Positions 1 through 64,000 of a DNA stretch of 64,000 nucleotides are shown here, one piece after another. The notes under the pieces were generated by a model. That model did not search any database. It was not told the DNA's origin and saw only the letters and a list, made by a program, of their open reading frames with translations. Numbering within the stretch: position 1 is the first letter of the stretch; each line of letters starts with the position of its first letter. The stretch lies in assembly GCA_965200965.1 (NCBI GenBank), contig OZ241744.1, positions 2,240,001-2,304,000 of the forward strand, in the 5' to 3' direction. The position numbers and the translations under genes were made by a program. The DNA comes from an uncultured Candidatus Binatia bacterium (lineage in GTDB: Bacteria; Desulfobacterota; Binatia; Bin18).

Positions 1-1092
1 GTCTTTGTGTGCAACAAAACGCGCCAGCCCTTTCACTACCCGGTGCAATACACCATCTGGACCGGAGCGTCGCGCATTGCCCAAGACGCGGCTCTTCCAG
101 ATATCCTCACTGTGACACGCCAGAAGAAAATCAAGGCCATGCCGGTTGTCGCCTCCAAAGACTCATCCCCGTGGCTCACCGCTCCACAGCGGGCGCTCTC
201 CGGCATTCAGAAAGTGCTCGGGCCGAGCGCCTACCGGGCCTATGCCGGCTGCTGCGGGTGGCTGAACGGCGTGTACTGGATTCGGGTGCTGGACAAGCGA
301 CCCAATGGCGAGTTGCTGATCGAGAACCTGCACGATGTCGGCAAACTCAAGGTCAGGCATGTCCAGGCCGTCATTGAGCCGGCCTTGGTCTACCCCCTGC
401 TGCGTGGGAGAGATGTTCGCCGCTGGCAGGCCGAACCCTCAGCCCACACTATTCTGGCTCAGGACCCGGAAACCCGCAAAGGCATCCCGGAGTCCGACAT
501 GAAACGCCGCCAGCCCAAAACCTATGCCTACCTCAAGCAGTTTGAGGGCGAGCCTGAAAAACCGAAGCCTGGAACACTGCGCGGACGCTCCGGCTACCGG
601 CGGTATTTCAAGCCCTCCGATCCCTTCTATTCCATGACCAATGTCGGGCCGTACACAATGGCGGAGTGGAAAGTTGTGTGGAGAGAACAGAGTTCCATAT
701 TCCAAGCGGCCTTGGCTGGGTTGAGCGCGCAACGAGTCATGCTGCCCGACCATAAGCTGATGATGGTTGCCTGTAAAAGCCGGCATGAAGCGGATTTTCT
801 TCTTGGAATGCTCAACTCTAGCCCGAGCCTCTTGGCAATTCACGCCTATGTCGTTTCAACCTCGACCTCAACGCATGTCCTCAGCAATGTGGCCGTCCCG
901 CAGTTCAAAGACACCGACAGCGCTCACACCCGGCTGGCCGAACTCTCGGCGCGCTGTCACACCGCGGCCCAACGTGAGGCCGAACAGGAATTGACAGAAC
1001 TGGAGGCGGAGATTGACCAAGGAGCAGCCAACATCTGGGGCATCACCGACGCCGAACTGCAAGCGATTCAGGAGGCCCTGACCGAGCGCTGA
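1..1092 (+). CDS. C-terminal (target-recognition) part of a type IIG/Eco57I-like restriction-modification enzyme, truncated by the window edge
   Basis: Frame open from base 1; YPLLRGRDVRRW, YAYLKQFE, NVGPYTMAEWKVVWR, FLLGMLNSS and terminal helical EIDxxxxxIWGITxxEL are typical of IIG MTase C-termini. Confidence 0.75.
   Translation, partial: VFVCNKTRQPFHYPVQYTIWTGASRIAQDAALPDILTVTRQKKIKAMPVVASKDSSPWLTAPQRALSGIQKVLGPSAYRAYAGCCGWLNGVYWIRVLDKRPNGELLIENLHDVGKLKVRHVQAVIEPALVYPLLRGRDVRRWQAEPSAHTILAQDPETRKGIPESDMKRRQPKTYAYLKQFEGEPEKPKPGTLRGRSGYRRYFKPSDPFYSMTNVGPYTMAEWKVVWREQSSIFQAALAGLSAQRVMLPDHKLMMVACKSRHEADFLLGMLNSSPSLLAIHAYVVSTSTSTHVLSNVAVPQFKDTDSAHTRLAELSARCHTAAQREAEQELTELEAEIDQGAANIWGITDAELQAIQEALTER
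1026..1045 (+). repeat. 20-bp direct repeat copy 1 (agccaacatctggggcatca); copy 2 at 2375-2394
   Basis: Exact match seen in sequence. Confidence 0.85.
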
Positions 1093-1142
1093 GGCCGGCA
1101 CAGAACACCTGCACTAAGCGCCACCGTGAGGACGGCTTCGGC

Positions 1143-1171
1143 TTGACAGACCCCGGCAGTTCTCATATACC
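1143..1171 (+). promoter_or_regulatory. Putative sigma70 promoter for the 1198-2338 operon
   Basis: TTGACA-17 nt-TATACC, followed by GGAGGAG RBS before ATG 1198. Confidence 0.55.
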
Positions 1172-1197
1172 GCGGCACGCACCGGGAGGAGCGCAAT

Positions 1198-1503
1198 ATG
1201 GGAGAGGCACAACAGGAACAAGAGACGCTCAATGACCTAGAAGCAGTTCTCACTTCTCAGGATATCCCGCAGCTGTATGTAAACGGGTTTACGACCGTGA
1301 TCAGCAATACCGATATCTGTACGGTGCTGGAACGGAATGGCTCTCCGGTTGCCGTGCTGAATATCTCCTACACAACGGCAAAATCCCTGGCTCAGAAACT
1401 CTCCCAGCTCATCGCCGACTTTGAGACCGTTGCGCAGCACCCTCTGATGACGATAGAGGATGTGAACAGCACCCTGGCACAGCTCAAGAAAGGGAAGCCA
1501 TGA
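1198..1503 (+). CDS. DUF3467-like small protein
   Basis: Strong RBS; PQLYVNGFT...DICTVL...VAVLNISYTTAKSLAQKLSQLIADFE fits the YxN...MSxxxAKxLxxxL pattern; ATGA-coupled to next gene. Confidence 0.6.
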   Translation: MGEAQQEQETLNDLEAVLTSQDIPQLYVNGFTTVISNTDICTVLERNGSPVAVLNISYTTAKSLAQKLSQLIADFETVAQHPLMTIEDVNSTLAQLKKGKP

Positions 1504-2105
1504 AGTATAGAGAAGCCATGAAGTATGTGGAGGGACATTCTCAACCCTTCTCCTCTGTGTCTTATCCGTCCACTGACCGACTGCTGGCAAAGCTCCAGGA
1601 GTTAGCCGACCTGCCGGACGGATGGCGATTTGGGGAAGGGATTCCACCCCGGCCACAAGCGATTGACAAGGCCCGTGCCATCTATCGTCGGCTTGCTCTC
1701 CTGTGGCTCAAGGCTGACGTATTCCCAAGCGCAGACGGATCGGTGTGCCTGGTTTTTTATGCCGGCGAGCGGTGTGTTGAGATACAGGTGTCTCAGACCG
1801 GAACACTTGATGTCTGTGTTGAACAAGGGAAGGGGGCTGACTTCCAGGAAATCAAGGACATCCCGGACGCCTCAATGGCCGAGGCGGTAGAAGAAGTGAT
1901 GCAGCTTGCGCAGAGATTGGGCATATGGCACTTATCCGACTCCTTCATCCGAGAGAATACGACAAAACTTTTCAACGTTTCCGCAGTTCATGCTTCAGGA
2001 ATTCGAGCAACGGGACAGGTATATCGCTCGTTGATGTGGAATGCGTTGAAGAACACTCCAGGCCCATCTGTGGGCACCTCGAACACTATTACCACCCCGT
2101 CATAG
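1500..2105 (+). CDS. Hypothetical protein (LxxLPDGW family), putative antitoxin with long C-terminal tail
   Basis: ATGA overlap with upstream gene; LAKLQELADLPDGW...P..QAIDKA...VFPSADGSV motif; last 60 codons overlap the next ORF. Confidence 0.6.
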   Translation: MKYREAMKYVEGHSQPFSSVSYPSTDRLLAKLQELADLPDGWRFGEGIPPRPQAIDKARAIYRRLALLWLKADVFPSADGSVCLVFYAGERCVEIQVSQTGTLDVCVEQGKGADFQEIKDIPDASMAEAVEEVMQLAQRLGIWHLSDSFIRENTTKLFNVSAVHASGIRATGQVYRSLMWNALKNTPGPSVGTSNTITTPS

Positions 2106-2338
2106 GCCAGCCTGTCACCTATTGGCAGCTTCCAGCCGATGTACCGCCTGGCACGCAGATCGCAGCAACTGCAAGCAGTACCGGCGACCCCTGTCATCGC
2201 CAACTCTCCGGCCTGTCCAACAATCAGAGTGCCAGGTTCTTTAAGCGTTCGTGCCGCCCCAAGGACATACGGGTCTGTCAAGACGGCATCCCTGTTCCCT
2301 GTAGTCAAGCATTCCTGGAAGCGGTCTTTTCGGGGTAA
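1925..2338 (+). CDS. Hypothetical protein, possible ADP-ribosyltransferase/RES-like toxin
   Basis: LIRLLHP...FRSSCF...GISLVD...GDPCH resembles the R / S / late-H pattern of small ART-like toxins. Confidence 0.5.
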   Translation: MALIRLLHPREYDKTFQRFRSSCFRNSSNGTGISLVDVECVEEHSRPICGHLEHYYHPVIGQPVTYWQLPADVPPGTQIAATASSTGDPCHRQLSGLSNNQSARFFKRSCRPKDIRVCQDGIPVPCSQAFLEAVFSG

Positions 2339-2374
2339 ATCACAAGACGCGCCGACCGCTCCGCACGAGGCAGT

Positions 2375-2394
2375 AGCCAACATCTGGGGCATCA
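2375..2394 (+). repeat. 20-bp direct repeat copy 2, remnant of the RM gene 3' end
   Basis: Identical to 1026-1045 (ANIWGI codons). Confidence 0.85.
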
Positions 2395-2407
2395 GGTAGT
2401 ACGAGGG

Positions 2408-2793
2408 CTTGGCGACTGGCCCCGGGCCGGGTATATTCCGGGGAGGGAGGAAACGCGCATGGCAAAACTTGAGATGTACCACAACCCCGGCTGAGGCCAG
2501 TCCCGTAAAGCGCTCGAAATTTTGCAGCAGCGCGGCGTCGAGGTCGACGTTACCGAATATCTGAAAAATCCTTTGAGTCAGGCCGATTTTGAGCGGTTTC
2601 TGAGGCTCCTGCCCAACCCGGCCGCGGATCTGGTGCGCAAGGACAAACGCTTTAAGGAACTGGGGCTCAACGAGGCCGACTACACGACCCCCGAGGCGGT
2701 CGTCACGGTCTTGCTTGCACACCCGGAACTGATGCAATGTCCGATCATCATTCGCGGCAGGCGGGCGGTCCTGGCGCGGCCCGGGGAGATGGT
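2408..2793 (+). repeat. 386-bp direct repeat copy 1 (arsC promoter plus most of arsC); copy 2 at 3616-4001
   Basis: Near-identical at offset 1208; 3 substitutions seen near the 3' end. Confidence 0.95.
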
Positions 2794-2878
2794 TACAGCA
2801 TCCTTCCCCCTGTGGGACACCCCCCTACCCGACCGCGTACTCCGTATGCGGTCGGACATGGGCGGGATGAAAGCCTAA
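2459..2878 (+). pseudogene. arsC: Duplicated arsC-like copy with in-frame TGA (2492-2494), QRP changed to QCP, and a foreign C-terminus
   Basis: Same as 3667-4020 up to 2793, then reads antisense into the xisI 3' end; conserved Arg of the RP motif lost. Confidence 0.65.
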
Positions 2879-3160
2879 AACGATATGGTCTTTGGGCACA
2901 CCAGCCTGAACCAGATCTTTCGCAATCCCGTGCTCCGTTCCATCTCGCTGAATCCACAGCTTGCCGTCAATAATATCGATGTGGACCAGACCGCCATGCA
3001 CCCGTCGCCCATTATCCCAGCCAACATTCACGAGCAAATAACGGTCATGGCCCCGGTCAAACACCGCCTCCGTCCGAATGTCCTCATACGCATACGGCAG
3101 GCGCGCATACTCGGTGAAGATCGTCTCAACGATCTGACGATATTCGTCTAAGGAAGCCAT
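2825..3160 (-). CDS. xisI: XisI family protein
   Basis: VFDRGHDRYLLVNVGWDNGRRVHG..HIDIIDGKLWIQRDGTEHGIAKDLVQAGVPKDHIVLGFHP signature. Confidence 0.9.
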   Translation of the reverse strand: MASLDEYRQIVETIFTEYARLPYAYEDIRTEAVFDRGHDRYLLVNVGWDNGRRVHGGLVHIDIIDGKLWIQRDGTEHGIAKDLVQAGVPKDHIVLGFHPAHVRPHTEYAVG

Positions 3161-3564
3161 TGCGTAATTACCTCCTGCTGTGGATCAAAACCGATCACCC
3201 TGGTGAGCTGATTCTGGAGCAAGAGATGTCCGAGCGGCTCCTCGAAAATATCCCGGAGTGCGTGCTGAGGCACGGCAAGATAGAGGATACGCTCAGGGTC
3301 TCTCTCGGCCAGGACGGTCCGGTAGAGTATGTATTGTCCCAGAGCCTTTTCAAGATCATCAATCTCTGAATCTCCGACAAAACTCTTGACTTCCACAGCT
3401 ATACGCTGCCCCGCTTTTTCTGCTGCAAGCAATCGCTCAGCACCCAGGTCAACATACAAATCTTTTTTACCCCATGAGAGGCGAAGCGGGTCATGGGTAA
3501 TTCTCCAGCCGTCTTTTATGAGGGCGTTTCTGACCCCGTTGTGATACAGGTCCTTGGCCGGCAC
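3148..3564 (-). CDS. xisH: XisH family PD-(D/E)XK protein
   Basis: GTG start, PAKDLYHxxVRNALIKDGWRITHDP, VDLGAE, IAVEVKSF, ALGQY. Confidence 0.9.
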   Translation of the reverse strand: MPAKDLYHNGVRNALIKDGWRITHDPLRLSWGKKDLYVDLGAERLLAAEKAGQRIAVEVKSFVGDSEIDDLEKALGQYILYRTVLAERDPERILYLAVPQHALRDIFEEPLGHLLLQNQLTRVIGFDPQQEVITQWLP

Positions 3565-3615
3565 GGTACAGAATTGTACACGGATTCCGCCACAAAGACC
3601 ACCGGTCCAGCCGTA

Positions 3616-4001
3616 CTTGGCGACTGGCCCCGGGCCGGGTATATTCCGGGGAGGGAGGAAACGCGCATGGCAAAACTTGAGATGTACCACAACCCCGGCT
3701 GAGGCCAGTCCCGTAAAGCGCTCGAAATTTTGCAGCAGCGCGGCGTCGAGGTCGACGTTACCGAATATCTGAAAAATCCTTTGAGTCAGGCCGATTTTGA
3801 GCGGTTTCTGAGGCTCCTGCCCAACCCGGCCGCGGATCTGGTGCGCAAGGACAAACGCTTTAAGGAACTGGGGCTCAACGAGGCCGACTACACGACCCCC
3901 GAGGCGGTCGTCACGGTCTTGCTTGCACACCCGGAGTTGATGCAACGTCCGATCATCATTCGCGGCAGGCGGGCGGTCCTGGCGCGGCCCGGGGAGATGG
4001 T
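3616..4001 (+). repeat. 386-bp direct repeat copy 2
   Basis: See 2408-2793; begins at a TTGGCG-17-TATATT promoter-like element. Confidence 0.95.
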
Positions 4002-4020
4002 CAGGGAACTCCTGGACTGA
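3667..4020 (+). CDS. arsC: Arsenate reductase (ArsC/Spx family), probable selenoprotein (TGA 3700-3702 = Sec12)
   Basis: GGAGG RBS; MAKLEMYHNPG*GQSRKAL matches YHNPxCxxSR with TGA at the catalytic Cys; frame continues through YLKNP, LVRK, HPELMQRPI, RP. Confidence 0.85.
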
Positions 4021-4036
4021 GAAGGCGCTATCCTGG

Positions 4037-5347
4037 TCAATTTTCGCATTTCTCCCCCGCCAGGGTGTGGGCGGTGGCTGAGGCGACTGTGATCCGCACG
4101 AGTTCGCCCGGCTGGGCACCGTTGGCCGGAAAGACCACGGTTTTGAACTGCGGGTTCTTGCCGGCCAGCCAGCCAGCCTGGCGTTTGGCCGGCCCTTCAA
4201 CCAGGACCTCGACCGTCCGGCCAAGCTGACGCTGGTTCAGTCCGGCAGCAATCCGCTCCTGGAGGCCGATGACGGTTTGCAGCCGCCGGCCTTTTTCTGC
4301 TTCTGACAAGGTTTCGCCCCACTTCCAGGCTTTGGTCCCCTCGCGGGCCGAGTACTTGAACAGAAAGGCCGCGTCGTACTTGACGGACTCCATAAACGCG
4401 CAAGTGGCCCGGAAGTCGTTCTCGTCTTCGCCCGGAAAGCCGACAATGATGTCGGTTGACAGGGCCAGGTCAGGGATGGCCGCCCGCAAACGCTCAACCA
4501 GGGCGGTATAGACTTCAATGGTATAGCCGCGCTCCATCCGGGCCAGCACCCGATTGGAGGCCGATTGGAGCGGCAGGTGCAGGTAGGGGGCGACTTTGGG
4601 GCAGTCGGCCAGAGCCTCAATGGTCGCATCGTCCATGTCCGAGGGATGGGGCGAGGTAAAACGAATCCGCTCAATGCCGTCAATGTCGGCGGTCCGGCGC
4701 AGCAGGCTTCCAAAGTCACACCCGTCGTGGCGATAGGCGTTGACCGTCTGGCCGAGGTACACCACTTCCCTATAGCCCTGCCCGGCCAACTCCCGGACCT
4801 GGCTGAGCAGGGCCTTGGCCGGCACGCTGCGCTCCCGGCCCCTGACGTAGGGCACTATGCAGAAGGTGCAGAACTTGTCACAGCCGCGCATGACCGTCAC
4901 CCAGGCCCGGACGCCCTCAGCCCGGACCGGAGTTACATCGGCATAGGTCTCATCCCGGTCGAGCCGCACTGCAAGCAGGGGATCGTCGGGGTCGTCCTGG
5001 CTCAACAGGCTGGGCAGCTTCCGATACGCATCGGGGCCGAGCACGAGGTCAAGAAAGGGTGCTTTGTCCAGCAGACCTTGGCGGCGGTGCTGGGCCATGC
5101 AGCCGGTCAGGCCCAGGCGGACGCCAGGGCGGCGGGTTTTGTGACGCGCCAGGTCGGCCAGGCGTCCGAGCACACGTTCCTCGGCGTGTTCCCGAATCGC
5201 GCAGGTGTTGAGCAGAATCACATCGGCCTGCTCGGCCTGTCGGGTCGGCTCATAGCCGTGGGGTTTCAGCAGCCCGACGAGCAGTTCACTATCGGCGATA
5301 TTCATCTGGCAGCCATAGGTTTCAATATAGACCTTGCGTGTGTGCAT
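4037..5347 (-). CDS. miaB: tRNA-2-methylthio-N6-dimethylallyladenosine synthase
   Basis: ETYGCQMN, NTCAIRE, CDKFCTFCIVPYVRGRERS, C-terminal TRAM domain. Confidence 0.95.
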   Translation of the reverse strand: MHTRKVYIETYGCQMNIADSELLVGLLKPHGYEPTRQAEQADVILLNTCAIREHAEERVLGRLADLARHKTRRPGVRLGLTGCMAQHRRQGLLDKAPFLDLVLGPDAYRKLPSLLSQDDPDDPLLAVRLDRDETYADVTPVRAEGVRAWVTVMRGCDKFCTFCIVPYVRGRERSVPAKALLSQVRELAGQGYREVVYLGQTVNAYRHDGCDFGSLLRRTADIDGIERIRFTSPHPSDMDDATIEALADCPKVAPYLHLPLQSASNRVLARMERGYTIEVYTALVERLRAAIPDLALSTDIIVGFPGEDENDFRATCAFMESVKYDAAFLFKYSAREGTKAWKWGETLSEAEKGRRLQTVIGLQERIAAGLNQRQLGRTVEVLVEGPAKRQAGWLAGKNPQFKTVVFPANGAQPGELVRITVASATAHTLAGEKCEN

Positions 5348-5445
5348 CAGGATTTTTGTAGCGAGTCTGCACGGCCAGGGCAAGGACTGTCTTGCTCCCC
5401 GGCGGGCGGAATGCTAGCCTGCGGCTGACCCGGAGGAGAGGGGCC

Positions 5446-6378
5446 GTGTCTGAGCCACAACGGATTGTTTCCCTGCTGCCCAGCAGTACCGAGATGGTGT
5501 GCGCCCTCGGGCTGGGTGAGCGTTTGGTCGGGGTGTCGCACGAGTGCGATTACCCGGCCGAGGTGGCCGGTCTGCCGGTGCTGACCGAGCCGAAACTTGA
5601 CCCGAGCGGGACAAGCGCCGCTATTGACGCCCGGGTGCGGGAACTCGTCCGGGACGGTCTGAGCGTCTATCGCCTGAAAACCGAACTCCTGCATGAACTC
5701 AAACCCGAGCTGATCGTCACCCAAGACCAGTGTGCGGTGTGCGCCGTGTCGGTGGCCGAGGTGGAGCGGGCGGTCCAGGCTTTTCCCGGCCCGGCTGTCA
5801 GGGTGGTGTCGCTCAGCCCGCAACGCCTGGGCGATATCTGGCATGATATGCAGCGTTTGGGGCAGGCGACCGGTCAGGACGACCGGGCCGCGGAGCTGTG
5901 CCGCACCCTCAAGAAGCGGGTCTGGAAAGTTGAGCAGCAGACCCGGCATCTCGAACGCCCACGGGTGGCCTGCCTGGAATGGCTTGAGCCGCTGATGGCC
6001 GCCGGCAACTGGCTGCCTGAGTTGATTGAGGTTGCCGGCGGGACATACCGCTTGGCCGCGGCCGGGGCTCACAGCCCGACGCTGAGCTGGGACAGCCTGC
6101 TTGCGTGGCAGCCGGAGGTGATCGTCATCATGCCGTGCGGCTTTCCCATTGCCCAGTCGCAGGCCGGGCTGCCAGGGCTGATCTCCCATCCCGGCTGGCA
6201 GCGACTACCGGCGGTGCAGGCCGGGCGGGTGTATATTGCCGACGGCAGCGCCTATTTCAACCGGCCCGGCCCGCGCATTGTCGAAAGCGTTGAGTTGCTG
6301 GCCGAGCTGCTGCATCCCCAGGAATGCGCCGGCCTGGCCCCCGAGGGATCGTATATCCCGGCGCTGCAGGGGCATTAG
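5446..6378 (+). CDS. Cobalamin/Fe-siderophore-type periplasmic binding protein
   Basis: RIVSLLPSSTE..GVSHECDYP, TQDQCAVCAV, YFNRPGPRIVES. Confidence 0.85.
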   Translation: MSEPQRIVSLLPSSTEMVCALGLGERLVGVSHECDYPAEVAGLPVLTEPKLDPSGTSAAIDARVRELVRDGLSVYRLKTELLHELKPELIVTQDQCAVCAVSVAEVERAVQAFPGPAVRVVSLSPQRLGDIWHDMQRLGQATGQDDRAAELCRTLKKRVWKVEQQTRHLERPRVACLEWLEPLMAAGNWLPELIEVAGGTYRLAAAGAHSPTLSWDSLLAWQPEVIVIMPCGFPIAQSQAGLPGLISHPGWQRLPAVQAGRVYIADGSAYFNRPGPRIVESVELLAELLHPQECAGLAPEGSYIPALQGH

Positions 6379-6728
6379 TCCTCCTCGTCTTCAGCCGGAT
6401 TAATCAGTCGCACCGTTCCGTCCCGGAACTCCTGGCCACGCTCTTTTACCAGGTCGGGATAGGCATGGTAGAACTGCCCGCCAAGCCGCAGGAAAGACTC
6501 GACTTCGGTGTCTTCCAACTCCAGGGCTTGAATGGCTTGGGCGGCTTCGTCCTGGGTCGTGCTGCTCACAAGGGCGTCGTAGAGTTGCCGACAATCGGCA
6601 ATCTGAAAATCGTCCCGCCTGGGCAGCGCCTCGCGATCCTGGAGGCTGTGGGGATGGTATTCCAGCAAATAGCGCAGGGCTTTGAGTTCATGCCGCTGCT
6701 GGTCGAGTTTTTTAATCATATGCGCCAC
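6375..6728 (-). CDS. Hypothetical helical protein
   Basis: GGAGG RBS before GTG; fills the gap between convergent/divergent neighbours. Confidence 0.6.
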   Translation of the reverse strand: MAHMIKKLDQQRHELKALRYLLEYHPHSLQDREALPRRDDFQIADCRQLYDALVSSTTQDEAAQAIQALELEDTEVESFLRLGGQFYHAYPDLVKERGQEFRDGTVRLINPAEDEED

Positions 6729-6806
6729 CGGTCTTCCTCCACAGGGTTGCGAGCGTGTTGGCTGAGGCTGTAGGATGGGAGCATTGTTCACCAACAGGAT
6801 ACTGCT

Positions 6807-7313
6807 ATGGCGGTTCACGAGCATAAAAACAAGGCCCACCGCACAGCCCGCTGCGCGATTATCACCCTCAGCGATACCCGCAACGAAACCACCGACACCA
6901 GCGGTCAGCGCATCAAAGCCCTGCTGGCCGAGCGAGAGCAGCCGGTGGTCTCCTACCAGATTCTGAAAGATGAGCCGGCCCAGCTCACGGCCGCGGTCGG
7001 GGCGCTGCTGGCCCGGCCCGACATAGACCTCATTCTGACCAACGGCGGGACCGGTATTGCGCCACGCGATACCACCTTTGAGGCGATTCAGGAACTGCTG
7101 GAAAAGGAAATCCCCGGGTTTGGCGAACTGTTTCGGATGCTGAGCTATGAGGACATTGGCTCAGCCGCCATGCTGACCCGGGCCACTGCTGGCGTTGCCC
7201 GGGGAAAAGTCATTATTTCGCTGCCCGGCTCGACCGGCGCGGTGGAGTTGGCGATGACCAGGCTGGTCTTGCCCGAGCTGGGGCATATGCTGTTTGTCCT
7301 GCGGGGAGAGTAG
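6807..7313 (+). CDS. moaB: Molybdenum cofactor biosynthesis protein B
   Basis: ITLSDTR..TDTSG, NGGTGIAPRDTT, PGFGELFR, LPGS. Confidence 0.9.
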   Translation: MAVHEHKNKAHRTARCAIITLSDTRNETTDTSGQRIKALLAEREQPVVSYQILKDEPAQLTAAVGALLARPDIDLILTNGGTGIAPRDTTFEAIQELLEKEIPGFGELFRMLSYEDIGSAAMLTRATAGVARGKVIISLPGSTGAVELAMTRLVLPELGHMLFVLRGE

Positions 7314-7315
7314 CC

Positions 7316-8023
7316 ATGCGCATCAGACTGCGCTATTTTGCCTCGCTGCGTGAGCGGCTGGGCAAAACCGAAGAAACCCGTGAGATGCCTGACGGCGCAA
7401 GCGTGGGGCAAGTGTGGGAGCGGCTGAGCGACGAGCACCCCGAGTTGGCTGACTTGGCGCATTCGGTCGCCTTTGCCGTGGCCCAGGAATACGTTGACAA
7501 GGATCACCGCCTTCAAGATGATGACGAGATCGCCTGTATTCCGCCGGTGAGTGGAGGCGTCGTGCCGCAAGACCACACCCGCATCCTGGCCAGGATCACC
7601 CAAGACCCCATTGACATGCAGGAGTTGAGCGACTTTGTGGCCGACCCGGGTGCCGGCGCGCTGGCCAGCTTTGTAGGCACAACCCGCAAGACCAACGAGG
7701 GCCGCCAGGTCATCCGCCTGGAGTACGAGTGCTATCCGGGCATGGCTGAAAAAGAAATGGCCAAAATCGGCCGCCAGGTCCTGGCCGGCTGGCCGGTTCT
7801 CAAAATTGCCCTGATTCACCGCCTCGGCAGGGTCGATATCGGCCAGGCCAGCGTGGCGATTGCGGTGTCCTCACCCCACCGCCAGGCAGCGTTTGAGGCC
7901 TGCCAGCACGCCATCAACACCCTCAAAGAGACCGTCCCGATCTGGAAAAAAGAATGCTACGAGGGGGGACAGGTCTGGATCGGCTCCCAGACCGGAAGCC
8001 ACGGCAGGCTGCATAAGGAGTGA
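7316..8023 (+). CDS. moaDE: Fused molybdopterin synthase MoaD-MoaE
   Basis: YFASLRE...PPVSGG followed in frame by GALASFVGTTR, LEYECY, HRLG, VPIWKKE. Confidence 0.9.
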   Translation: MRIRLRYFASLRERLGKTEETREMPDGASVGQVWERLSDEHPELADLAHSVAFAVAQEYVDKDHRLQDDDEIACIPPVSGGVVPQDHTRILARITQDPIDMQELSDFVADPGAGALASFVGTTRKTNEGRQVIRLEYECYPGMAEKEMAKIGRQVLAGWPVLKIALIHRLGRVDIGQASVAIAVSSPHRQAAFEACQHAINTLKETVPIWKKECYEGGQVWIGSQTGSHGRLHKE

Positions 8024-8117
8024 ATGTGTCGCCTTCTGGTCGATCTGACGACACGTTCATTCCTCCGGGTTGAGCAGCAGGACGGCGACTGACCCCTGCA
8101 ACAGAAGGGAGGAGCGT

Positions 8118-8519
8118 ATGAGCGCAGAGAACGAAAAGAAGGCGACCGATTTCTGCCTGTCTTTGGAGGACGGGGAGTTGGCCAAGAGCGTGCAATATCT
8201 GTCCGAGGATGTGGACTATCATAATCTACCCTGGGAGCCGGTGCGCGGCCACGCCGGGGTGCGCAAGGTGTTGGACAGCTTTGTCGAGGGCGACAACAAC
8301 ATTTTGCAGAAGATGGACATCAAGCGCACCGCCTCGTCGGGCAACACGGTGATGAACGAACGGCTCGAAACCTGGGCGATCGGCACTGTCACCGTCAAGC
8401 TGCCGGTGGTCGGCCTGTTTGAGTTCAACAGCGAGGGCAAAATCTGCCGCTGGCACGACTATTTTGACGCCAAGACCATCGCCCCGCTGACCGACGAGAT
8501 GAAACGAGTCCGGGGCTGA
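8118..8519 (+). CDS. Limonene-1,2-epoxide hydrolase / NTF2-like family protein
   Basis: YHNLPW, VMNER, LPVVGLFE, GKICRWHDYFD. Confidence 0.8.
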   Translation: MSAENEKKATDFCLSLEDGELAKSVQYLSEDVDYHNLPWEPVRGHAGVRKVLDSFVEGDNNILQKMDIKRTASSGNTVMNERLETWAIGTVTVKLPVVGLFEFNSEGKICRWHDYFDAKTIAPLTDEMKRVRG

Positions 8520-8524
8520 GGCTT

Positions 8525-8554
8525 GGGGCCCCGGCGGCAAGCCGCCGGGGCCCC
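8525..8554. terminator. Perfect GC-rich hairpin between convergent genes
   Basis: ggggccccggcggc-aa-gccgccggggcccc; no U-tract. Confidence 0.5.
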
Positions 8555-8639
8555 CGCCTGCTCAATACACATCAGGGCAGCAGGTTCTTCGCATGAGCGT
8601 TTGCACCCATCATCTTTGAGAATGACAGACTTGACGATC

Positions 8640-9104
8640 CTACAGTTTGCCCCGGCTGGCAAAGCGGGCAAACTCCCCCTGGTTGAAGATGTGCTTCAGG
8701 CGGTTCGTGCCGGCCTGCTTGAGCAGCCATTGCCGCGCCCCGGGGGCATACCCGCCGCCGTCGAGCAGGATGATTGTATCATATTCGTCTTGCTGGATAC
8801 TCAACACCTCAAACGGGAACTTCTGATCCACACTCCCCGGTGACGCCTGCCACTTGCATTGGATCACGAGGCAGTGGGGCCAGCGCCGGGGGTGGTAGAG
8901 GATCAGATCAACAAGGCGGCGTTTGCCGTAAATATCCGTGCCGGTTTCGACCTGGCGGGCATAGATGGGCTGCTCCATCTCACGCAGCGGAAAGAACAGC
9001 CGGCGTTCGACCGACTGATAACCTGAGTCGTCCAAGATATGAGCAGCAAACGTTTCGAGCTGGTTGCCGGCGGCGTTGGCCCGCGCCCCTCCTGACTGTG
9101 GCAT
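8640..9104 (-). CDS. PD-(D/E)XK nuclease, cognate of the adjacent Dam-like methylase
   Basis: ANAAGNQLE, VDLIL, IQCKWQASPGSVDQKFP, LDGGGY. Confidence 0.75.
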   Translation of the reverse strand: MPQSGGARANAAGNQLETFAAHILDDSGYQSVERRLFFPLREMEQPIYARQVETGTDIYGKRRLVDLILYHPRRWPHCLVIQCKWQASPGSVDQKFPFEVLSIQQDEYDTIILLDGGGYAPGARQWLLKQAGTNRLKHIFNQGEFARFASRGKL

Positions 9105-9105
9105 C

Positions 9106-9937
9106 TCATGCCCCGCAGATCAGCAGTTCCACAACCTTCTCTCTCTTCCCCCCCCCGACAGTTGATCCTGCGCGGGGCCTCAATGGGGACAATCCGAAAC
9201 CCCTGATACAGCTTGCGGATCAGGTCAGTATCGCTGTTCGAGAGAAGGATATGCGCCCCGGCGTCCTGCCAGCGTTGGCAGGCATCGCGCAGCGCCCTCT
9301 GGTCGCTCTCGGTAAACCCTTGGCCGGTATAGCCGCTGAAGGTGGCGTCATAGGGCGGATCGCAATACACGAGGTCGTTGATCGTGGGCTGAATCTGCTC
9401 AAACGATTGCACCCGAAGCCGGGCCTTTTTCAGCACCTCAGCGACGGCCAGGAGGTTGTCCGCATCGCAGATGGTTGGGTTCGTATAGCGCCCGATCGGT
9501 ACGTTAAAACGGTCCTGGCTGTTCACCCGATAGAGGCCGTTGTAGCAGGTCCTGTTGAGGTAGATGAACCGGGCGGCAATGCGTACCGGGTCCTGATAGG
9601 CATGGCCCTCTTCCCGGATTTTCAGATAATAGGCCCGCGCGTGGTGCTGGGCATGCCGCTCCAACTCCGCAATCACAGCCCCCGTATCTTTCTGGAGCAT
9701 CCTATAGGTCAGCATCAGCTCGGGATTGCTGTCCGACAGATGGGCCGCCTGTATCCGGCTATCCAGGGCGAAGAAGACGGCCCCGCCCCCGCAGAACGGC
9801 TCGTAGTAGTCTCTAAACTCAGTGGGGAGATGCCTGACAATCTCCGGGACAATCGCCCGTTTGCCCCCGGCCCACTTGAGGAAGGGCTGGGCTCGGGGGA
9901 GGTCAAGGGAGGGGAAGGACGGCTGTTCGGACATCAT
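9106..9937 (-). CDS. Dam-family DNA adenine methylase, frameshifted at a G9 tract near the 3' end (as sequenced reads on to 8903)
   Basis: PFLKWAGGK, YYEPFCGGGAVF, YLNRTCYNGLYRVN, YCDPPY, LLSNS; removing one G restores RGGKREKVVELLI and a stop at 9106-9108. Confidence 0.85.
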
Positions 9938-10003
9938 CTCATGCAGAAGCTGAAAAATGAGTTGTCAAGTTTTTTACTCAAGGCAGGTTCGATAGACAAC
10001 TGT

Positions 10004-10409
10004 AGGGATGCGGTGTGGACCATACTCCCCCCTCCTTTGCCGCCGGCGCAGTCTGGCACTCTTGTTGTCCGGCTGTCAAGATTGTGTCAGGCTATGTTCC
10101 CGATATCCACAAGGAGGGCAGCTATGGCACGCCGCAGACTCTCAGACGCCGAGATTCAGACCGCCCTGACAAACCGCCCCGGCTGGGCGGTGGTTGAGGG
10201 CAAGCTCCACCGTGAGTACAGGTTTCAGGACTTTGTTCAGGCCTTCGGTTTTATGGCCAGCGCGGCCCTGGTGGCCGAGGCCATGAACCATCATCCCGAG
10301 TGGTTCAACGTCTACAGCACGGTCAGGGTTGAGCTCAACACCCACGACGTGGGCGGCATCAGCCAGCTCGACTTTGACCTGGCCGAAAAAATGGACGCCC
10401 TGGCCGGCC
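10004..10409 (+). repeat. 406-bp direct repeat A copy 1 (PCD gene plus upstream region); copy 2 at 13274-13679
   Basis: No differences seen at offset 3270. Confidence 0.95.
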
Positions 10410-10417
10410 GCCATTGA
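10124..10417 (+). CDS. phhB: Pterin-4-alpha-carbinolamine dehydratase, copy 1
   Basis: AGGAGG RBS; FQDFVQAFGFM, NHHPEWFNVY, THDVGGISQLD. Confidence 0.9.
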   Translation: MARRRLSDAEIQTALTNRPGWAVVEGKLHREYRFQDFVQAFGFMASAALVAEAMNHHPEWFNVYSTVRVELNTHDVGGISQLDFDLAEKMDALAGRH

Positions 10418-10489
10418 TGAACGGGCCGGCGCAGAACTGCGGGGTGGGCTATTACTGCTCGCTCCAGTCAGGACATTCGGCCAAACGTT

Positions 10490-11368
10490 ATGGCAAGACA
10501 CACAGAGAAAGCGTTCAGAGACTACCACGAAGAGGGGCATCTCTGGATAACCTTGTCTACAGGGGAGTACTACCCTGACATCCTGACTCTGGCCTGCGAG
10601 TTATACAAGCCGGTGCTCATAGCATTTGGACAGATGTTGCAGTCTGCCCATTCCTCGACGGACTTGTTTATGGCCATTGGACAAACACAACCGCAGTGGA
10701 TGCGAATACAGCTATGCAGAGTGTTTCGGAAATACGTCAGTCCCGAAACTCCTGTCGAAATGCTCAAAAAGAAAAGCGCTGCGAAGACCATCTGTAAGCG
10801 TTTCGGCAAGGGCTTCCGAAGAATTACCGAAGTACAAGAGCTGTTTCAATCGCGCCCCATGCCCGACGAGGCACTGTGCGCGGTCCTGTGGGAATACAGG
10901 GAGAGAGGCCGGAAGGGCTACGATTTGACCGAACGGTTATTCACAATCATTCGAGAGCGTTTTCCTTCACTTGCAATCACTGGACCGGAGCGTGCGGGGA
11001 GGGATGTGCTACTGGGCGAATTGTTCGGCAATTACCCGAAGCCGGACAGACCTGTGGACTTCGTGCTATCCCACAGAGGTAAGCCGGTGGCAATCGGTCT
11101 TGCGAGATACGATTCTGACAGAGGCGGGGCACAGGAGGATGACAGAACTGGTCAGTACCGAGACTGTGCCGCGGAGATTCTTGACTACGCAAATCAACAC
11201 ACGCTTCCGCTCAAGGTCATCTTCCTGAACGATGGGCCGGGTCTCCTGCTTGGCTCCATGTGGCGGGACTACGCCTCTCTTGAGGAGTCTCGCCCGGGGT
11301 TGATAAAAGTTGTGACGCTCAGAATGATCCCTGAGCGTATAACGTTGAAATGGCTTCTTTCTCAATAG
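10490..11368 (+). CDS. Type II restriction endonuclease, BstEII-like
   Basis: WITLSTGEYYPDIL, RVFRKYVSP, RPVDF, GLARYDSDRGGAQEDDR; adjacent methylase; family by recall. Confidence 0.7.
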   Translation: MARHTEKAFRDYHEEGHLWITLSTGEYYPDILTLACELYKPVLIAFGQMLQSAHSSTDLFMAIGQTQPQWMRIQLCRVFRKYVSPETPVEMLKKKSAAKTICKRFGKGFRRITEVQELFQSRPMPDEALCAVLWEYRERGRKGYDLTERLFTIIRERFPSLAITGPERAGRDVLLGELFGNYPKPDRPVDFVLSHRGKPVAIGLARYDSDRGGAQEDDRTGQYRDCAAEILDYANQHTLPLKVIFLNDGPGLLLGSMWRDYASLEESRPGLIKVVTLRMIPERITLKWLLSQ

Positions 11369-11377
11369 GTTTCTTGC

Positions 11378-12679
11378 ATGGCTACAGGAATTCCAACGAA
11401 GACCAGGGCTGGAGAAAGTCATACCCTTGAGTTGTCCTATCCGGGTAAAAAGAGCGTGTCCACCATACTACGCGCTCGGCCCACGGCCTGTTTTGATGTG
11501 GCGCGAGAAGGTTCTTCTTTGAATCGTCTGTACTGCGGTGACAATCTCACTGGCCTGTACCATCTGATGGAAGAATCTTCCGTTCGGGAAAAAGTTACTT
11601 TGGTGTATATTGACCCCCCTTTCGCTACGAGAGGGACGTTCCTCTCACGCGATCAACACAAAGCGTATGAGGATGATGTTTGTGGTGACGAATATGTAGA
11701 GGCCCTGAGGGAACGGCTTGTACTTCTGAGGAAACTCTTGTCTCCTGAAGGTTCCATCTATCTTCATCTTGATGAGAAGATGCTATTTCACATGAGGCTC
11801 ATTATGGACGAAATTTTCGGCACCGCCAATTATAGAAATCTCATTGTCCGAAAGAAATGCAATCCAAAAAACTACACAAGAAAAGCCTACGGAAACATAG
11901 CTGACTTCATCCTGTTCTATACCAAGAGTGAAGAATATGTATGGAACCGCCCTGTGGAGCCTCTTTCAGAGCAGAGTTCCAAAGAATATCAATATGTCGA
12001 GCCGGATACCGGACGGCGGTTTATGAAAGTACCCATCCATGCGCCCGGAAAACGCAATGGCGCTACCGGGAGACCGTGGCGCGGAAAACTGCCACCACCG
12101 GGAAAGCATTGGCAATACCTCCCAGACACTCTTGATGAAATGGACGCCAAGGGTGAAATTTCCTGGTCTGGCAATGGCAATCCCCGACGGAAGGTATATC
12201 TCGATCAGCATCGCGGTGTTGGTATCCAAGATATTTGGCTGGACTTCAAAGATGCGCACAACCAGAACGTTAAAATCACAGGCTACCCCACGGAAAAGCC
12301 TCCCGATTTGCTGCGCCGGATCATTGAGGCATCTTCTAATCCGGGGGACATAATTCTGGATTGCTACGCCGGTTCAGGAACAACGCTGGACGTTGCAAAC
12401 GAGTTGCGGCGCTACTGGATCGGGATGGACTGGAGCCCCAAGGCGGTCGCTACTACGCTTGATCGATTCAAACATGGCCTGTCGCGTATGGGAGATTACG
12501 TCGAAAAACGGAACGCACCAAGACAAGTTTCGCTATTTGATTCGTTAGAGAAAGGAAAGCACACGCATGAGGATGGCCGCCAGCGAGACCGTTTCTCAAG
12601 CTCGGATTTTTCATTATTGATACAACGAGACAGGAGGGACGATTTTCTCCCAATCGTCGAAAGCATAGACAGCCTCTGA
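11378..12679 (+). CDS. Beta-class N6-adenine/N4-cytosine DNA methyltransferase (M.EcaI/BstEII-like)
   Basis: VYIDPPF, GSIYLHLD, YPTEKP, LDCYAGSGTT. Confidence 0.9.
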   Translation: MATGIPTKTRAGESHTLELSYPGKKSVSTILRARPTACFDVAREGSSLNRLYCGDNLTGLYHLMEESSVREKVTLVYIDPPFATRGTFLSRDQHKAYEDDVCGDEYVEALRERLVLLRKLLSPEGSIYLHLDEKMLFHMRLIMDEIFGTANYRNLIVRKKCNPKNYTRKAYGNIADFILFYTKSEEYVWNRPVEPLSEQSSKEYQYVEPDTGRRFMKVPIHAPGKRNGATGRPWRGKLPPPGKHWQYLPDTLDEMDAKGEISWSGNGNPRRKVYLDQHRGVGIQDIWLDFKDAHNQNVKITGYPTEKPPDLLRRIIEASSNPGDIILDCYAGSGTTLDVANELRRYWIGMDWSPKAVATTLDRFKHGLSRMGDYVEKRNAPRQVSLFDSLEKGKHTHEDGRQRDRFSSSDFSLLIQRDRRDDFLPIVESIDSL

Positions 12680-12725
12680 AAGACTATCATACGGTCATCT
12701 GTCGGACGAGCCAATAAGAACTGTT

Positions 12726-13102
12726 CTAGCTCTCCGTGCTGTGGCTCTCGGTCAGACGCCCGGCAAACGCCCGATGTGGGGCTGTTCCCATGCCCTTTTG
12801 GAGTTGGGCCAGGACCCGCGCCATATCGCCCCGGGGCAGGGCCGGCACGGCCAGGTGCAGGCCGGGGAAAATACGGCTGGGATCACGCCGGAGGAATCCG
12901 GCGGCAGTGCGCGGTAGCCGTCTGCGGTCCAGTGGAACCGGTCAATCCGCCGGTCGTAGACCTGCCGACCAGGTATTCCCGCACGCCGTTGCGGCGGTGG
13001 ATGTGCAGGTCACAGGCGGCGCGGCTGGCGGCAATTTCACCAATGAGTTCGGGCGCGCCTTCAATGTAATCAAATGGAATCATCGGCAATGATTGAGGAC
13101 CG
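12726..13102 (-). pseudogene. 3' fragment of a Uma2-family endonuclease pseudogene (repeat B copy 1, 12730-13102)
   Basis: Near-identical to 14668-15040 including the same frameshifts. Confidence 0.85.
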
Positions 13103-13273
13103 TCCGCCCTGATGTCTTGAACTATATCCATAGCGTCAATTGTCACTACAAATTCAATGAGTTGCCTCTCGCATGGTTAGGGCTGCCCACCGCCGCTGAG
13201 TTCGGGGTTTAGCCGTTGCTCAGCGGTCGGGACACAGCACCTGGCCCTCGGGGCGGCCCAGGCCCGACTCGGC

Positions 13274-13679
13274 AGGGATGCGGTGTGGACCATACTCCCC
13301 CCTCCTTTGCCGCCGGCGCAGTCTGGCACTCTTGTTGTCCGGCTGTCAAGATTGTGTCAGGCTATGTTCCCGATATCCACAAGGAGGGCAGCTATGGCAC
13401 GCCGCAGACTCTCAGACGCCGAGATTCAGACCGCCCTGACAAACCGCCCCGGCTGGGCGGTGGTTGAGGGCAAGCTCCACCGTGAGTACAGGTTTCAGGA
13501 CTTTGTTCAGGCCTTCGGTTTTATGGCCAGCGCGGCCCTGGTGGCCGAGGCCATGAACCATCATCCCGAGTGGTTCAACGTCTACAGCACGGTCAGGGTT
13601 GAGCTCAACACCCACGACGTGGGCGGCATCAGCCAGCTCGACTTTGACCTGGCCGAAAAAATGGACGCCCTGGCCGGCC
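13274..13679 (+). repeat. 406-bp direct repeat A copy 2
   Basis: See 10004-10409. Confidence 0.95.
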
Positions 13680-13711
13680 AGCAAGCCCAGGAGGCGGGAG
13701 GGAAGATATGA
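13394..13711 (+). CDS. phhB: Pterin-4-alpha-carbinolamine dehydratase, copy 2 (different C-terminal tail)
   Basis: Identical to copy 1 through LAG, then QQAQEAGGKI; ATGA-coupled to next gene. Confidence 0.9.
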   Translation: MARRRLSDAEIQTALTNRPGWAVVEGKLHREYRFQDFVQAFGFMASAALVAEAMNHHPEWFNVYSTVRVELNTHDVGGISQLDFDLAEKMDALAGQQAQEAGGKI

Positions 13712-14643
13712 CCCTGGAAAAAAGCCTGCGGGTCCTGGTGGAAAAGCTCCGCGAGCGCATTGACAATCACGGCAATGCGCTTCGCCAGAGTGAGGCACTG
13801 ACCCGCTATGCGCTGATTGATCCCCTGCTGCGGGAGCTGGATTGGGACACCGCAGATCCCGACTTGGTGATACCTGAGTACAAAACGGATGACGGGTCGG
13901 CAGATTACGCCCTGCTCAGGAATGACGAACCTCTTATGATAGTAGAGGCGAAGAAACTGGGCACATCTCTGCGAGACAGGGTTCTCACTCAAGGGCTTAC
14001 TTACTGCCAAATGCAGGGGACTCGCTACTGCTCTGTCACTGATGGCAGGCGCTGGGAAATCTATGACACCCACAACACCGGTCCCAAAGACGAGAAGCGG
14101 ATAGTTGAGTTCGATCTGAAGAGCGGGTCTGCTGCCGAGGTGAGCCTGAAGGCGCAGGCGTTGTGGAGGAGGAAGATAGAGGCAGGCCACGTTGGCCCTG
14201 ACAAGCCCGGTTTGTTGAACCGGCTCCGCCGGAAAGTCTTGATTCCACAAACTCCGCCGCAGCCTGCCGGTGATGAACATGAATGGCAGCTACTATCGGA
14301 GTTGAAAGAAGGCGGTCCTTGCCCGGTAGAAATCTCTTTCCCCGACGCCTCGGTCGTCCAAGTTACAAAATGGACATCGCTACTGGTCGAAGTCGCGCGT
14401 TGGCTCATAAGCAACAATCACCTCACACCAAGCCAGTGTCCTGTTCAACGGACGCCAGGAGGCGAACGATACATCGTCCATACCGAACCTGTTCATGGGA
14501 CCGGAAAACGGTTTCGTAGCCCCAGCAAAGTGGGGTCATTATATGTTGATCGGTTGAGTGGAGCCAGGAGCGGCCCCGCCTCCCTATCCATCATCAAACA
14601 TGTCGGCCAGGACCCGGCACGATTCAAGGTCCGGTTTTCCTGA
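13708..14643 (+). CDS. HsdR N-terminal-like (PD-(D/E)XK) domain protein with uncharacterised C-terminal domain
   Basis: SEALTRYALIDPLLRELDWD, VIPEY, ADYAL, IVEAKKL, TDGRRWEIY. Confidence 0.8.
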   Translation: MTLEKSLRVLVEKLRERIDNHGNALRQSEALTRYALIDPLLRELDWDTADPDLVIPEYKTDDGSADYALLRNDEPLMIVEAKKLGTSLRDRVLTQGLTYCQMQGTRYCSVTDGRRWEIYDTHNTGPKDEKRIVEFDLKSGSAAEVSLKAQALWRRKIEAGHVGPDKPGLLNRLRRKVLIPQTPPQPAGDEHEWQLLSELKEGGPCPVEISFPDASVVQVTKWTSLLVEVARWLISNNHLTPSQCPVQRTPGGERYIVHTEPVHGTGKRFRSPSKVGSLYVDRLSGARSGPASLSIIKHVGQDPARFKVRFS

Positions 14644-14663
14644 CAGAAACGCGCGAGGGTGTG

Positions 14664-15332
14664 TTATCTCTCCGTGCTGTGGCTCTCGGTCAGACGCCCG
14701 GCAAACGCCCGATGTGGGGCTGTTCCCATGCCCTTTTGGAGTTGGGCCAGGACCCGCGCCATATCGCCCCGGAGCAGGGCCGGCACGGCCAGGTGCAGGC
14801 CGGGGAAAATACGGCTGGGATCACGCCGGAGGAATCCGGTGGCAGTGCGCGGTAGCCGTCTGCGGTCCAGTGGAACCGGTCAATCCGCCGGTCGTAGACC
14901 TGCCGACCAAGTATTCCTGTACGCCGTTGCGGCGGTGGATGTGCAGGTCACAGGCGGCGCGGCTGGCGGCAATTTCACCAATGAGTTCGGGCGCGCCTTC
15001 AATGTAATCAAATGGAATCATCGGCAGTGATTGAGGACCGCCCTTGTCCGGTTCCAGGCGGAGCAGGGCGTCCGGCCGCGGTTCGTTGTCCAGGTCAAGG
15101 CGCACGGTGGCGTTGTCGGCCAGATGCACACGGGCGTTACGGCGCTGTACACGCCGAGCCAAGTCATGAGGTGGACGTGGGGTTCGCCATGACCCCTGGC
15201 CCGGACCGGCAAGCTCACATACGCCACCCCCTCTATCAACCCGGCCTTCTTGACATCTGGCCGACGCTCGTAGCGCCGTTCAAACGCGTACCGTGAGAGC
15301 CGGTCGCCATGCTCCAGAGGAACGGGCGGCAT
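14664..15332 (-). pseudogene. Uma2-family endonuclease pseudogene (at least 3 frameshifts); contains repeat B copy 2 (14668-15040)
   Basis: PLEHGDRLSR..FERRY..LIEG / DNATVRLDLDNEPRPD..YIEGAPEL..NGVQEYLV / QVYDRRID / SRIFPGLHL are spread over different frames. Confidence 0.85.
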
Positions 15333-15334
15333 GC

Positions 15335-16531
15335 TCAGATCACCCCCTCTGCCTCCAGCGCCTTGAGCGCCTCGGCACTCAGGCCGAGCAACTCGTGATA
15401 CACCTCGGCGTTATGCTGGCCGAGGAGCGGGGCGGGTCTGAGTTCGAGCGGGGAGTCGTCCATCTGCACGGCACAGGTCGGCATGGTGAGTTCGCCCCGC
15501 GTCGGGTGCCTGAGTGTTGCCACCATGCCGCGTTCGCGCAGGTGGGGGTCGCTGAGGATGTCCTGGGAATCAAACACCGCGCCGCACGGAATACCGGCCT
15601 CGCCCATTTGGCGCATGACGGTGAACTTGTCGCGCTGCGTGGTCCAGGCGCTGATATACTCGTACACTTCGTCAAAGCGTGCGTTGCGCTCGGAGCGCTT
15701 GGTGTAGCGCGGGTCATCAATCAGGTCATCCCGCTCAATGACCCGCAGCAGGGCCTCCCACATGGCCGAGCTGGTGGCCATCAGGTAGACATAATCGTTG
15801 GGGCCACGGGGATGGCAGGGATAGGTGTCGGTCGGCGCGGCGTGGCTGAGCCGGTTGCCGCTGCGCGGCACTACCGCGCCGGTCTGGAGATGGTGGCGCA
15901 TGGGAACCCGCCCATAGTTCACCATCGCGTCCTGCATGGCCACTTCAACGTGCTGGCCGCGGCCGGTTTTGCCGCGCTGGAGCAGGGCTGACAAGATGCC
16001 GACCGCACAGTGCAGGCCGGTTCCGGTGTCGGCAATCGTCGGCCCCGGCTTGATCGGCGGGCCGTCCGGCAGGCCGGTGATGCTGATCGCCCCGCCGGTT
16101 GCCAGGGCGGCCGAGTTAAAGCTCTTATAGCCGCTCCACGGCCCATAGGTCCCATAGCCCTTGATCGTGGCGTAGATGAGGCGGGGGTTGATCGTGCGCA
16201 GGGTCTGGTAGCCAAGCCCCAAGGCTTCCATTGTGCCCAGCGAAAAATTTTCGATCACAATATCGACCTGCTGGGCGAGGGAGCGGAACAGGTCTGCGCC
16301 CCGCTCGGATTTGAGATCGAGGGTGACGCTGCGTTTGTTGGCGTTCAGCAACACAAACAGATACGAGTCCACATCCGGCTTGTCACGCACAAAACTGCGG
16401 CCCGGCTCCCCCGTGCCCGGCGGCTCAAGTTTGATGACATCGGCCCCTAAAAAGGCCAGCAACTCGGTGCAGGCCGGCCCAGCTTCGTAGTGGGTCAAAT
16501 CGAGAATGCGAATATGGTTGAGTGCCGACAT
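15335..16531 (-). CDS. CoA-transferase family III (CaiB/BaiF, formyl-CoA transferase-like)
   Basis: ILDLTHYEAGP, LGADVIKLE, NANKRSVTLDLK, APLLGQHN. Confidence 0.9.
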   Translation of the reverse strand: MSALNHIRILDLTHYEAGPACTELLAFLGADVIKLEPPGTGEPGRSFVRDKPDVDSYLFVLLNANKRSVTLDLKSERGADLFRSLAQQVDIVIENFSLGTMEALGLGYQTLRTINPRLIYATIKGYGTYGPWSGYKSFNSAALATGGAISITGLPDGPPIKPGPTIADTGTGLHCAVGILSALLQRGKTGRGQHVEVAMQDAMVNYGRVPMRHHLQTGAVVPRSGNRLSHAAPTDTYPCHPRGPNDYVYLMATSSAMWEALLRVIERDDLIDDPRYTKRSERNARFDEVYEYISAWTTQRDKFTVMRQMGEAGIPCGAVFDSQDILSDPHLRERGMVATLRHPTRGELTMPTCAVQMDDSPLELRPAPLLGQHNAEVYHELLGLSAEALKALEAEGVI

Positions 16532-16649
16532 GGGGCGTCCTCCTGCCGCGGGTGCTTCGGGCCAGTCTAGCACCGGGCTGCCACACTTGCAAAAGAACGC
16601 GCTCAGGGAAATAATCAGCGTCAGACAGGCTCAGCGAAGGAGGCACCCC

Positions 16650-17513
16650 GTGGCCCAGCCCAAATACAACCGCAAGACGCAAGACATTGGCAATATCCTC
16701 GGCCTGGAGCATGTCAATGTGACGGTTCCTGACCAGGAGTTGGCGCTGCGCTTCTACGTCTCAGGACTCGGCCTGACCCGCGATCCGTATATGATGGTCG
16801 GGCCTGAAAACATGTGGGTCAATGTTGGCGGTCAACAGTTTCATCTGCCCACCCGCGACCCACAGGTGTTGACCGGCTGCATCGGTCTGGTGGTTGCTGA
16901 CCGTGACGCGCTGCAACGGCGGCTCAGCCGGCTTGAAGACAAACTGGCCGGAACGGCCTTTGGCTGGACGGCCAAAAAAGATCACATTGCCGTGACCTGT
17001 CCGTGGGGAAATCAGCTCCGCTGTCACGCTCCCGGTCCGCAGTTTGGCGGGATGAGCCTGGGCATGCCCTATGTGGAGGTGTTGGTCAAACCCAGAACCG
17101 CCCGAGGCATTGCCGACTTCTACCGCACGGTCATGCACGCCCCGGCGACGGTGGTCAAAGACGGACAGAGCACGCTGGCCGAGGTCGGCCTCGGCTGCTC
17201 CCAGGTCCTGCGTTTCCGGGAAACCGACCGGCCCTTGCCCGATTATGACGGGCATCATATCGCCATCTATGTGGCCGACTTTTCCGGCCCCCACGCCTTC
17301 CTGAAGCGTCAGAAGCTGATCACCGAGGAATCCAGCGACTATCAGTACCGATTTCAGGCTATTGTGAATCCCAGAACGGGCAAACTCTTGTGCGAACTTG
17401 AGCACGAGGTCCGCAGCCTGTATCACCCGATGTACGGCCGTGAGCTGGTCAACCGGAACTCGGCCCAGAATATCTTTGCCTACGCGCGTGGACGGGACGC
17501 TTTTGTGCAGTAA
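16650..17513 (+). CDS. VOC/glyoxalase-like protein
   Basis: LEHVNVTVPDQ, QQFHLP, YDGHHIAIY, EHEVRS. Confidence 0.7.
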   Translation: MAQPKYNRKTQDIGNILGLEHVNVTVPDQELALRFYVSGLGLTRDPYMMVGPENMWVNVGGQQFHLPTRDPQVLTGCIGLVVADRDALQRRLSRLEDKLAGTAFGWTAKKDHIAVTCPWGNQLRCHAPGPQFGGMSLGMPYVEVLVKPRTARGIADFYRTVMHAPATVVKDGQSTLAEVGLGCSQVLRFRETDRPLPDYDGHHIAIYVADFSGPHAFLKRQKLITEESSDYQYRFQAIVNPRTGKLLCELEHEVRSLYHPMYGRELVNRNSAQNIFAYARGRDAFVQ

Positions 17514-17545
17514 GGGCCCATCGGGCCAGGGTGGCCGGGGGAACA

Positions 17546-18544
17546 CTAATAGCCGCCGTGTTTATCAACCACATTGTCAAGCGCCTCGCCCCGCAAAAAC
17601 CTGGCCAGATTGGGTTTGAAGACCGCGGTTGCGTGCTTCCAGTACTCAGAGCGCAGACCCGAAGTATGCGGGGTCAGGATCACATTCGGCAGCCGAAACA
17701 GCTCGCTGTCCGGCTGGGGCGGCTCGGGGTCGGTCACATCAAGGCCGGCACCGGCAATCCAGCCCTCTTTCAAGGCTTGAATCAGCGCCGGCTCCTGGAT
17801 AATCGGACCCCGCCCGACGTTAATGATGTGAGCGGTCGGCTTCATCAGTCGCAACTCGTGCTCGCCAATCAGGCCGGTTGTCTGGGGCGTGAGTGGGGCG
17901 GCGATAATCACACAGTCAGCCTCCTGCAAAAGGCGCGCCAAGCCGTCGGTGCCCGACACCTCATCCACACAGGACGGCACGGCCTTGACCCTGCGCCTGG
18001 TGGCGATCACCCGCATGCCCAGGGCTTTGGCCCGCTCGGCAAGCGCCAGGCCAATACCCCCCAGCCCGATAATCCCGGCCGTGCGGCCGTGCAGTTCGGA
18101 AAAGCTGGGATAGAGCGCAAACATCTTGCGCCGCGGCCACTGGCCTTCGAGTTGATAGCGGTAGGCCACATGGAGCTGGCGGGCCAGCATAATCATCACG
18201 CCCAGGATGTGTTCGGCAATCGGGATGCCGTGCAAACCCCGTGAGTTGGTGATAATCACGTCGCTGTCGATCATCTCTGGAAACAGGACATGGGTCGCTC
18301 CGGCCGAGGCGAGGTGGAGCCACTTGAGTTGCCGGGCGATCTGGAGGTCCTGCGGACTGAAGCGGACGGCAAACAGCGCGTCAGTGTCGGCCAGTTCGGC
18401 TGGGCGGCGGCCCGGGTCCTGGATGAGGGTGATGCGGGCGGCGGGAAACTCACGCTGGAGCTGCGCGGCCAGTTCCGGCGAATAGGCCGGGAAGCCCCCC
18501 AGCCCGGACGATCCGGCAAACGAGATGCACACTTTGGGTTTCAT
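17546..18544 (-). CDS. D-2-hydroxyacid dehydrogenase
   Basis: GIIGLGGIG, PLTPQT, INVGRG, GAGLDV, LTPH. Confidence 0.9.
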   Translation of the reverse strand: MKPKVCISFAGSSGLGGFPAYSPELAAQLQREFPAARITLIQDPGRRPAELADTDALFAVRFSPQDLQIARQLKWLHLASAGATHVLFPEMIDSDVIITNSRGLHGIPIAEHILGVMIMLARQLHVAYRYQLEGQWPRRKMFALYPSFSELHGRTAGIIGLGGIGLALAERAKALGMRVIATRRRVKAVPSCVDEVSGTDGLARLLQEADCVIIAAPLTPQTTGLIGEHELRLMKPTAHIINVGRGPIIQEPALIQALKEGWIAGAGLDVTDPEPPQPDSELFRLPNVILTPHTSGLRSEYWKHATAVFKPNLARFLRGEALDNVVDKHGGY

Positions 18545-18657
18545 GCCTGTGCCTTTCTCCGGTCTGTATCGCCGCCATAGGCGGAGGGCATGAGCGGGCG
18601 GCCACAGGCCAGCCAGCCGAGCGGGCGAGCCTCAGGTGAAGCGGGCCGCCCGGTATG

Positions 18658-19422
18658 TTACCGTCCCGGCTGACGGTCCAGGGCCGCCAAGCCCTCTAAG
18701 GCCAGACCATAGCCCAGCCCATCTCGAATTCCCCGCTTGAGTTCCTGGGTCAGGGCCACCCGCGCATAACGCAGGGTCAGGGGCGGTTGCTCGGCCAACT
18801 GCTCGGCCAGCTCCCAGGCCCGGGCCAGGAGGGCGTCTCGGGGCAGGACTTCGCTGACCACGCCGAGACTCAGGGCGTCCTGGGCCGACAGCTTCTGGCC
18901 CGTCAGCAGGAAATACCGCCCCCGGTTTGCCCCGAGTAACAACGGCCAGACCAGATGCACCCCGTCGCCCGGTACAACGCCATTGGGAAAATGAGGGGCA
19001 TCCTGGAAGGCGGCCGTGTCCGAGGCCAGGACAATATCGCACAACACGGCAATTTCGGCGTGGATCAGGGCTGGCCCGTTGACCGCGGCAATCATCGGCA
19101 CCTCAATATCCAGCAGGTTGAGCAGCAGGCGCTTGCCCTCCCAATAGATTTTGTCCCAGCCGCGCGGCGTGCCCAGACCGTCGCCGAAGCTGGCGAAATC
19201 AATCTCGGCACAGAAGGCATCGCCGGTCCCGGTCAGAATGACCACCCTGTTTTCGGGGTCGGCACCAATGTCGGCGCAGGCAGAGGCGAATTCTCGATGG
19301 ATGCTCTCGTTCCACACCATCGGGCCGCCGTTGTTATGGAGGGTCATCTCCAGGATGCCGTTGCGGCGTTGCATACGAATATCCTGGTACTTGTTGGCAT
19401 AGTCTTCGTTCGGCATAGTCAT
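18658..19422 (-). CDS. Crotonase-family beta-diketone hydrolase, 6-oxocamphor hydrolase (CamK)-like
   Basis: [49 protein letters not shown]. Confidence 0.85.
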
Positions 19423-19508
19423 CCTCCTTATGCCGTGCGCTCGAACGGGAGTCGGGCCAGGTGCGCAGAGTTTGAACGCCTGAGCCGGTGCCGCTCCTCT
19501 CGGCTCCC

Positions 19509-19712
19509 CTAGCTGAAGATGAGACGCAGGGCGATACCAGTGGTCATCACCATCAGGTAAGCGACCTGCCACTGTAACACCGACAGCGTGCGCTCGACAT
19601 TCGCAAAGCGGTTTTCATACCCTGCCAGTTCCTCGGCGGCTTCGCGGGCAGTGTCCTCCGGGGCACCGGCCTGCTTCAGCGCCTCATAGGTTTTCATCAA
19701 GGCTGAGGCCAT
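19509..19712 (-). CDS. Small coiled-coil protein with C-terminal TM helix (DUF1640-like)
   Basis: [22 protein letters not shown], hydrophobic C-terminus, AAAGGA RBS. Confidence 0.65.
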
Positions 19713-19806
19713 AGTGTCCTTTCTTCGCCCCTGTTGTCCGCCTGGGCAGCAAGCGAACGCATGGCAGAGGGATGAGATGGGGGGCGTCCGAGCAGGACGG
19801 GGGGTT

Positions 19807-20868
19807 TCATTGCGCCCAGGCCGCCTGGTGCAAGGCCGGCAGCACCGCCCGGTTGAACAGCTGGTCGTGCAGCGTCAGATGAAAACACTCGACACCCAGG
19901 TCGTGAAACTCGTGCATCCGCCGGAGGATGGTGTCCGGGTTGCCGATCAGACGGCTGGCCAGGCCCTCGTTACTGTCCAGGTGGGTCAGCGGGTCGTCGC
20001 TCGGCTGCCACATGCCCCGCGCACCGCTGACCTTTTGCCGGCGGCGGGCCAGCATGGCCGTGTCCTGGCCGTCGAGCATGGCCTGAACAGCCGCCTCGGC
20101 CTCGCCATCGGTCTCACGGCACAGGGGAATGGCGTACAGGGCAAACCGGACTCGGCGGCCTGTCTCAGCCGTCCGTTTGCGGACCGTCTCGATAATGCGC
20201 CCGATTTTGTCGGGCCGGCCGCCGTTCAGAAACATCCAGTCCGAGTGCTGGGCGGCCAGGGTCATCGCTGCCGCGGACTGTCCGCCCTGGAAGACCTCCA
20301 GGTGGGTTGAGATCGGGCGCGGCTCCAGGCGCAGGCCGTAAACCTGGTAAAAACGCCCGACATAGTCAAACGCCTCGTGCGCCCACGCGCCGCGCAAAAT
20401 CTCGACAAACTCGCTCGTCCGGGCATAGCGCTCGTCGTGTTCAAGCAGCGCTGCCCCGTACATGCCAAACTCGGCCTCATGCCAGCCGGAGGTGAGGTTG
20501 ATTGACCACCGGCCACCCGTCAGCCGATCGAGCGTGGCCCCCCATTTGGCAATTGGCGCGGGCAGGAAAAAACCGGGATGGATGGCCGTAATAAGACGCA
20601 GACGCTGGGTTTGAGCGGCGTAAAAAGCGGTCATGGCCAGACAGTCATAGCTCGCCCCCTCGATTTCCTGCCCGCTCCCCCACCAGCGTTGGGCCACCAG
20701 GAGATAATCAATGCCGAGCGCTTCCACGGCCTGGACGGGACCGAGCAGACGCTCGGTCAGCGCCAGCCCGTGGAGTTCGGCCAAGCCCAGACTGGAGGTC
20801 CGGTTGTTGCTGAGTTGGGGGAGAGCCAGGGCGGTGGGTGCCCAGGTACAGGTCAGAATGCGTGCCAT
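19807..20868 (-). CDS. LLM-class flavin-dependent monooxygenase (SsuD/SfnG-like)
   Basis: LLVAQRW, LITAIHPG, ATLDRLTGGRWSINLTSGW, FQGGQSAAA. Confidence 0.85.
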   Translation of the reverse strand: MARILTCTWAPTALALPQLSNNRTSSLGLAELHGLALTERLLGPVQAVEALGIDYLLVAQRWWGSGQEIEGASYDCLAMTAFYAAQTQRLRLITAIHPGFFLPAPIAKWGATLDRLTGGRWSINLTSGWHEAEFGMYGAALLEHDERYARTSEFVEILRGAWAHEAFDYVGRFYQVYGLRLEPRPISTHLEVFQGGQSAAAMTLAAQHSDWMFLNGGRPDKIGRIIETVRKRTAETGRRVRFALYAIPLCRETDGEAEAAVQAMLDGQDTAMLARRRQKVSGARGMWQPSDDPLTHLDSNEGLASRLIGNPDTILRRMHEFHDLGVECFHLTLHDQLFNRAVLPALHQAAWAQ

Positions 20869-20973
20869 GACACCTCCATATCCCAAGTGAACCGGCGGAC
20901 ATTTTTGGGTGGACAGGAGAGTGGGGACGGAATCGCCCGCCAAGCGGAGCCGGACGGGCGGTGGGGAACGAAC

Positions 20974-21351
20974 TCAGCCCATGCAGATGGCGTTCAGTTT
21001 ATTGCCGTCCAGGTCGCGGAAATAGCCGATGTAGGGGCCCTTATCTCCGCCACGCCGACCGGGTGCCCCTTCGTCGGTACCGCCCAATTCCAGCGCTTTT
21101 TTGTGGATGGCGTCCACTTTTGCGGAACTGTTCGCGGCCAGGGCAACCATGACCCCGTTGCCGACACTGGCGGCCTTGCCGTCAAACGGGCTGGAGACGG
21201 CCAGGTTGGGTGCGCCGGGCTTGCCCCAGAGTTTGATGCGACCGGCATCCATGATCACCTTGATAGCGGGGTCGAGTTCGGCCAGCAGAGCGTTATAGAA
21301 ACTGGTCGCCCGTTCCATATCGTTTGTGCCCAGGGTGACATATGCAATCAT
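20974..21351 (-). CDS. VOC family protein
   Basis: MIAYVTLGTND, ASVGNGVMVAL, DEGAPGRR, YFRDLDGNKL. Confidence 0.9.
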   Translation of the reverse strand: MIAYVTLGTNDMERATSFYNALLAELDPAIKVIMDAGRIKLWGKPGAPNLAVSSPFDGKAASVGNGVMVALAANSSAKVDAIHKKALELGGTDEGAPGRRGGDKGPYIGYFRDLDGNKLNAICMG

Positions 21352-21460
21352 CACTGCTCTCCTTTCATCAGTCAGACTTGGCCGAAATGTGGCATAGTCT
21401 GGCGGCCTTGGGAAGTCCCCCGATCCGGAGTCCGGGGTGTCGGGCGTACAGGGGCGTTGT

Positions 21461-23119
21461 TCAGGAGGCCGCCTCGCTCGCCTTCCACACCTCTGCCTCA
21501 TCCCCGGACAACTGGGCCAGGCGTGCGTCGAGCTCGGGCAGCACATGCTCAAAGGTGAACCGGTACAGATGGACGCCGATGAACAGGGTGTGGAGTGAGT
21601 TGGGGACTTGGTCGGGCCGTTTTTTCAGCAGTGCCCAGATGAACCTCAGGCTCTCCCGTTTATATTCCGCGGGCAGCTGTCGAAAAGCGTTCTGGAGCAC
21701 CCGCACACGGGACAGCAGGCTGTCGGCCTGGTGTGAGGTGCTGGCCGTTGAGCGGACGATCGTACTGCCGAGGATGCGCCACATATGCCGCAGACCGCCT
21801 TGCACACGGGCGAGCGACGAGCTTGGGCCGGGTTGGCGGCACAGGGCGTCGAGCAGCCGGCCAAAGAACTCGCTCGGGGTGTAGATCGTCTGGAGAATCT
21901 TGCGGTAGCCTTCAAGCAGGGCTCGGCGCGGCAGAACCGGGACAATGTTGGTGAAACCGCCGTGGGTCGTAAACCGGTCGGAATCCGCGTCGAGCAGCCG
22001 GCCGGCCTGTTCCAGACGGGTGTACAGGGGCGTACTGGGCAGGGCGACCAGCAGCCCGACCATAGCGTTGGGGACGGCAATCTGTCGGATGAAGTCGATC
22101 TGTCGATCGAAGATGTCTTCGTTATCGTTGTCAAACCCCAGAATAAAGCCACCGGTGACCATCAGGCCGGCGTGCTGAATGACTTTGACCGAATCGACCA
22201 GCGAGCGCTTGATATTCTGATATTTCCTGGTTTCTTTGAGACTGGCGATCGACGGGGTCTCAAGGCCGAGAAAGACCGTCTTGAAATTCGAGGCCACCAT
22301 CTGGGCTATCAACTCGTCGTCGTTGGCCAGATCGACGGTGGCTTCGGTGATGTAGACAAAGGGCGAATCGTGCGCCTCGTTCCAGACCGTCAGCTCGGGC
22401 AGCAGCTTTTTGACCTCCCGCTTATTGCCGATAAAATTGTCGTCCACAATAAAGACGCTGCCCCGGTAGCCGGTCTGGTACAGGGCATCGAGCTCGGCCA
22501 GCATCTGGGCCGGCGTTTTTGTCCGGGGCCGACGGCCAAACATCACGATGATGTCGCAGAACTCGCACTGGAACGGACAGCCGCGCGAGAACTGAATCGG
22601 CAGCGAGCCGTACTGACTGATATCGAGCAGATCGAAGCGGGGTACCGGGCTCTGGGTGACATCGGGCTTTTCGGGGCTGGTGTAGACCGCCTGGCGGGTC
22701 CCGGCCTCCAGGTCGGCCAGAAAAGCCGGCCAGGTGACCTCGCCCTCGTTCAGCACCAGCACATCGGCGTAGGGCTGACACTCCTCGGGGCAGGCGGTCG
22801 GATACGGGCCGCCAAAGACCACCAGCTTGCCGGCCGCCTTGCAGCGCTCGGCAACCGCAAACAGCGAGGTCTTTTGTGAAATCATGGCCGACAGACACAC
22901 CAGGTCAGCCCACTCCAGGTCATCATCGGTCAACGACCCGCAGTTGAGATCGACCAGCCGGAAGTCATAGTCGTCCGGCGTCAGGGCGGCGATGGTAATC
23001 AGGCCCAGCGGCGGCATAAAGGACTTCTTGTTGAAGATGGGCAGGACGTACTGCATCCCCCAGTAGGTCAGGGGAAACTCAGGATAGACGAGCAGGATAT
23101 GACGATAGCTGTGCTTCAT
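21461..23119 (-). CDS. B12-binding radical SAM protein (DUF4070-type)
   Basis: PPLGLITIAA, GGPYPT, SRGCPFQCEFC, VDDNFIGN, GFILGFDND. Confidence 0.9.
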   Translation of the reverse strand: MKHSYRHILLVYPEFPLTYWGMQYVLPIFNKKSFMPPLGLITIAALTPDDYDFRLVDLNCGSLTDDDLEWADLVCLSAMISQKTSLFAVAERCKAAGKLVVFGGPYPTACPEECQPYADVLVLNEGEVTWPAFLADLEAGTRQAVYTSPEKPDVTQSPVPRFDLLDISQYGSLPIQFSRGCPFQCEFCDIIVMFGRRPRTKTPAQMLAELDALYQTGYRGSVFIVDDNFIGNKREVKKLLPELTVWNEAHDSPFVYITEATVDLANDDELIAQMVASNFKTVFLGLETPSIASLKETRKYQNIKRSLVDSVKVIQHAGLMVTGGFILGFDNDNEDIFDRQIDFIRQIAVPNAMVGLLVALPSTPLYTRLEQAGRLLDADSDRFTTHGGFTNIVPVLPRRALLEGYRKILQTIYTPSEFFGRLLDALCRQPGPSSSLARVQGGLRHMWRILGSTIVRSTASTSHQADSLLSRVRVLQNAFRQLPAEYKRESLRFIWALLKKRPDQVPNSLHTLFIGVHLYRFTFEHVLPELDARLAQLSGDEAEVWKASEAAS

Positions 23120-23354
23120 AGTGACCCTCTCTCCCCTGTTGTATAGCGAACCGTGACGGCTTTTGACAGGGGGAGTGTACAGGGGATAGACACGCCGCGC
23201 TACACAACGCTGGTTTGGGCGGGATGTATCCTGCCGCGGGCAGCAATTTTTGTTCTTTTGAACGCGCCCATACCGCCAGACAGAAAGGCTCCCCCATGAC
23301 CCGGCCAGTCCCTGCACCAAAGATGGTGACCTTGGCCTCATGCGCGTCAACAAC

Positions 23355-23465
23355 CCCAAGGTGTACAAACGGGTGTGTGAGCTGGCCGAACACGACCCGG
23401 CTCCGTGGCAGCCGGCCCCGCTGCTCAAGCGGCTGGCCGAAGCCGGCCGGACTTTCAATCAGGGC
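23355..23465 (+). pseudogene. Remnant of the 3' end of a 3-hydroxyacyl-CoA dehydrogenase (FadB/FadN-like) gene
   Basis: PKVYKRVCELAEHDPAPWQPAPLLKRLAEAGRTF matches the typical W.PAPLL.RLA..G.TF terminus. Confidence 0.6.
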
Positions 23466-23492
23466 TGGGGACCTCCGCCCCTAATTGCCTTG

Positions 23493-23510
23493 TATCAGAA
23501 AAAAGTGATA
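23493..23510. promoter_or_regulatory. Putative operator for the XRE antitoxin
   Basis: TATCA-N8-TGATA inverted repeat ending 7 nt before the toxin GTG. Confidence 0.45.
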
Positions 23511-23516
23511 ACAGGT

Positions 23517-23882
23517 GTGTGGGAGTTCCGGGAATATCAGAGCAGCAAGGGGAAGCGTCCGGTGTCGGAGTGGTACGAAGCGTTGTCACAGAAAAACCGG
23601 GCGAGCGCCGACAGGTTCCTGGGTATCGTCCAGAAGCTGGAGCAGCTCAAACCACCGCGCTTCAAGAAATTTCGGGAGTTGCTGGAAGCGCGCTGGTTCG
23701 GGCAAAACAGGGTCCCGCATCGGATATTCTGTGACAAGCCATCTGACAGGCAAGTGACATTTCTGTGTGACTGTACCCACAAAGACAGGCGATATACCCC
23801 GACAAACGCCTGCAATACGGCTCTCAGACGCCGTGACGAAATACAGAACGGGGAGGCTGGCACGCATGAGTTCAATTTCTAA
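23517..23882 (+). CDS. RelE/HigB (Gp49-like) toxin
   Basis: WEFREYQSSKGKRPVSEWY, FKKFRELLEARW, VPHRIF, CTHK; overlaps the downstream HTH gene. Confidence 0.75.
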   Translation: MWEFREYQSSKGKRPVSEWYEALSQKNRASADRFLGIVQKLEQLKPPRFKKFRELLEARWFGQNRVPHRIFCDKPSDRQVTFLCDCTHKDRRYTPTNACNTALRRRDEIQNGEAGTHEFNF

Positions 23883-24546
23883 GCTGTGGCGGAAATTGGA
23901 GACAAAGGAGTACCGGGACGGCTACACGCAAGCGCAGCTCTCCATTGAGGTCCCTTTCCAGATTCGTGCGCTCCGCAAAGCACGCGGCTGGACCCAAGCC
24001 CAATTAGCTGAACGGTGCGGCATTCCGCAGGCCCGGATATCCCACATTGAACAGCCCGGGCGGGACCCGCTGTCGTTACGCACACTGTACCGGCTGTCGG
24101 CGGCCTTTGATGTCGGGCTGCTCGTCGAGTTTGTGCCCTTCAGTGAGCTGATCCGCCGTGAAGCGGCGTTTGACCCCAAGACCTTCAGCGTCCCCAGCTT
24201 CAAGGACGACCGGATGCAGACAGTTTTCTCTATCGCGTCTACATCAGCGAAGTTGTCATCTTTCAGAAGCGCGTCCACGCCTGGACGGATACAGCATCAG
24301 CGGCAAGTGGCGGAGAGATGGATCCAAGCGTGGCGGCCTCGCACGGATCGCACGGTATGGATACAGCATCAGCCACAAGCACAGGATGAGGCCCGTCCCA
24401 TGTCGCTCAAGACGGATCAACTCCCAGGGAAAGCGCCGCTATGGCCACCTTCCCTGCCGGTCAATCCAATCTCCTCCATTCCAGGAGATTACCGATATTA
24501 CAGCGGGAGGATGTCCCATGCCTACGAAACGCAGGTCACAGGATAA
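23866..24546 (+). CDS. XRE-family HTH antitoxin (HigA-like) with ~115-aa low-complexity C-terminal extension
   Basis: FQIRALRKARGWTQAQLAERCGIPQARISHIE, TLYRLSAAFDVGLLVEFVPFS. Confidence 0.85.
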   Translation: MSSISKLWRKLETKEYRDGYTQAQLSIEVPFQIRALRKARGWTQAQLAERCGIPQARISHIEQPGRDPLSLRTLYRLSAAFDVGLLVEFVPFSELIRREAAFDPKTFSVPSFKDDRMQTVFSIASTSAKLSSFRSASTPGRIQHQRQVAERWIQAWRPRTDRTVWIQHQPQAQDEARPMSLKTDQLPGKAPLWPPSLPVNPISSIPGDYRYYSGRMSHAYETQVTG

Positions 24547-24829
24547 GCCTGTCAACATCAATGAATTGCCGCAGCGGCAGGCGGCGGCATATGTTTCGAC
24601 ATACTCGAATAATGTTGAAGCAGGGACCACGCCTTGGGACTTCCGGTTTCTGTTCTTCGAGATTACCGAAGATGAAAGCGGGGAGCTTATACGCGAGAAG
24701 AAGGCTCGCGTGGTCATGTCCCCTCAGCACGCTATCGCCTTTTCTCAGTTATTGAACAATACTGTTGCCAAGTGGATGAAAGACCACGCCTCCGATGAGA
24801 ATGCTGACACAGAGCGTGAGGACACCTGA
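24518..24829 (+). CDS. DUF3467-like protein
   Basis: GGGAGG RBS; TYSNNVEAGTTPWDFRFLF...ARVVMSPQHAIAFSQLLNNTVAKW. Confidence 0.75.
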   Translation: MPTKRRSQDKPVNINELPQRQAAAYVSTYSNNVEAGTTPWDFRFLFFEITEDESGELIREKKARVVMSPQHAIAFSQLLNNTVAKWMKDHASDENADTEREDT

Positions 24830-24851
24830 CTTCATGGCATGAAGGACCGTT

Positions 24852-27800
24852 GTGGATAATCGCTTCTTTGCCCAGCCGGTCCTGAACTCTCCCTACGCCT
24901 ATCCGACGCACCACTGGGAGTTGGACGAGCAGGGCCAGCCCACACAACGGATCAGCGAAGGCCGCCGCCGTGTGGCCTTCATCACCCCGGTTCCCACGCC
25001 CAGGAAGCGCAAACAACTCGAACTGGCCCTTGGCCCCGGCCAGGGACTTTCAAGCCCAGAGCAACAGTACGACCCGACCTCAATTATCAACGCCCTGCGC
25101 CGTCAGGTAGACCAGTGGCGCAGCCGGCCAGACCCGGCCGACTGGCGGGTCACGCCACAGACCGCCCGGCTGCTCCAGCACTGGCGACACCACCAATTTC
25201 ACACCATCCGCCCGTTCTTCTGTCAACTTGAAGCGCTTGAAACCGTGATCTGGCTGACTGAGGTCGCGCCAGGGGCCGGCAAGACCGGCAGGGACTTTCT
25301 CAGCTACCTGAGCAACGCCAACCCCGGTCTGGCCCGGCTGGCCCTCAAGCTGGCCACTGGTGCCGGCAAGACCACCGTCATGGCGATGCTGATCGCCTGG
25401 CAGACCATCAACGCGGTCCGCCACCCCGCCAGCCGGAGGTTTACCCGCGGCTTCCTCGTCGTCACCCCGGGCATCACCGTCAAAGACCGGCTGCGCGTCC
25501 TGTACCCGAACGACCCGGACAGCTATTACGCCAGCCGGGAACTGGTTCCCAGGGATATGCTCCTTGACCTGGAACGGGCCAAGATCGTGATTACCAACTA
25601 CCACGCCTTCAAGCGGCGCGAGCGCCTGGAGTTGTCAAAAGGCGGCCGCGCCCTGCTCCAGGGTCGGGGCGCGGCGCTGAGCACCCTGGAGAGCGAGGGC
25701 CAGATGCTTCAGCGGGTCATGCCCGAGCTGCTGGGCATGAAGCACATCCTGGCGTTGAACGACGAGGCCCACCACTGTTATCGGGAGAAGCTGGGAGCAG
25801 ACGCCGAGGCCGGCTCAGGAAGGGACGGAACGTGCCGTCAGGGCGAGAGGAAGGCGACCCGTTCCATCCTCGGCCAGGACAGGGCAGAGGCCGACAAAAA
25901 CAACGCCGCGGCCCGGCTGTGGATCTCCGGTCTGGAGGCGGTGGGCCACAAGCTGGGCCTCAGCCGGGTGATTGACCTGTCGGCAACGCCGTTTTTCCTG
26001 CGCGGCTCAGGCTATGCCGAGGGCACCCTCTTTCCCTGGACGGTGAGCGACTTCTCGCTGATGGACGCGATTGAGTGCGGGATTGTCAAGCTGCCGCGCG
26101 TCCCGGTGGCCGACAATATCCCCGGCGAGGGGATGCCCAGGTTCCGCAACCTGTGGGATCATATTGGCCGGCAGATGCCCAGAAAAGGCCGGGGCAAGAC
26201 CCGCGGTCTCGATCCGCTCAGCCTGCCAGTCGAGCTGCAAACCGCGCTGGATGCCCTGTACGGACACTACGAAAAGACCTATGCGCGGTGGATGGAGCGC
26301 GGTGTTGCGGCCCCCCCGTGCTTTATTGTGGTGTGCAATACCACCGCGACCTCCAAGCTGGTGTACGACTACATTGCCGGCTTTGAGCGCCACAACCCGG
26401 ACGGATCAACGACGCTGGAGAATGGCCGTCTGGCGCTCTTTCAGAACTTTGACCAGGGCGGGAGCCCCCTGGCCCGTCCCCGCACCCTGCTTATTGACAG
26501 CGAACAGCTCGAATCCGGCGCTGCCCTTGACCCGAACTTTCGGGCTATGGCGGCTGACGAGATTGCACGCTTCCGCCGTGAGATTGTCGAGAGGGGCGAC
26601 CGTCGGCAGGCCGAACACCTTTCTGACCAGGACCTGCTCAGGGAGGTGATGAACACGGTCGGCAAGCCGGGCCGGCTCGGCGAGTCGATCCGCTGCGTGG
26701 TGTCGGTGGCCATGCTGACCGAAGGCTGGGACGCCAACACCGTCACCCATGTGCTGGGCGTCCGCGCCTTTGGGACCCAACTCTTGTGCGAGCAAGTCAT
26801 TGGCCGGGCTTTGCGCCGGCAGTCCTATGAGCTCGACGACGACGGGCTGTTGCCTGTTGAGTACGCCGATGTGCTGGGGATTCCGTTCGACTTTACCGCC
26901 AAGCCGGTCGTTGCTCCGCCCCAGCCACCGCGTGAGACCGTCCGGGTCAAGGCCGTGCAGCCCGAGCGCGACCGGCTCGCCATCCGGTTTCCGCGTGTTG
27001 AAGGCTATCGGGTTGAACTGCCCGAGGAACGGCTCAGCGCCGCGTTCACCAAGGATTCTGTGCTGGAACTGACGCCGGACCTCGTCGGCCCGCCCATCAC
27101 CCGCAACGCCGGCATTATTGGCGAAGATGTCAACCTCAGCCTCGAACACCGGCAAGACCTGCGTCGCTCAAGCCTGCTGTACCAGCTTGCCAAGCGGCTG
27201 CTGTACACCCACTGGCGCGACCCCGGCCAGCAGCCCAAGCTCCACCTCTTCGGCCAGCTCAAGCGCATCACCAGGCAGTGGTTTGACAGCTGCCTGCGCT
27301 GTACCGGCGGCACCTATCCGGCTCAACTCATGTACCAGGAGCTGGCCGATATGGCCTGCGAGCGCATTACTGCCGGCATTACCCGCTCCCTGGTGGGCCA
27401 ACGGCCGGTCAAGGCCATGCTTGACCCCTACAACCCCACCGGCTCCACCAGCCAGGTGAACTTCAGCAGCTCCAGTCGCAACCGCTGGCAGGCGGACGCC
27501 CGCAAGTGTCACCTCAACTGGCTGATGCTGGACAGCGACTGGGAGGCCGAGTTCTGCCGTGTGGCCGAGGCCCACCCCCGGGTCCGGGCCTATGTCAAGA
27601 ACCACAATCTCGGCCTGGAAGTCCCCTACCGCTACGGCTCGGCCCCGCGTCGCTATATCCCCGACTTCATCGTCCTGCTTGACGACGGCCGGCCCGACCC
27701 CGTGCAGTTCATCGTCGAGATCAAAGGCTATCGGGGCGAAGACGCCAAGGAAAAAAGGGCGGCGATGGAGACCTGCTGGCTGCCTGGGGTCAACCGGCTC

Positions 27801-27899
27801 GGCGAGTACGGACGCTGGGCCTTTGCCGAGTTCACCGCCGTCTATGAGATTGACCGGCAGTTCGGGGAGCTGGTTGCGGCCCAGGTGGGCCGGGGCTGA
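24852..27899 (+). CDS. res: Type III restriction endonuclease subunit (BPTD_3080-like)
   Basis: LNSPY, PFFCQLEA, KLATGAGKT, NDEAHHCY, DLSATP, MLTEGWD, YIPDFIV..IVEIKG. Confidence 0.9.
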   Translation: MDNRFFAQPVLNSPYAYPTHHWELDEQGQPTQRISEGRRRVAFITPVPTPRKRKQLELALGPGQGLSSPEQQYDPTSIINALRRQVDQWRSRPDPADWRVTPQTARLLQHWRHHQFHTIRPFFCQLEALETVIWLTEVAPGAGKTGRDFLSYLSNANPGLARLALKLATGAGKTTVMAMLIAWQTINAVRHPASRRFTRGFLVVTPGITVKDRLRVLYPNDPDSYYASRELVPRDMLLDLERAKIVITNYHAFKRRERLELSKGGRALLQGRGAALSTLESEGQMLQRVMPELLGMKHILALNDEAHHCYREKLGADAEAGSGRDGTCRQGERKATRSILGQDRAEADKNNAAARLWISGLEAVGHKLGLSRVIDLSATPFFLRGSGYAEGTLFPWTVSDFSLMDAIECGIVKLPRVPVADNIPGEGMPRFRNLWDHIGRQMPRKGRGKTRGLDPLSLPVELQTALDALYGHYEKTYARWMERGVAAPPCFIVVCNTTATSKLVYDYIAGFERHNPDGSTTLENGRLALFQNFDQGGSPLARPRTLLIDSEQLESGAALDPNFRAMAADEIARFRREIVERGDRRQAEHLSDQDLLREVMNTVGKPGRLGESIRCVVSVAMLTEGWDANTVTHVLGVRAFGTQLLCEQVIGRALRRQSYELDDDGLLPVEYADVLGIPFDFTAKPVVAPPQPPRETVRVKAVQPERDRLAIRFPRVEGYRVELPEERLSAAFTKDSVLELTPDLVGPPITRNAGIIGEDVNLSLEHRQDLRRSSLLYQLAKRLLYTHWRDPGQQPKLHLFGQLKRITRQWFDSCLRCTGGTYPAQLMYQELADMACERITAGITRSLVGQRPVKAMLDPYNPTGSTSQVNFSSSSRNRWQADARKCHLNWLMLDSDWEAEFCRVAEAHPRVRAYVKNHNLGLEVPYRYGSAPRRYIPDFIVLLDDGRPDPVQFIVEIKGYRGEDAKEKRAAMETCWLPGVNRLGEYGRWAFAEFTAVYEIDRQFGELVAAQVGRG

Positions 27900-27956
27900 C
27901 CCGGGCCGGGGGCCGGACGCTTGCCTTTGTGGCCAAAAACCCTGTAGAAAGAGCCT

Positions 27957-28232
27957 GTGCCCAAATACCTGCTCATTCTTGAAGACCCGTCCGCGCTGGA
28001 CAAAGACAAGCTGACCGCCCGCTACAAGGTGGTCTACAGCATCAACCCGCATACCTGGGCGATCCACACCAGCGACTCTACGCGCCAAATAAGCGAAGCC
28101 TTATTCTCCCCCCCGTCTGAAACCTACCTGCCGCCGTCCCATTCGGTGTACCGGATAGACGCCTGGTGGGGATACGAGACCCGCACGCTGTGGGAATGGA
28201 TGGACCGCAAGGAGGCCTGGCTTCGTGATTGA
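27957..28232 (+). CDS. Small hypothetical protein ending WWGYxxRxLWEW
   Basis: GTG start, 91 aa, 8-nt overlap with next gene; decayed relative at 50637-50833. Confidence 0.6.
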   Translation: MPKYLLILEDPSALDKDKLTARYKVVYSINPHTWAIHTSDSTRQISEALFSPPSETYLPPSHSVYRIDAWWGYETRTLWEWMDRKEAWLRD

Positions 28233-28866
28233 CGATGCCCCTGACCGCGCTGCGCCGCAAAGCTCCAGGCTGCCGGAGAATCTGCCGGAGGGGCAGCCTC
28301 ACCATCCTGCGGAGCAGGACCCGTCTGCGCTGCAAGGAACGGCTGATCTGCGCGAACGCTTTGGGCGCATTGAGGAGAGAACCGAGCACCTGCAAGGGGA
28401 TATTGCCCAGCTGCGTGGCGAGATAGGCGAACTGCGTGGAGAAGTGGGCGAGCTGCGCAAGGAGATGGGCGACATCCGCAGCACAATGGCCACCCGGAAG
28501 GAGATGGACGACATCCGCAGCACAATGGCCACCCGGGCGGATATTGCCCAACTCCGTGACGAAATCGGCGGGCTGCGCACTGCTACCAGCACCGATATTG
28601 CCCAACTCCGCAGCGAAATGCAGGGGATGGTCGGTCAGACCGCGTTCTGGTCCGGCATCGCCATTGTTGTCGCGGTTCTGCTTGGGTTCGGGACGCTGGT
28701 CTATAACAAAATCCCTGACCAGTTCCCCCCACCACCAGCCCAGCCAAGCCTTGAGTCCGGGCACACGCCGGCGCACCCCCCCCCGCCGCCTGAGCGTCCG
28801 CCCGTTCGCCTCAAACTCTTGCCTTGCCATACTGTATCGTGTGGATCATGGGACACATACATTTGA
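28225..28866 (+). CDS. Coiled-coil repeat protein with C-terminal TM helix (DUF1640/XhlA-like)
   Basis: AAGGAGG RBS; heptad repeats DIAQLRxE, MATRxD; TM segment AFWSGIAIVVAVLLGFGTLVY. Confidence 0.7.
   Translation: MIDDAPDRAAPQSSRLPENLPEGQPHHPAEQDPSALQGTADLRERFGRIEERTEHLQGDIAQLRGEIGELRGEVGELRKEMGDIRSTMATRKEMDDIRSTMATRADIAQLRDEIGGLRTATSTDIAQLRSEMQGMVGQTAFWSGIAIVVAVLLGFGTLVYNKIPDQFPPPPAQPSLESGHTPAHPPPPPERPPVRLKLLPCHTVSCGSWDTYI
28459..28536 (+). repeat. 39-bp intragenic tandem repeat x2 (KEMxDIRSTMATR)
   Basis: One mismatch between copies. Confidence 0.9.
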
Positions 28867-28891
28867 CACATGGCAATGCTTAGCCTACTCT
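28863..28891 (+). promoter_or_regulatory. Putative sigma70 promoter
   Basis: TTGACA-17 nt-TACTCT. Confidence 0.6.
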
Positions 28892-28897
28892 CTGGGT

Positions 28898-28970
28898 GAT
28901 CCGCCCCTTGGCAGTACGCTGTGTTCCTTGCGATCCCTGAACGCAGCCAGCCCCTTGGGGCTGTTTTTTT
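28898..28970 (+). ncRNA. Putative structured leader RNA / attenuator upstream of the NYN gene
   Basis: gctgtgttc/gaacgcagc stem, repeated gccccttgg, cagcccc-tt-ggggctg hairpin followed by T7. Confidence 0.45.
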
Positions 28971-28984
28971 GTGAGAAGCGTTTG

Positions 28985-29077
28985 ATGACCAAAGTCGCAA
29001 TCCTCATTGACGGCGGATATTTCCTCAAACGTCTTCCGACAATCTGTCCGCAAATTGATTCCTCATTGACGGGCTGA
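28985..29077 (+). pseudogene. 5' fragment of an NYN (LabA/DUF88) domain gene
   Basis: MTKVAILIDGGYFLKRL then a stop after 30 codons. Confidence 0.7.
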
Positions 29078-29129
29078 CCAGCGGATTTCCCCGGCCGACT
29101 CCCAACGCAAGCCGAGAAAAAGGAACAGC

Positions 29130-31826
29130 GTGAAGAAGGCGAAGAGACAGGCCAAAAAGCAGGTCAGGACGCTGACCCACCCCGAGGCCAAGCGGCCCAA
29201 TATCCCCACCGCGGAGCTTCAGGCGGTCATGGTCCAGGAGGAGCAGACCCCCGTCCGGGTGGCCTGTGAACGCCGCAATCGGGACCTGGACCCGCAGCTG
29301 GTGTGGCGTGGCAAGGACGAGCAGGACTGGTCGGAGCTGGTGGTCCACGCCCCGCCGCTCTATATTCAGGAGAAGGTCCACCCCAAGGCCCTGATTGATG
29401 ACTTGGCGGCCAGCGGGCAGAAACGCGCCGCTGAAAGGACGCCGCAGCCTGACCTGTTCGCCGACTTCAACGGCCTGCCCGACGAGGCCGCGGCCGCAGC
29501 GTTCTACCAGCACGAGGCCAGCTGGACCAACCGCATGATCCTGGGCGACAGCCTGCATGTGATGGCCTCACTGGCCGAGCGCGAAGGGCTGCGCGGCAAG
29601 GTGCAGTGCATCTATCTTGACCCGCCCTATGGCATCAAGTTCAACTCCAACTTTCAGTGGTCCACCACCAGCCGCGACGTGAAGGACGGCAGGGCCGACC
29701 ACATCACCCGCGAGCCCGAGCAGGTCAAAGCCTTCCGCGACACCTGGCGGGACGGCATTCACTCCTACCTGAGCTACCTGCGCGACCGCCTCACCGTGGC
29801 CCGCGACCTGCTGACCGAAAGCGGCTCCATCTTCGTCCAGATTGGGGACGAGAATGTGCATCGCGTCCGCGCCCTCATGGATGAGGTGTTTGGGGAGAGC
29901 AATTTCATTAACTTAATTTCATTTACAAAACGGAGTCCACAGCCGGATGACTTCCTATCGTCAGTAACTGATTACTTGGTTTGGTTTGGAAAGAATCGCC
30001 AGCAATCAAAATTCAGAGCCCCGTTTTTCCCGAAGAACGAATACTCCTCCGAATTCGTCACAAATGACCTTACATCATCACACTTCTATGACTCACCTGA
30101 TTTCCAGTTTGAGGGAAAGATATTTAAGCCAAGCCAAAGATATTGGTCTACAAGCATTCAAGGAATGAATAGGCTGTCTTTTGCCGGCAGGCTAATCGCC
30201 ACAAAGAACTCCATCAGATTTAAGAGATACCATGACGACTTTCCGGTCATGTATGTCGGCAATACTTGGCCCGATGTTGCCTTGTCTCATTTTGGCGATG
30301 AGAAGTGGTATGTGGTTCAAACCGCCTCCAAGGTCATCCAACGCTGCATCCTGATGACGACCGACCCGGGCGACCTGGTGCTTGACCCGACCTGCGGTTC
30401 GGGCACGACCGCGTATGTGGCTGAGCAGTGGGGGCGGCGATGGATTACGATTGACACATCCCGCGTTGCGCTGGCCCTGGCTCGCGCCCGACTGATGGGC
30501 GGGCGTTATCCGTATTACCTGCTGGCCGACAGCCCCGAAGGTCACGCGAAGAAAGCCGAACTCGCCGGCAAGGCTCCGTCTGAAACGCCCAGCTCTGGCA
30601 ACATCCGCCAGGGCTTTGTCTATGAGCGGGTGCCGCACATCACGCTGAAATCCATCGCCAATAACGTCGAGATTGACATGATCTGGGAGGAGTACCAGGC
30701 CACGCTTGAACCGCTGCGGGAGGCGCTCAATGCCGCCCTGAACGAGCAGTGGCGGGAGTGGGAGATACCACGCGAGGCCGGCGAGCACTGGCCGGCGGAG
30801 GCCAGGCGGCTGCACGCCGAGTGGTGGGAGGCACGCATCGCCCGCCAGCGGGCCGTTGACGCTTCTATTGCCGCCAAAGCCGACCATGAATATCTGTACG
30901 ATAAACCCCACGAGGACAAATCCAAGGTCCGGGTGGCCGGGCCGTTCACGGTCGAGAGCCTGTTGCCGCACCGGGTGCTGGCCGTTGATGAGGATGACGA
31001 GTTGATCGGCCTGGAAGCGGACCGGAACAGCGAGCGGCCTCAGGGCGAGACCGACTTTGCCGGCGTCATCCTGGAGCACTTGCGGATCGCGGGGGTGCAG
31101 CAGGCCCACAGGGAAGACACCATCCGGTTCCAATCTGTCACCGGCTGGCCGGGCCGGCTGGTGTGTGCCGAAGGCCGCTATGTCGAAGGCGAGGAAGAAA
31201 GCGGAGCGGAACACCGCGCCGGCATCTTTATCGGCCCGGAGTTTGGCACGGTGTCGAGGGCCGACCTGGTGGCCGCGGCACGGGAGGCCGGCGAGGCCGG
31301 TTTCAGCAGCCTGATCACCTGCGCCTTCAATTATGACGCCCATTCCGCGGAGTTTGACCGGCTGGGCCGCCTCCCGGTGCTCAAAGCCCGCATGAACGCC
31401 GACCTGCACATGGCCGATGCCCTGAAAAACACCGGCGGCGGCAACCTGTTTGTGATCTTCGGCGAGCCGGATATTGAACTGCTGGAGGCCGAGGACGGCA
31501 CGATGCGGGTCAAGATCAAAGGCGTCGATGTCTTCCACCCCAACACCGGCGAGGTCCGCAGCGACGGGCCGGAGGGCATCGCCTGCTGGTTCATTGACAC
31601 CGACTACAACGAAGAGAGCTTCTTTGTCCGCCACGCCTATTTCCTGGGCGCAAACGACCCCTACAAGGCCCTCAAGACCACCCTCAGGGCCGAGATTGAC
31701 CCGGACGCCTGGGCGGCACTCCACAGCGACACCTCACGCCCCTTTGCCAAGCCGGCGTCTGGCCGCCTCGCCGTCAAGGTGATCAACCACCTGGGCGACG
31801 AGGTGATGAAGGTGTTCCGGGTGTGA
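29130..31826 (+). CDS. mod: Type III RM methyltransferase subunit
   Basis: DPQLVWRGKD, IYLDPPYGI, LDPTCGSGTT, WFIDTDY, AVKVINHLGDEV. Confidence 0.92.
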   Translation: MKKAKRQAKKQVRTLTHPEAKRPNIPTAELQAVMVQEEQTPVRVACERRNRDLDPQLVWRGKDEQDWSELVVHAPPLYIQEKVHPKALIDDLAASGQKRAAERTPQPDLFADFNGLPDEAAAAAFYQHEASWTNRMILGDSLHVMASLAEREGLRGKVQCIYLDPPYGIKFNSNFQWSTTSRDVKDGRADHITREPEQVKAFRDTWRDGIHSYLSYLRDRLTVARDLLTESGSIFVQIGDENVHRVRALMDEVFGESNFINLISFTKRSPQPDDFLSSVTDYLVWFGKNRQQSKFRAPFFPKNEYSSEFVTNDLTSSHFYDSPDFQFEGKIFKPSQRYWSTSIQGMNRLSFAGRLIATKNSIRFKRYHDDFPVMYVGNTWPDVALSHFGDEKWYVVQTASKVIQRCILMTTDPGDLVLDPTCGSGTTAYVAEQWGRRWITIDTSRVALALARARLMGGRYPYYLLADSPEGHAKKAELAGKAPSETPSSGNIRQGFVYERVPHITLKSIANNVEIDMIWEEYQATLEPLREALNAALNEQWREWEIPREAGEHWPAEARRLHAEWWEARIARQRAVDASIAAKADHEYLYDKPHEDKSKVRVAGPFTVESLLPHRVLAVDEDDELIGLEADRNSERPQGETDFAGVILEHLRIAGVQQAHREDTIRFQSVTGWPGRLVCAEGRYVEGEEESGAEHRAGIFIGPEFGTVSRADLVAAAREAGEAGFSSLITCAFNYDAHSAEFDRLGRLPVLKARMNADLHMADALKNTGGGNLFVIFGEPDIELLEAEDGTMRVKIKGVDVFHPNTGEVRSDGPEGIACWFIDTDYNEESFFVRHAYFLGANDPYKALKTTLRAEIDPDAWAALHSDTSRPFAKPASGRLAVKVINHLGDEVMKVFRV

Positions 31827-31846
31827 ATTGCCCACATAGGACGGAA

Positions 31847-32998
31847 ATGGCCCCCCGGCGTAAAAAAAGCGCGCTCCCAGAACTCAATTCAACCACAAAG
31901 GTAGCGGTTGAGACCCTCCGGTTTGACCGATGTAACCCGCGGCTGATTGGACAGGATACTGAGGCTTCGGATGAGTCCATCATCGCGCAACTCTACCGCT
32001 CTGCTGAACTTGACGAGTTGTTGCAGTCCGTTTCGACGAACGGCTATCTCGACATTGAACCGCTGATCGTCATGGCCGCCTCAAACGGCACCGGCGGTGT
32101 GATCGTGCTTGAAGGCAACCGAAGACTTGCTACCCTCCGACTGCTACGCGAAGAGGGCTTGGCCGGTCAAATCAGAGCGTCGGAAAAACTGCCTATTGCG
32201 GTCCCGCAGGTCAATGATGCTCTGAGGGCATCCTTTGACGAAGTTTCTGTGTATCGCGTGGAAACCCGCGAAGCGGCGCGTTCGTTCATCGGCTTCAAGC
32301 ATATCAACGGCGCGGCGAAATGGGATTCGTATGCCAAGGCAAGGTTTGCCGCTGACTGGTACAGGAACGCCAATATCTCTCTAGGAGAAATCGCAAAAGC
32401 GATTGGCGACCGGCACGACACCATAAAACGCATGGTATCGGCGATCTATGTTCTCGAACAAGCCAAAGACAAGGATCAGTTTGATCTCGAAGACCGGAGT
32501 ACAAAAAAACTCAACTTCTCCCATCTCTATACCGCCCTTTCCCGCTCGCAGTACATGGAGTACCTGGGCATTGACACAGCCTGGGCGCGTTACGATCCAA
32601 AACCTGCCCCGGTGCCGCAGGAACGGCTTGGGCACCTGAGAAAGGTGCTCGTGTGGATGTATGGCTCCAAGGAGGAAAGCGCAAAACCGGTCGTGCGAGC
32701 GCAAAACCCCGACATCAAGCATCTTGGCGAAGTCATCGTTCATGCGGAAGCGCTTCATGTCCTCGAAACGACAGGCGATCTTGCTCGGGCCCATGAAAGT
32801 ACGGAGCCCGTCGACCGGCGCTTCAGCGCGTCATTGATCCGGGCGCGGGATGAAATCCGGGCTGCTTCCGCTTCCTTGAGGGCCTATGACGGTCGTGACA
32901 AGTCGCTGCTCGATATCGCAGAAGACATCAAGGAGACCACGGAAACTGTTCATTCGAGAATGGCCAAAAAATTCCGTGAAGCCGCTGCCGAAGAATGA
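31847..32998 (+). CDS. ParB/Srx N-terminal-domain protein (defence-island type)
   Basis: FDRCNPRL, NGYLDIEPLIV, VLEGNRRLA, GFKHINGAAKW; alternative GTG start at 31823. Confidence 0.75.
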   Translation: MAPRRKKSALPELNSTTKVAVETLRFDRCNPRLIGQDTEASDESIIAQLYRSAELDELLQSVSTNGYLDIEPLIVMAASNGTGGVIVLEGNRRLATLRLLREEGLAGQIRASEKLPIAVPQVNDALRASFDEVSVYRVETREAARSFIGFKHINGAAKWDSYAKARFAADWYRNANISLGEIAKAIGDRHDTIKRMVSAIYVLEQAKDKDQFDLEDRSTKKLNFSHLYTALSRSQYMEYLGIDTAWARYDPKPAPVPQERLGHLRKVLVWMYGSKEESAKPVVRAQNPDIKHLGEVIVHAEALHVLETTGDLARAHESTEPVDRRFSASLIRARDEIRAASASLRAYDGRDKSLLDIAEDIKETTETVHSRMAKKFREAAAEE

Positions 32999-33996
32999 CC
33001 CTTGCCCTCTATCTTCCTCCCGACTCGGTAACAGGCTCTCCGCCTGACTTCAATCTGGCGGCCGATTTCCTGGAATTGTCAGCGTTCTTTGCAGAAACAA
33101 GCTCTGCTCCGGTATTGGAAATCAAGAACACAATCGACATTGGCGCGCCAGAAGAGCCCGTTGATGTCGATGACGAAATGCGCGCAGGTAGCGAGGAAGC
33201 CGTATCAGGAACAGTCAATCTGATTGAGACACGCGGGAGTGCGCTGGGACCTGCCTATCCTTACAAGCTGGACTCTTCCGGCGATATGCTGGAGTGTATG
33301 TGGCAGGGAGATTCGTTAGGGCAAGCAGCATATGTCCTGTGTCTCATATTATCGAATCTCCGCTCAATATCCCCGCTCCTGGGCAGCTCTCCTGTCCATC
33401 CAGACGATACGGACATCCGCAAATTACGAGAGTATTTTCAGGCCTTCGCAACCGCGGCTCTGGCGGCTGAAATAGGGGGAAGTTCCTGGTCTTTCGGATT
33501 TCCGAGACCGGATCACTCATCTTTTCTTGTCAAGCTGAAAGAAATCTGGCGGGTAATTCGAGATGGGCAGGTCGAGGCACAGATCGGTGCGCCAACCCAG
33601 CCGAAGGACGACCAAGTTGATGTGTTTGCCGCTCGCCCTCACCCTGATCAACTGCCAGGTTTCCTGTTGGCCGCCGCGCAGGTTGCAACGGGACAAAATT
33701 GGAAGGCGAAGTCTCTGCGAGGCCACCTCAGCGCGTTCAAAAGTCGCTGGTTCAGCCAGCAACCGGTGACGGACTTCATCCCATATATGATTATTCCGTT
33801 CGCCCAAGGGGATGAAGAATTCCTTGACGATGTGCGGACGATGGGAAATGTGCTGCACAGGCTGCGTGTTCCCCGCAGGGTGGAGGAAACCAGACATCCC
33901 TCGATGGCAGGTACCACAATTGAATCCTATGAGCGCCTGAAGGGGGCCGTGCGGTGGGTGACGGCCTATAGAAGTCGCGTGGGAGCAGCGACATGA
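32995..33996 (+). CDS. Hypothetical protein, possible restriction-endonuclease-like fold
   Basis: ATGA-coupled; ADFLEL, FGFPR, KDDQVDV, QVATG resembles D..(D/E/Q)xK variants. Confidence 0.6.
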   Translation: MTLALYLPPDSVTGSPPDFNLAADFLELSAFFAETSSAPVLEIKNTIDIGAPEEPVDVDDEMRAGSEEAVSGTVNLIETRGSALGPAYPYKLDSSGDMLECMWQGDSLGQAAYVLCLILSNLRSISPLLGSSPVHPDDTDIRKLREYFQAFATAALAAEIGGSSWSFGFPRPDHSSFLVKLKEIWRVIRDGQVEAQIGAPTQPKDDQVDVFAARPHPDQLPGFLLAAAQVATGQNWKAKSLRGHLSAFKSRWFSQQPVTDFIPYMIIPFAQGDEEFLDDVRTMGNVLHRLRVPRRVEETRHPSMAGTTIESYERLKGAVRWVTAYRSRVGAAT

Positions 33997-34081
33997 GACC
34001 TCGATTTCATGCTGTCCCGCCCGTAGCCATGCCAGCGGCCGGTGTGCTACATGGACTGCCATACCAGGGAGGGACTTCGCT

Positions 34082-34606
34082 ATGACACAACCGTTGCACA
34101 CCGTTCGGCAACTGGCCTATGTGGTGACAGACATGGACGCGGCGCTCAAGTATTGGGTAGATGTGCTGAAGGTCGGGCCGTTTTTTGTGTATGAGCACTG
34201 CCCGCTGGAGAATCAGCGCTATCTGGGGCAGCCGTCCAATGTGGACGTGACCCTGGCCCTTGGCAACAGCGGGGATGTGCAGATTGAGCTGATTGTTCAA
34301 CACGACCAGACCCCCTCGGTGTATACAGAGTTTCTGGATGCCGGACGGGTTGGGGTGCATCACTTCGGTCTGATGCCCGAAGACTACCGGGCGGCCTGTG
34401 AGCAGTACCGGGCGCGGGGCCATGAGGCGGCGTTTGAGTGTACGGTCAGCGGGGCTGAGCTGGTGTATTTTGATACGGTCAAAACCATCGGGCACTACAC
34501 CGAACTGTGGGACAACAGCGAGGTGTTCAAGAAACTCTTTCTGATCGTCGAGCATGCGGCCAAAGGCTGGGACGGCACCAGGCCGGTTCGGCCCGGCCCC
34601 CTGTAA
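34082..34606 (+). CDS. VOC family protein (methylmalonyl-CoA epimerase-like)
   Basis: RQLAYVVTD, QIELI, GVHHFG, YFDT. Confidence 0.85.
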   Translation: MTQPLHTVRQLAYVVTDMDAALKYWVDVLKVGPFFVYEHCPLENQRYLGQPSNVDVTLALGNSGDVQIELIVQHDQTPSVYTEFLDAGRVGVHHFGLMPEDYRAACEQYRARGHEAAFECTVSGAELVYFDTVKTIGHYTELWDNSEVFKKLFLIVEHAAKGWDGTRPVRPGPL

Positions 34607-34664
34607 AAAGCCGGCCGCAGCAGAGATACCCACCGGAACACCCCGGCACAGGAGGGAGAGGGCT

Positions 34665-35531
34665 ATGAAGTGGAAGATCGGTGATGTCACCATCACCAAA
34701 GTCACCGAGATCGAGTACCCGGAGTTTTCAGACGTGATTCCGGCCGCAACCCCGCAGGTGGTCAAGACCGTCCCCTGGCTGTTCCCCCATTTTGTGACGC
34801 CGGAAGGGATGCTGAGCCTGAGCATTCATTCCTTGATTGTGGAGACGCCTGGGGCCAGGCTGGTGGTTGATACCTGTATCGGCAACGACCGCAACCGCGC
34901 CCCTCTGGACGTGATGAGCAACCTGAATACCGCGTATCTGGAAGACATGACGGCCGCCGGCTATCCGCCGGAGAGCATTGATTATGTCTTGTGTACCCAC
35001 CTTCACCTCGATCATGTGGGCTGGAACACCCGGCTGGCCAACGGCAAATGGGTGCCGACCTTTCCCAAGGCGTCCTATCTGATGGACAAGAAAGAACTCG
35101 ATCTGTTCGGCACGATCGACGAGAGGGCCGAGGATGACTTCCTGCAGGTCCAACGCCGGGTGTGGGCCGACTCGGTGCAGCCGGTCATGGACGCCGGTCT
35201 GGTCAAAGCGGTGGAGGGACCAAGCCCGGTGTGCGAGGGCGTGCGGCTGATCGCCACGCCCGGCCATACCCCCGGTCATTGTTCGGCGATTGTTGAGTCC
35301 AAGGGGGAGTCGGCCATGATTACCGGTGACTTTATTCACCATCCGATTCAGTTCCACGACCCGGGCCTGGTCAGCCCCTTTGACGTGGACAACGACGCCG
35401 CGGTGGCCACCCGCCGGCGGGTGTTCGCCGAGTACGCCGGGACGCCGACCCTGGTCATCGGCACCCATTTTGCCGGTCCGACCGCGGGTAAGCTGGTGCG
35501 GGATGGGGACGGCTATCGCCTGGATGTGTAA
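34665..35531 (+). CDS. MBL-fold metallo-hydrolase
   Basis: THLHLDHVGWN, PGHTPGH, GDFIHHP, GTHF. Confidence 0.9.
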   Translation: MKWKIGDVTITKVTEIEYPEFSDVIPAATPQVVKTVPWLFPHFVTPEGMLSLSIHSLIVETPGARLVVDTCIGNDRNRAPLDVMSNLNTAYLEDMTAAGYPPESIDYVLCTHLHLDHVGWNTRLANGKWVPTFPKASYLMDKKELDLFGTIDERAEDDFLQVQRRVWADSVQPVMDAGLVKAVEGPSPVCEGVRLIATPGHTPGHCSAIVESKGESAMITGDFIHHPIQFHDPGLVSPFDVDNDAAVATRRRVFAEYAGTPTLVIGTHFAGPTAGKLVRDGDGYRLDV

Positions 35532-35543
35532 ACGGAGAAACGC

Positions 35544-36407
35544 CTAGTCAAAAGATGCGGCGCACTGGGCGATGACCCGAGCGTCTGTGGCGAGCTGGTC
35601 GGCCCACTCGCGGGTCTCGAACCAGTACCGGCGACGCTCGTCAAGCCAGCCGTTCGCCTGGTGAACCGCAATCCAGCTATTGAAAAAATTCAAACCGTCC
35701 ATGTCACCTTTGCGCAGGGCAATTGCTTCCGGTCTGCGGTAAAACACCTGCTCAAACGGGCGGTGCAGGACAGTTGGATATTCCTCAAGCCACCGGGTCG
35801 GGGTCGGCGCGTAGACCGCGGCGATGTGCGCATCGCCGCTGAGTGTCGCCCGCAATATGGCGTCTTCGGCATCAAAGAGCAGCAGCTTGGCGCGGGGAAA
35901 CCTGTTCTCGACAAAAGTCCGGGCCGCTGAGCCCCCACGAACCGCAACGCTGACGCTCGGGGTGTTCACGTCTTCCAGCCTGCTCAGGCCTTGGGTCTTT
36001 GACCTGTTGGCTACAATCCACAGGCCAGACTCCGCGGTCGGTGCGGTGAAATTGACCCGCAGGGTGCGTGTGGCCGTGATCGTCATGCCGCTGATGATGA
36101 CATCGAACTCCTCGTCAATCAGGTCGGGGATAATACGCGGCCAGCAGGTCGGCACAAGCTCAAGCTTGACCTCCATATCCCTGGCGATTTTTTCGGCGAC
36201 TTCGACCTCAAAGCCGATCAGGTCCCCGGCGGTGTTACACATCACCCACGGCTCGAACAGGCCAATGCCGACTTGCATGCTCCCACGGGCCTGGATATCT
36301 TCAATGATGTTCCCGAACCAGAAGGCAGACCCTGCCCCCGCACTCCCGCTGCCCGCGCCAATCAGGGCAAGGACGATAAGACCGACCAGCACGTTTTTCT
36401 GCTTCAT
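35544..36407 (-). CDS. Amino-acid ABC transporter substrate-binding protein
   Basis: Signal peptide, LIGFEVEVA, FDVIISGMTIT, LNFFNSWI. Confidence 0.85.
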   Translation of the reverse strand: MKQKNVLVGLIVLALIGAGSGSAGAGSAFWFGNIIEDIQARGSMQVGIGLFEPWVMCNTAGDLIGFEVEVAEKIARDMEVKLELVPTCWPRIIPDLIDEEFDVIISGMTITATRTLRVNFTAPTAESGLWIVANRSKTQGLSRLEDVNTPSVSVAVRGGSAARTFVENRFPRAKLLLFDAEDAILRATLSGDAHIAAVYAPTPTRWLEEYPTVLHRPFEQVFYRRPEAIALRKGDMDGLNFFNSWIAVHQANGWLDERRRYWFETREWADQLATDARVIAQCAASFD

Positions 36408-36421
36408 GGGTACCCGTCCGC

Positions 36422-37258
36422 TCATCCACACGAGGTGGCGACCTGGTCAACCCACTCGCTGGTCCTGAACCAGTAGTCGGAGCGTTGCTGAAGCCAGCCG
36501 TTGGCCTTGTTGACCGCAATCCAGCTATTGAAGAAGTTGAGCGCATCCAGGTCGCCTTTGCGCACGGCAAACCCGCCCGGTATCGTGTGATACTGCCGGT
36601 CAAGGCCGGGCAGGCGTTGCAGGACATCTGGATGTTCTTCGATCCAGAGCGTCGGAGTTGGCTCGTACAGACCAGCCACATGCGCCGTGCCGCCCAGCAG
36701 GGCCGGGAGGATATCGGCCTCTGAGGCGAGGAGCAGTGGAGTGGCCTCAGGCAGGTCTGTGTTGAGAAAATCCTCGCCGGTTGTTCCTGCAACAACGGCG
36801 AAGGTGACGCTCGCCCTGTTCAGATCTTCCAGCCTGGTCACGCCTTGGGTCTTTGCCGTATTGGCCACAAGTACCAGCCCGAAGGTGTCGGCGGGGGAGG
36901 TGAAATTGACCCGCAGACTGCGCTGGGTCGTGATGCCCAGACTGCTGATGATGACATCGAATTCCTCGTCAATCAGGGCCGGGATCAGGTCTTTGAACCC
37001 GGTCATACTGAACTCAAGCTCAACCCCCATTTCCTCGGCGATTTTTGTGGCAATATCGATGTCAAAGCCGATCAGCCCGCCGTCAGTGCCGCACATCACC
37101 GAACCCCCGAAGGGCGTGACACCGACTTTCATGGTCTCACGGAGTTGAATCTTTTCAATGACGCTATCGAACCAGACAAACTGCGCCCTCGCCCCCCCGC
37201 TGATGCTGCCAATGAGGGCTGCCGCGGCCAGACCGGCCAGGAGATGTTTCAGCTTCAT
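36422..37258 (-). CDS. Amino-acid ABC transporter substrate-binding protein (paralog)
   Basis: Signal peptide, LIGFDIDIA, FDVIISS, LNFFNSWI. Confidence 0.85.
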   Translation of the reverse strand: MKLKHLLAGLAAAALIGSISGGARAQFVWFDSVIEKIQLRETMKVGVTPFGGSVMCGTDGGLIGFDIDIATKIAEEMGVELEFSMTGFKDLIPALIDEEFDVIISSLGITTQRSLRVNFTSPADTFGLVLVANTAKTQGVTRLEDLNRASVTFAVVAGTTGEDFLNTDLPEATPLLLASEADILPALLGGTAHVAGLYEPTPTLWIEEHPDVLQRLPGLDRQYHTIPGGFAVRKGDLDALNFFNSWIAVNKANGWLQQRSDYWFRTSEWVDQVATSCG

Positions 37259-37448
37259 GGCGACAATCCTCTCCACTACGGTTTTCAGGTGCTATACCCA
37301 TTATCCGGGAGGGAAGGCAAGCCCAAGTCCATGCCCCGCCCTGTGCCGCTCGTGGCCACAGTCCTCTCGGAGTCTGCCCCACGACTTCTCCGCCACAACA
37401 GCCCCCGGTCTTGCAAAATTGCGCAGAATCAGGAAATAGTGGGAACCC

Positions 37449-37763
37449 GTGAAACACAGGACATCCATACGGAAGCCGATTCGCTCCAGAGTGCTTGCTA
37501 TTGGCCGCCCCCTGCGTGTTGAGCTCCAGCTCGACGGCGAGTGGCGCGAGCGGCTCCGCAAGCTGCTTCAGGACATGGGCGAAGGAGACGCGACCTATCC
37601 GCTCCATCGCTATCTCGAAGAACTGCTTGAGGCCGATATCGTTCACAGGGAAAACCGTGGCCGCGGCAAGGCCCGATATGTGGAACGCGAGACGGTGATG
37701 CGCTGGTTTGAGCAGGGGCGGAAAGCCGAGAGCGCGGCCCAGACGGCCGCCGCAAAGCGCTAG
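37449..37763 (+). CDS. Hypothetical protein
   Basis: Plausible codon usage; start uncertain. Confidence 0.5.
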   Translation: MKHRTSIRKPIRSRVLAIGRPLRVELQLDGEWRERLRKLLQDMGEGDATYPLHRYLEELLEADIVHRENRGRGKARYVERETVMRWFEQGRKAESAAQTAAAKR

Positions 37764-37850
37764 CCAGCCGCTCCAGCCCCAGGCGGGAGAGAGGCCCGCC
37801 TGTGCCACCCGTTCTGATTTTCCCCTGCCCGCTCGCATGGGACCTCGCCT

Positions 37851-38687
37851 ATGAACCTGGCCAAGCTGTGCATCATCCTCGTTCGTCCGAAGTATTCGGG
37901 CAATATCGGTGCGGTGGCCCGCGCCATGGACAACTTTGGGGTTCAGGATTTACGTCTGGTTGGGCCGGTCACATTTTGCCGGCAGGAGGCAGACATCATG
38001 GCGGTCCACGCCCGGGGGGTGCTGGACCGGCTGCGTAGCTATCCGTCCCTGCGCGAAGCCAGCGCCGATTGTCAGCGGGTTATCGGCACGACCTGCCGCT
38101 CGGGCCTGTACCGTGAGGGGAGCCGCTCGCCACGCAGTTTGGCGGCCGAGCTTGCGACCACGCTGGACCTGAACCGCAGCGCTCTGGTATTTGGCCCTGA
38201 AGATACGGGTCTGACCAACACCGACCTCCGCTCCTGTCACGGCCTGGTGAGCATCCCGACCGCGGCCCACTTTCGCTCACTCAATGTCGCCCAGGCCGTA
38301 CTCGTCTGTTGCTATGAACTCTTTCTGGCCGGGCAGGACAGCGCAGCGGACACCGCAGCAGGGCGTGAGCTTGCGCTTGCAGAACGCCAGGAGTTCATGT
38401 ACGACAAGTTGCAGCAGGCGCTCCTCACGGTGGGGTTTCTGCACCATGATAACCCAGACCACATCATGCTGGCGCTTCGACGCATTCTCGGCCGGGCGGG
38501 TCTGGAAGACCGCGATGTCCGCATTTTCCTGGGTCTGGCGCACCAGATCAACTGGTATGCCACACGGAGGCCACCGCCCTCGCAGCTGACACAACACGAC
38601 GAGCAGTCGGAGCACCAAGACCAGGGGGACCGCCGACGGTCAGCCCGTACACAGGACAAGGCAGCATGGCGGAAATCATCTCTATAG
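37851..38687 (+). CDS. trmJ: tRNA 2'-O-methyltransferase, TrmJ/LasT (SPOUT)
   Basis: GNIGAVARAMDNFG, LVFGPEDTGLTN, SLNVAQAV. Confidence 0.85.
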   Translation: MNLAKLCIILVRPKYSGNIGAVARAMDNFGVQDLRLVGPVTFCRQEADIMAVHARGVLDRLRSYPSLREASADCQRVIGTTCRSGLYREGSRSPRSLAAELATTLDLNRSALVFGPEDTGLTNTDLRSCHGLVSIPTAAHFRSLNVAQAVLVCCYELFLAGQDSAADTAAGRELALAERQEFMYDKLQQALLTVGFLHHDNPDHIMLALRRILGRAGLEDRDVRIFLGLAHQINWYATRRPPPSQLTQHDEQSEHQDQGDRRRSARTQDKAAWRKSSL

Positions 38688-38878
38688 GCAGCCTTCGCCA
38701 AGCCCGGCACCGACACCAGGAACAGGCGGTGCTCAGCAGTTGTCTCGCACTTATTGAACAGAGTTTGCACAATCAACTTGACGAATTTGCGTCCGCCCCT
38801 GAAGAGGAATGGCCAGTGCGGGCGAGTAAAATTCGGAAGTTGGGGGAATTGTTGGAATACACGACCGGCCTGCTCTAG
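38666..38878 (+). CDS. Hypothetical protein
   Basis: MAEIISI..start with RBS; helical, 70 aa. Confidence 0.55.
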   Translation: MAEIISIGSLRQARHRHQEQAVLSSCLALIEQSLHNQLDEFASAPEEEWPVRASKIRKLGELLEYTTGLL

Positions 38879-38965
38879 GCGGCGAGTTGATGGGCCCCGG
38901 CCATGCAGACGGTCCGTTACCCTGAAGCGTCTCTCCCAGGCGTTTCAGGCCGAGAAAGGAGTGTC

Positions 38966-39658
38966 ATGGCAAAAGCTGCCGATTCGACACCACAGCGTGG
39001 AAAATCCACGAGCAAAACCACGACCAGCTCGACAGAAACAGTGGCCGCCACAAAGCCGCGCAGTCGGACGACAAAACGGTCTTCCGACATGAAGCCAAGC
39101 CCAGCGGTGGCGCTTGCTCTCGAACAGCCGCTCGCTCAACTCATGAGCCGGGTAGACGCGCTTGAAGAAAAAATCGCCGCCAGTGTGTCCGCCCTCAACA
39201 CCCAACTGCAAACGATGCAGGCCGAATGGCAGTCAATGAAGGACCTGCTGGAGGCCAGGCAGCACACCCAGCCCGAAGCTCAAGAGCGCCAAGCCAATCA
39301 GACGGCCCACAACGGCAGCAGCCCCGAGGCACCGCCAGAAACCTTCCTGCCGGTTGTCGCTGATCTCATTCAACGCAACCTGACAGAACACCTGTCGCCG
39401 ATGACCACCACCCTGCGCCGCCTTGAGGAGCGGATCGGTTTTGTCAGTAATCGCCTCAACCCCGCCCCTGGCGGGCAAGACCGGCAAAAACAGCGGAGAC
39501 GGGATCAGCGCGACCACTTCCGCTCCCGCGGGCAGGGCGCGGCTCGTCAGGGACAGGGGGGCCAAGCCTGGACTCCCCCCTCTGCGGCGTCTGTCCAGGG
39601 ACATTTTGCCCCACGCCGTTATTCCAGCGACCTCAAGATAGGGGATGAAGAGGAATAA
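38966..39658 (+). CDS. Hypothetical coiled-coil protein
   Basis: AAAGGAG RBS; coiled-coil and low-complexity segments. Confidence 0.6.
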   Translation: MAKAADSTPQRGKSTSKTTTSSTETVAATKPRSRTTKRSSDMKPSPAVALALEQPLAQLMSRVDALEEKIAASVSALNTQLQTMQAEWQSMKDLLEARQHTQPEAQERQANQTAHNGSSPEAPPETFLPVVADLIQRNLTEHLSPMTTTLRRLEERIGFVSNRLNPAPGGQDRQKQRRRDQRDHFRSRGQGAARQGQGGQAWTPPSAASVQGHFAPRRYSSDLKIGDEEE

Positions 39659-39709
39659 AGGACACGCGCAGGCGGCTCCCCTGTATTCGGCGGAGCAGGG
39701 TCCGCACGG

Positions 39710-40180
39710 CTAATCAAGGGCGTGGGGGTCGGCTCGCAGCGCAATATCACGCAGCGCAGCGCCAATCCGGCTCTTGTCCCGTTCCAAGGACCGAAAGACT
39801 TGGGCTGCATCGGGGACCTCAGGGTCCCAGTAGGCCAGTTGCTCGCCATAGCGTTTCATAAGCGCCTGATTATCGGCAAGATCGTGGACAACCCGAGCCC
39901 AGTGGTTCTGGCCGCCTTTGGCCGGCTGTGGTTCTGCGGTGGCCGCCCCACCCCGGGCACGCAGGGCATCCCGGAGGAGTTGAACGACCCGGTCCTGTTG
40001 TTCGGCAACCGCTCGGAGTTGTTCGGCTCCGGCATGGTGGGGGGCCTGCTCGGCATGATCGCGCAACTGCTGGGCGAGTCCCTGCTCTTCGGTACATCTG
40101 AGCGCCAACTCCGACACAAGCTCCTGCGTGTCGTTGCTCGACACCGGGTCTGATCCGATCAGACGTTCCCAAAAACCCAT
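39710..40180 (-). CDS. Hypothetical protein, possibly ferritin-like
   Basis: GGAG RBS, MGFWERL start, four-helix pattern. Confidence 0.6.
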
Positions 40181-40364
40181 GACTTGCTCCAGATTTTCCG
40201 AGTTCGGTGTGGGGCTTCTTCTGGGGACCGAAGTAACGTGTCGTTGGCGGCTTGTCAAGGTCGGCCCGGGGGGCGCTTCGGTCCCGGACGGGCGACAGCG
40301 GTTTCCTTCCCAGCCTCTTTTCGCTATGTATACAATACCTGTCCGCCAAGTGAGGAGGAGAGTC

Positions 40365-40568
40365 ATGGCCCGGATCACCGTTGAAGACTGCCTGTACAAG
40401 ATCCCCAACCGTTTTGAATTGGTCGTCGTCGCCGCACAACGGGCCAAAGAACTCCTCAAGGGGACGCCTCCCCTGGCTGAGTCCGACGACAACAAAGAGG
40501 TCGTTACTGCGCTGCGCGAGATTGCGGCCGGACATGTCCGGAAAAAAACATCCCACGAACCCGAATAG
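40365..40568 (+). CDS. rpoZ: RNA polymerase omega subunit
   Basis: [38 protein letters not shown]. Confidence 0.95.
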
Positions 40569-40605
40569 TCCTTCCCCCCAACAGGCCGGAACAGGCTGGA
40601 GAGCC

Positions 40606-41643
40606 ATGCCCCACGAGCTTGAAAATACCGCGGCTGAAGTTGACCCGGTTGTCCCTTCAGAGTCCAGAGACCAGGCGCTGTTCGGTGCCCCCCAGGGCTC
40701 CGAGACCACGCTTCTGGACCCCCCGGCCTCGCTCAAGGTCGAGACGCCGGGCGAGCCGGATGCTGATACAGCGCTGGTCCCAACCGATTCGCTGAGCCGC
40801 TATATGCTGGAGATCCGGCGCTATCCGCTGCTCAGTCAGCAAGAAGAACACGCGCTCGCCGTCCGCTACAAGGAGTACGGCGATGTCCAGGCGGCCTACC
40901 GACTCGTCACCGCCAACCTGCGGCTCGTCGTGATGATCGCCCGCACCTATCAGCGGGCATTTCGCAACCTGCTCGACTTGATCCAGGAGGGCAATGTCGG
41001 CCTGATGGAGGCGGTGCGCAATTTTGATCCCTACCGTGGCGTGCGCTTCCCCTCCTATGCCGTGTGGTGGATCCGGGCGTATATCATCCGCTATGTCATG
41101 AACAACTGGCGGATGGTCAAACTCGGCACTACCCAAGCCCAACGCAAACTCTTCTTCAACCTCGAACGGGAAAGAAAGCGGCTTGAGGCCGAGGGCTTCT
41201 CGCCCGGCCCCAAACTGCTGGCCCGGAACCTCGGTGTCAAGGAAGAAGAAGTAGTGGAGATGCAGCAACGGCTGTCTTCCCGGGACCTGTCTGTCGATAC
41301 CCCGCTTGATACCCGGGACGAGTCTTTGACCATGCTCGACTTTCTGGCCGACCCCCACGCCACCGTAGAGGAAGAGGTCTCGGCCATTGAGTACCGGGCC
41401 CTGATGAGAGAGAAAATGGACACCTTCGCCCAGACGCTCGAAGGTAAGGACGCCGTGATCTTTCACCGGCGCTTATTGGCCGAGGAGCCTCTCACCCTGC
41501 AAGAAATCGGCGACCAATACGGCATCAGCCGAGAACGCGTCCGACAGCTGGAGAGCCGTCTGAAAAAAAAGCTCAGAGCCTATCTCATCCGGGAGTTCAC
41601 AGACCTGAAAGAGCTGGATGTCGCCTTTGGCGATCACCGCTGA
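40606..41643 (+). CDS. rpoH: RNA polymerase sigma-32 family factor
   Basis: DLIQEGNVGLM, YAVWWIRAYI, RpoH box TTQAQRKLFFNL, ISRERVRQLE. Confidence 0.9.
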   Translation: MPHELENTAAEVDPVVPSESRDQALFGAPQGSETTLLDPPASLKVETPGEPDADTALVPTDSLSRYMLEIRRYPLLSQQEEHALAVRYKEYGDVQAAYRLVTANLRLVVMIARTYQRAFRNLLDLIQEGNVGLMEAVRNFDPYRGVRFPSYAVWWIRAYIIRYVMNNWRMVKLGTTQAQRKLFFNLERERKRLEAEGFSPGPKLLARNLGVKEEEVVEMQQRLSSRDLSVDTPLDTRDESLTMLDFLADPHATVEEEVSAIEYRALMREKMDTFAQTLEGKDAVIFHRRLLAEEPLTLQEIGDQYGISRERVRQLESRLKKKLRAYLIREFTDLKELDVAFGDHR

Positions 41644-41727
41644 GCCTGAGCCGGTCTCTTGACAAGCCCGCCCCGTGCGTCTGGCTCAACCTTGCCCTCG
41701 GCCCTGAAATAAGGCTATAGTGCCCGT

Positions 41728-42477
41728 GTGCAGGAAACGCGGCAAGAACTCACTGCGGGCATTGTCATCATCGGCAATGAGATTTTGTCCGGCAAGACGA
41801 CCGATTCCAACTCAACCTTTCTGGCACAGGAGTTGCGCAAAATTGGTGTGAACCTGCGTCAAGTGACTGTCATTCCGGATGAATTAGACCTGATTGCCGC
41901 CACCGTGCGTCACTTCCACCGACAGTTTGACCTCGTCTTTACCTCGGGCGGGATCGGCCCAACCCACGATGACATCACGATGGAGGGGATTGCCGTCGGC
42001 TTAGGCCGGCGGATCATCCGCCACCCGGTCCTGGAGAGCAAGCTGCTCGAACACGCGGTCAAGCGCACGCCCAACCCCGCCTATATGCGTATGGCCGATG
42101 TCCCGGAAGGCGCAGAACTGCGATCAGAGGACAGCCTCCGTTTTCCAACCGTCAAGGTCGAAAACGTGTATATCCTGCCCGGCATCCCGGAAATTTTGCA
42201 GCAGAAATTCCTGGCCCTCAAAGACCGCTTTACAACAAACCCGTATTATCTGAAAATCATCTACACCAACGCCTATGAGAGCAATATCGCGGCGTCCCTC
42301 AACGATACCCTTGCGCACTATCCTGAGCTGCTCCTGGGCTCCTATCCAAAAATCAACAATCCAGACTATCGGGTCAAACTGACGCTTGAGTCAAAAGACC
42401 AGACCTATGTTGAGCACGCCTTTGCCCACTTGATGAATGTCTTACCTCCGGGTTGTGTGGTGAGGACAGAAGGATGA
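41728..42477 (+). CDS. CinA-like molybdopterin-binding domain protein
   Basis: IGNEILSGKTTDSN, SGGIGPTHDDIT, LPGIP. Confidence 0.85.
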   Translation: MQETRQELTAGIVIIGNEILSGKTTDSNSTFLAQELRKIGVNLRQVTVIPDELDLIAATVRHFHRQFDLVFTSGGIGPTHDDITMEGIAVGLGRRIIRHPVLESKLLEHAVKRTPNPAYMRMADVPEGAELRSEDSLRFPTVKVENVYILPGIPEILQQKFLALKDRFTTNPYYLKIIYTNAYESNIAASLNDTLAHYPELLLGSYPKINNPDYRVKLTLESKDQTYVEHAFAHLMNVLPPGCVVRTEG

Positions 42478-42489
42478 GAGGAGGAACCC

Positions 42490-42891
42490 ATGAGAAACAC
42501 GCTACAGCGCTGCGTTTGCAGCGGAATCGTTGCGGGGCTGTTGGCCTGGCCGAATCCGGCGAGCGCCCAGTACTTTGAAGAGACGGACCTGGGAACGGTG
42601 CCAGCCGGCGCAGACCAGAATCAGTACCTCGAAGATGCCGGTATCGGAACGGCAACCGTCGCCGCCAATGTGGTGTATATCCCGGCGAAACTGGGGTATG
42701 CCCTGCTCGGCGGGCTGACCGGAGGCGTGGCCTACGCCTTGACCGGGGGGAATAAGGAAGTGGCGGAGCAGGTCTGGAATCCGTCAATGGGCGGCAACTA
42801 CATTCTTAACGCAGACCACCTGCGCGGTACCGAGCCGATCTATTTCAGCGCCCCGACCCAGCCCCCGGACGGGAGACAGCGCAGGCGGTGA
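42490..42891 (+). CDS. Hypothetical secreted/membrane protein
   Basis: GAGGAGG RBS, signal peptide, YIPAKLGYALLGG. Confidence 0.7.
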   Translation: MRNTLQRCVCSGIVAGLLAWPNPASAQYFEETDLGTVPAGADQNQYLEDAGIGTATVAANVVYIPAKLGYALLGGLTGGVAYALTGGNKEVAEQVWNPSMGGNYILNADHLRGTEPIYFSAPTQPPDGRQRRR

Positions 42892-43493
42892 AAACCGGGC
42901 GGTGGGCGGTTCTTGCCCTGTGTGTCATCGGCGGCGGCTTTGTCAGCGTCCGCTTTTACCAGCTCAGGACCGCGGCTACCGTGTGGGACGTACCAGCCGC
43001 CGAGATTCTCAGCGAGACGCTTGACAAACAGGACGATACCCTGCGGGTTGAGTTCACCTCTCGACTCGACGCCCCGGTGGCGCGGGTCATGCGAGCGCTG
43101 ACTGAGCCTGAACGCAGCCGGGAGTTCGACGACGCGGTGTCCCGCTCTGAGCTTGTCCACCACCACGGCAACCGCAAGGTGGTCGCGTTTGAAATACGGG
43201 TCTTGGGACGCCCCCAGGAGAGTGTGCTGGCCTTTACTTTTCTGCTCCGCGAGAATCGGGTGCTGATCGAAACGGTTGAAAATCAGTTGACCGAACTGCA
43301 CGGGGAGTACGTTTTAGTGCCGTCCCCGGACGGCACTAAAACCCTGCTGACCTACCGGGCCTCAGCCACCGATAAGACCCATATGCCGATTCCCGTGGGC
43401 ATGCAAAAAAGTGCCATGCGTGAAGCCTTTGTCCTGACCCTGCGGGGCCTCAAAAAAGGGCTGGGCGAGCAGCAGGCTCACACCCAGTCCTGA
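42888..43493 (+). CDS. SRPBCC/polyketide-cyclase-like protein
   Basis: N-terminal TM, LDAPVARV, GTKTLLTY. Confidence 0.6.
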   Translation: MKTGRWAVLALCVIGGGFVSVRFYQLRTAATVWDVPAAEILSETLDKQDDTLRVEFTSRLDAPVARVMRALTEPERSREFDDAVSRSELVHHHGNRKVVAFEIRVLGRPQESVLAFTFLLRENRVLIETVENQLTELHGEYVLVPSPDGTKTLLTYRASATDKTHMPIPVGMQKSAMREAFVLTLRGLKKGLGEQQAHTQS

Positions 43494-43598
43494 GCGGTCC
43501 CACACCCCTGGCTAAGCCAGCCGCAATCAGCCCAGAGCCGTTCAGCTTGCGCCACCGGGCCACTTGGGCTACACACACCGGCATGGGAAGGGAGCGAG

Positions 43599-44792
43599 AT
43601 GAAAGCCCTTGTGTTCTCTGCTGAGCGGCAGCGCAAAGCGGCTCCCGCCTATCTGCCCGGTCTGGCCAATCTGAGCCTGAAAGAGGTCCCAAGCCCGGCC
43701 CTGCCCGACGACAACTGGGTCGTGGTCAAGAGCAAAATCGCCGGCATCTGCGGCAGTGATCTCGGCTTCCTCCAGTGGAAGTCCATGCCGGCGGCCGAAC
43801 CCTATTTTCAACTGCCCATCATCCCCGGCCATGAGTTGTTCGGCGAGGTTGAAGCCGTTGGCCGGCGGGTAGCCGGGCTCCGTCCCGGCCAGCGCGTGTC
43901 CATTGACCCCAGTCTGGGCTGCCGGGAGCGGGGCTTCCGCAAGCAGTGCCGGCAGTGCAGAGCCGGCAACCCCGGCATCTGCGAGCATCTGGCCGAGGGC
44001 TGCCTCAAACCCGGCATCCTCATCGGCACCTGCCCGGACACCGGCGGTGGCTGGGGCGAGTATTTTGCAGCCCACAGCCGGCGTCTCTTTCCGCTGCCGG
44101 ACACCATTGGCGATGACGAAGCCTCCCTGCTTGAGCCGTTCTCGGTCTGCCTGCGGGCCGTGTTGAACAACCCGCCCCACAAGAGAGAGCCGGCTGTGGT
44201 CATTGGGGCCGGGACGATCGGCCTGATGACCATCGCCGCGCTCAGGGCGGTTGAACCGGGCTGTCGGATTGCATGCGTGGCCAAATATCCCTTCCAGGCC
44301 GAGCTGGCCGGCGCTCTGGGGGCGGACGATATCATTGATGCGCAGCGCGAGGATGTGATGGAACAGGTCGGTGCCCTGGCCGGCACCAGGGTCTACAGGC
44401 TGGCCGGCGGCGGAGCACTCCTGGCCGGCGGCGTGCGCCTGGTCTACGATACCGTCACCAGTTCCCTCACCCTGAACCAGGCCCTGCGGATGGTGCAGGG
44501 CAAAGGCAGCCTGATCGTTCTCGGCCTGGCGGCTCTGCCCGAGGGTGTGGACTGGACGCCGGTGTGGATGAAAGAAGTGTCTATTGTCGGCAGCCTGACC
44601 TATGGAACCGAGGTCTTTCAGGGCAAGCGCGCCAACACCTTTGCCCGGGCGATTGAGTTTGTCGCCAGCCGCCGGGCCGATCTCCGCCCTCTTCAACCCC
44701 GCAAATACCCACTCAATCAGTACCGGCGGGCGCTAGGCCAAGCGGCCAGAAAAAAAAGCTCAGGGGCAGTCAAGGTCTCGTTTGTGCCCTAG
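43599..44792 (+). CDS. Zn-dependent alcohol dehydrogenase (MDR)
   Basis: GICGSD, PGHE, C..C..C...C, GAGTIG. Confidence 0.9.
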   Translation: MKALVFSAERQRKAAPAYLPGLANLSLKEVPSPALPDDNWVVVKSKIAGICGSDLGFLQWKSMPAAEPYFQLPIIPGHELFGEVEAVGRRVAGLRPGQRVSIDPSLGCRERGFRKQCRQCRAGNPGICEHLAEGCLKPGILIGTCPDTGGGWGEYFAAHSRRLFPLPDTIGDDEASLLEPFSVCLRAVLNNPPHKREPAVVIGAGTIGLMTIAALRAVEPGCRIACVAKYPFQAELAGALGADDIIDAQREDVMEQVGALAGTRVYRLAGGGALLAGGVRLVYDTVTSSLTLNQALRMVQGKGSLIVLGLAALPEGVDWTPVWMKEVSIVGSLTYGTEVFQGKRANTFARAIEFVASRRADLRPLQPRKYPLNQYRRALGQAARKKSSGAVKVSFVP

Positions 44793-44810
44793 GACAGACC
44801 AGAGAGTCAC

Positions 44811-45809
44811 ATGAGCACAAGGACGCCGGCCGTTGCCGTCATCATCCCGGCCTGGAATGAAGCCTCCACCATCGCCAAGGTCGTGACGGACTTCCGGGAG
44901 GCGCTGCCGGGGGCGCGGCTCTCTGTCTATGACAATAACTCCAGCGACCCTACCGCCCGGGCCGCCCGGGCCGCTGGCGCAGAAGTCCGCCCGGAGCCGC
45001 GGCAGGGCAAAGGCCATGTGGTGCGCCGCGCTTTGGCCGACATTGAGGCCGATGTGTATGTGCTGGTCGATGGCGACGCAACCTATGACGCGCCGAGCGC
45101 GCCCGGGATGGTCGAGTTGCTGCTCGCTCAGCAGCTCGACATGGTCGTGGCTCGCCGCCGCTTGACCGGCAAGGGAGCCTACCGCCCCGGGCACCAGTTC
45201 GGCAACTGGCTCCTGACAGCGACCGTCCGGCGAATCTTCGGCTCTGGCCTGAACGACCTGTTGTCCGGCTATCGGGTTTTCTCCCGGCGGTTCGTGAAGT
45301 CATTCCCCACCCCGAGCACCGGATTTGAAATCGAGACCGAGCTGTCAATCCACGCCCTGGCCTTACAGCTTCCCGTTGCGGAAATCGACACCCCCTATTT
45401 TGCGCGCCCCGAGGGCAGCCACAGCAAGCTCGGCACATGGCGCGATGGGGTGAGCATTCTGGGAACCATCTTGCGGCTGTTTGTCTTCGAGTGCCCGTTG
45501 CGCTTCTTCTCGCTGCTGGCCCTGGCACTCGTGGTGGCGGCCACTGTCCTGTTCGCGCCAGTACTCGTTGAATACCTCCAGACCGGGCTGGTGCCCCGCC
45601 TCCCCACCATGCTCGCCGCCGCCAGCGTCTACACATCCGCCTTCCTCAGCATCGTCGTCGGTGCCGTCCTGCATACGACCGCGCTCGGTCGGCTTGAGGC
45701 CAAACGCCTGGCCTATCTGGCGGTCAGCCCTGCCGGATACGACTCAGCGGCCGTGGGCGACTTCGAGGCACAAAGCCCGGCTCTCAACAGAGACGTGATA
45801 CAAGTGTGA
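44811..45809 (+). CDS. Glycosyltransferase family 2 (polyprenol-phosphate type)
   Basis: IPAWNE, DNNSSD, DGDATY, SGYRVFSRRF, two C-terminal TMs. Confidence 0.9.
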   Translation: MSTRTPAVAVIIPAWNEASTIAKVVTDFREALPGARLSVYDNNSSDPTARAARAAGAEVRPEPRQGKGHVVRRALADIEADVYVLVDGDATYDAPSAPGMVELLLAQQLDMVVARRRLTGKGAYRPGHQFGNWLLTATVRRIFGSGLNDLLSGYRVFSRRFVKSFPTPSTGFEIETELSIHALALQLPVAEIDTPYFARPEGSHSKLGTWRDGVSILGTILRLFVFECPLRFFSLLALALVVAATVLFAPVLVEYLQTGLVPRLPTMLAAASVYTSAFLSIVVGAVLHTTALGRLEAKRLAYLAVSPAGYDSAAVGDFEAQSPALNRDVIQV

Positions 45810-45815
45810 CGAACC

Positions 45816-48167
45816 ATGCGAGACAAAGACCTCCAGGCCCTTGAGTTTCCCGCGGTGTTACGGCTGCTGGCCGACTGCGCGGTGTCCGCGGCCGGCCGGG
45901 AGGCGTGCGCGGCGATTCGCCCGGCCACCGACCCGGACCAGATTGAGCGGAACAGTGAGCAGACCTGGCAGTTCTTCCGCCTGCTGGAAGAGCAGCTCAA
46001 GCTGCCCCTGCGCGAGTTTCCAGACCTCAGACCGGCCCTGCAAGCGGCCAGCCACGCCGGGGCGGTCCTGGAGGGGCCACGGCTGCGCGACATCCAGACT
46101 ACGCTTGGGGTGTCACGCCAACTCGCACAGTTCTTTCGGCGTCATGCCCGGCACGCGCCGCTGCTGGCCGACTTCCCGGCCAGCCTGCCGGCCCTGCCGG
46201 ACTTGGAAGACGCATTGACGCGCTGCCTGGACGACAGCGGCACACTGAAAGATGAGGCCAGCCCGGCCCTGCGCACCCTGCGCCGCAAGGCGCGAACCCT
46301 GCGGGAAGAGATTGAGCAGCGCCTGTCCGCCCAGCTGCGGTCGTCGCAGCTCAAGGATGTGGTTGCCGACCGCTATATTACGCTTCGCAACAACCGCTTT
46401 GTCATTCCGGTCCGGGCCAATTTTCATTCCCGGCTACAGGGGATTGTCCAGGATCGTTCCGGGTCGGGCGAGACCGTCTTTATCGAGCCGCTGTTCGCCG
46501 TTGCACTCAATAACCGGCTGACCCTGGCCAGCAAAGAGGTTGAGGCCGAAGAGCGCCGCCTGCTGGCCTGGCTGACCGGGCTGGTCAGCCGGGAGCTCAC
46601 CCAGCTCGAGCGCCTCTTCAGCGCCCTGACCGAGCTTGATGTACTGCACGCCAAGGTTGTACTGGCGCGTCAGCAGGGCGGGACGAAACCGGGCTTTGGC
46701 GGTACAGCCTTTCGGCTGAACAAGGCCCGCCACCCGCTGCTGCTGGCCTCTGGCCGGCCGGTCGTGCCGATTGATCTGTCCATCCCCCAGGGCAAACTCG
46801 GCCTGATTATCACCGGTCCCAACACCGGCGGAAAGACCGCCGCCCTCAAAACCCTCGGCCTGCTGTGTCTCATGGCCCACAGCGGTCTGCTCATCCCCGC
46901 AGAAGAGGACAGCCGGCTGCCCTTCTTGCGCGGGGTGTTCAGCGATATCGGTGACGAACAGTCGCTGGAGCACAACCTGTCTACGTTTTCCGCCCATATC
47001 ACCAATGTGTCCGCCATCTTACGCACCGTCAGCCCGCCGGCCCTCATCGTGTGTGACGAGCCCGGCGGCGGGACCGACCCGATTGAGGGCGGGGCGCTGG
47101 CCTGTGGTCTGCTCGGCCACCTGAAAGAACAGGGCATCTTTGTTGCCGCTTCAACCCACCTGACACCGCTCAAACTGTTTGCTCTGGCCGATGGCGACTA
47201 CCAGGTCGCAGCCGTCAGGTTTGACCTGGAAACACTCAGCCCGCACTACGCCCTGGACTACGGCACGGTCGGCCAGAGTCTCGGCCTGCCAATGGCCCGA
47301 CGGCTGGGTCTGGCGGAGGAGGTGTGTCGCGCCGCGGAGGCATCCTTCTCCCTCGAAGCACGCCAACTGGCCGAGGCCATGAGCAGGCTGGAAACCGCCC
47401 AGGCCGCGCTGGACACAGAGCGCGGCCTGGTGGCCGAGGAGTGGAAACAAGCCGCGGCCCTGCGCAAAAAACGCCACACCCTGCTGACCGAGGCCGAAGA
47501 GAACACACGCCGCCTCTGGCACGACGAGCTGGCCGAGGCCAAGGCCCTGGTGCGCAACCTGCGTGAACAAGGGCGCGCCCTGGTTGCCAACCTGGGCCGC
47601 CGGGTGGCCGGCCCACAGGCCGAGCGGCACAACGCCCAGCGCGGCTTACACCACTTCTTACACGAGCAGGGGCGCGCCATTGCCAGCAAAGAACACGCCC
47701 TCCGACCGGCCGCCAACAACAGCCTGACACCGCCCCAGGTCGGCGATCAGGTTGAAGCCCGGAACGGTAAAATCCGGGGCGAACTCGTCGCCCTGAGCGG
47801 ACAGCGGGCGCGCGTTCGGAGCGGCGGGCTGACCTTTGACATCGCACTTGGTAAGCTGCACAGGGCTGACAAGGTCAAACGCCAACGGGCGATCCATGTC
47901 ACTGTCCACCGGACAGACACCGTTCAGCCGGAAGTCAACCTGCTGGGTTTGCGCGTGCAGGAAGCCCTGCCCCGCTTGGCCGAGTTCCTGGACCACGCCA
48001 TGTTGAGCCGTCGCTCATCGGTCCGCGTCGTCCACGGCTCTGGCAGCGGAGCCTTGCGCCGAGCGGTCCAGGATTTCCTGTCCCAGTCTCCCTACTGCGC
48101 CTCGTATACCGAAGCCCCGCAGAACGAGGGGGGCGGCGGGGCAACGATTGTCAATCTGACCGGCTGA
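45816..48167 (+). CDS. mutS2: Endonuclease MutS2
   Basis: SGSGETVFIEP, ITGPNTGGKT, DIGDEQS, C-terminal Smr domain (VHGSGSGALR). Confidence 0.95.
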   Translation: MRDKDLQALEFPAVLRLLADCAVSAAGREACAAIRPATDPDQIERNSEQTWQFFRLLEEQLKLPLREFPDLRPALQAASHAGAVLEGPRLRDIQTTLGVSRQLAQFFRRHARHAPLLADFPASLPALPDLEDALTRCLDDSGTLKDEASPALRTLRRKARTLREEIEQRLSAQLRSSQLKDVVADRYITLRNNRFVIPVRANFHSRLQGIVQDRSGSGETVFIEPLFAVALNNRLTLASKEVEAEERRLLAWLTGLVSRELTQLERLFSALTELDVLHAKVVLARQQGGTKPGFGGTAFRLNKARHPLLLASGRPVVPIDLSIPQGKLGLIITGPNTGGKTAALKTLGLLCLMAHSGLLIPAEEDSRLPFLRGVFSDIGDEQSLEHNLSTFSAHITNVSAILRTVSPPALIVCDEPGGGTDPIEGGALACGLLGHLKEQGIFVAASTHLTPLKLFALADGDYQVAAVRFDLETLSPHYALDYGTVGQSLGLPMARRLGLAEEVCRAAEASFSLEARQLAEAMSRLETAQAALDTERGLVAEEWKQAAALRKKRHTLLTEAEENTRRLWHDELAEAKALVRNLREQGRALVANLGRRVAGPQAERHNAQRGLHHFLHEQGRAIASKEHALRPAANNSLTPPQVGDQVEARNGKIRGELVALSGQRARVRSGGLTFDIALGKLHRADKVKRQRAIHVTVHRTDTVQPEVNLLGLRVQEALPRLAEFLDHAMLSRRSSVRVVHGSGSGALRRAVQDFLSQSPYCASYTEAPQNEGGGGATIVNLTG

Positions 48168-48172
48168 GGGCT

Positions 48173-48892
48173 ATGCCGCTTCCCCTGGCCACTCGGAATC
48201 TGCTGGCCGAACTGATCCTCGATGCCCTGGACAGCCCAACCGCCGCCACCGCGGTCCGCTGTCTGGCCGCCTACGCCCGGACCATAGGGCGGACACCGAC
48301 GGTGATAAGCTCCGGCCAGCTCCTCCTTCCCGCTCCCACGGCCGAGCGAGAGCAGGTTCGGTACTACCTGCAAGGCCACGCCCTGTTGAGCTGGCGTCAA
48401 CGCGGCCCGGTCTGGCAGACAGGGCTCGCCGCGGCCCTCAGACCGGACTGTGGCCAGGTCGCGGCCAGGCTGCGGCAGTACGGACAAGCCCTGGAAGACT
48501 GGCAGCCCCGACCGGAGGTCTCCGGGCTCGAGCTGGCCGTCCGCAAGGGGGCAATGCTGTTTAACCATCGGCTCTTTTTTGAGGTCCACGAGGTGTTGGA
48601 AGCCCAGTGGATACACGAGGTCGATCCTGAGCGGCGCTTCCTGCAAGGGCTGATTCAGATTGCGGTGGCATTCTATCACCTCGGCAACCGCAATCTGCGC
48701 GGAGCGGTATCGCTCCTGGGTGACGGCCTGGACAAGATCAGGCCGCATGCCCCGGCCTGTCTGGGGCTGGAGTTGTCCGATTTTATTGCTGGGCTGGAGC
48801 GGTGCGGCGAGGAGATTCGGCGGCTCGGTACGCAGGAGCCGGGGCAGTTTCAAGACGACCACATCCCCAGGCTGCGGCAAAGTGCATCCTGA
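48173..48892 (+). CDS. DUF309 domain protein
   Basis: LFNHRLFFEVHEVLEAQW, LQGLIQIAVAFYH. Confidence 0.85.
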   Translation: MPLPLATRNLLAELILDALDSPTAATAVRCLAAYARTIGRTPTVISSGQLLLPAPTAEREQVRYYLQGHALLSWRQRGPVWQTGLAAALRPDCGQVAARLRQYGQALEDWQPRPEVSGLELAVRKGAMLFNHRLFFEVHEVLEAQWIHEVDPERRFLQGLIQIAVAFYHLGNRNLRGAVSLLGDGLDKIRPHAPACLGLELSDFIAGLERCGEEIRRLGTQEPGQFQDDHIPRLRQSAS

Positions 48893-48932
48893 TGACCAGT
48901 TCATCAGGAAGAAATCACACGCGCCGGCTGAC

Positions 48933-49409
48933 TCAGCCGTCTTTCACATACTCCTGCAACCAGCCTGCCTCTCTCCCGCGTCTGACAAACTCGGCGACCG
49001 AGCGCCCCGCAATCTGGGAGAAGGCAATCACGTCGCAGGTCTCGAGGTTATACATGCACGCCCGGTCCTGATTCTCCATAAATCCCAGACGGCTGAGCAA
49101 TTGCTGAATTGAGGGCATCCGCAGCATTTCGGCCTCGGTCAGGATGCCGGCGCGTTTTTTGTCCGGGGTCTGTGCCTCATCCTCACGGTCGGGTTTGCGA
49201 ATGACAGCCACTTTGCATAAGTCCTCAACCTCATACCAGCCCCGCAGCCGGGCCTTGTCCCAGGCCACGCAGACCAGGTCCATGCCCAGCGAGATTTCCA
49301 CAATCCTGCCGCTATCAGGACCTGTAACGCGATACGCGCCGCCCAGCGTGACCCGTTGCCGCTCGGGCAAAAACACCTCATCGCCAAGGTCGGGGAGCAG
49401 GTTCGGCAT
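48933..49409 (-). CDS. Hypothetical protein
   Basis: GGAGAG RBS; fills intergenic space. Confidence 0.55.
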   Translation of the reverse strand: MPNLLPDLGDEVFLPERQRVTLGGAYRVTGPDSGRIVEISLGMDLVCVAWDKARLRGWYEVEDLCKVAVIRKPDREDEAQTPDKKRAGILTEAEMLRMPSIQQLLSRLGFMENQDRACMYNLETCDVIAFSQIAGRSVAEFVRRGREAGWLQEYVKDG

Positions 49410-49504
49410 GGCAGGCTCTCCTTCCATCATGTCTCACAATCGCTCCTGGGTACACAGGATCCCGGGGCGTCCTTCGGATCATGCCCATCCCTCCTGATGA
49501 CCGA

Positions 49505-50317
49505 TCAGCTTCGATTGGCGACGCTGATAATTGACGTTTTCCAGACCTCGACCGCCGGCTGGCCGTGCAGATAATACGCCTGATAAAATGTCACCCACTC
49601 GTCCTCGCCCCGTTTCCACTTTTCAGCAGGCGTGCAGCGTAACTCGACCGCATCGTCAACCCGAATCAACTGCCGGGTCAGCATCGTGCTGCCGGTATGA
49701 ATCCAGAACGGCATGACAAACTGATGCTGGACCGCCATACTGCCCTGGACCATCAGCAGGCCCGGGTGGAGCGGCGGGGTGTCTCCCTCTACATACAGCG
49801 GCAGCACATCGTGGGTCAACGCGCAGTAGGTCTGCTGCTGAGCCGCGGTCAACCTGAAACGAAACGGGCGGAACGGCCTGTTCAGCGTCATGCGCTGCCA
49901 GGTTCCGAGCTGCCGCTCGCCCTGCCAGTCCGACGCCTCAAGGTCGGCCAGGGGGTCTGGCCCGGGCAGTGTCGCGGGGATATGGGTCTGCATCTCGATC
50001 AGTTCCCGGCCGTCTGCGTTGGTGGCCCGAAGCTGAAAAGCCGGCCTGTCTGCGGTCTGGGTGATGTGGGAGGTGACGTAATCGTCGTCATAGGCCGGGG
50101 CTTTAAAGCGCAGGCTGAACCAGTGGCGGCTCAACCAGCGCTCTCCATAGCGCTCAATGAGGGGCCGGACCATCTGGCCATAGACAATCGCCCCGCCAAC
50201 GATGGAGCCCTTGAAGCCCATCGCCTGAGCGCTCTCACGGCTATGGGCCTTGTTCTCGCCCTCTCGGGTGTTGCGGGTCTGAAAAACGTAGGGGGCAAAG
50301 GTGTCGTGTACGCTCAT
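49505..50317 (-). CDS. Double hot-dog (MaoC-like) protein
   Basis: ENKAHS.ESAQAMGFKGSIVGG, LRFKAPAYD, PWIH-like FWIHTGS. Confidence 0.65.
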   Translation of the reverse strand: MSVHDTFAPYVFQTRNTREGENKAHSRESAQAMGFKGSIVGGAIVYGQMVRPLIERYGERWLSRHWFSLRFKAPAYDDDYVTSHITQTADRPAFQLRATNADGRELIEMQTHIPATLPGPDPLADLEASDWQGERQLGTWQRMTLNRPFRPFRFRLTAAQQQTYCALTHDVLPLYVEGDTPPLHPGLLMVQGSMAVQHQFVMPFWIHTGSTMLTRQLIRVDDAVELRCTPAEKWKRGEDEWVTFYQAYYLHGQPAVEVWKTSIISVANRS

Positions 50318-50344
50318 GGGGCTTCCTCGTGTGATCGAATACCA

Positions 50345-50640
50345 TCAGGAAAAGAAGAGCTTGAGAATCCCCACAGCCAGACCTGCCACAACCGCCATTC
50401 CGCCAAGCACTCCTCCCAGGCACCAGACCTTGACTTTCTCAACGTCTTCTCTGGTAGCGAGGTACCGGAGGGTCCCTTTTACGCTCTGGAGATCCTCTCT
50501 GGCAGCGGGATACTGGACATGCGTCCCAGGCTCGCCAGACGGGCTTCAATGCTGCTCCCACCATTGCCCCCGCTTGAACGGGCCGGGACAGCCGGCTCTG
50601 CCTGACTCCCGTCTCCTACCCGCAGGGATGATTCGCTCAT
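50345..50640 (-). pseudogene. Frameshifted XhlA/DUF1640-like coiled-coil + TM gene
   Basis: GGNGGSSIEARLASL then shift near 50526 to THVQY..REDLQSVK..YLATREDVEKVKVWCLGGVLGGMAVVAGLAVGILKLFFS*. Confidence 0.7.
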
Positions 50641-50833
50641 TCTCTTTCCTCTGCCTGTCCGAGCCAGTCCCAAAGAGAGCGGACGCTGTAGCCCCGGCAT
50701 AAGCCATGTTCAGCCTGAAAACAACACCACGAGCAGTCTCGATGCGGTCATCGCCCTTCAGCCCGACGGAGACCGCAATGGTTTCTGCAAGAGCGTCACC
50801 CTGCACCAGAAAGAATGTATCGTTCAGCCGATA
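50637..50833 (-). pseudogene. Truncated, frameshifted relative of the 27957-28232 small protein
   Basis: YRLNDTFFLVQGDALAETIA...VVFRLNMAYAG then shift at 50692-50695 to YSVRSLWDWLGQAEERE*; ATGA-coupled to the 50640 gene. Confidence 0.6.
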
Positions 50834-50947
50834 TCAGACCTGACCCGATTTCTGTCACAGAAACACAGCAGGTGCAACCGCGGGGACTGCACGACCGCCT
50901 CAGGACAGTATGCGGATGGGGCGGGGCGGCCATCACGCCAGTGATCT

Positions 50948-51499
50948 TTACAGCTCGGCCAGGAGCCCCTTGACGTTGGTCACGGCGACGACGCGCCAGA
51001 CACCCTGGTCAGACTTCTGCATCCGTATCTCGATCTGCTCCCCGTTTTGCAGGCGGATGGGGAAGCGACGGATGCCGTCCCGGGTCTCGCCGGCAAAGAG
51101 TGCGCCAAGAATCGCCACCGTCGGAATAGCCGGCAGTTGGCGGCTCTGGTCACGCACGGCCTGTTCAACGACAAACCCGGCACCGTCCGAGACGAGGCCG
51201 CGCAACTCAGCCCCGAGGCTCTGGAGGCCCTGCCGCAACAGGTCGGCCAGCGAGCCTCCACCGCCGTCCCTGTCGGGTGGGGAACTGAGGCCGAGTTCGT
51301 CAAGCGCGTGGCCGACGACGCTGTCCACATCAACATAGCGGGCAAAGCGCTCATAGTCATGGGTCTCCAGAGCGCGCCGGATGTGGTAGACTGCATAGGA
51401 GGGGGTGAAGGTCCAGGCCAGCCCCGCGGCCAGCGCCAGTGCCAGACAGCCGCCAAGGACGACAACGCCCCGCTGTGATCGCTGGTGCAGATGTTCCAT
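50948..51499 (-). CDS. DUF2939-like membrane-anchored protein
   Basis: N-terminal TM, TPSYAV..IRRALE..D...YVDVDSV, WRVV. Confidence 0.65.
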   Translation of the reverse strand: MEHLHQRSQRGVVVLGGCLALALAAGLAWTFTPSYAVYHIRRALETHDYERFARYVDVDSVVGHALDELGLSSPPDRDGGGGSLADLLRQGLQSLGAELRGLVSDGAGFVVEQAVRDQSRQLPAIPTVAILGALFAGETRDGIRRFPIRLQNGEQIEIRMQKSDQGVWRVVAVTNVKGLLAEL

Positions 51500-51644
51500 G
51501 ACTGCTCGTCATATACGAGGAAGGCCCCTGCCGTCCAGCCATGCCGCCCGGCAAACCTCTTGACACAATTCCGACAGGAGGTGACAATGACGAACAGGTT
51601 CACTATTGCAACGCTTCGGTCAACCACCACAAAGGAACACCCCC

Positions 51645-52640
51645 ATGCAGACATTACCCGCCCACGCTCATGAAGTGCCGGCCAACAGTCCTGCCGTTGT
51701 CACCCAGTTTCTTGACGTTGAAACGCCAGAAATGCGCAGCCTGTATGAGAAGGCCAAGCGCGATCAGTGGAACGCCTCAACCGATATTGATTGGGACAGC
51801 GGGCTGGCCCCGGATTGCGCTATTCTGCCCGACGGTCTGATTGACATCTATGGTACGCCGTACTGGGACCGGATGAGCGCCTCTGAGCGGCTGGAACTCA
51901 ACCGCCATTTCTCGGCCTGGCGGATCAGCCAACTCATGTACGGCGAACAGTTCGCCCTGATGGTCTGCGGACAGATCGCTAACGCCGTGCCGGGCATTGA
52001 CGCCAAGTTCTTCATGGCCACCCAGGTGATGGACGAGGCCCGTCATTCGGAGGTGCTGGCCCGCTATCTGTACCAGAAAGTCGGCATCACCTACCCCCTC
52101 GCCTCAAGCCTGAGCGATATGTTTGACCGGGTGCTGGAAAGCCCCCTGTGGTATCTCAAAACGGTCGGCACCCAACTCGTCGCCGAAACCCTGGCCGTCT
52201 CCCTGTTCCGTATGCTGGCCGACCACAGCCCGGACCCGCTGATCAGCCGGATATGCCGTCGCATTCTGTCTGACGAATCGCGGCATATGGGCTTCGGCAT
52301 GTTGAGCCTGCCCGGGCAGGTCGGGGAGTTGCCGGCCCACGAGCGTGAAGAAGCCGAAGACTTCGCCTGTGTGGCGACCGCCGGTCTGCTCCAGGGCCAG
52401 TTCCCGCAGGAAGCCTATGCCGCGGTCGGTTTCGGCAGGGCTGAGATTGCCGACATCAAACAGATGCGCCGTCAGGCCGCGGAGAAGAACGAATATGCCG
52501 CTTTCCGCCAGTATTTCAAGAAAGACTTTCACGCCGCCCTGTGGAGCAATATGAGCAAGGTCGGCCTGCTGAGTCAGCGGGCGATTGACAAGCTGGGCAG
52601 GATGGGTATTTGCGCCCCCGAGCACCAGGCCGCGGCCTAG
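51645..52640 (+). CDS. Ferritin-like di-iron protein (AurF/aldehyde decarbonylase-like)
   Basis: LYEKAKRDQW, GEQ, QVMDEARH, DESRH. Confidence 0.8.
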   Translation: MQTLPAHAHEVPANSPAVVTQFLDVETPEMRSLYEKAKRDQWNASTDIDWDSGLAPDCAILPDGLIDIYGTPYWDRMSASERLELNRHFSAWRISQLMYGEQFALMVCGQIANAVPGIDAKFFMATQVMDEARHSEVLARYLYQKVGITYPLASSLSDMFDRVLESPLWYLKTVGTQLVAETLAVSLFRMLADHSPDPLISRICRRILSDESRHMGFGMLSLPGQVGELPAHEREEAEDFACVATAGLLQGQFPQEAYAAVGFGRAEIADIKQMRRQAAEKNEYAAFRQYFKKDFHAALWSNMSKVGLLSQRAIDKLGRMGICAPEHQAAA

Positions 52641-54049
52641 TCTGGCTCGGGAGAGAGCGGAGCGACCGTTCCGGACCTGGCCGGCCGCGGCCCGGTGTGG
52701 GGCAGGGCAAAAATATCGATCCGCCGCCAGTTGCCCTGTCGAAAGCGCCACCAGAAGCCCAGCCCCAGGACAATCACATTGACCGTTCCGGCCAGCCACG
52801 GGCCGAGCGATTCCAGCCCGGTATAGGCGACACAGCCCAGGCTGAGAGGCGCAAACACACAGACCAGGGCGACAACCGTAAAGCCGGCCGGCCAGTGGGT
52901 GTCGCCCGCGCCTCGCAGCGCACCGAAAAAGGTCATGCCCAAGCCGTCAAACAGTTGGAAGGCGACCGCGCACAACAGCATGTTCGCCCCCAGGTGAATG
53001 ACCAGCGGCTCGGAGCTGAAGACGGCAATCAGGGAAAAGCGCCAGAAGAAAAAGAAGACGCTGACCAGGCCGACGTACAGCAGGCACACGCCCAGCGTCT
53101 CATACACCCGCCGCACTGCGGTCTCCAGGTTGCCCTCCCCGATGTAGCGCCCGACCAGGGCCGACAAGGCCTGCGACAGGCCCATCGCCGGCATGAACGA
53201 GATCATCATGTACTGAATAGCGATATTGCTGGCCGCCAGATGCTCTTTGCCAAAACGGCCCACCAGCATGATGATCAGCAGCCCCCAGCCCAGCATGTCA
53301 AGCACGCCCTGCATTCCGGCCGGCCAGCCGATGTGGAGCAGTTGGCGCGTCTGTATCCAGTCGGGCCGCCAGTTCAGGCGGGTGGAGAACTCAGTCTGGC
53401 AGGACGGCGACAGAAAAACGCCGAGCAGTACCCCGAGCTGGGCCACAAAGCTCAGGACCATCGCCAGGGCTGCCCCGGTCAGGCCGAGCCGGGGGGCACC
53501 CCAATTGCCAAAAATGAAGATGTAGTTCAGGACGATATTGGTGAGGTTGGCGATCAGTACGCCGACCAGGGCAACCGTGGGGCGATGAATGCCGTAGAAG
53601 AAGCCGCTCAAGGCCCCAATCATCACCGCCAGGCCGATACCCCACACCCGCACCCGAAAATAGGCGACTTCAAGAACCAGCACCTCGGGTTCATGGCCGA
53701 ACAGGGCAAAAAAGCCCGGTGCGACCGGCCATAACAGGCCACAGGCGACGCCTACACCAGCGCCAAAATACAGCCCCTGCCAGGCATAGCCGGCCCCGGC
53801 CCGGGGATCATCCCGGCCAACTGCCTGGGCGGCAAAGATACTCACGCAGCGCGTAATGCCCAGCGGCAGGGCGGTAATGGTAAAGGCAATGACTCCGCCC
53901 GGCATGACCGCGGCGACCTCTGCGGTGCCGACCAGGGCCACCATCCAGGTATCGACAAAGCCCATGACGGTGAACGAGGCCATTGAGGCAATAATGGGCA
54001 GGGCCAGGCCGAGGATTTCGCGCAGGCCGGTCCGGGTGGGAAACATCAT
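52637..54049 (-). CDS. MATE family efflux transporter
   Basis: LALPII, DTWMV, GAPRLGLTGAALA, LRGAGDT; about 12 TMs. Confidence 0.9.
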   Translation of the reverse strand: MMFPTRTGLREILGLALPIIASMASFTVMGFVDTWMVALVGTAEVAAVMPGGVIAFTITALPLGITRCVSIFAAQAVGRDDPRAGAGYAWQGLYFGAGVGVACGLLWPVAPGFFALFGHEPEVLVLEVAYFRVRVWGIGLAVMIGALSGFFYGIHRPTVALVGVLIANLTNIVLNYIFIFGNWGAPRLGLTGAALAMVLSFVAQLGVLLGVFLSPSCQTEFSTRLNWRPDWIQTRQLLHIGWPAGMQGVLDMLGWGLLIIMLVGRFGKEHLAASNIAIQYMMISFMPAMGLSQALSALVGRYIGEGNLETAVRRVYETLGVCLLYVGLVSVFFFFWRFSLIAVFSSEPLVIHLGANMLLCAVAFQLFDGLGMTFFGALRGAGDTHWPAGFTVVALVCVFAPLSLGCVAYTGLESLGPWLAGTVNVIVLGLGFWWRFRQGNWRRIDIFALPHTGPRPARSGTVAPLSPEPD

Positions 54050-54421
54050 GGAATGTCCGTCAGAAAGTGGCCGCGGAAGAGTATTCCTGAGCTGTTCTTT
54101 TTATAGTAGACTACGCAGCAGCCTGAGACAAAGGACCGGACTGGTGTGGGCGTTGACAATCACACCCCGGGCAGGGGCCTGGTAAGGAATGCGAGCGGTA
54201 TGGCAGACGATATCAGCGTTGCAGAAGACCGGCAATTGAGCCGCTGCCCCACGAGCGGTGTCCCATGCCGGAAGCCTTCCGGGCCGTGCTTGCGGCCGCG
54301 GTCAGGCCGCTGCTGTGTGGGGACCATGATTTCATCTATCACGACTCTCTGACCCTGCTAATCGAGCTGCAGGCCAAGTGCGGGTGCTCCACTTGTCAGG
54401 GGAGCAGCAGGGGAGCAAAGT

Positions 54422-55141
54422 TTGACAGACATCATTTCCATAATCCCGGCGCGTGGAGGTTCCAAGGGGCTTGCCGGCAAAAACATCCGCCCAATGATGG
54501 GAGAGCCGCTGATTGCCCACACCATACGGCATTCTCTGAATTCGAGGCGGGTGGGCCGGACCTTTGTGTCAACTGACAGCGAAGAGATAGGACAGGTGGC
54601 CGTGCAGTATGGCGCGGAAGTCATACGCCGGCCCGCGGCCATCAGCGGAGACCGGGCAAGCTCCGAAGAGGCGCTCCATCACGCGCTCCACAAGCTGAAG
54701 CAGGGGGAAGCGTATGTGCCCGATGTCGTCGTCTTCCTTCAATGTACGTCACCCATACGCGCCGATCACGATATTGATGCCGCTATCGAACTGCTGCTCA
54801 CTTCCAACTCTGACTCGCTGCTGTCTGTTTGCAAATTTCACCGATTCATCTGGAGGCTCAACAGGAATCAGCCCGTTTCCTTCAATTATGATTACCGGAG
54901 TCGTGAATTGAGACAGGCGCGTTCCCTCGAATTCCTGGAGGTCGGCTCCATTTATATCTTCAAACCCTGGGTCCTTGAGCAATACAACAACAGGCTTGGC
55001 GGCCGGATACAGCTCTACGAGCTGGACTGTTTCAGTGCATTGGAAATAGACAGCCTGGAAGATTTTCTGCTGTGTGAGGGTATTATGAAACACCTGCGTG
55101 GCGGAAGTCCACAACGGGTTCAGGAGGAGAGGGATGTCTGA
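54422..55141 (+). CDS. neuA: Acylneuraminate cytidylyltransferase
   Basis: TTG start, IIPARGGSKGL.GKN, VSTDSEEI, LQCTSP, EIDSLEDF. Confidence 0.9.
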   Translation: MTDIISIIPARGGSKGLAGKNIRPMMGEPLIAHTIRHSLNSRRVGRTFVSTDSEEIGQVAVQYGAEVIRRPAAISGDRASSEEALHHALHKLKQGEAYVPDVVVFLQCTSPIRADHDIDAAIELLLTSNSDSLLSVCKFHRFIWRLNRNQPVSFNYDYRSRELRQARSLEFLEVGSIYIFKPWVLEQYNNRLGGRIQLYELDCFSALEIDSLEDFLLCEGIMKHLRGGSPQRVQEERDV

Positions 55142-56003
55142 ATCCATACTGATTGGCAATCGTCCGGTGGGTCACGCGCACCCCTGTTTTATCGTCGGAG
55201 AAATCGGGACAAACCACAATGGGAATCTGGATATTGCGAAGAGACTGATTGACGTTGCCAGGGACGCGGGCTGTGACGCCGTCAAGTTCCAGAAGCGCAC
55301 CCCGGAGATTTGTTCCCCTCGGGATCAATGGGACACGCTTCGTGAAACTCCGTGGGGAACGATGCGGTACATAGACTACCGCGCCCGTGTTGAGTTGTGT
55401 CAGGATGCCTTTTCAGAGATAGACGCGTACTGCCGGGCGAAGGATGTCATGTGGTTTGCTTCCCCCTGGGATATCCCATCTGTTGACTTTCTCTCCCGCT
55501 TCTCTCCCCCGTGCTATAAGATAGCTTCCGCCTGCCTGACTGACGATGCGCTGTTGCGGAAAATCCGGGAGACGGACAGGCCCGTCCTGCTCTCGACCGG
55601 CATGAGCACCCTGGAACAAATCCACCACGCCGTCACACTGCTGGGGACCGGCAAGCTCGTGCTCCTGCACTGCACAAGTGCCTATCCAGCGCAGAACCGG
55701 GAGCTGAATCTGAGGATGATCAGCACCTTGGAGTTGGAGTTCGGCGTTCCCGTCGGGTATTCCGGCCATGAGGGAGGGCTGCAGACAAGCCTGGCAGCCG
55801 CCACTCTCGGTGCCTGCGTCATAGAGCGGCACATTACCTTGGATCGCTCCATGTGGGGAGGCGACCAGGCAGCGTCCGTGGAGCCGCAGGGACTGACCCG
55901 GCTCGTGCGTGATATCAGGATCATCGAATCGGCTCTCGGTGACGGGATAAAGAGGGTCTATGACTCCGAGATGTCCGCAATGGAAAGGTTGCGCCGTGTC
56001 TAG
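55134..56003 (+). CDS. neuB: N-acetylneuraminate synthase family protein (short form, no SAF domain)
   Basis: EIGTNHNG, VKFQKR, HCTSAYP, GYSGHE, ERHITLDR. Confidence 0.9.
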   Translation: MSESILIGNRPVGHAHPCFIVGEIGTNHNGNLDIAKRLIDVARDAGCDAVKFQKRTPEICSPRDQWDTLRETPWGTMRYIDYRARVELCQDAFSEIDAYCRAKDVMWFASPWDIPSVDFLSRFSPPCYKIASACLTDDALLRKIRETDRPVLLSTGMSTLEQIHHAVTLLGTGKLVLLHCTSAYPAQNRELNLRMISTLELEFGVPVGYSGHEGGLQTSLAAATLGACVIERHITLDRSMWGGDQAASVEPQGLTRLVRDIRIIESALGDGIKRVYDSEMSAMERLRRV

Positions 56004-56057
56004 CTGGACAGCGCTTCTTATCTCCGGTGAAAACAGGTTCCTGGGAGGCTCGGCAGA

Positions 56058-57170
56058 GTGAGGGAAAAAACGCTGTACTGGACTGGTACCCCACGCCACT
56101 TCCTCATGTCGGCGGGAATGGCATTGGCAGACCCTCGCCCCTCTGACTCCGACCTGCTTCTGACCTCAAAATACCACTACGTCAAGGAAATACAGAAGGT
56201 TCTCGACGAATGGGTACAGTCTCCATTCTCGTTTGTGAAAATTGTCCAGGAGACCATCAGGACGAATGCTGTGTCACGTCTCTTCCAAATCATCAGGAGC
56301 AACGCGTCCTACCGGAAATTTGCGCATGGGCACAGGTTCAGGGAGATTCGATCGTTCCAGGTCCATACCCACACGGCCCGAGCATTCCTGTATGACCTCA
56401 AACGGCACTCTCCTGAAACCAGACGTGTCATGATTGAGGATGGGGGCCTCTTCTACAACACCCAGCCTCTTTATGGCGACATTGCCGAAGAAACGTATAG
56501 TAGATTGAAGCTGCTGGCAGCCAGGGTACTCTATGGACGAGCCTGGGGGGCCATCAAGGCAAACGGCTTACGCGAAGTTATTGACGAGATACACTTGATC
56601 GCCCCCGAGCTGGTGCGGGGAGAGTGGGTTTCACACAAACTCGTCAAACTTTCACCCGATCCTGTACGCCGACTTGCAGACACAGACCTGCCAGGCATCT
56701 ACCTCAGAACGGCTGGCTCCAGCGTAGAGAAGCTGGCGGATATTGAGTTCCTGATCATCCTCTCAAAGTCGGATGGTGTCGAGAATGATTTAGGAGGGTA
56801 TGTTGGCAGGGTGAATGAGTTATTGCGTACTGCAAGGAAGCGCGGACTCAGGATTGCGGTAAAATATCATCCAAAGGAAGAAGAGTCCGACTATATGGCG
56901 CTGGCGGAGAAGTCGTGGGCCACTGAAATACCCAGGCAACTCCCCATCGAATTGCTGTTTATCATCAATACCAGGAACCTGAAATTCGTTCTGGGAGACG
57001 CATCAACGGGGATTCTGAGCGCGTCGTGGCTCCTTCCGAAGTGCAAATCCATCTCCTTTGCAGACATGGTGAGCAAACGCCCTGAGTTGATGTACCCGGA
57101 TTACAGCGGTTTTGGCATTGACCTGATTCGGAGTGCCCATGATCTCGAAGAGATGCTCCTCAATGCCTGA
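56058..57170 (+). CDS. Putative sialyl/nonulosonyl transferase
   Basis: IEDGG and KYHPKE motifs, LPIELL, STG; follows neuAB. Confidence 0.65.
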   Translation: MREKTLYWTGTPRHFLMSAGMALADPRPSDSDLLLTSKYHYVKEIQKVLDEWVQSPFSFVKIVQETIRTNAVSRLFQIIRSNASYRKFAHGHRFREIRSFQVHTHTARAFLYDLKRHSPETRRVMIEDGGLFYNTQPLYGDIAEETYSRLKLLAARVLYGRAWGAIKANGLREVIDEIHLIAPELVRGEWVSHKLVKLSPDPVRRLADTDLPGIYLRTAGSSVEKLADIEFLIILSKSDGVENDLGGYVGRVNELLRTARKRGLRIAVKYHPKEEESDYMALAEKSWATEIPRQLPIELLFIINTRNLKFVLGDASTGILSASWLLPKCKSISFADMVSKRPELMYPDYSGFGIDLIRSAHDLEEMLLNA

Positions 57171-57184
57171 GAGCCGCTTTTCTC

Positions 57185-58594
57185 ATGGCACGTTCGTCCA
57201 GGACCGAAGAGAAAGGGGCTTCACTCTTCATTATGAATACCCCCGTCCTGCAAAAAGCTGGCTGCGCTGCCTTTCTCCGCGGTCTGTCAATACGCCTGGG
57301 GATCTCTGCTTCAGACCGGCACGTTGCGCGGCATGCTCTTTGGACGGGTGCCATAATGGCGGTACAGATCCTGGGCGGACTGGTGCAAGTGTCCCTCTCG
57401 GCCAGAACTCTCGGGCCGGAAGGTTTTGGCATCCTGGCCGTCATCATTGCCGTGACCTCTCTCATCCACGGAGTGCTATCCGCACCGGGAGGCAACGCTG
57501 TCACAGCCTTTGTCACGCGAGAGGTGACTAAGGGACGGCCCGATAAGGCGTCCCGCATCCTGCGTTTTACGCTCGCAGTCTCCTTCGGGCTGTCGCTCAT
57601 TGCCTACGCCGTCATCGCCGCCCTCGCTCTCACTGCCAGCGGCCTGCTGGGGATTGACAAAAGCTATGTCGGCGCAACGCTCCTGTACGGTGTTGTGGGC
57701 ATCCTCATGGCTACACACACGGAGACCCTGGCGATGCTGCGGCTGGCCGACCGGGTGTCCCTGGGTCTGGGCGTTACCGCGGCAAGCACAGTGGCCCGGG
57801 TCACCCTGATTACGACAGCATGGTTGACAGACGGCGGTCTGCGGGACATAATCCTGGCACACATTGCCGCCGCGGCGGTGGATGGAGTCGGTCTGTTCAT
57901 TGCCGCGGCGGCAACCACGCGACAGCTAGGCATGACAGACTTCATGCGCTCATTATCGATCAAAGTCCCGCCGGATGTGATAAGATTCCAGACTGGAATA
58001 TTGGGGAGGATGACTACCAGAGCTCTGGTCAATAATATGGACTCCCTGATAGTGGCACAATTGGCTGGCGCATCTGATGTCGGGCTGTACCGTGCTGCAG
58101 GGCGTCTTGCAGACACTGCAAGACGCCCGTTCCAACTGCTGATAGCGGGGATACATCCTGAGTACAGCAGACAATGGTATTCGCGCGAGAGGTCGGCATT
58201 GCGTCGCATGTCGTTGCGATTCTCTTTTTTGTCACTCACATTTGCCACCGCCGAATTCGGTCTGCTTGCTATCTTTTGCGAACCTGTAATCCTCCTCCTT
58301 TTCGGAGACGAATTCCCGGGTGCTGTCCGACCCTTGTTGATTATGCTTCCAGGCGTATTCGCTGTTGCCAGCATTTCAGTGCTCGCCACGCTCCCTGCGG
58401 CGATGGGTCATATCCGGCCGTCGCTGATAGCGGGAATGACAGGATGCCTAGCCTTCCTCGTTGCTATACTCTGGCTGGTGCCGATGTATGGTGTAGAAGG
58501 AGCAGCTTGGGCAAAAACAATACACAACCTGGTCGTCGTCGTGGTTTTAATTGCGTTCCTGATACCAATTCTGCGACAGAGTTTCCGGATATGA
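57185..58594 (+). CDS. wzx: Wzx-type oligosaccharide flippase
   Basis: ARTLGPEGFG, VGLYRAA, YGVEGAAWA; multiple TMs; start may be 57233. Confidence 0.85.
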   Translation: MARSSRTEEKGASLFIMNTPVLQKAGCAAFLRGLSIRLGISASDRHVARHALWTGAIMAVQILGGLVQVSLSARTLGPEGFGILAVIIAVTSLIHGVLSAPGGNAVTAFVTREVTKGRPDKASRILRFTLAVSFGLSLIAYAVIAALALTASGLLGIDKSYVGATLLYGVVGILMATHTETLAMLRLADRVSLGLGVTAASTVARVTLITTAWLTDGGLRDIILAHIAAAAVDGVGLFIAAAATTRQLGMTDFMRSLSIKVPPDVIRFQTGILGRMTTRALVNNMDSLIVAQLAGASDVGLYRAAGRLADTARRPFQLLIAGIHPEYSRQWYSRERSALRRMSLRFSFLSLTFATAEFGLLAIFCEPVILLLFGDEFPGAVRPLLIMLPGVFAVASISVLATLPAAMGHIRPSLIAGMTGCLAFLVAILWLVPMYGVEGAAWAKTIHNLVVVVVLIAFLIPILRQSFRI

Positions 58595-59643
58595 CGAATG
58601 CAGGCACAACAGATCTTCACCAACCTGCGGATGGAGCGGTCGACATCTGCATTTTCTTCGACACGGTCAATCTACCCGGGGGCGGAGGAAACCAGTTTCT
58701 AAGGAGTCTCGCGTCCGAGTTTACTTGCTTGGGTCATAGAGTCACAAACCGGCCTGCGCCGGAAACCCAGGTGATTTTGGTCAATGGCTTCAACTATGGC
58801 ATAAACAGGCATTTGCGCCCCGGCCAAGTCGCCCAAATGAGGCAGACGGGAAAAATGACACCGCTGGGAAGAGTGCTCCCTTCATGGCTGTACAGGCCGC
58901 GCAAGCGAAAGGGGCCTGTCCTGATTCACCGGGTTGACGGAGTGCCTGAACTGGTGCGTGGACACAGGAGCAGGGCGGACCGGGTCCAGCCGGCGGTGAA
59001 TCGCTTGACCGACTGCACGATTTTCCAGACCGGGTATTGCGTGACGAGTTTTGCCGAGCACGCTGCGGTCGCCCCCTCAAAGTGGTGTATCATCAAGAAC
59101 GGTGTTGACCCGAGGGTGTTTTACCCGGACCCGAATAACACATGGAGCGCAGGCCGGCTTCGTCTTGTAGCGGTCTCCTGGTCATCAAATTCCCGCAAGG
59201 GCTTCGCTACCCTGGCCGATGTATCACGTCTGCCGGGTGTGGAGTTGAGGTTCGTGGGCAACTGGTGTCCTGACATTCCCCATGCGAATGTGAAGCTAGC
59301 CGGTACGCTACGGTCTCAAGACCTTGCTGAGGTCCTGCGTTCTTCCCATGCTATGATCCACGCCGCATGGAACGAACCCTGTTCCAACGCCATCGTGGAG
59401 GCAATGGCGTGCGGTCTTCCTGTCATTTACCGCGATTCCGGGGGCAACCGGGAACTGGCGGGTGAGTATGGGACACCGATAACCGAAAACCTGCCAAGTG
59501 TGCTGGACAATCTGAGGAACCGCTACATTGGCTTACGCTCCAAAGTGTTGCAAGATAGAGATGCCTTCCTCATTACCCGAGCCGCGAAAGAATATGTGGG
59601 GGTGTTCCAGCACGCAATATGCCACAGGAGACAATTCAAATGA
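58591..59643 (+). CDS. Glycosyltransferase family 4
   Basis: GGGNQFL, IKNGVD, EPCSNAIVEAMACGLPV. Confidence 0.85.
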   Translation: MTNAGTTDLHQPADGAVDICIFFDTVNLPGGGGNQFLRSLASEFTCLGHRVTNRPAPETQVILVNGFNYGINRHLRPGQVAQMRQTGKMTPLGRVLPSWLYRPRKRKGPVLIHRVDGVPELVRGHRSRADRVQPAVNRLTDCTIFQTGYCVTSFAEHAAVAPSKWCIIKNGVDPRVFYPDPNNTWSAGRLRLVAVSWSSNSRKGFATLADVSRLPGVELRFVGNWCPDIPHANVKLAGTLRSQDLAEVLRSSHAMIHAAWNEPCSNAIVEAMACGLPVIYRDSGGNRELAGEYGTPITENLPSVLDNLRNRYIGLRSKVLQDRDAFLITRAAKEYVGVFQHAICHRRQFK

Positions 59644-60362
59644 TAACACGGCTTACCGATCTGGTGATACGAAAACTGCTCGAGGCGAAGCGAGGACTGC
59701 GGTTCCTGATCTATAAGACATCCGAAGCCGATGTTATGAAAAGGTTTCATATGACGTACTATCACCAGGGGAGAGAACGCGGTCTTACTTGGAAAAAAAC
59801 CTGCTGGCTGGGTACACAGGTCCTGAAGTGTCCCTTTGATCTCTGGATATATCAAGAGATTATTCATAGAATCAAACCCGACCTTATCATCGAGACCGGC
59901 ACCTTCAAAGGAGGCTCGGCCTTGTTTATGGCTTCTATCTGTGATATCTGCGGTACAGGGCAGATAGTATCAATTGACATAAAGCCCGCTTATGAAAGAC
60001 CCAATCACGAACGGATAACATACCTAACAGGCTCCTCAACTTCTGAGTCCATCGTCACTACTGTGAAGGAGTTGGCACGAGATGCAAAAACCGTTATGGT
60101 TCTGTTGGACTCTGCCCACGAAAAGAACCATGTACTCAACGAGCTTCAGGTCTACGCTCCACTGGTAACATTGAACAGTTATCTTATAGTTGAGGATACC
60201 CATTTAAACGGCAATCCAATCCGCTCGGATTTCGGCGACGGTCCAATGGAAGCGGTTACAGAGTTTCTCCAAACCAATTCGTCTTTCAGAAAGGATCCCA
60301 TTGACCGAAAATTCCTCCTGACCTTCCATCCAGGTGGATATCTGGTTCGTGTGAAAGGATAG
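59640..60362 (+). CDS. CmcI (cephalosporin hydroxylase)-family methyltransferase
   Basis: KCPFDLWIYQEII, IETGTFKGGSA, LDSAH, YLIVEDT. Confidence 0.85.
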   Translation: MITRLTDLVIRKLLEAKRGLRFLIYKTSEADVMKRFHMTYYHQGRERGLTWKKTCWLGTQVLKCPFDLWIYQEIIHRIKPDLIIETGTFKGGSALFMASICDICGTGQIVSIDIKPAYERPNHERITYLTGSSTSESIVTTVKELARDAKTVMVLLDSAHEKNHVLNELQVYAPLVTLNSYLIVEDTHLNGNPIRSDFGDGPMEAVTEFLQTNSSFRKDPIDRKFLLTFHPGGYLVRVKG

Positions 60363-60364
60363 AT

Positions 60365-61468
60365 ATGCTCCGTTTTCTGAACCGGATTCTGTCGAAAAAA
60401 CCAGAGGAGGCCCGAGTCGAGATACCAGTACAAATAGCCGTCATCGGCTTAGGTGCCATGGGACAACGGAATTTGAGACATATCAAGAAGTCTCACAATT
60501 TCCGTTTAGTCGGTGTTCAGGACCTGAGAAGAGAGGTTGCGGAAACAATCGCACGAAGCTCCAGAGTCAAAGCCTATGATGATATTGACTCCTGTTTAGA
60601 CGACTCAGAGAGTGAAGCGATATTCGTATGTACCCCACATCACCTTTTGGCTGACATGGGGCTGAAAGTTTTAGAATCTGGTAAGCATTTGCTTATAGAA
60701 AAACCAATGGCCATGAATACACGATCAGCGGATACATTGATTGAATCAAGCAGGGAACGGGATCTCTTGATATCGGTAAATTACTCGAGGGTCTTTACCG
60801 ATGCCCTTCGTTCAGCCAGGCATTTAATCGAGTCAGGGGCTGTGGGGAATTTGATAGGTGTGGAAACGAGGTGGAATGGGTATAAATCCATCGGTTATTA
60901 CTATGGATCACGCAGCCCGGTGCCTGACGACTGGCGTCTCAATAAAAGCAAATCAGGTGGAGGTATGCTGATGATGACCACTTGCCACGCCTTACACTAT
61001 GTACCACATATTACTGGTGCCAGAGCTGAAACAGCATCTGCTCTGATTCCCTCCTATTCTCCGTTCCTGACGGACATCGAGGATACAGTACAGGGGATAC
61101 TGAAGTTCGAAGATGGTGCGGTCTGGACAATTTTGACTTCAAGCAGTCAGAGAGGAACACAGATAAATGACACCACGATTTGGGGGGGCAACGGAACAAT
61201 CGTAGTGAATAATGATCGAGTTCGATATTATTCAACGCGAATTATAAATGGTAAAAGGCCAGGTATCTGGCATGTCAACAAGACCCCTGATTCTGAGATT
61301 TATTTTGACCGTTGGTTGGACAACACCGCGCTTGCCATCAGACAAGGCAGACCTTTGGAAATAAGTCCAGAAAGCGCTCGAGAGACTCTGGCTGTCATTG
61401 AAGCACTCTATCGTAGTGCTGGATCGAGGTCTCTGGTCACGGTTGGCAGAACGAGTACAGACATATGA
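60365..61468 (+). CDS. Gfo/Idh/MocA family oxidoreductase
   Basis: IGLGAMG, CTPHHL, IEKPM, SGGGML. Confidence 0.85.
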   Translation: MLRFLNRILSKKPEEARVEIPVQIAVIGLGAMGQRNLRHIKKSHNFRLVGVQDLRREVAETIARSSRVKAYDDIDSCLDDSESEAIFVCTPHHLLADMGLKVLESGKHLLIEKPMAMNTRSADTLIESSRERDLLISVNYSRVFTDALRSARHLIESGAVGNLIGVETRWNGYKSIGYYYGSRSPVPDDWRLNKSKSGGGMLMMTTCHALHYVPHITGARAETASALIPSYSPFLTDIEDTVQGILKFEDGAVWTILTSSSQRGTQINDTTIWGGNGTIVVNNDRVRYYSTRIINGKRPGIWHVNKTPDSEIYFDRWLDNTALAIRQGRPLEISPESARETLAVIEALYRSAGSRSLVTVGRTSTDI

Positions 61469-62118
61469 AGGAACATAATTCCTTAGTCGAATCAATTAAT
61501 TTGAGTGGAATCTCATCTTCTTTCAGCAAAGAAATTATTCGGATATCGTTGTGGAATAACGGATTCTCCGGTGAGTTTTTTGTGAACTTTGATTGTGGAG
61601 AGAGCGAATTGTCCAGGATACAGCCTCCTCCAGGCTATGAGAGTACACTGTGGGGGGTCTACTTGATTGCAATGCATTTGGCTGACCAGGCTCAACTGAA
61701 TCTGGGCTACTCTGTTGCGGTCGAGGGATCCCATCTGATCGATGATGCGATCAGGACTCTCTTGAGTTGTCAAAAGAGTATCAGGATAGTGTCTTCAGGA
61801 AGAGAAAACGGACTATCTGTAGATACATTTATTGGGTGTTCGCTCCCTGCTTTGGCGAGGGTACTACCGACAATGTCCAGGTATGGAATGATATTCTTAC
61901 CATGCAGTAATTTTTCTGACGCTCAAAATCTCAATATCTATTCTACCATTCATCGAAATGGCCTTAGAGTATACGCCGCGAAGCTTGGATATAACATGAT
62001 ACACCAGCTCCCCAAATTGAATCAAAGACTCCAGAGACTGATGACGAGATGTGGGCATCTGTCTATCGTATTTCAGAAACAGAGATCAAACCCTGAAACG
62101 AGGTGGCATCTTGAGTAG
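61465..62118 (+). CDS. Hypothetical protein
   Basis: ATGA-coupled within the operon. Confidence 0.55.
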   Translation: MKEHNSLVESINLSGISSSFSKEIIRISLWNNGFSGEFFVNFDCGESELSRIQPPPGYESTLWGVYLIAMHLADQAQLNLGYSVAVEGSHLIDDAIRTLLSCQKSIRIVSSGRENGLSVDTFIGCSLPALARVLPTMSRYGMIFLPCSNFSDAQNLNIYSTIHRNGLRVYAAKLGYNMIHQLPKLNQRLQRLMTRCGHLSIVFQKQRSNPETRWHLE

Positions 62119-63043
62119 CGAAAAGATCGAAATCAACCTCATTTTGGGAAACCATATTACCAACATCGGTAATGCCTTTCTTGATATGGGCTCAGAGATG
62201 TCACTATCTCTAGCATATCCGAATGCAGCAATTCGTAAGTCCTCTTCTTTTCCTGTATGGTTTGGAGATCAACGCAAAAACAGAAGGTACCTCAAACACG
62301 ATCTCTTTACTCTTGCAGATAAAATACCATGCAGCTTTGCAGTCTTTTCTGGAATGGTAGTAACAGAGAGATTTATCAGGCGTTATGGTACCCTGATACG
62401 GTTGCTGAGAAAACGCGGGGCAAGAATCATACTAAACGGAGCGGGTCCAGTATTTTATTCCAGCGGTGAGGCAGCGGAAGTAATTGCTTTTTGGCGCAGA
62501 TACGGTCTCTATGGTCTCGTATCCAGGGACAGATATACATTCGAAACGTACAAGAACATGGCTGAACATGCCTACGATGGTATTGATTGCGGATTTTTCT
62601 TGAGTGACGCTTTTATTCCGGTAGTTTTGGATGTAGAATCATTCAATATATTAACTTTTGACAGCATGCGTGAACCAGATGCTCTTGGGTCGCGGATGGC
62701 CGTGCGTCCTCATCATAAACTGTACCCTCCTCCTGATAAGAGGACCCTTCGGAGTATGAACAAGAAAAATTGGCTCTTCTCCGAGCAGGTATCAGATATT
62801 CTCAACGTGTACGCTAACGCCAAGGAAGTCTACTCAGACCGAGTCCATGCATGTGTAGCCGCTGCTTCATTCGGTAAGCCCTTCCAACTTTATTCGGATT
62901 CGAAAAGGGCACTTCTTTTTGAGAGACTCGGCGTTTCCCTGAAAGAATTGCGCCACCATTTGGTAAAAGTAGATGAGGAGAGACTTCAAAAAGAAAAAGA
63001 TGATCAGGTAGGATACCTTAAAAGCATACTGATTACACAATGA
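62111..63043 (+). CDS. Polysaccharide pyruvyl transferase family protein
   Basis: NIGNAF, SRDRYT, DCGF, SDRVHA..AA.FGKP. Confidence 0.75.
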   Translation: MSSEKIEINLILGNHITNIGNAFLDMGSEMSLSLAYPNAAIRKSSSFPVWFGDQRKNRRYLKHDLFTLADKIPCSFAVFSGMVVTERFIRRYGTLIRLLRKRGARIILNGAGPVFYSSGEAAEVIAFWRRYGLYGLVSRDRYTFETYKNMAEHAYDGIDCGFFLSDAFIPVVLDVESFNILTFDSMREPDALGSRMAVRPHHKLYPPPDKRTLRSMNKKNWLFSEQVSDILNVYANAKEVYSDRVHACVAAASFGKPFQLYSDSKRALLFERLGVSLKELRHHLVKVDEERLQKEKDDQVGYLKSILITQ

Positions 63044-63063
63044 TATCTCGAATGAGGTGAGTG

Positions 63064-64000
63064 ATGCGATTTGAACAATTTCTCAAAGTGCTGGGACGCC
63101 AGTTCCCTGAGCGGTATCATGCCAACCTGCGAAGAACATATGAAATACAGAGAGAAGTCATACAATCACTGATGATTCACCGTATGCCACGCATGGGGTG
63201 CCGGGTAGTTTTTAGAGATTATGAAATAGCGGACCTGGAAAGATATCTTTGTCGAGGTCCGGGCCCTGATGAGATCATGGTCAAGGTCCTCTTCTCAGCT
63301 ATAAGCGTAGGGACCGAAAGAGCCGTTCTCCTCGGTTTACCTAATGCTACTCGAGCAATGCCTTTCTATCCTGGCTATTCGGGATGCGGAATAGTGATTG
63401 CAACAGGGAAAAAGGTACATGAAATTCAACCAGGAGATTTGATTGCCGGACGGCTGAGCCACAACTCATATACTGTGGTGAGTCCTTCTCAACTCGTCTC
63501 CTTCAAAGGCGACCAGTTCTCTCCTGCAATGTCCCTCATTGAACTGGGATGCATTGTGCAACAGGCAATGCGCAAATCACAGACTCAGTTGGGCGAACAT
63601 GTGGCAATTGTGGGCACTGGCTTACTGGGGCAGATGGCTGCGATTTATGCCCATCATCTGGGAGCCGGTCGCATAACCTTGATAGGCAGAAGTGAGCGTA
63701 GGAGAACCAGAACAGACGATCTGCCAGTGGAACATGATTATGTCACAGCAGCTGACGTTGATGCCACCGACGAGATTAAGAAATTAGGAGCGGACGTTGT
63801 GATTGAGGCTGCCGGAACTGCCCCTGCGTTGATTGTCGCCATTGAGGCTGCTGGACGGGAGGGCAGAATCGTAAATCTTGGGAGCACCAGGGATTATATC
63901 AATGCTGCTGACTTTGTAAGTCACCTGACTCGGAAGAGTGCATTCCTGATCGGAGCACACATTTCGACAATCGACAATATGAAAAGCTCACCTGATGCAT
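63064..64000 (+). CDS. Zn-binding alcohol dehydrogenase family protein, truncated by the window edge (not in ORF track)
   Basis: PGPDEIMVKVLFSAISVGTE, YPGYSGCG, VAIVGTGLLG, VVIEAAG. Confidence 0.8.
   Translation, partial: MRFEQFLKVLGRQFPERYHANLRRTYEIQREVIQSLMIHRMPRMGCRVVFRDYEIADLERYLCRGPGPDEIMVKVLFSAISVGTERAVLLGLPNATRAMPFYPGYSGCGIVIATGKKVHEIQPGDLIAGRLSHNSYTVVSPSQLVSFKGDQFSPAMSLIELGCIVQQAMRKSQTQLGEHVAIVGTGLLGQMAAIYAHHLGAGRITLIGRSERRRTRTDDLPVEHDYVTAADVDATDEIKKLGADVVIEAAGTAPALIVAIEAAGREGRIVNLGSTRDYINAADFVSHLTRKSAFLIGAHISTIDNMKSSPDA

Follow-up and report, generated by a model that had tools for sequence, protein, structure and literature searches.

A compact gene pair, here termed A-B, lies between a res and a mod gene in a 64,000-nucleotide stretch of DNA (the window) from an uncultured Candidatus Binatia bacterium, and such pairs are passenger cargo of IS1595 and IS1-like transposons and of phages. 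By prediction, the first protein, A, is a relative of Cas2 and VapD that has lost its enzymatic activity, and the second, B, is a coiled-coil protein with a single transmembrane helix. The reading that we favor, with slightly less than even confidence, is a mobile cassette in which non-catalytic A regulates membrane-anchored B, with conditional growth arrest or membrane damage as the outcome. The preliminary description of this DNA had reported two overlapping genes between res and mod, and their coordinates, the 91-aa length of A, and the 8-nt overlap are confirmed here. The features of the locus are as follows.

24852-27899, forward strand: res, a restriction endonuclease of the BPTD_3080 family and the left flank of the slot (NCBIfam NF046055, 1293 bits against a cut-off of 800)
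27957-28232, forward strand: gene A, 91 aa, with a GTG start and the C-terminus GYETRTLWEWM
28225-28232, forward strand: 8-nt overlap of the A stop and B start, GTGATTGA, seen in the sequence
28225-28866, forward strand: gene B, 213 aa, containing heptads and a single hydrophobic segment that starts at residue 141
28776-28784, forward strand: C9 run setting the length of the C-terminal tail of B (C7 in three other sequencing runs)
28948-28973, forward strand: terminator-like hairpin and T-run 3' of B (two found in the region against 1.3 expected, a weak signal)
28985-29077, forward strand: 30-codon 5' stub of an NYN-domain gene
29130-31826, forward strand: mod, a type III-like methyltransferase and the right flank of the slot (PADLOC MTase_III)

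The overlap of A and B likely reflects translational coupling. In comparison with the orthologous genes of the relative G007, dN/dS is 0.22 for A, and for B it is 0.25 over the first 85 codons and 0.02 over the transmembrane region; both are therefore working genes under purifying selection. The coil of B differs between strains by in-frame changes of 21 and 99 nt, with the frame kept. The single transmembrane helix originally assigned to B stands, and the listed length of 213 aa is conditional: the last ∼25 residues depend on the C9 run (with two fewer C, a stop falls near 28790), and in the three other runs B is 188 aa and ends in HPPAA-stop, as in G007. One sequencing run, possibly the window's own source, agrees with the C9 form. 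A scan for sigma-70 promoters yielded none that passed, an Rfam search of 27.8-29.3 kb gave no match, and the sequencing runs containing this DNA include no RNA dataset. A TAnnnT box occurs 11-14 nt upstream of 18 of 93 A genes (vs. 10 and 6 at control positions), an excess too weak for a claim of leaderless transcription. Sponge metagenomes are among the runs that contain the 49.5-51.5 kb stretch of the window, and the loci with close A proteins indicate that its host is likely a sponge-associated member of the Binatia.

The A family comprises 1,514 clusters matched at E ≤ 0.001 by a 10-sequence profile among 1.84 billion representatives. A word-index search with the window's protein (A1) alone found only A1, and the family was reached via a third copy of the pair in the same genome and via profiles. 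Within the class, the profile matches 14 of 151 genomes, and it has no match in other classes of the phylum (2 of 301 genomes matched, both in this class). Neither Pfam nor NCBIfam assigns A consistently to a family, the PDB contains no relative by sequence, and predicted viral structures give no clear match; single members used as tblastn queries had no hits in plasmids (P0110) or GenBank phages (P0123), and a close-relative scan of viral contigs yielded no A. In the ESM Atlas the family falls in unnamed clusters, one with DUF3884 in 17% of its members; the YD-family proteins have no Pfam DUF3884 match.

The AF2 model of A (pLDDT 90.9) has a ferredoxin-like fold with a C-terminal helix at residues 76-83. 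Its best structural match is BPSL1038 (PDB 7VXR), a member of the Cas2/VapD-like nuclease subfamily with the same combination of ferredoxin fold and added C-terminal helix (Z 8.3 in VIA-align with an rmsd of 2.5 for 78 residues, aligning A 1-83 to 2-87), and this protein is also the top Foldseek match (E 0.014, TM 0.60); Cas2 chains (Z 5.3-5.7) and GhoS (Z 4.7) follow. The Z of 8.3 is near the tool's 'common' level, but is well above the next row (5.7), and the whole domain is covered. By sequence, A and BPSL1038 share only 8-11% identity and no profile match. A does match by profile the YD-bearing PHROG 1090 (phrog_1090; probability 90.5%, E 1.4e-6, 81 columns), which consists of small Cas2/VapD-like proteins and shares with A a C-terminal W-x-G...W-L segment; 25 of 146 A members match this group weakly. 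The ferredoxin/Cas2-like fold earlier attributed to the small protein is thus supported by the model and by both of these relatives.

The catalytic site of these relatives is another matter. The BPSL1038 active-site motif, given as D11(X20)SST in the accessible text (PMC10491678), is absent from the A family: a turn of the S-[ST]-x-W type occurs in four of the 146 A sequences, and no Asp is conserved. PHROG 1090 keeps a Y-D-L motif that is lost in A, where Y/F-D occurs within the first 14 residues of only three of the 146. Across the same sequences, no conserved Asp, Arg, Lys, or His was found at catalytic positions. Judged by these alignments, A is without the Cas2/VapD catalytic Asp, a point that goes beyond the preliminary description. 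The invariant residues, identified by column conservation, are G72, W79, E80, and W81. BPSL1038 is described as a homodimer with dsDNA endonuclease activity, and the available part of the report places its dimer interface at a strand end and a helix that are equivalent to the sites of the invariant residues in A (PMC10491678). Because the catalytic Asp is lost and the invariant residues fall on a BPSL1038-type dimer interface, we infer that A would form a non-catalytic homodimer like BPSL1038. As for Cas2 itself, none of the 146 members matches Pfam CRISPR_Cas2, A gives no match when compared by profile with two true Cas2 sequences (the profile being thin), and there are no cas genes among the 125 nearest neighbors of A-B loci.

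The loss of the catalytic site favors a role in binding protein over one as a nuclease. VapW sets the precedent: this VapD/Cas2 homologue is catalytically dead and serves instead as a regulator that binds protein. Its partner is an active VapD nuclease, and the accessible text mentions no membrane, transmembrane, or coiled partner (PMC11980593). For BPSL1038, no partner gene is described in the available text, which contains neither 'operon' nor adjacent locus tags (PMC10491678), and there is no B gene behind the three best of the PHROG 1090 members examined. In one locus (L181:1193-2001, forward strand), a weak PHROG 1090 match overlaps a gene that is PIN-like by eye and has no Pfam match at E ≤ 0.001, possibly a Cas2-like plus PIN TA pair.

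The loss of catalytic residues also bears on a GhoST-like (type V) arrangement, in which A would be a sequence-specific RNase cutting the B mRNA and B a membrane toxin. The gene order and broad architecture are those of ghoS-ghoT, with the Cas2-like gene first and the membrane-protein gene second, and GhoS is among the fold matches of A, yet that match is no better than those to generic ferredoxin folds. GhoT is a small two-transmembrane protein, unlike B with its coiled coil and single helix. Moreover, GhoS is a catalytic RNase that relies on R28, according to the part of the source available (PMC4010927), whereas the A family carries no such conserved residue. We therefore consider this arrangement very unlikely.

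The association of A with B was assessed across loci sampled by a degenerate DNA motif for the C-terminus of A, so that the counts start from A, cover motif-bearing members only, and are blind to B genes without A. The genome scan gave at least 120 motif matches, of which 80 were examined and 71 had a profile match (L046 and L066 were dropped as chance), and the viral scan gave 18 motif loci with 17 true A. After removal of six duplicate loci and two double-counted frameshifted genes, 103 A genes remained. The pairing drawn from the window recurs among them: a single-transmembrane ORF stands directly behind A in 88 of the 103 (61 of 70 genome loci, 12 of 15 viral loci, and 15 of 18 class loci), 87 of these within -25 to +10 nt, against a background of 25 of 624 among the remaining genes of these loci, 9 of them tight. 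An overlap of 1, 4, or 8 nt is present in 55 of the 88 pairs. Among the sources of the loci are Acidobacteria, Alpha-, Beta-, and Gammaproteobacteria, Latescibacterota, Chloroflexota, Nitrospirales, and Binatia, as well as phages. Pairwise identities of A and B track one another (Spearman 0.37, a value reached in 0 of 500 shuffles; 0.32 for pairs below 50% identity), which shows joint inheritance only, because kin share labels. That A and B are unrelated passengers, adjacent by chance, could be argued from the low complexity and poor conservation of B and from the A genes that stand alone, but the excess over background, the fixed order and overlap, and the correlated divergence largely refute this, and we regard it as extremely improbable.

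Two departures from the usual pairing were observed. At L112:6785-7545 (forward strand), the protein behind A is Pro-rich, has two transmembrane helices, and lacks a coiled coil, which makes it an alternative membrane partner. In two alphaproteobacterial genomes (L114 and L115, near 6800-7250), a solo A lies at the same site just upstream of infA (IF-1), which suggests a retained solo role.

The carriers of the pair are seen directly in the surrounding DNA. Of 67 genome loci, 10 have an IS1595 or IS1-like transposase within 500 bp, one has it at 0.5-1.5 kb, and none has it farther away, with the flank beyond 500 bp being 11 times that within it; five of the ten transposase loci were profile seeds and five were not. 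Among the class loci, which reach only 1.5 kb, a transposase lies within 500 bp in 5 of 18 and at 0.5-1.5 kb in one more, and the 15 viral loci have none near A-B. In three complete elements (L109, L051, and L098), terminal inverted repeats of 22-25 bp (25 bp and perfect in L109) and 8-bp target duplications enclose the transposase together with A-B. The IS1-like transposases fall below the NF033558 cut-off (64-75 bits vs. 100). In phages, where 50 of 72 neighbors were scanned, the pair occurs beside integrase, CI repressor, terminase, or tail and injection genes, in no fixed place and thus moron-like. The mobile two-gene unit postulated from the window alone is in this way substantiated by the three complete elements and the phage loci, and the identity of the carriers as IS1595 and IS1-like transposons is new relative to that proposal. 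Passenger-carrying IS1595/IS1 elements are characterized by terminal inverted repeats, an 8-bp duplication, and additional cargo, for instance P63C or KilA-N genes; our literature search found no report of A-B as such cargo. Genes with P63C and KilA-N domains were also observed in or beside the same elements as A-B (L098, L109, L073, and L003). The window copy has no transposase or terminal repeats adjoining it.

The res-mod junction that holds the window copy has different occupants within the genus: A-B in G007, HicAB in G006, Gp49/HTH with a whole NYN gene in G002, and an AAA-ATPase pair in G004. Judging by the whole gene at the same junction in G002, the NYN stub at 28985 is the start of an earlier occupant of this slot. 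A Gp49-like toxin, an HTH antitoxin, and DUF3467 lie upstream of res (window 23340-24829, forward strand), and a close Gp49/HTH pair inside the slot of G002 implies that cassettes change position around this operon. Directly behind mod (window 31823-33996, forward strand) stand two coupled genes that form a candidate defense pair; the product of the first is ParB-like, has 391 aa, and matches PADLOC PDC-M38A (E 1e-22) as well as PD-Lambda-5_A, and that of the second has 333 aa and no family match. Toward the end of the window (59000-64000), the G+C content goes down to 44-49% over the last 4 kb, which suggests another acquired island.

A second copy of the pair is present in the window as two pseudogenes.

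50345-50640, reverse strand: B2 pseudogene, with a Gly-rich N-terminus, a short coil, a transmembrane helix, and one frameshift near 50525
50637-50833, reverse strand: A2 pseudogene, with the 5' end missing (∼98 bp in comparison with G007) and one frameshift near 50695

That a decayed and divergent pair lies at 50.3-50.8 kb had been noted previously and is upheld: the A profile finds A2 at E 0.002, and against an intact pair of a relative (L015), A2 aligns at 67% over 54 aa and 78% over 18 aa (E 1e-21) and B2 at E 1e-20; copy 2 is homologous to an intact pair in the relative G105. The two loci of the window are homologous and share the gene order; A2 and B2 overlap by ATGA and the genes of copy 1 by 8 nt. 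Assembly or long-read errors were ruled out as the source of the copy 2 frameshifts, since no indel is found there in the contigs of four runs from three studies (one run may be the window's source). In G007, A of copy 2 is broken by a different frameshift and B is open. A1 and A2 are only ∼22% alike and belong to different subfamilies, and copy 2 is thus an independent arrival and not a duplicate. The third copy, which is intact with an 8-nt overlap, lies outside the window (G000:C1:3157049-3157571), and its A protein is 24% identical to A1; because each copy comes from a different subfamily, all three arrived separately. A gene for a D12-class adenine methyltransferase was observed 0.6 kb downstream of copy 3 (L001:8156-9082, reverse strand).

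B is poorly conserved in sequence (median identity 17%). The N-terminus is Pro-rich (17% Pro in the first 30 residues, with Thr-Pro motifs in 33 of 81 proteins), and is followed by a loosely conserved first helix whose commonest form is D-x-S-F-x-L-Q-x-x-M-E-L. In B1, the heptad coiled coil carries beta-layer-type motifs at residues 88 and 101 and leads to a transmembrane helix at ∼141-159 and a Pro-rich tail; across B proteins the number of heptads varies, and each has one transmembrane helix. Because K+R residues are more abundant before this helix than after it (2.5 vs. 1.15), B is predicted to be N-in and C-out, with its N-terminus and coil inside and a short tail outside. The beta-layer consensus, aliphatic-A-T-K-polar-D/E, belongs to trimeric alpha/beta coiled coils in the portion of the source available (PMC4786415); it is found in only 11 of 81 B proteins (B1 and 10 others), and those in B1 carry R in place of K. 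B is probably an oligomer, and would be a trimer where beta-layer motifs are present. No conserved polar transmembrane residue suggesting a pore was found in B. For the L058 pair, a complex prediction combining two A chains and residues 1-72 of B scored 0.07 and 0.02 against a mark of 0.32, with the fold of the partner uncertain, and these scores speak neither for nor against binding.

Pfam and PHROG matches of B are scattered and weak, and PADLOC gives only matches of the coiled-coil type. B1 scores 19.6 bits against DUF1640 (PF07798), for which the cut-off is 33.5, and at E ≤ 0.001, four of the 81 B proteins match PF07798 and three match XhlA (PF10779). Both the DUF1640/CCDC90-like and XhlA proteins resemble B in having a coiled-coil stalk with a C-terminal anchor, and the former also combine a beta-layer motif in the stalk with a membrane anchor, as in B1. 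DUF1640 proteins have a folded head where B has its Pro-rich N-terminus. Coiled-coil repeat genes that adjoin no A-profile match were also observed in G000:C1 (near 2382000, 2391500-2393400, 2850600-2867200, 1040300-1040700, and 2069400-2069800), several with a C-terminal transmembrane helix and some in tandem. One genome holds three A-B pairs within 6 kb (L110:6488-12230, reverse strand), with B coils of 132, 165, and 209 aa that are built from an 11-residue repeat.

The resemblance of B to the stalk-and-anchor proteins raises the alternative that B is a harmless membrane anchor or envelope modifier (acting by superinfection exclusion, receptor masking, or as a tether), with A as a soluble adaptor and no toxicity. 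Consistent with this are the weak DUF1640/CCDC90-type matches (4 of 81), the many related coil-plus-transmembrane genes in the genome with no A-profile match adjoining, the six loci in which B is open and A is broken, and neighbors that are mostly housekeeping genes. The tight coupling, the transport on IS elements, and a slot that TA- and Abi-type cassettes also occupy, however, fit selfish or defensive cargo better, and the outside tail of B is short and unconserved; we hold this alternative to be somewhat unlikely.

The broken genes have a further bearing on how the two proteins may interact. A is broken with B open at six loci, including the G007 orthologue of copy 2, and where A is intact, B is broken in four, absent in seven, replaced by a two-transmembrane protein in one, and cut by the contig end in two, counts that are blurred by polarity from the coupling and by possible MAG sequencing errors. 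If the pair were a type II-like addiction module, with B a constitutive membrane toxin and A an antitoxin binding it, then the antitoxin-first order, the co-inheritance of two small coupled genes on mobile elements, and the VapW precedent would be expected features, IS carriage would suit it, and B could be shut off through polarity when A is frameshifted; orphan A is also commoner than orphan B among the A-found loci (four broken plus seven absent vs. six). On the other hand, the six loci with open B, some of them perhaps MAG errors, make this asymmetry smaller than expected of a constitutive toxin, A of copy 2 broke at different places in G007 and in the window genome, and A has no DNA-binding domain for autoregulation. 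A module of this kind is accordingly unlikely, and a strict antitoxin role for A is weakened by the same six loci.

An anti-phage function had also been put forward as plausible, and it stays putative here. The nearest neighbors at genome loci are mostly housekeeping genes, and of the 125 scanned in all (by simple ORF calling; 71 Pfam-named and 54 unnamed), 6 of the 71 named, in five loci, are defense- or TA-like, a raw count taken with no control genes; defense-island enrichment is weak. No PADLOC 2.0 model matches A (seven A proteins), a single match at E 0.002 being to an unrelated stretch of DrmA. It is conceivable, though less likely than not, that A-B is a widespread anti-phage system absent from the catalogues: a dimer of the dead Cas2/VapD type would act as sensor and trigger an oligomeric single-pass coiled-coil membrane effector, with spread mainly as IS cargo. 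Spread in this way, and not in defense islands, A-B would have been missed by neighborhood-based screens.

The reading that we favor, regulation of a membrane effector by a non-catalytic partner, draws these strands together. Each part belongs to a known superfamily, and the arrangement recalls GhoST; the pair is best classed as a two-gene cassette of regulator and membrane effector, outside any named system. In this cassette, the non-catalytic Cas2/VapD-like dimer of A would regulate B, perhaps by acting on its Pro-rich N-terminus or first coil turns. Since the loss of A is tolerated, the effector B may be harmless until triggered, and would then arrest growth or damage the membrane. The most speculative step is that a phage or stress signal would be sensed by A, whereupon B would cluster and depolarize the membrane. 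Carriage by IS elements and prophages, together with the slot shared with TA and Abi cassettes, points to a selfish or defensive benefit, and the outcome of triggered B could benefit both the element and its host. No paper describing the A-B pair was found in the accessible literature, and large tables of defense candidates could hold it.

With these results, a family that is absent from Pfam, NCBIfam, and PADLOC and spans at least 1,514 clusters gains a predicted fold, a fixed partner, and a carrier, in a compact unit of two genes and less than 1 kb. If A-B is a defense system, it would represent a new use of the Cas2/VapD fold, in the non-catalytic control of a membrane effector, and the passenger genes of IS elements would be a source of immune systems that has been searched too little. 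Otherwise, A-B still defines a common cargo of IS1595/IS1 elements and prophages.
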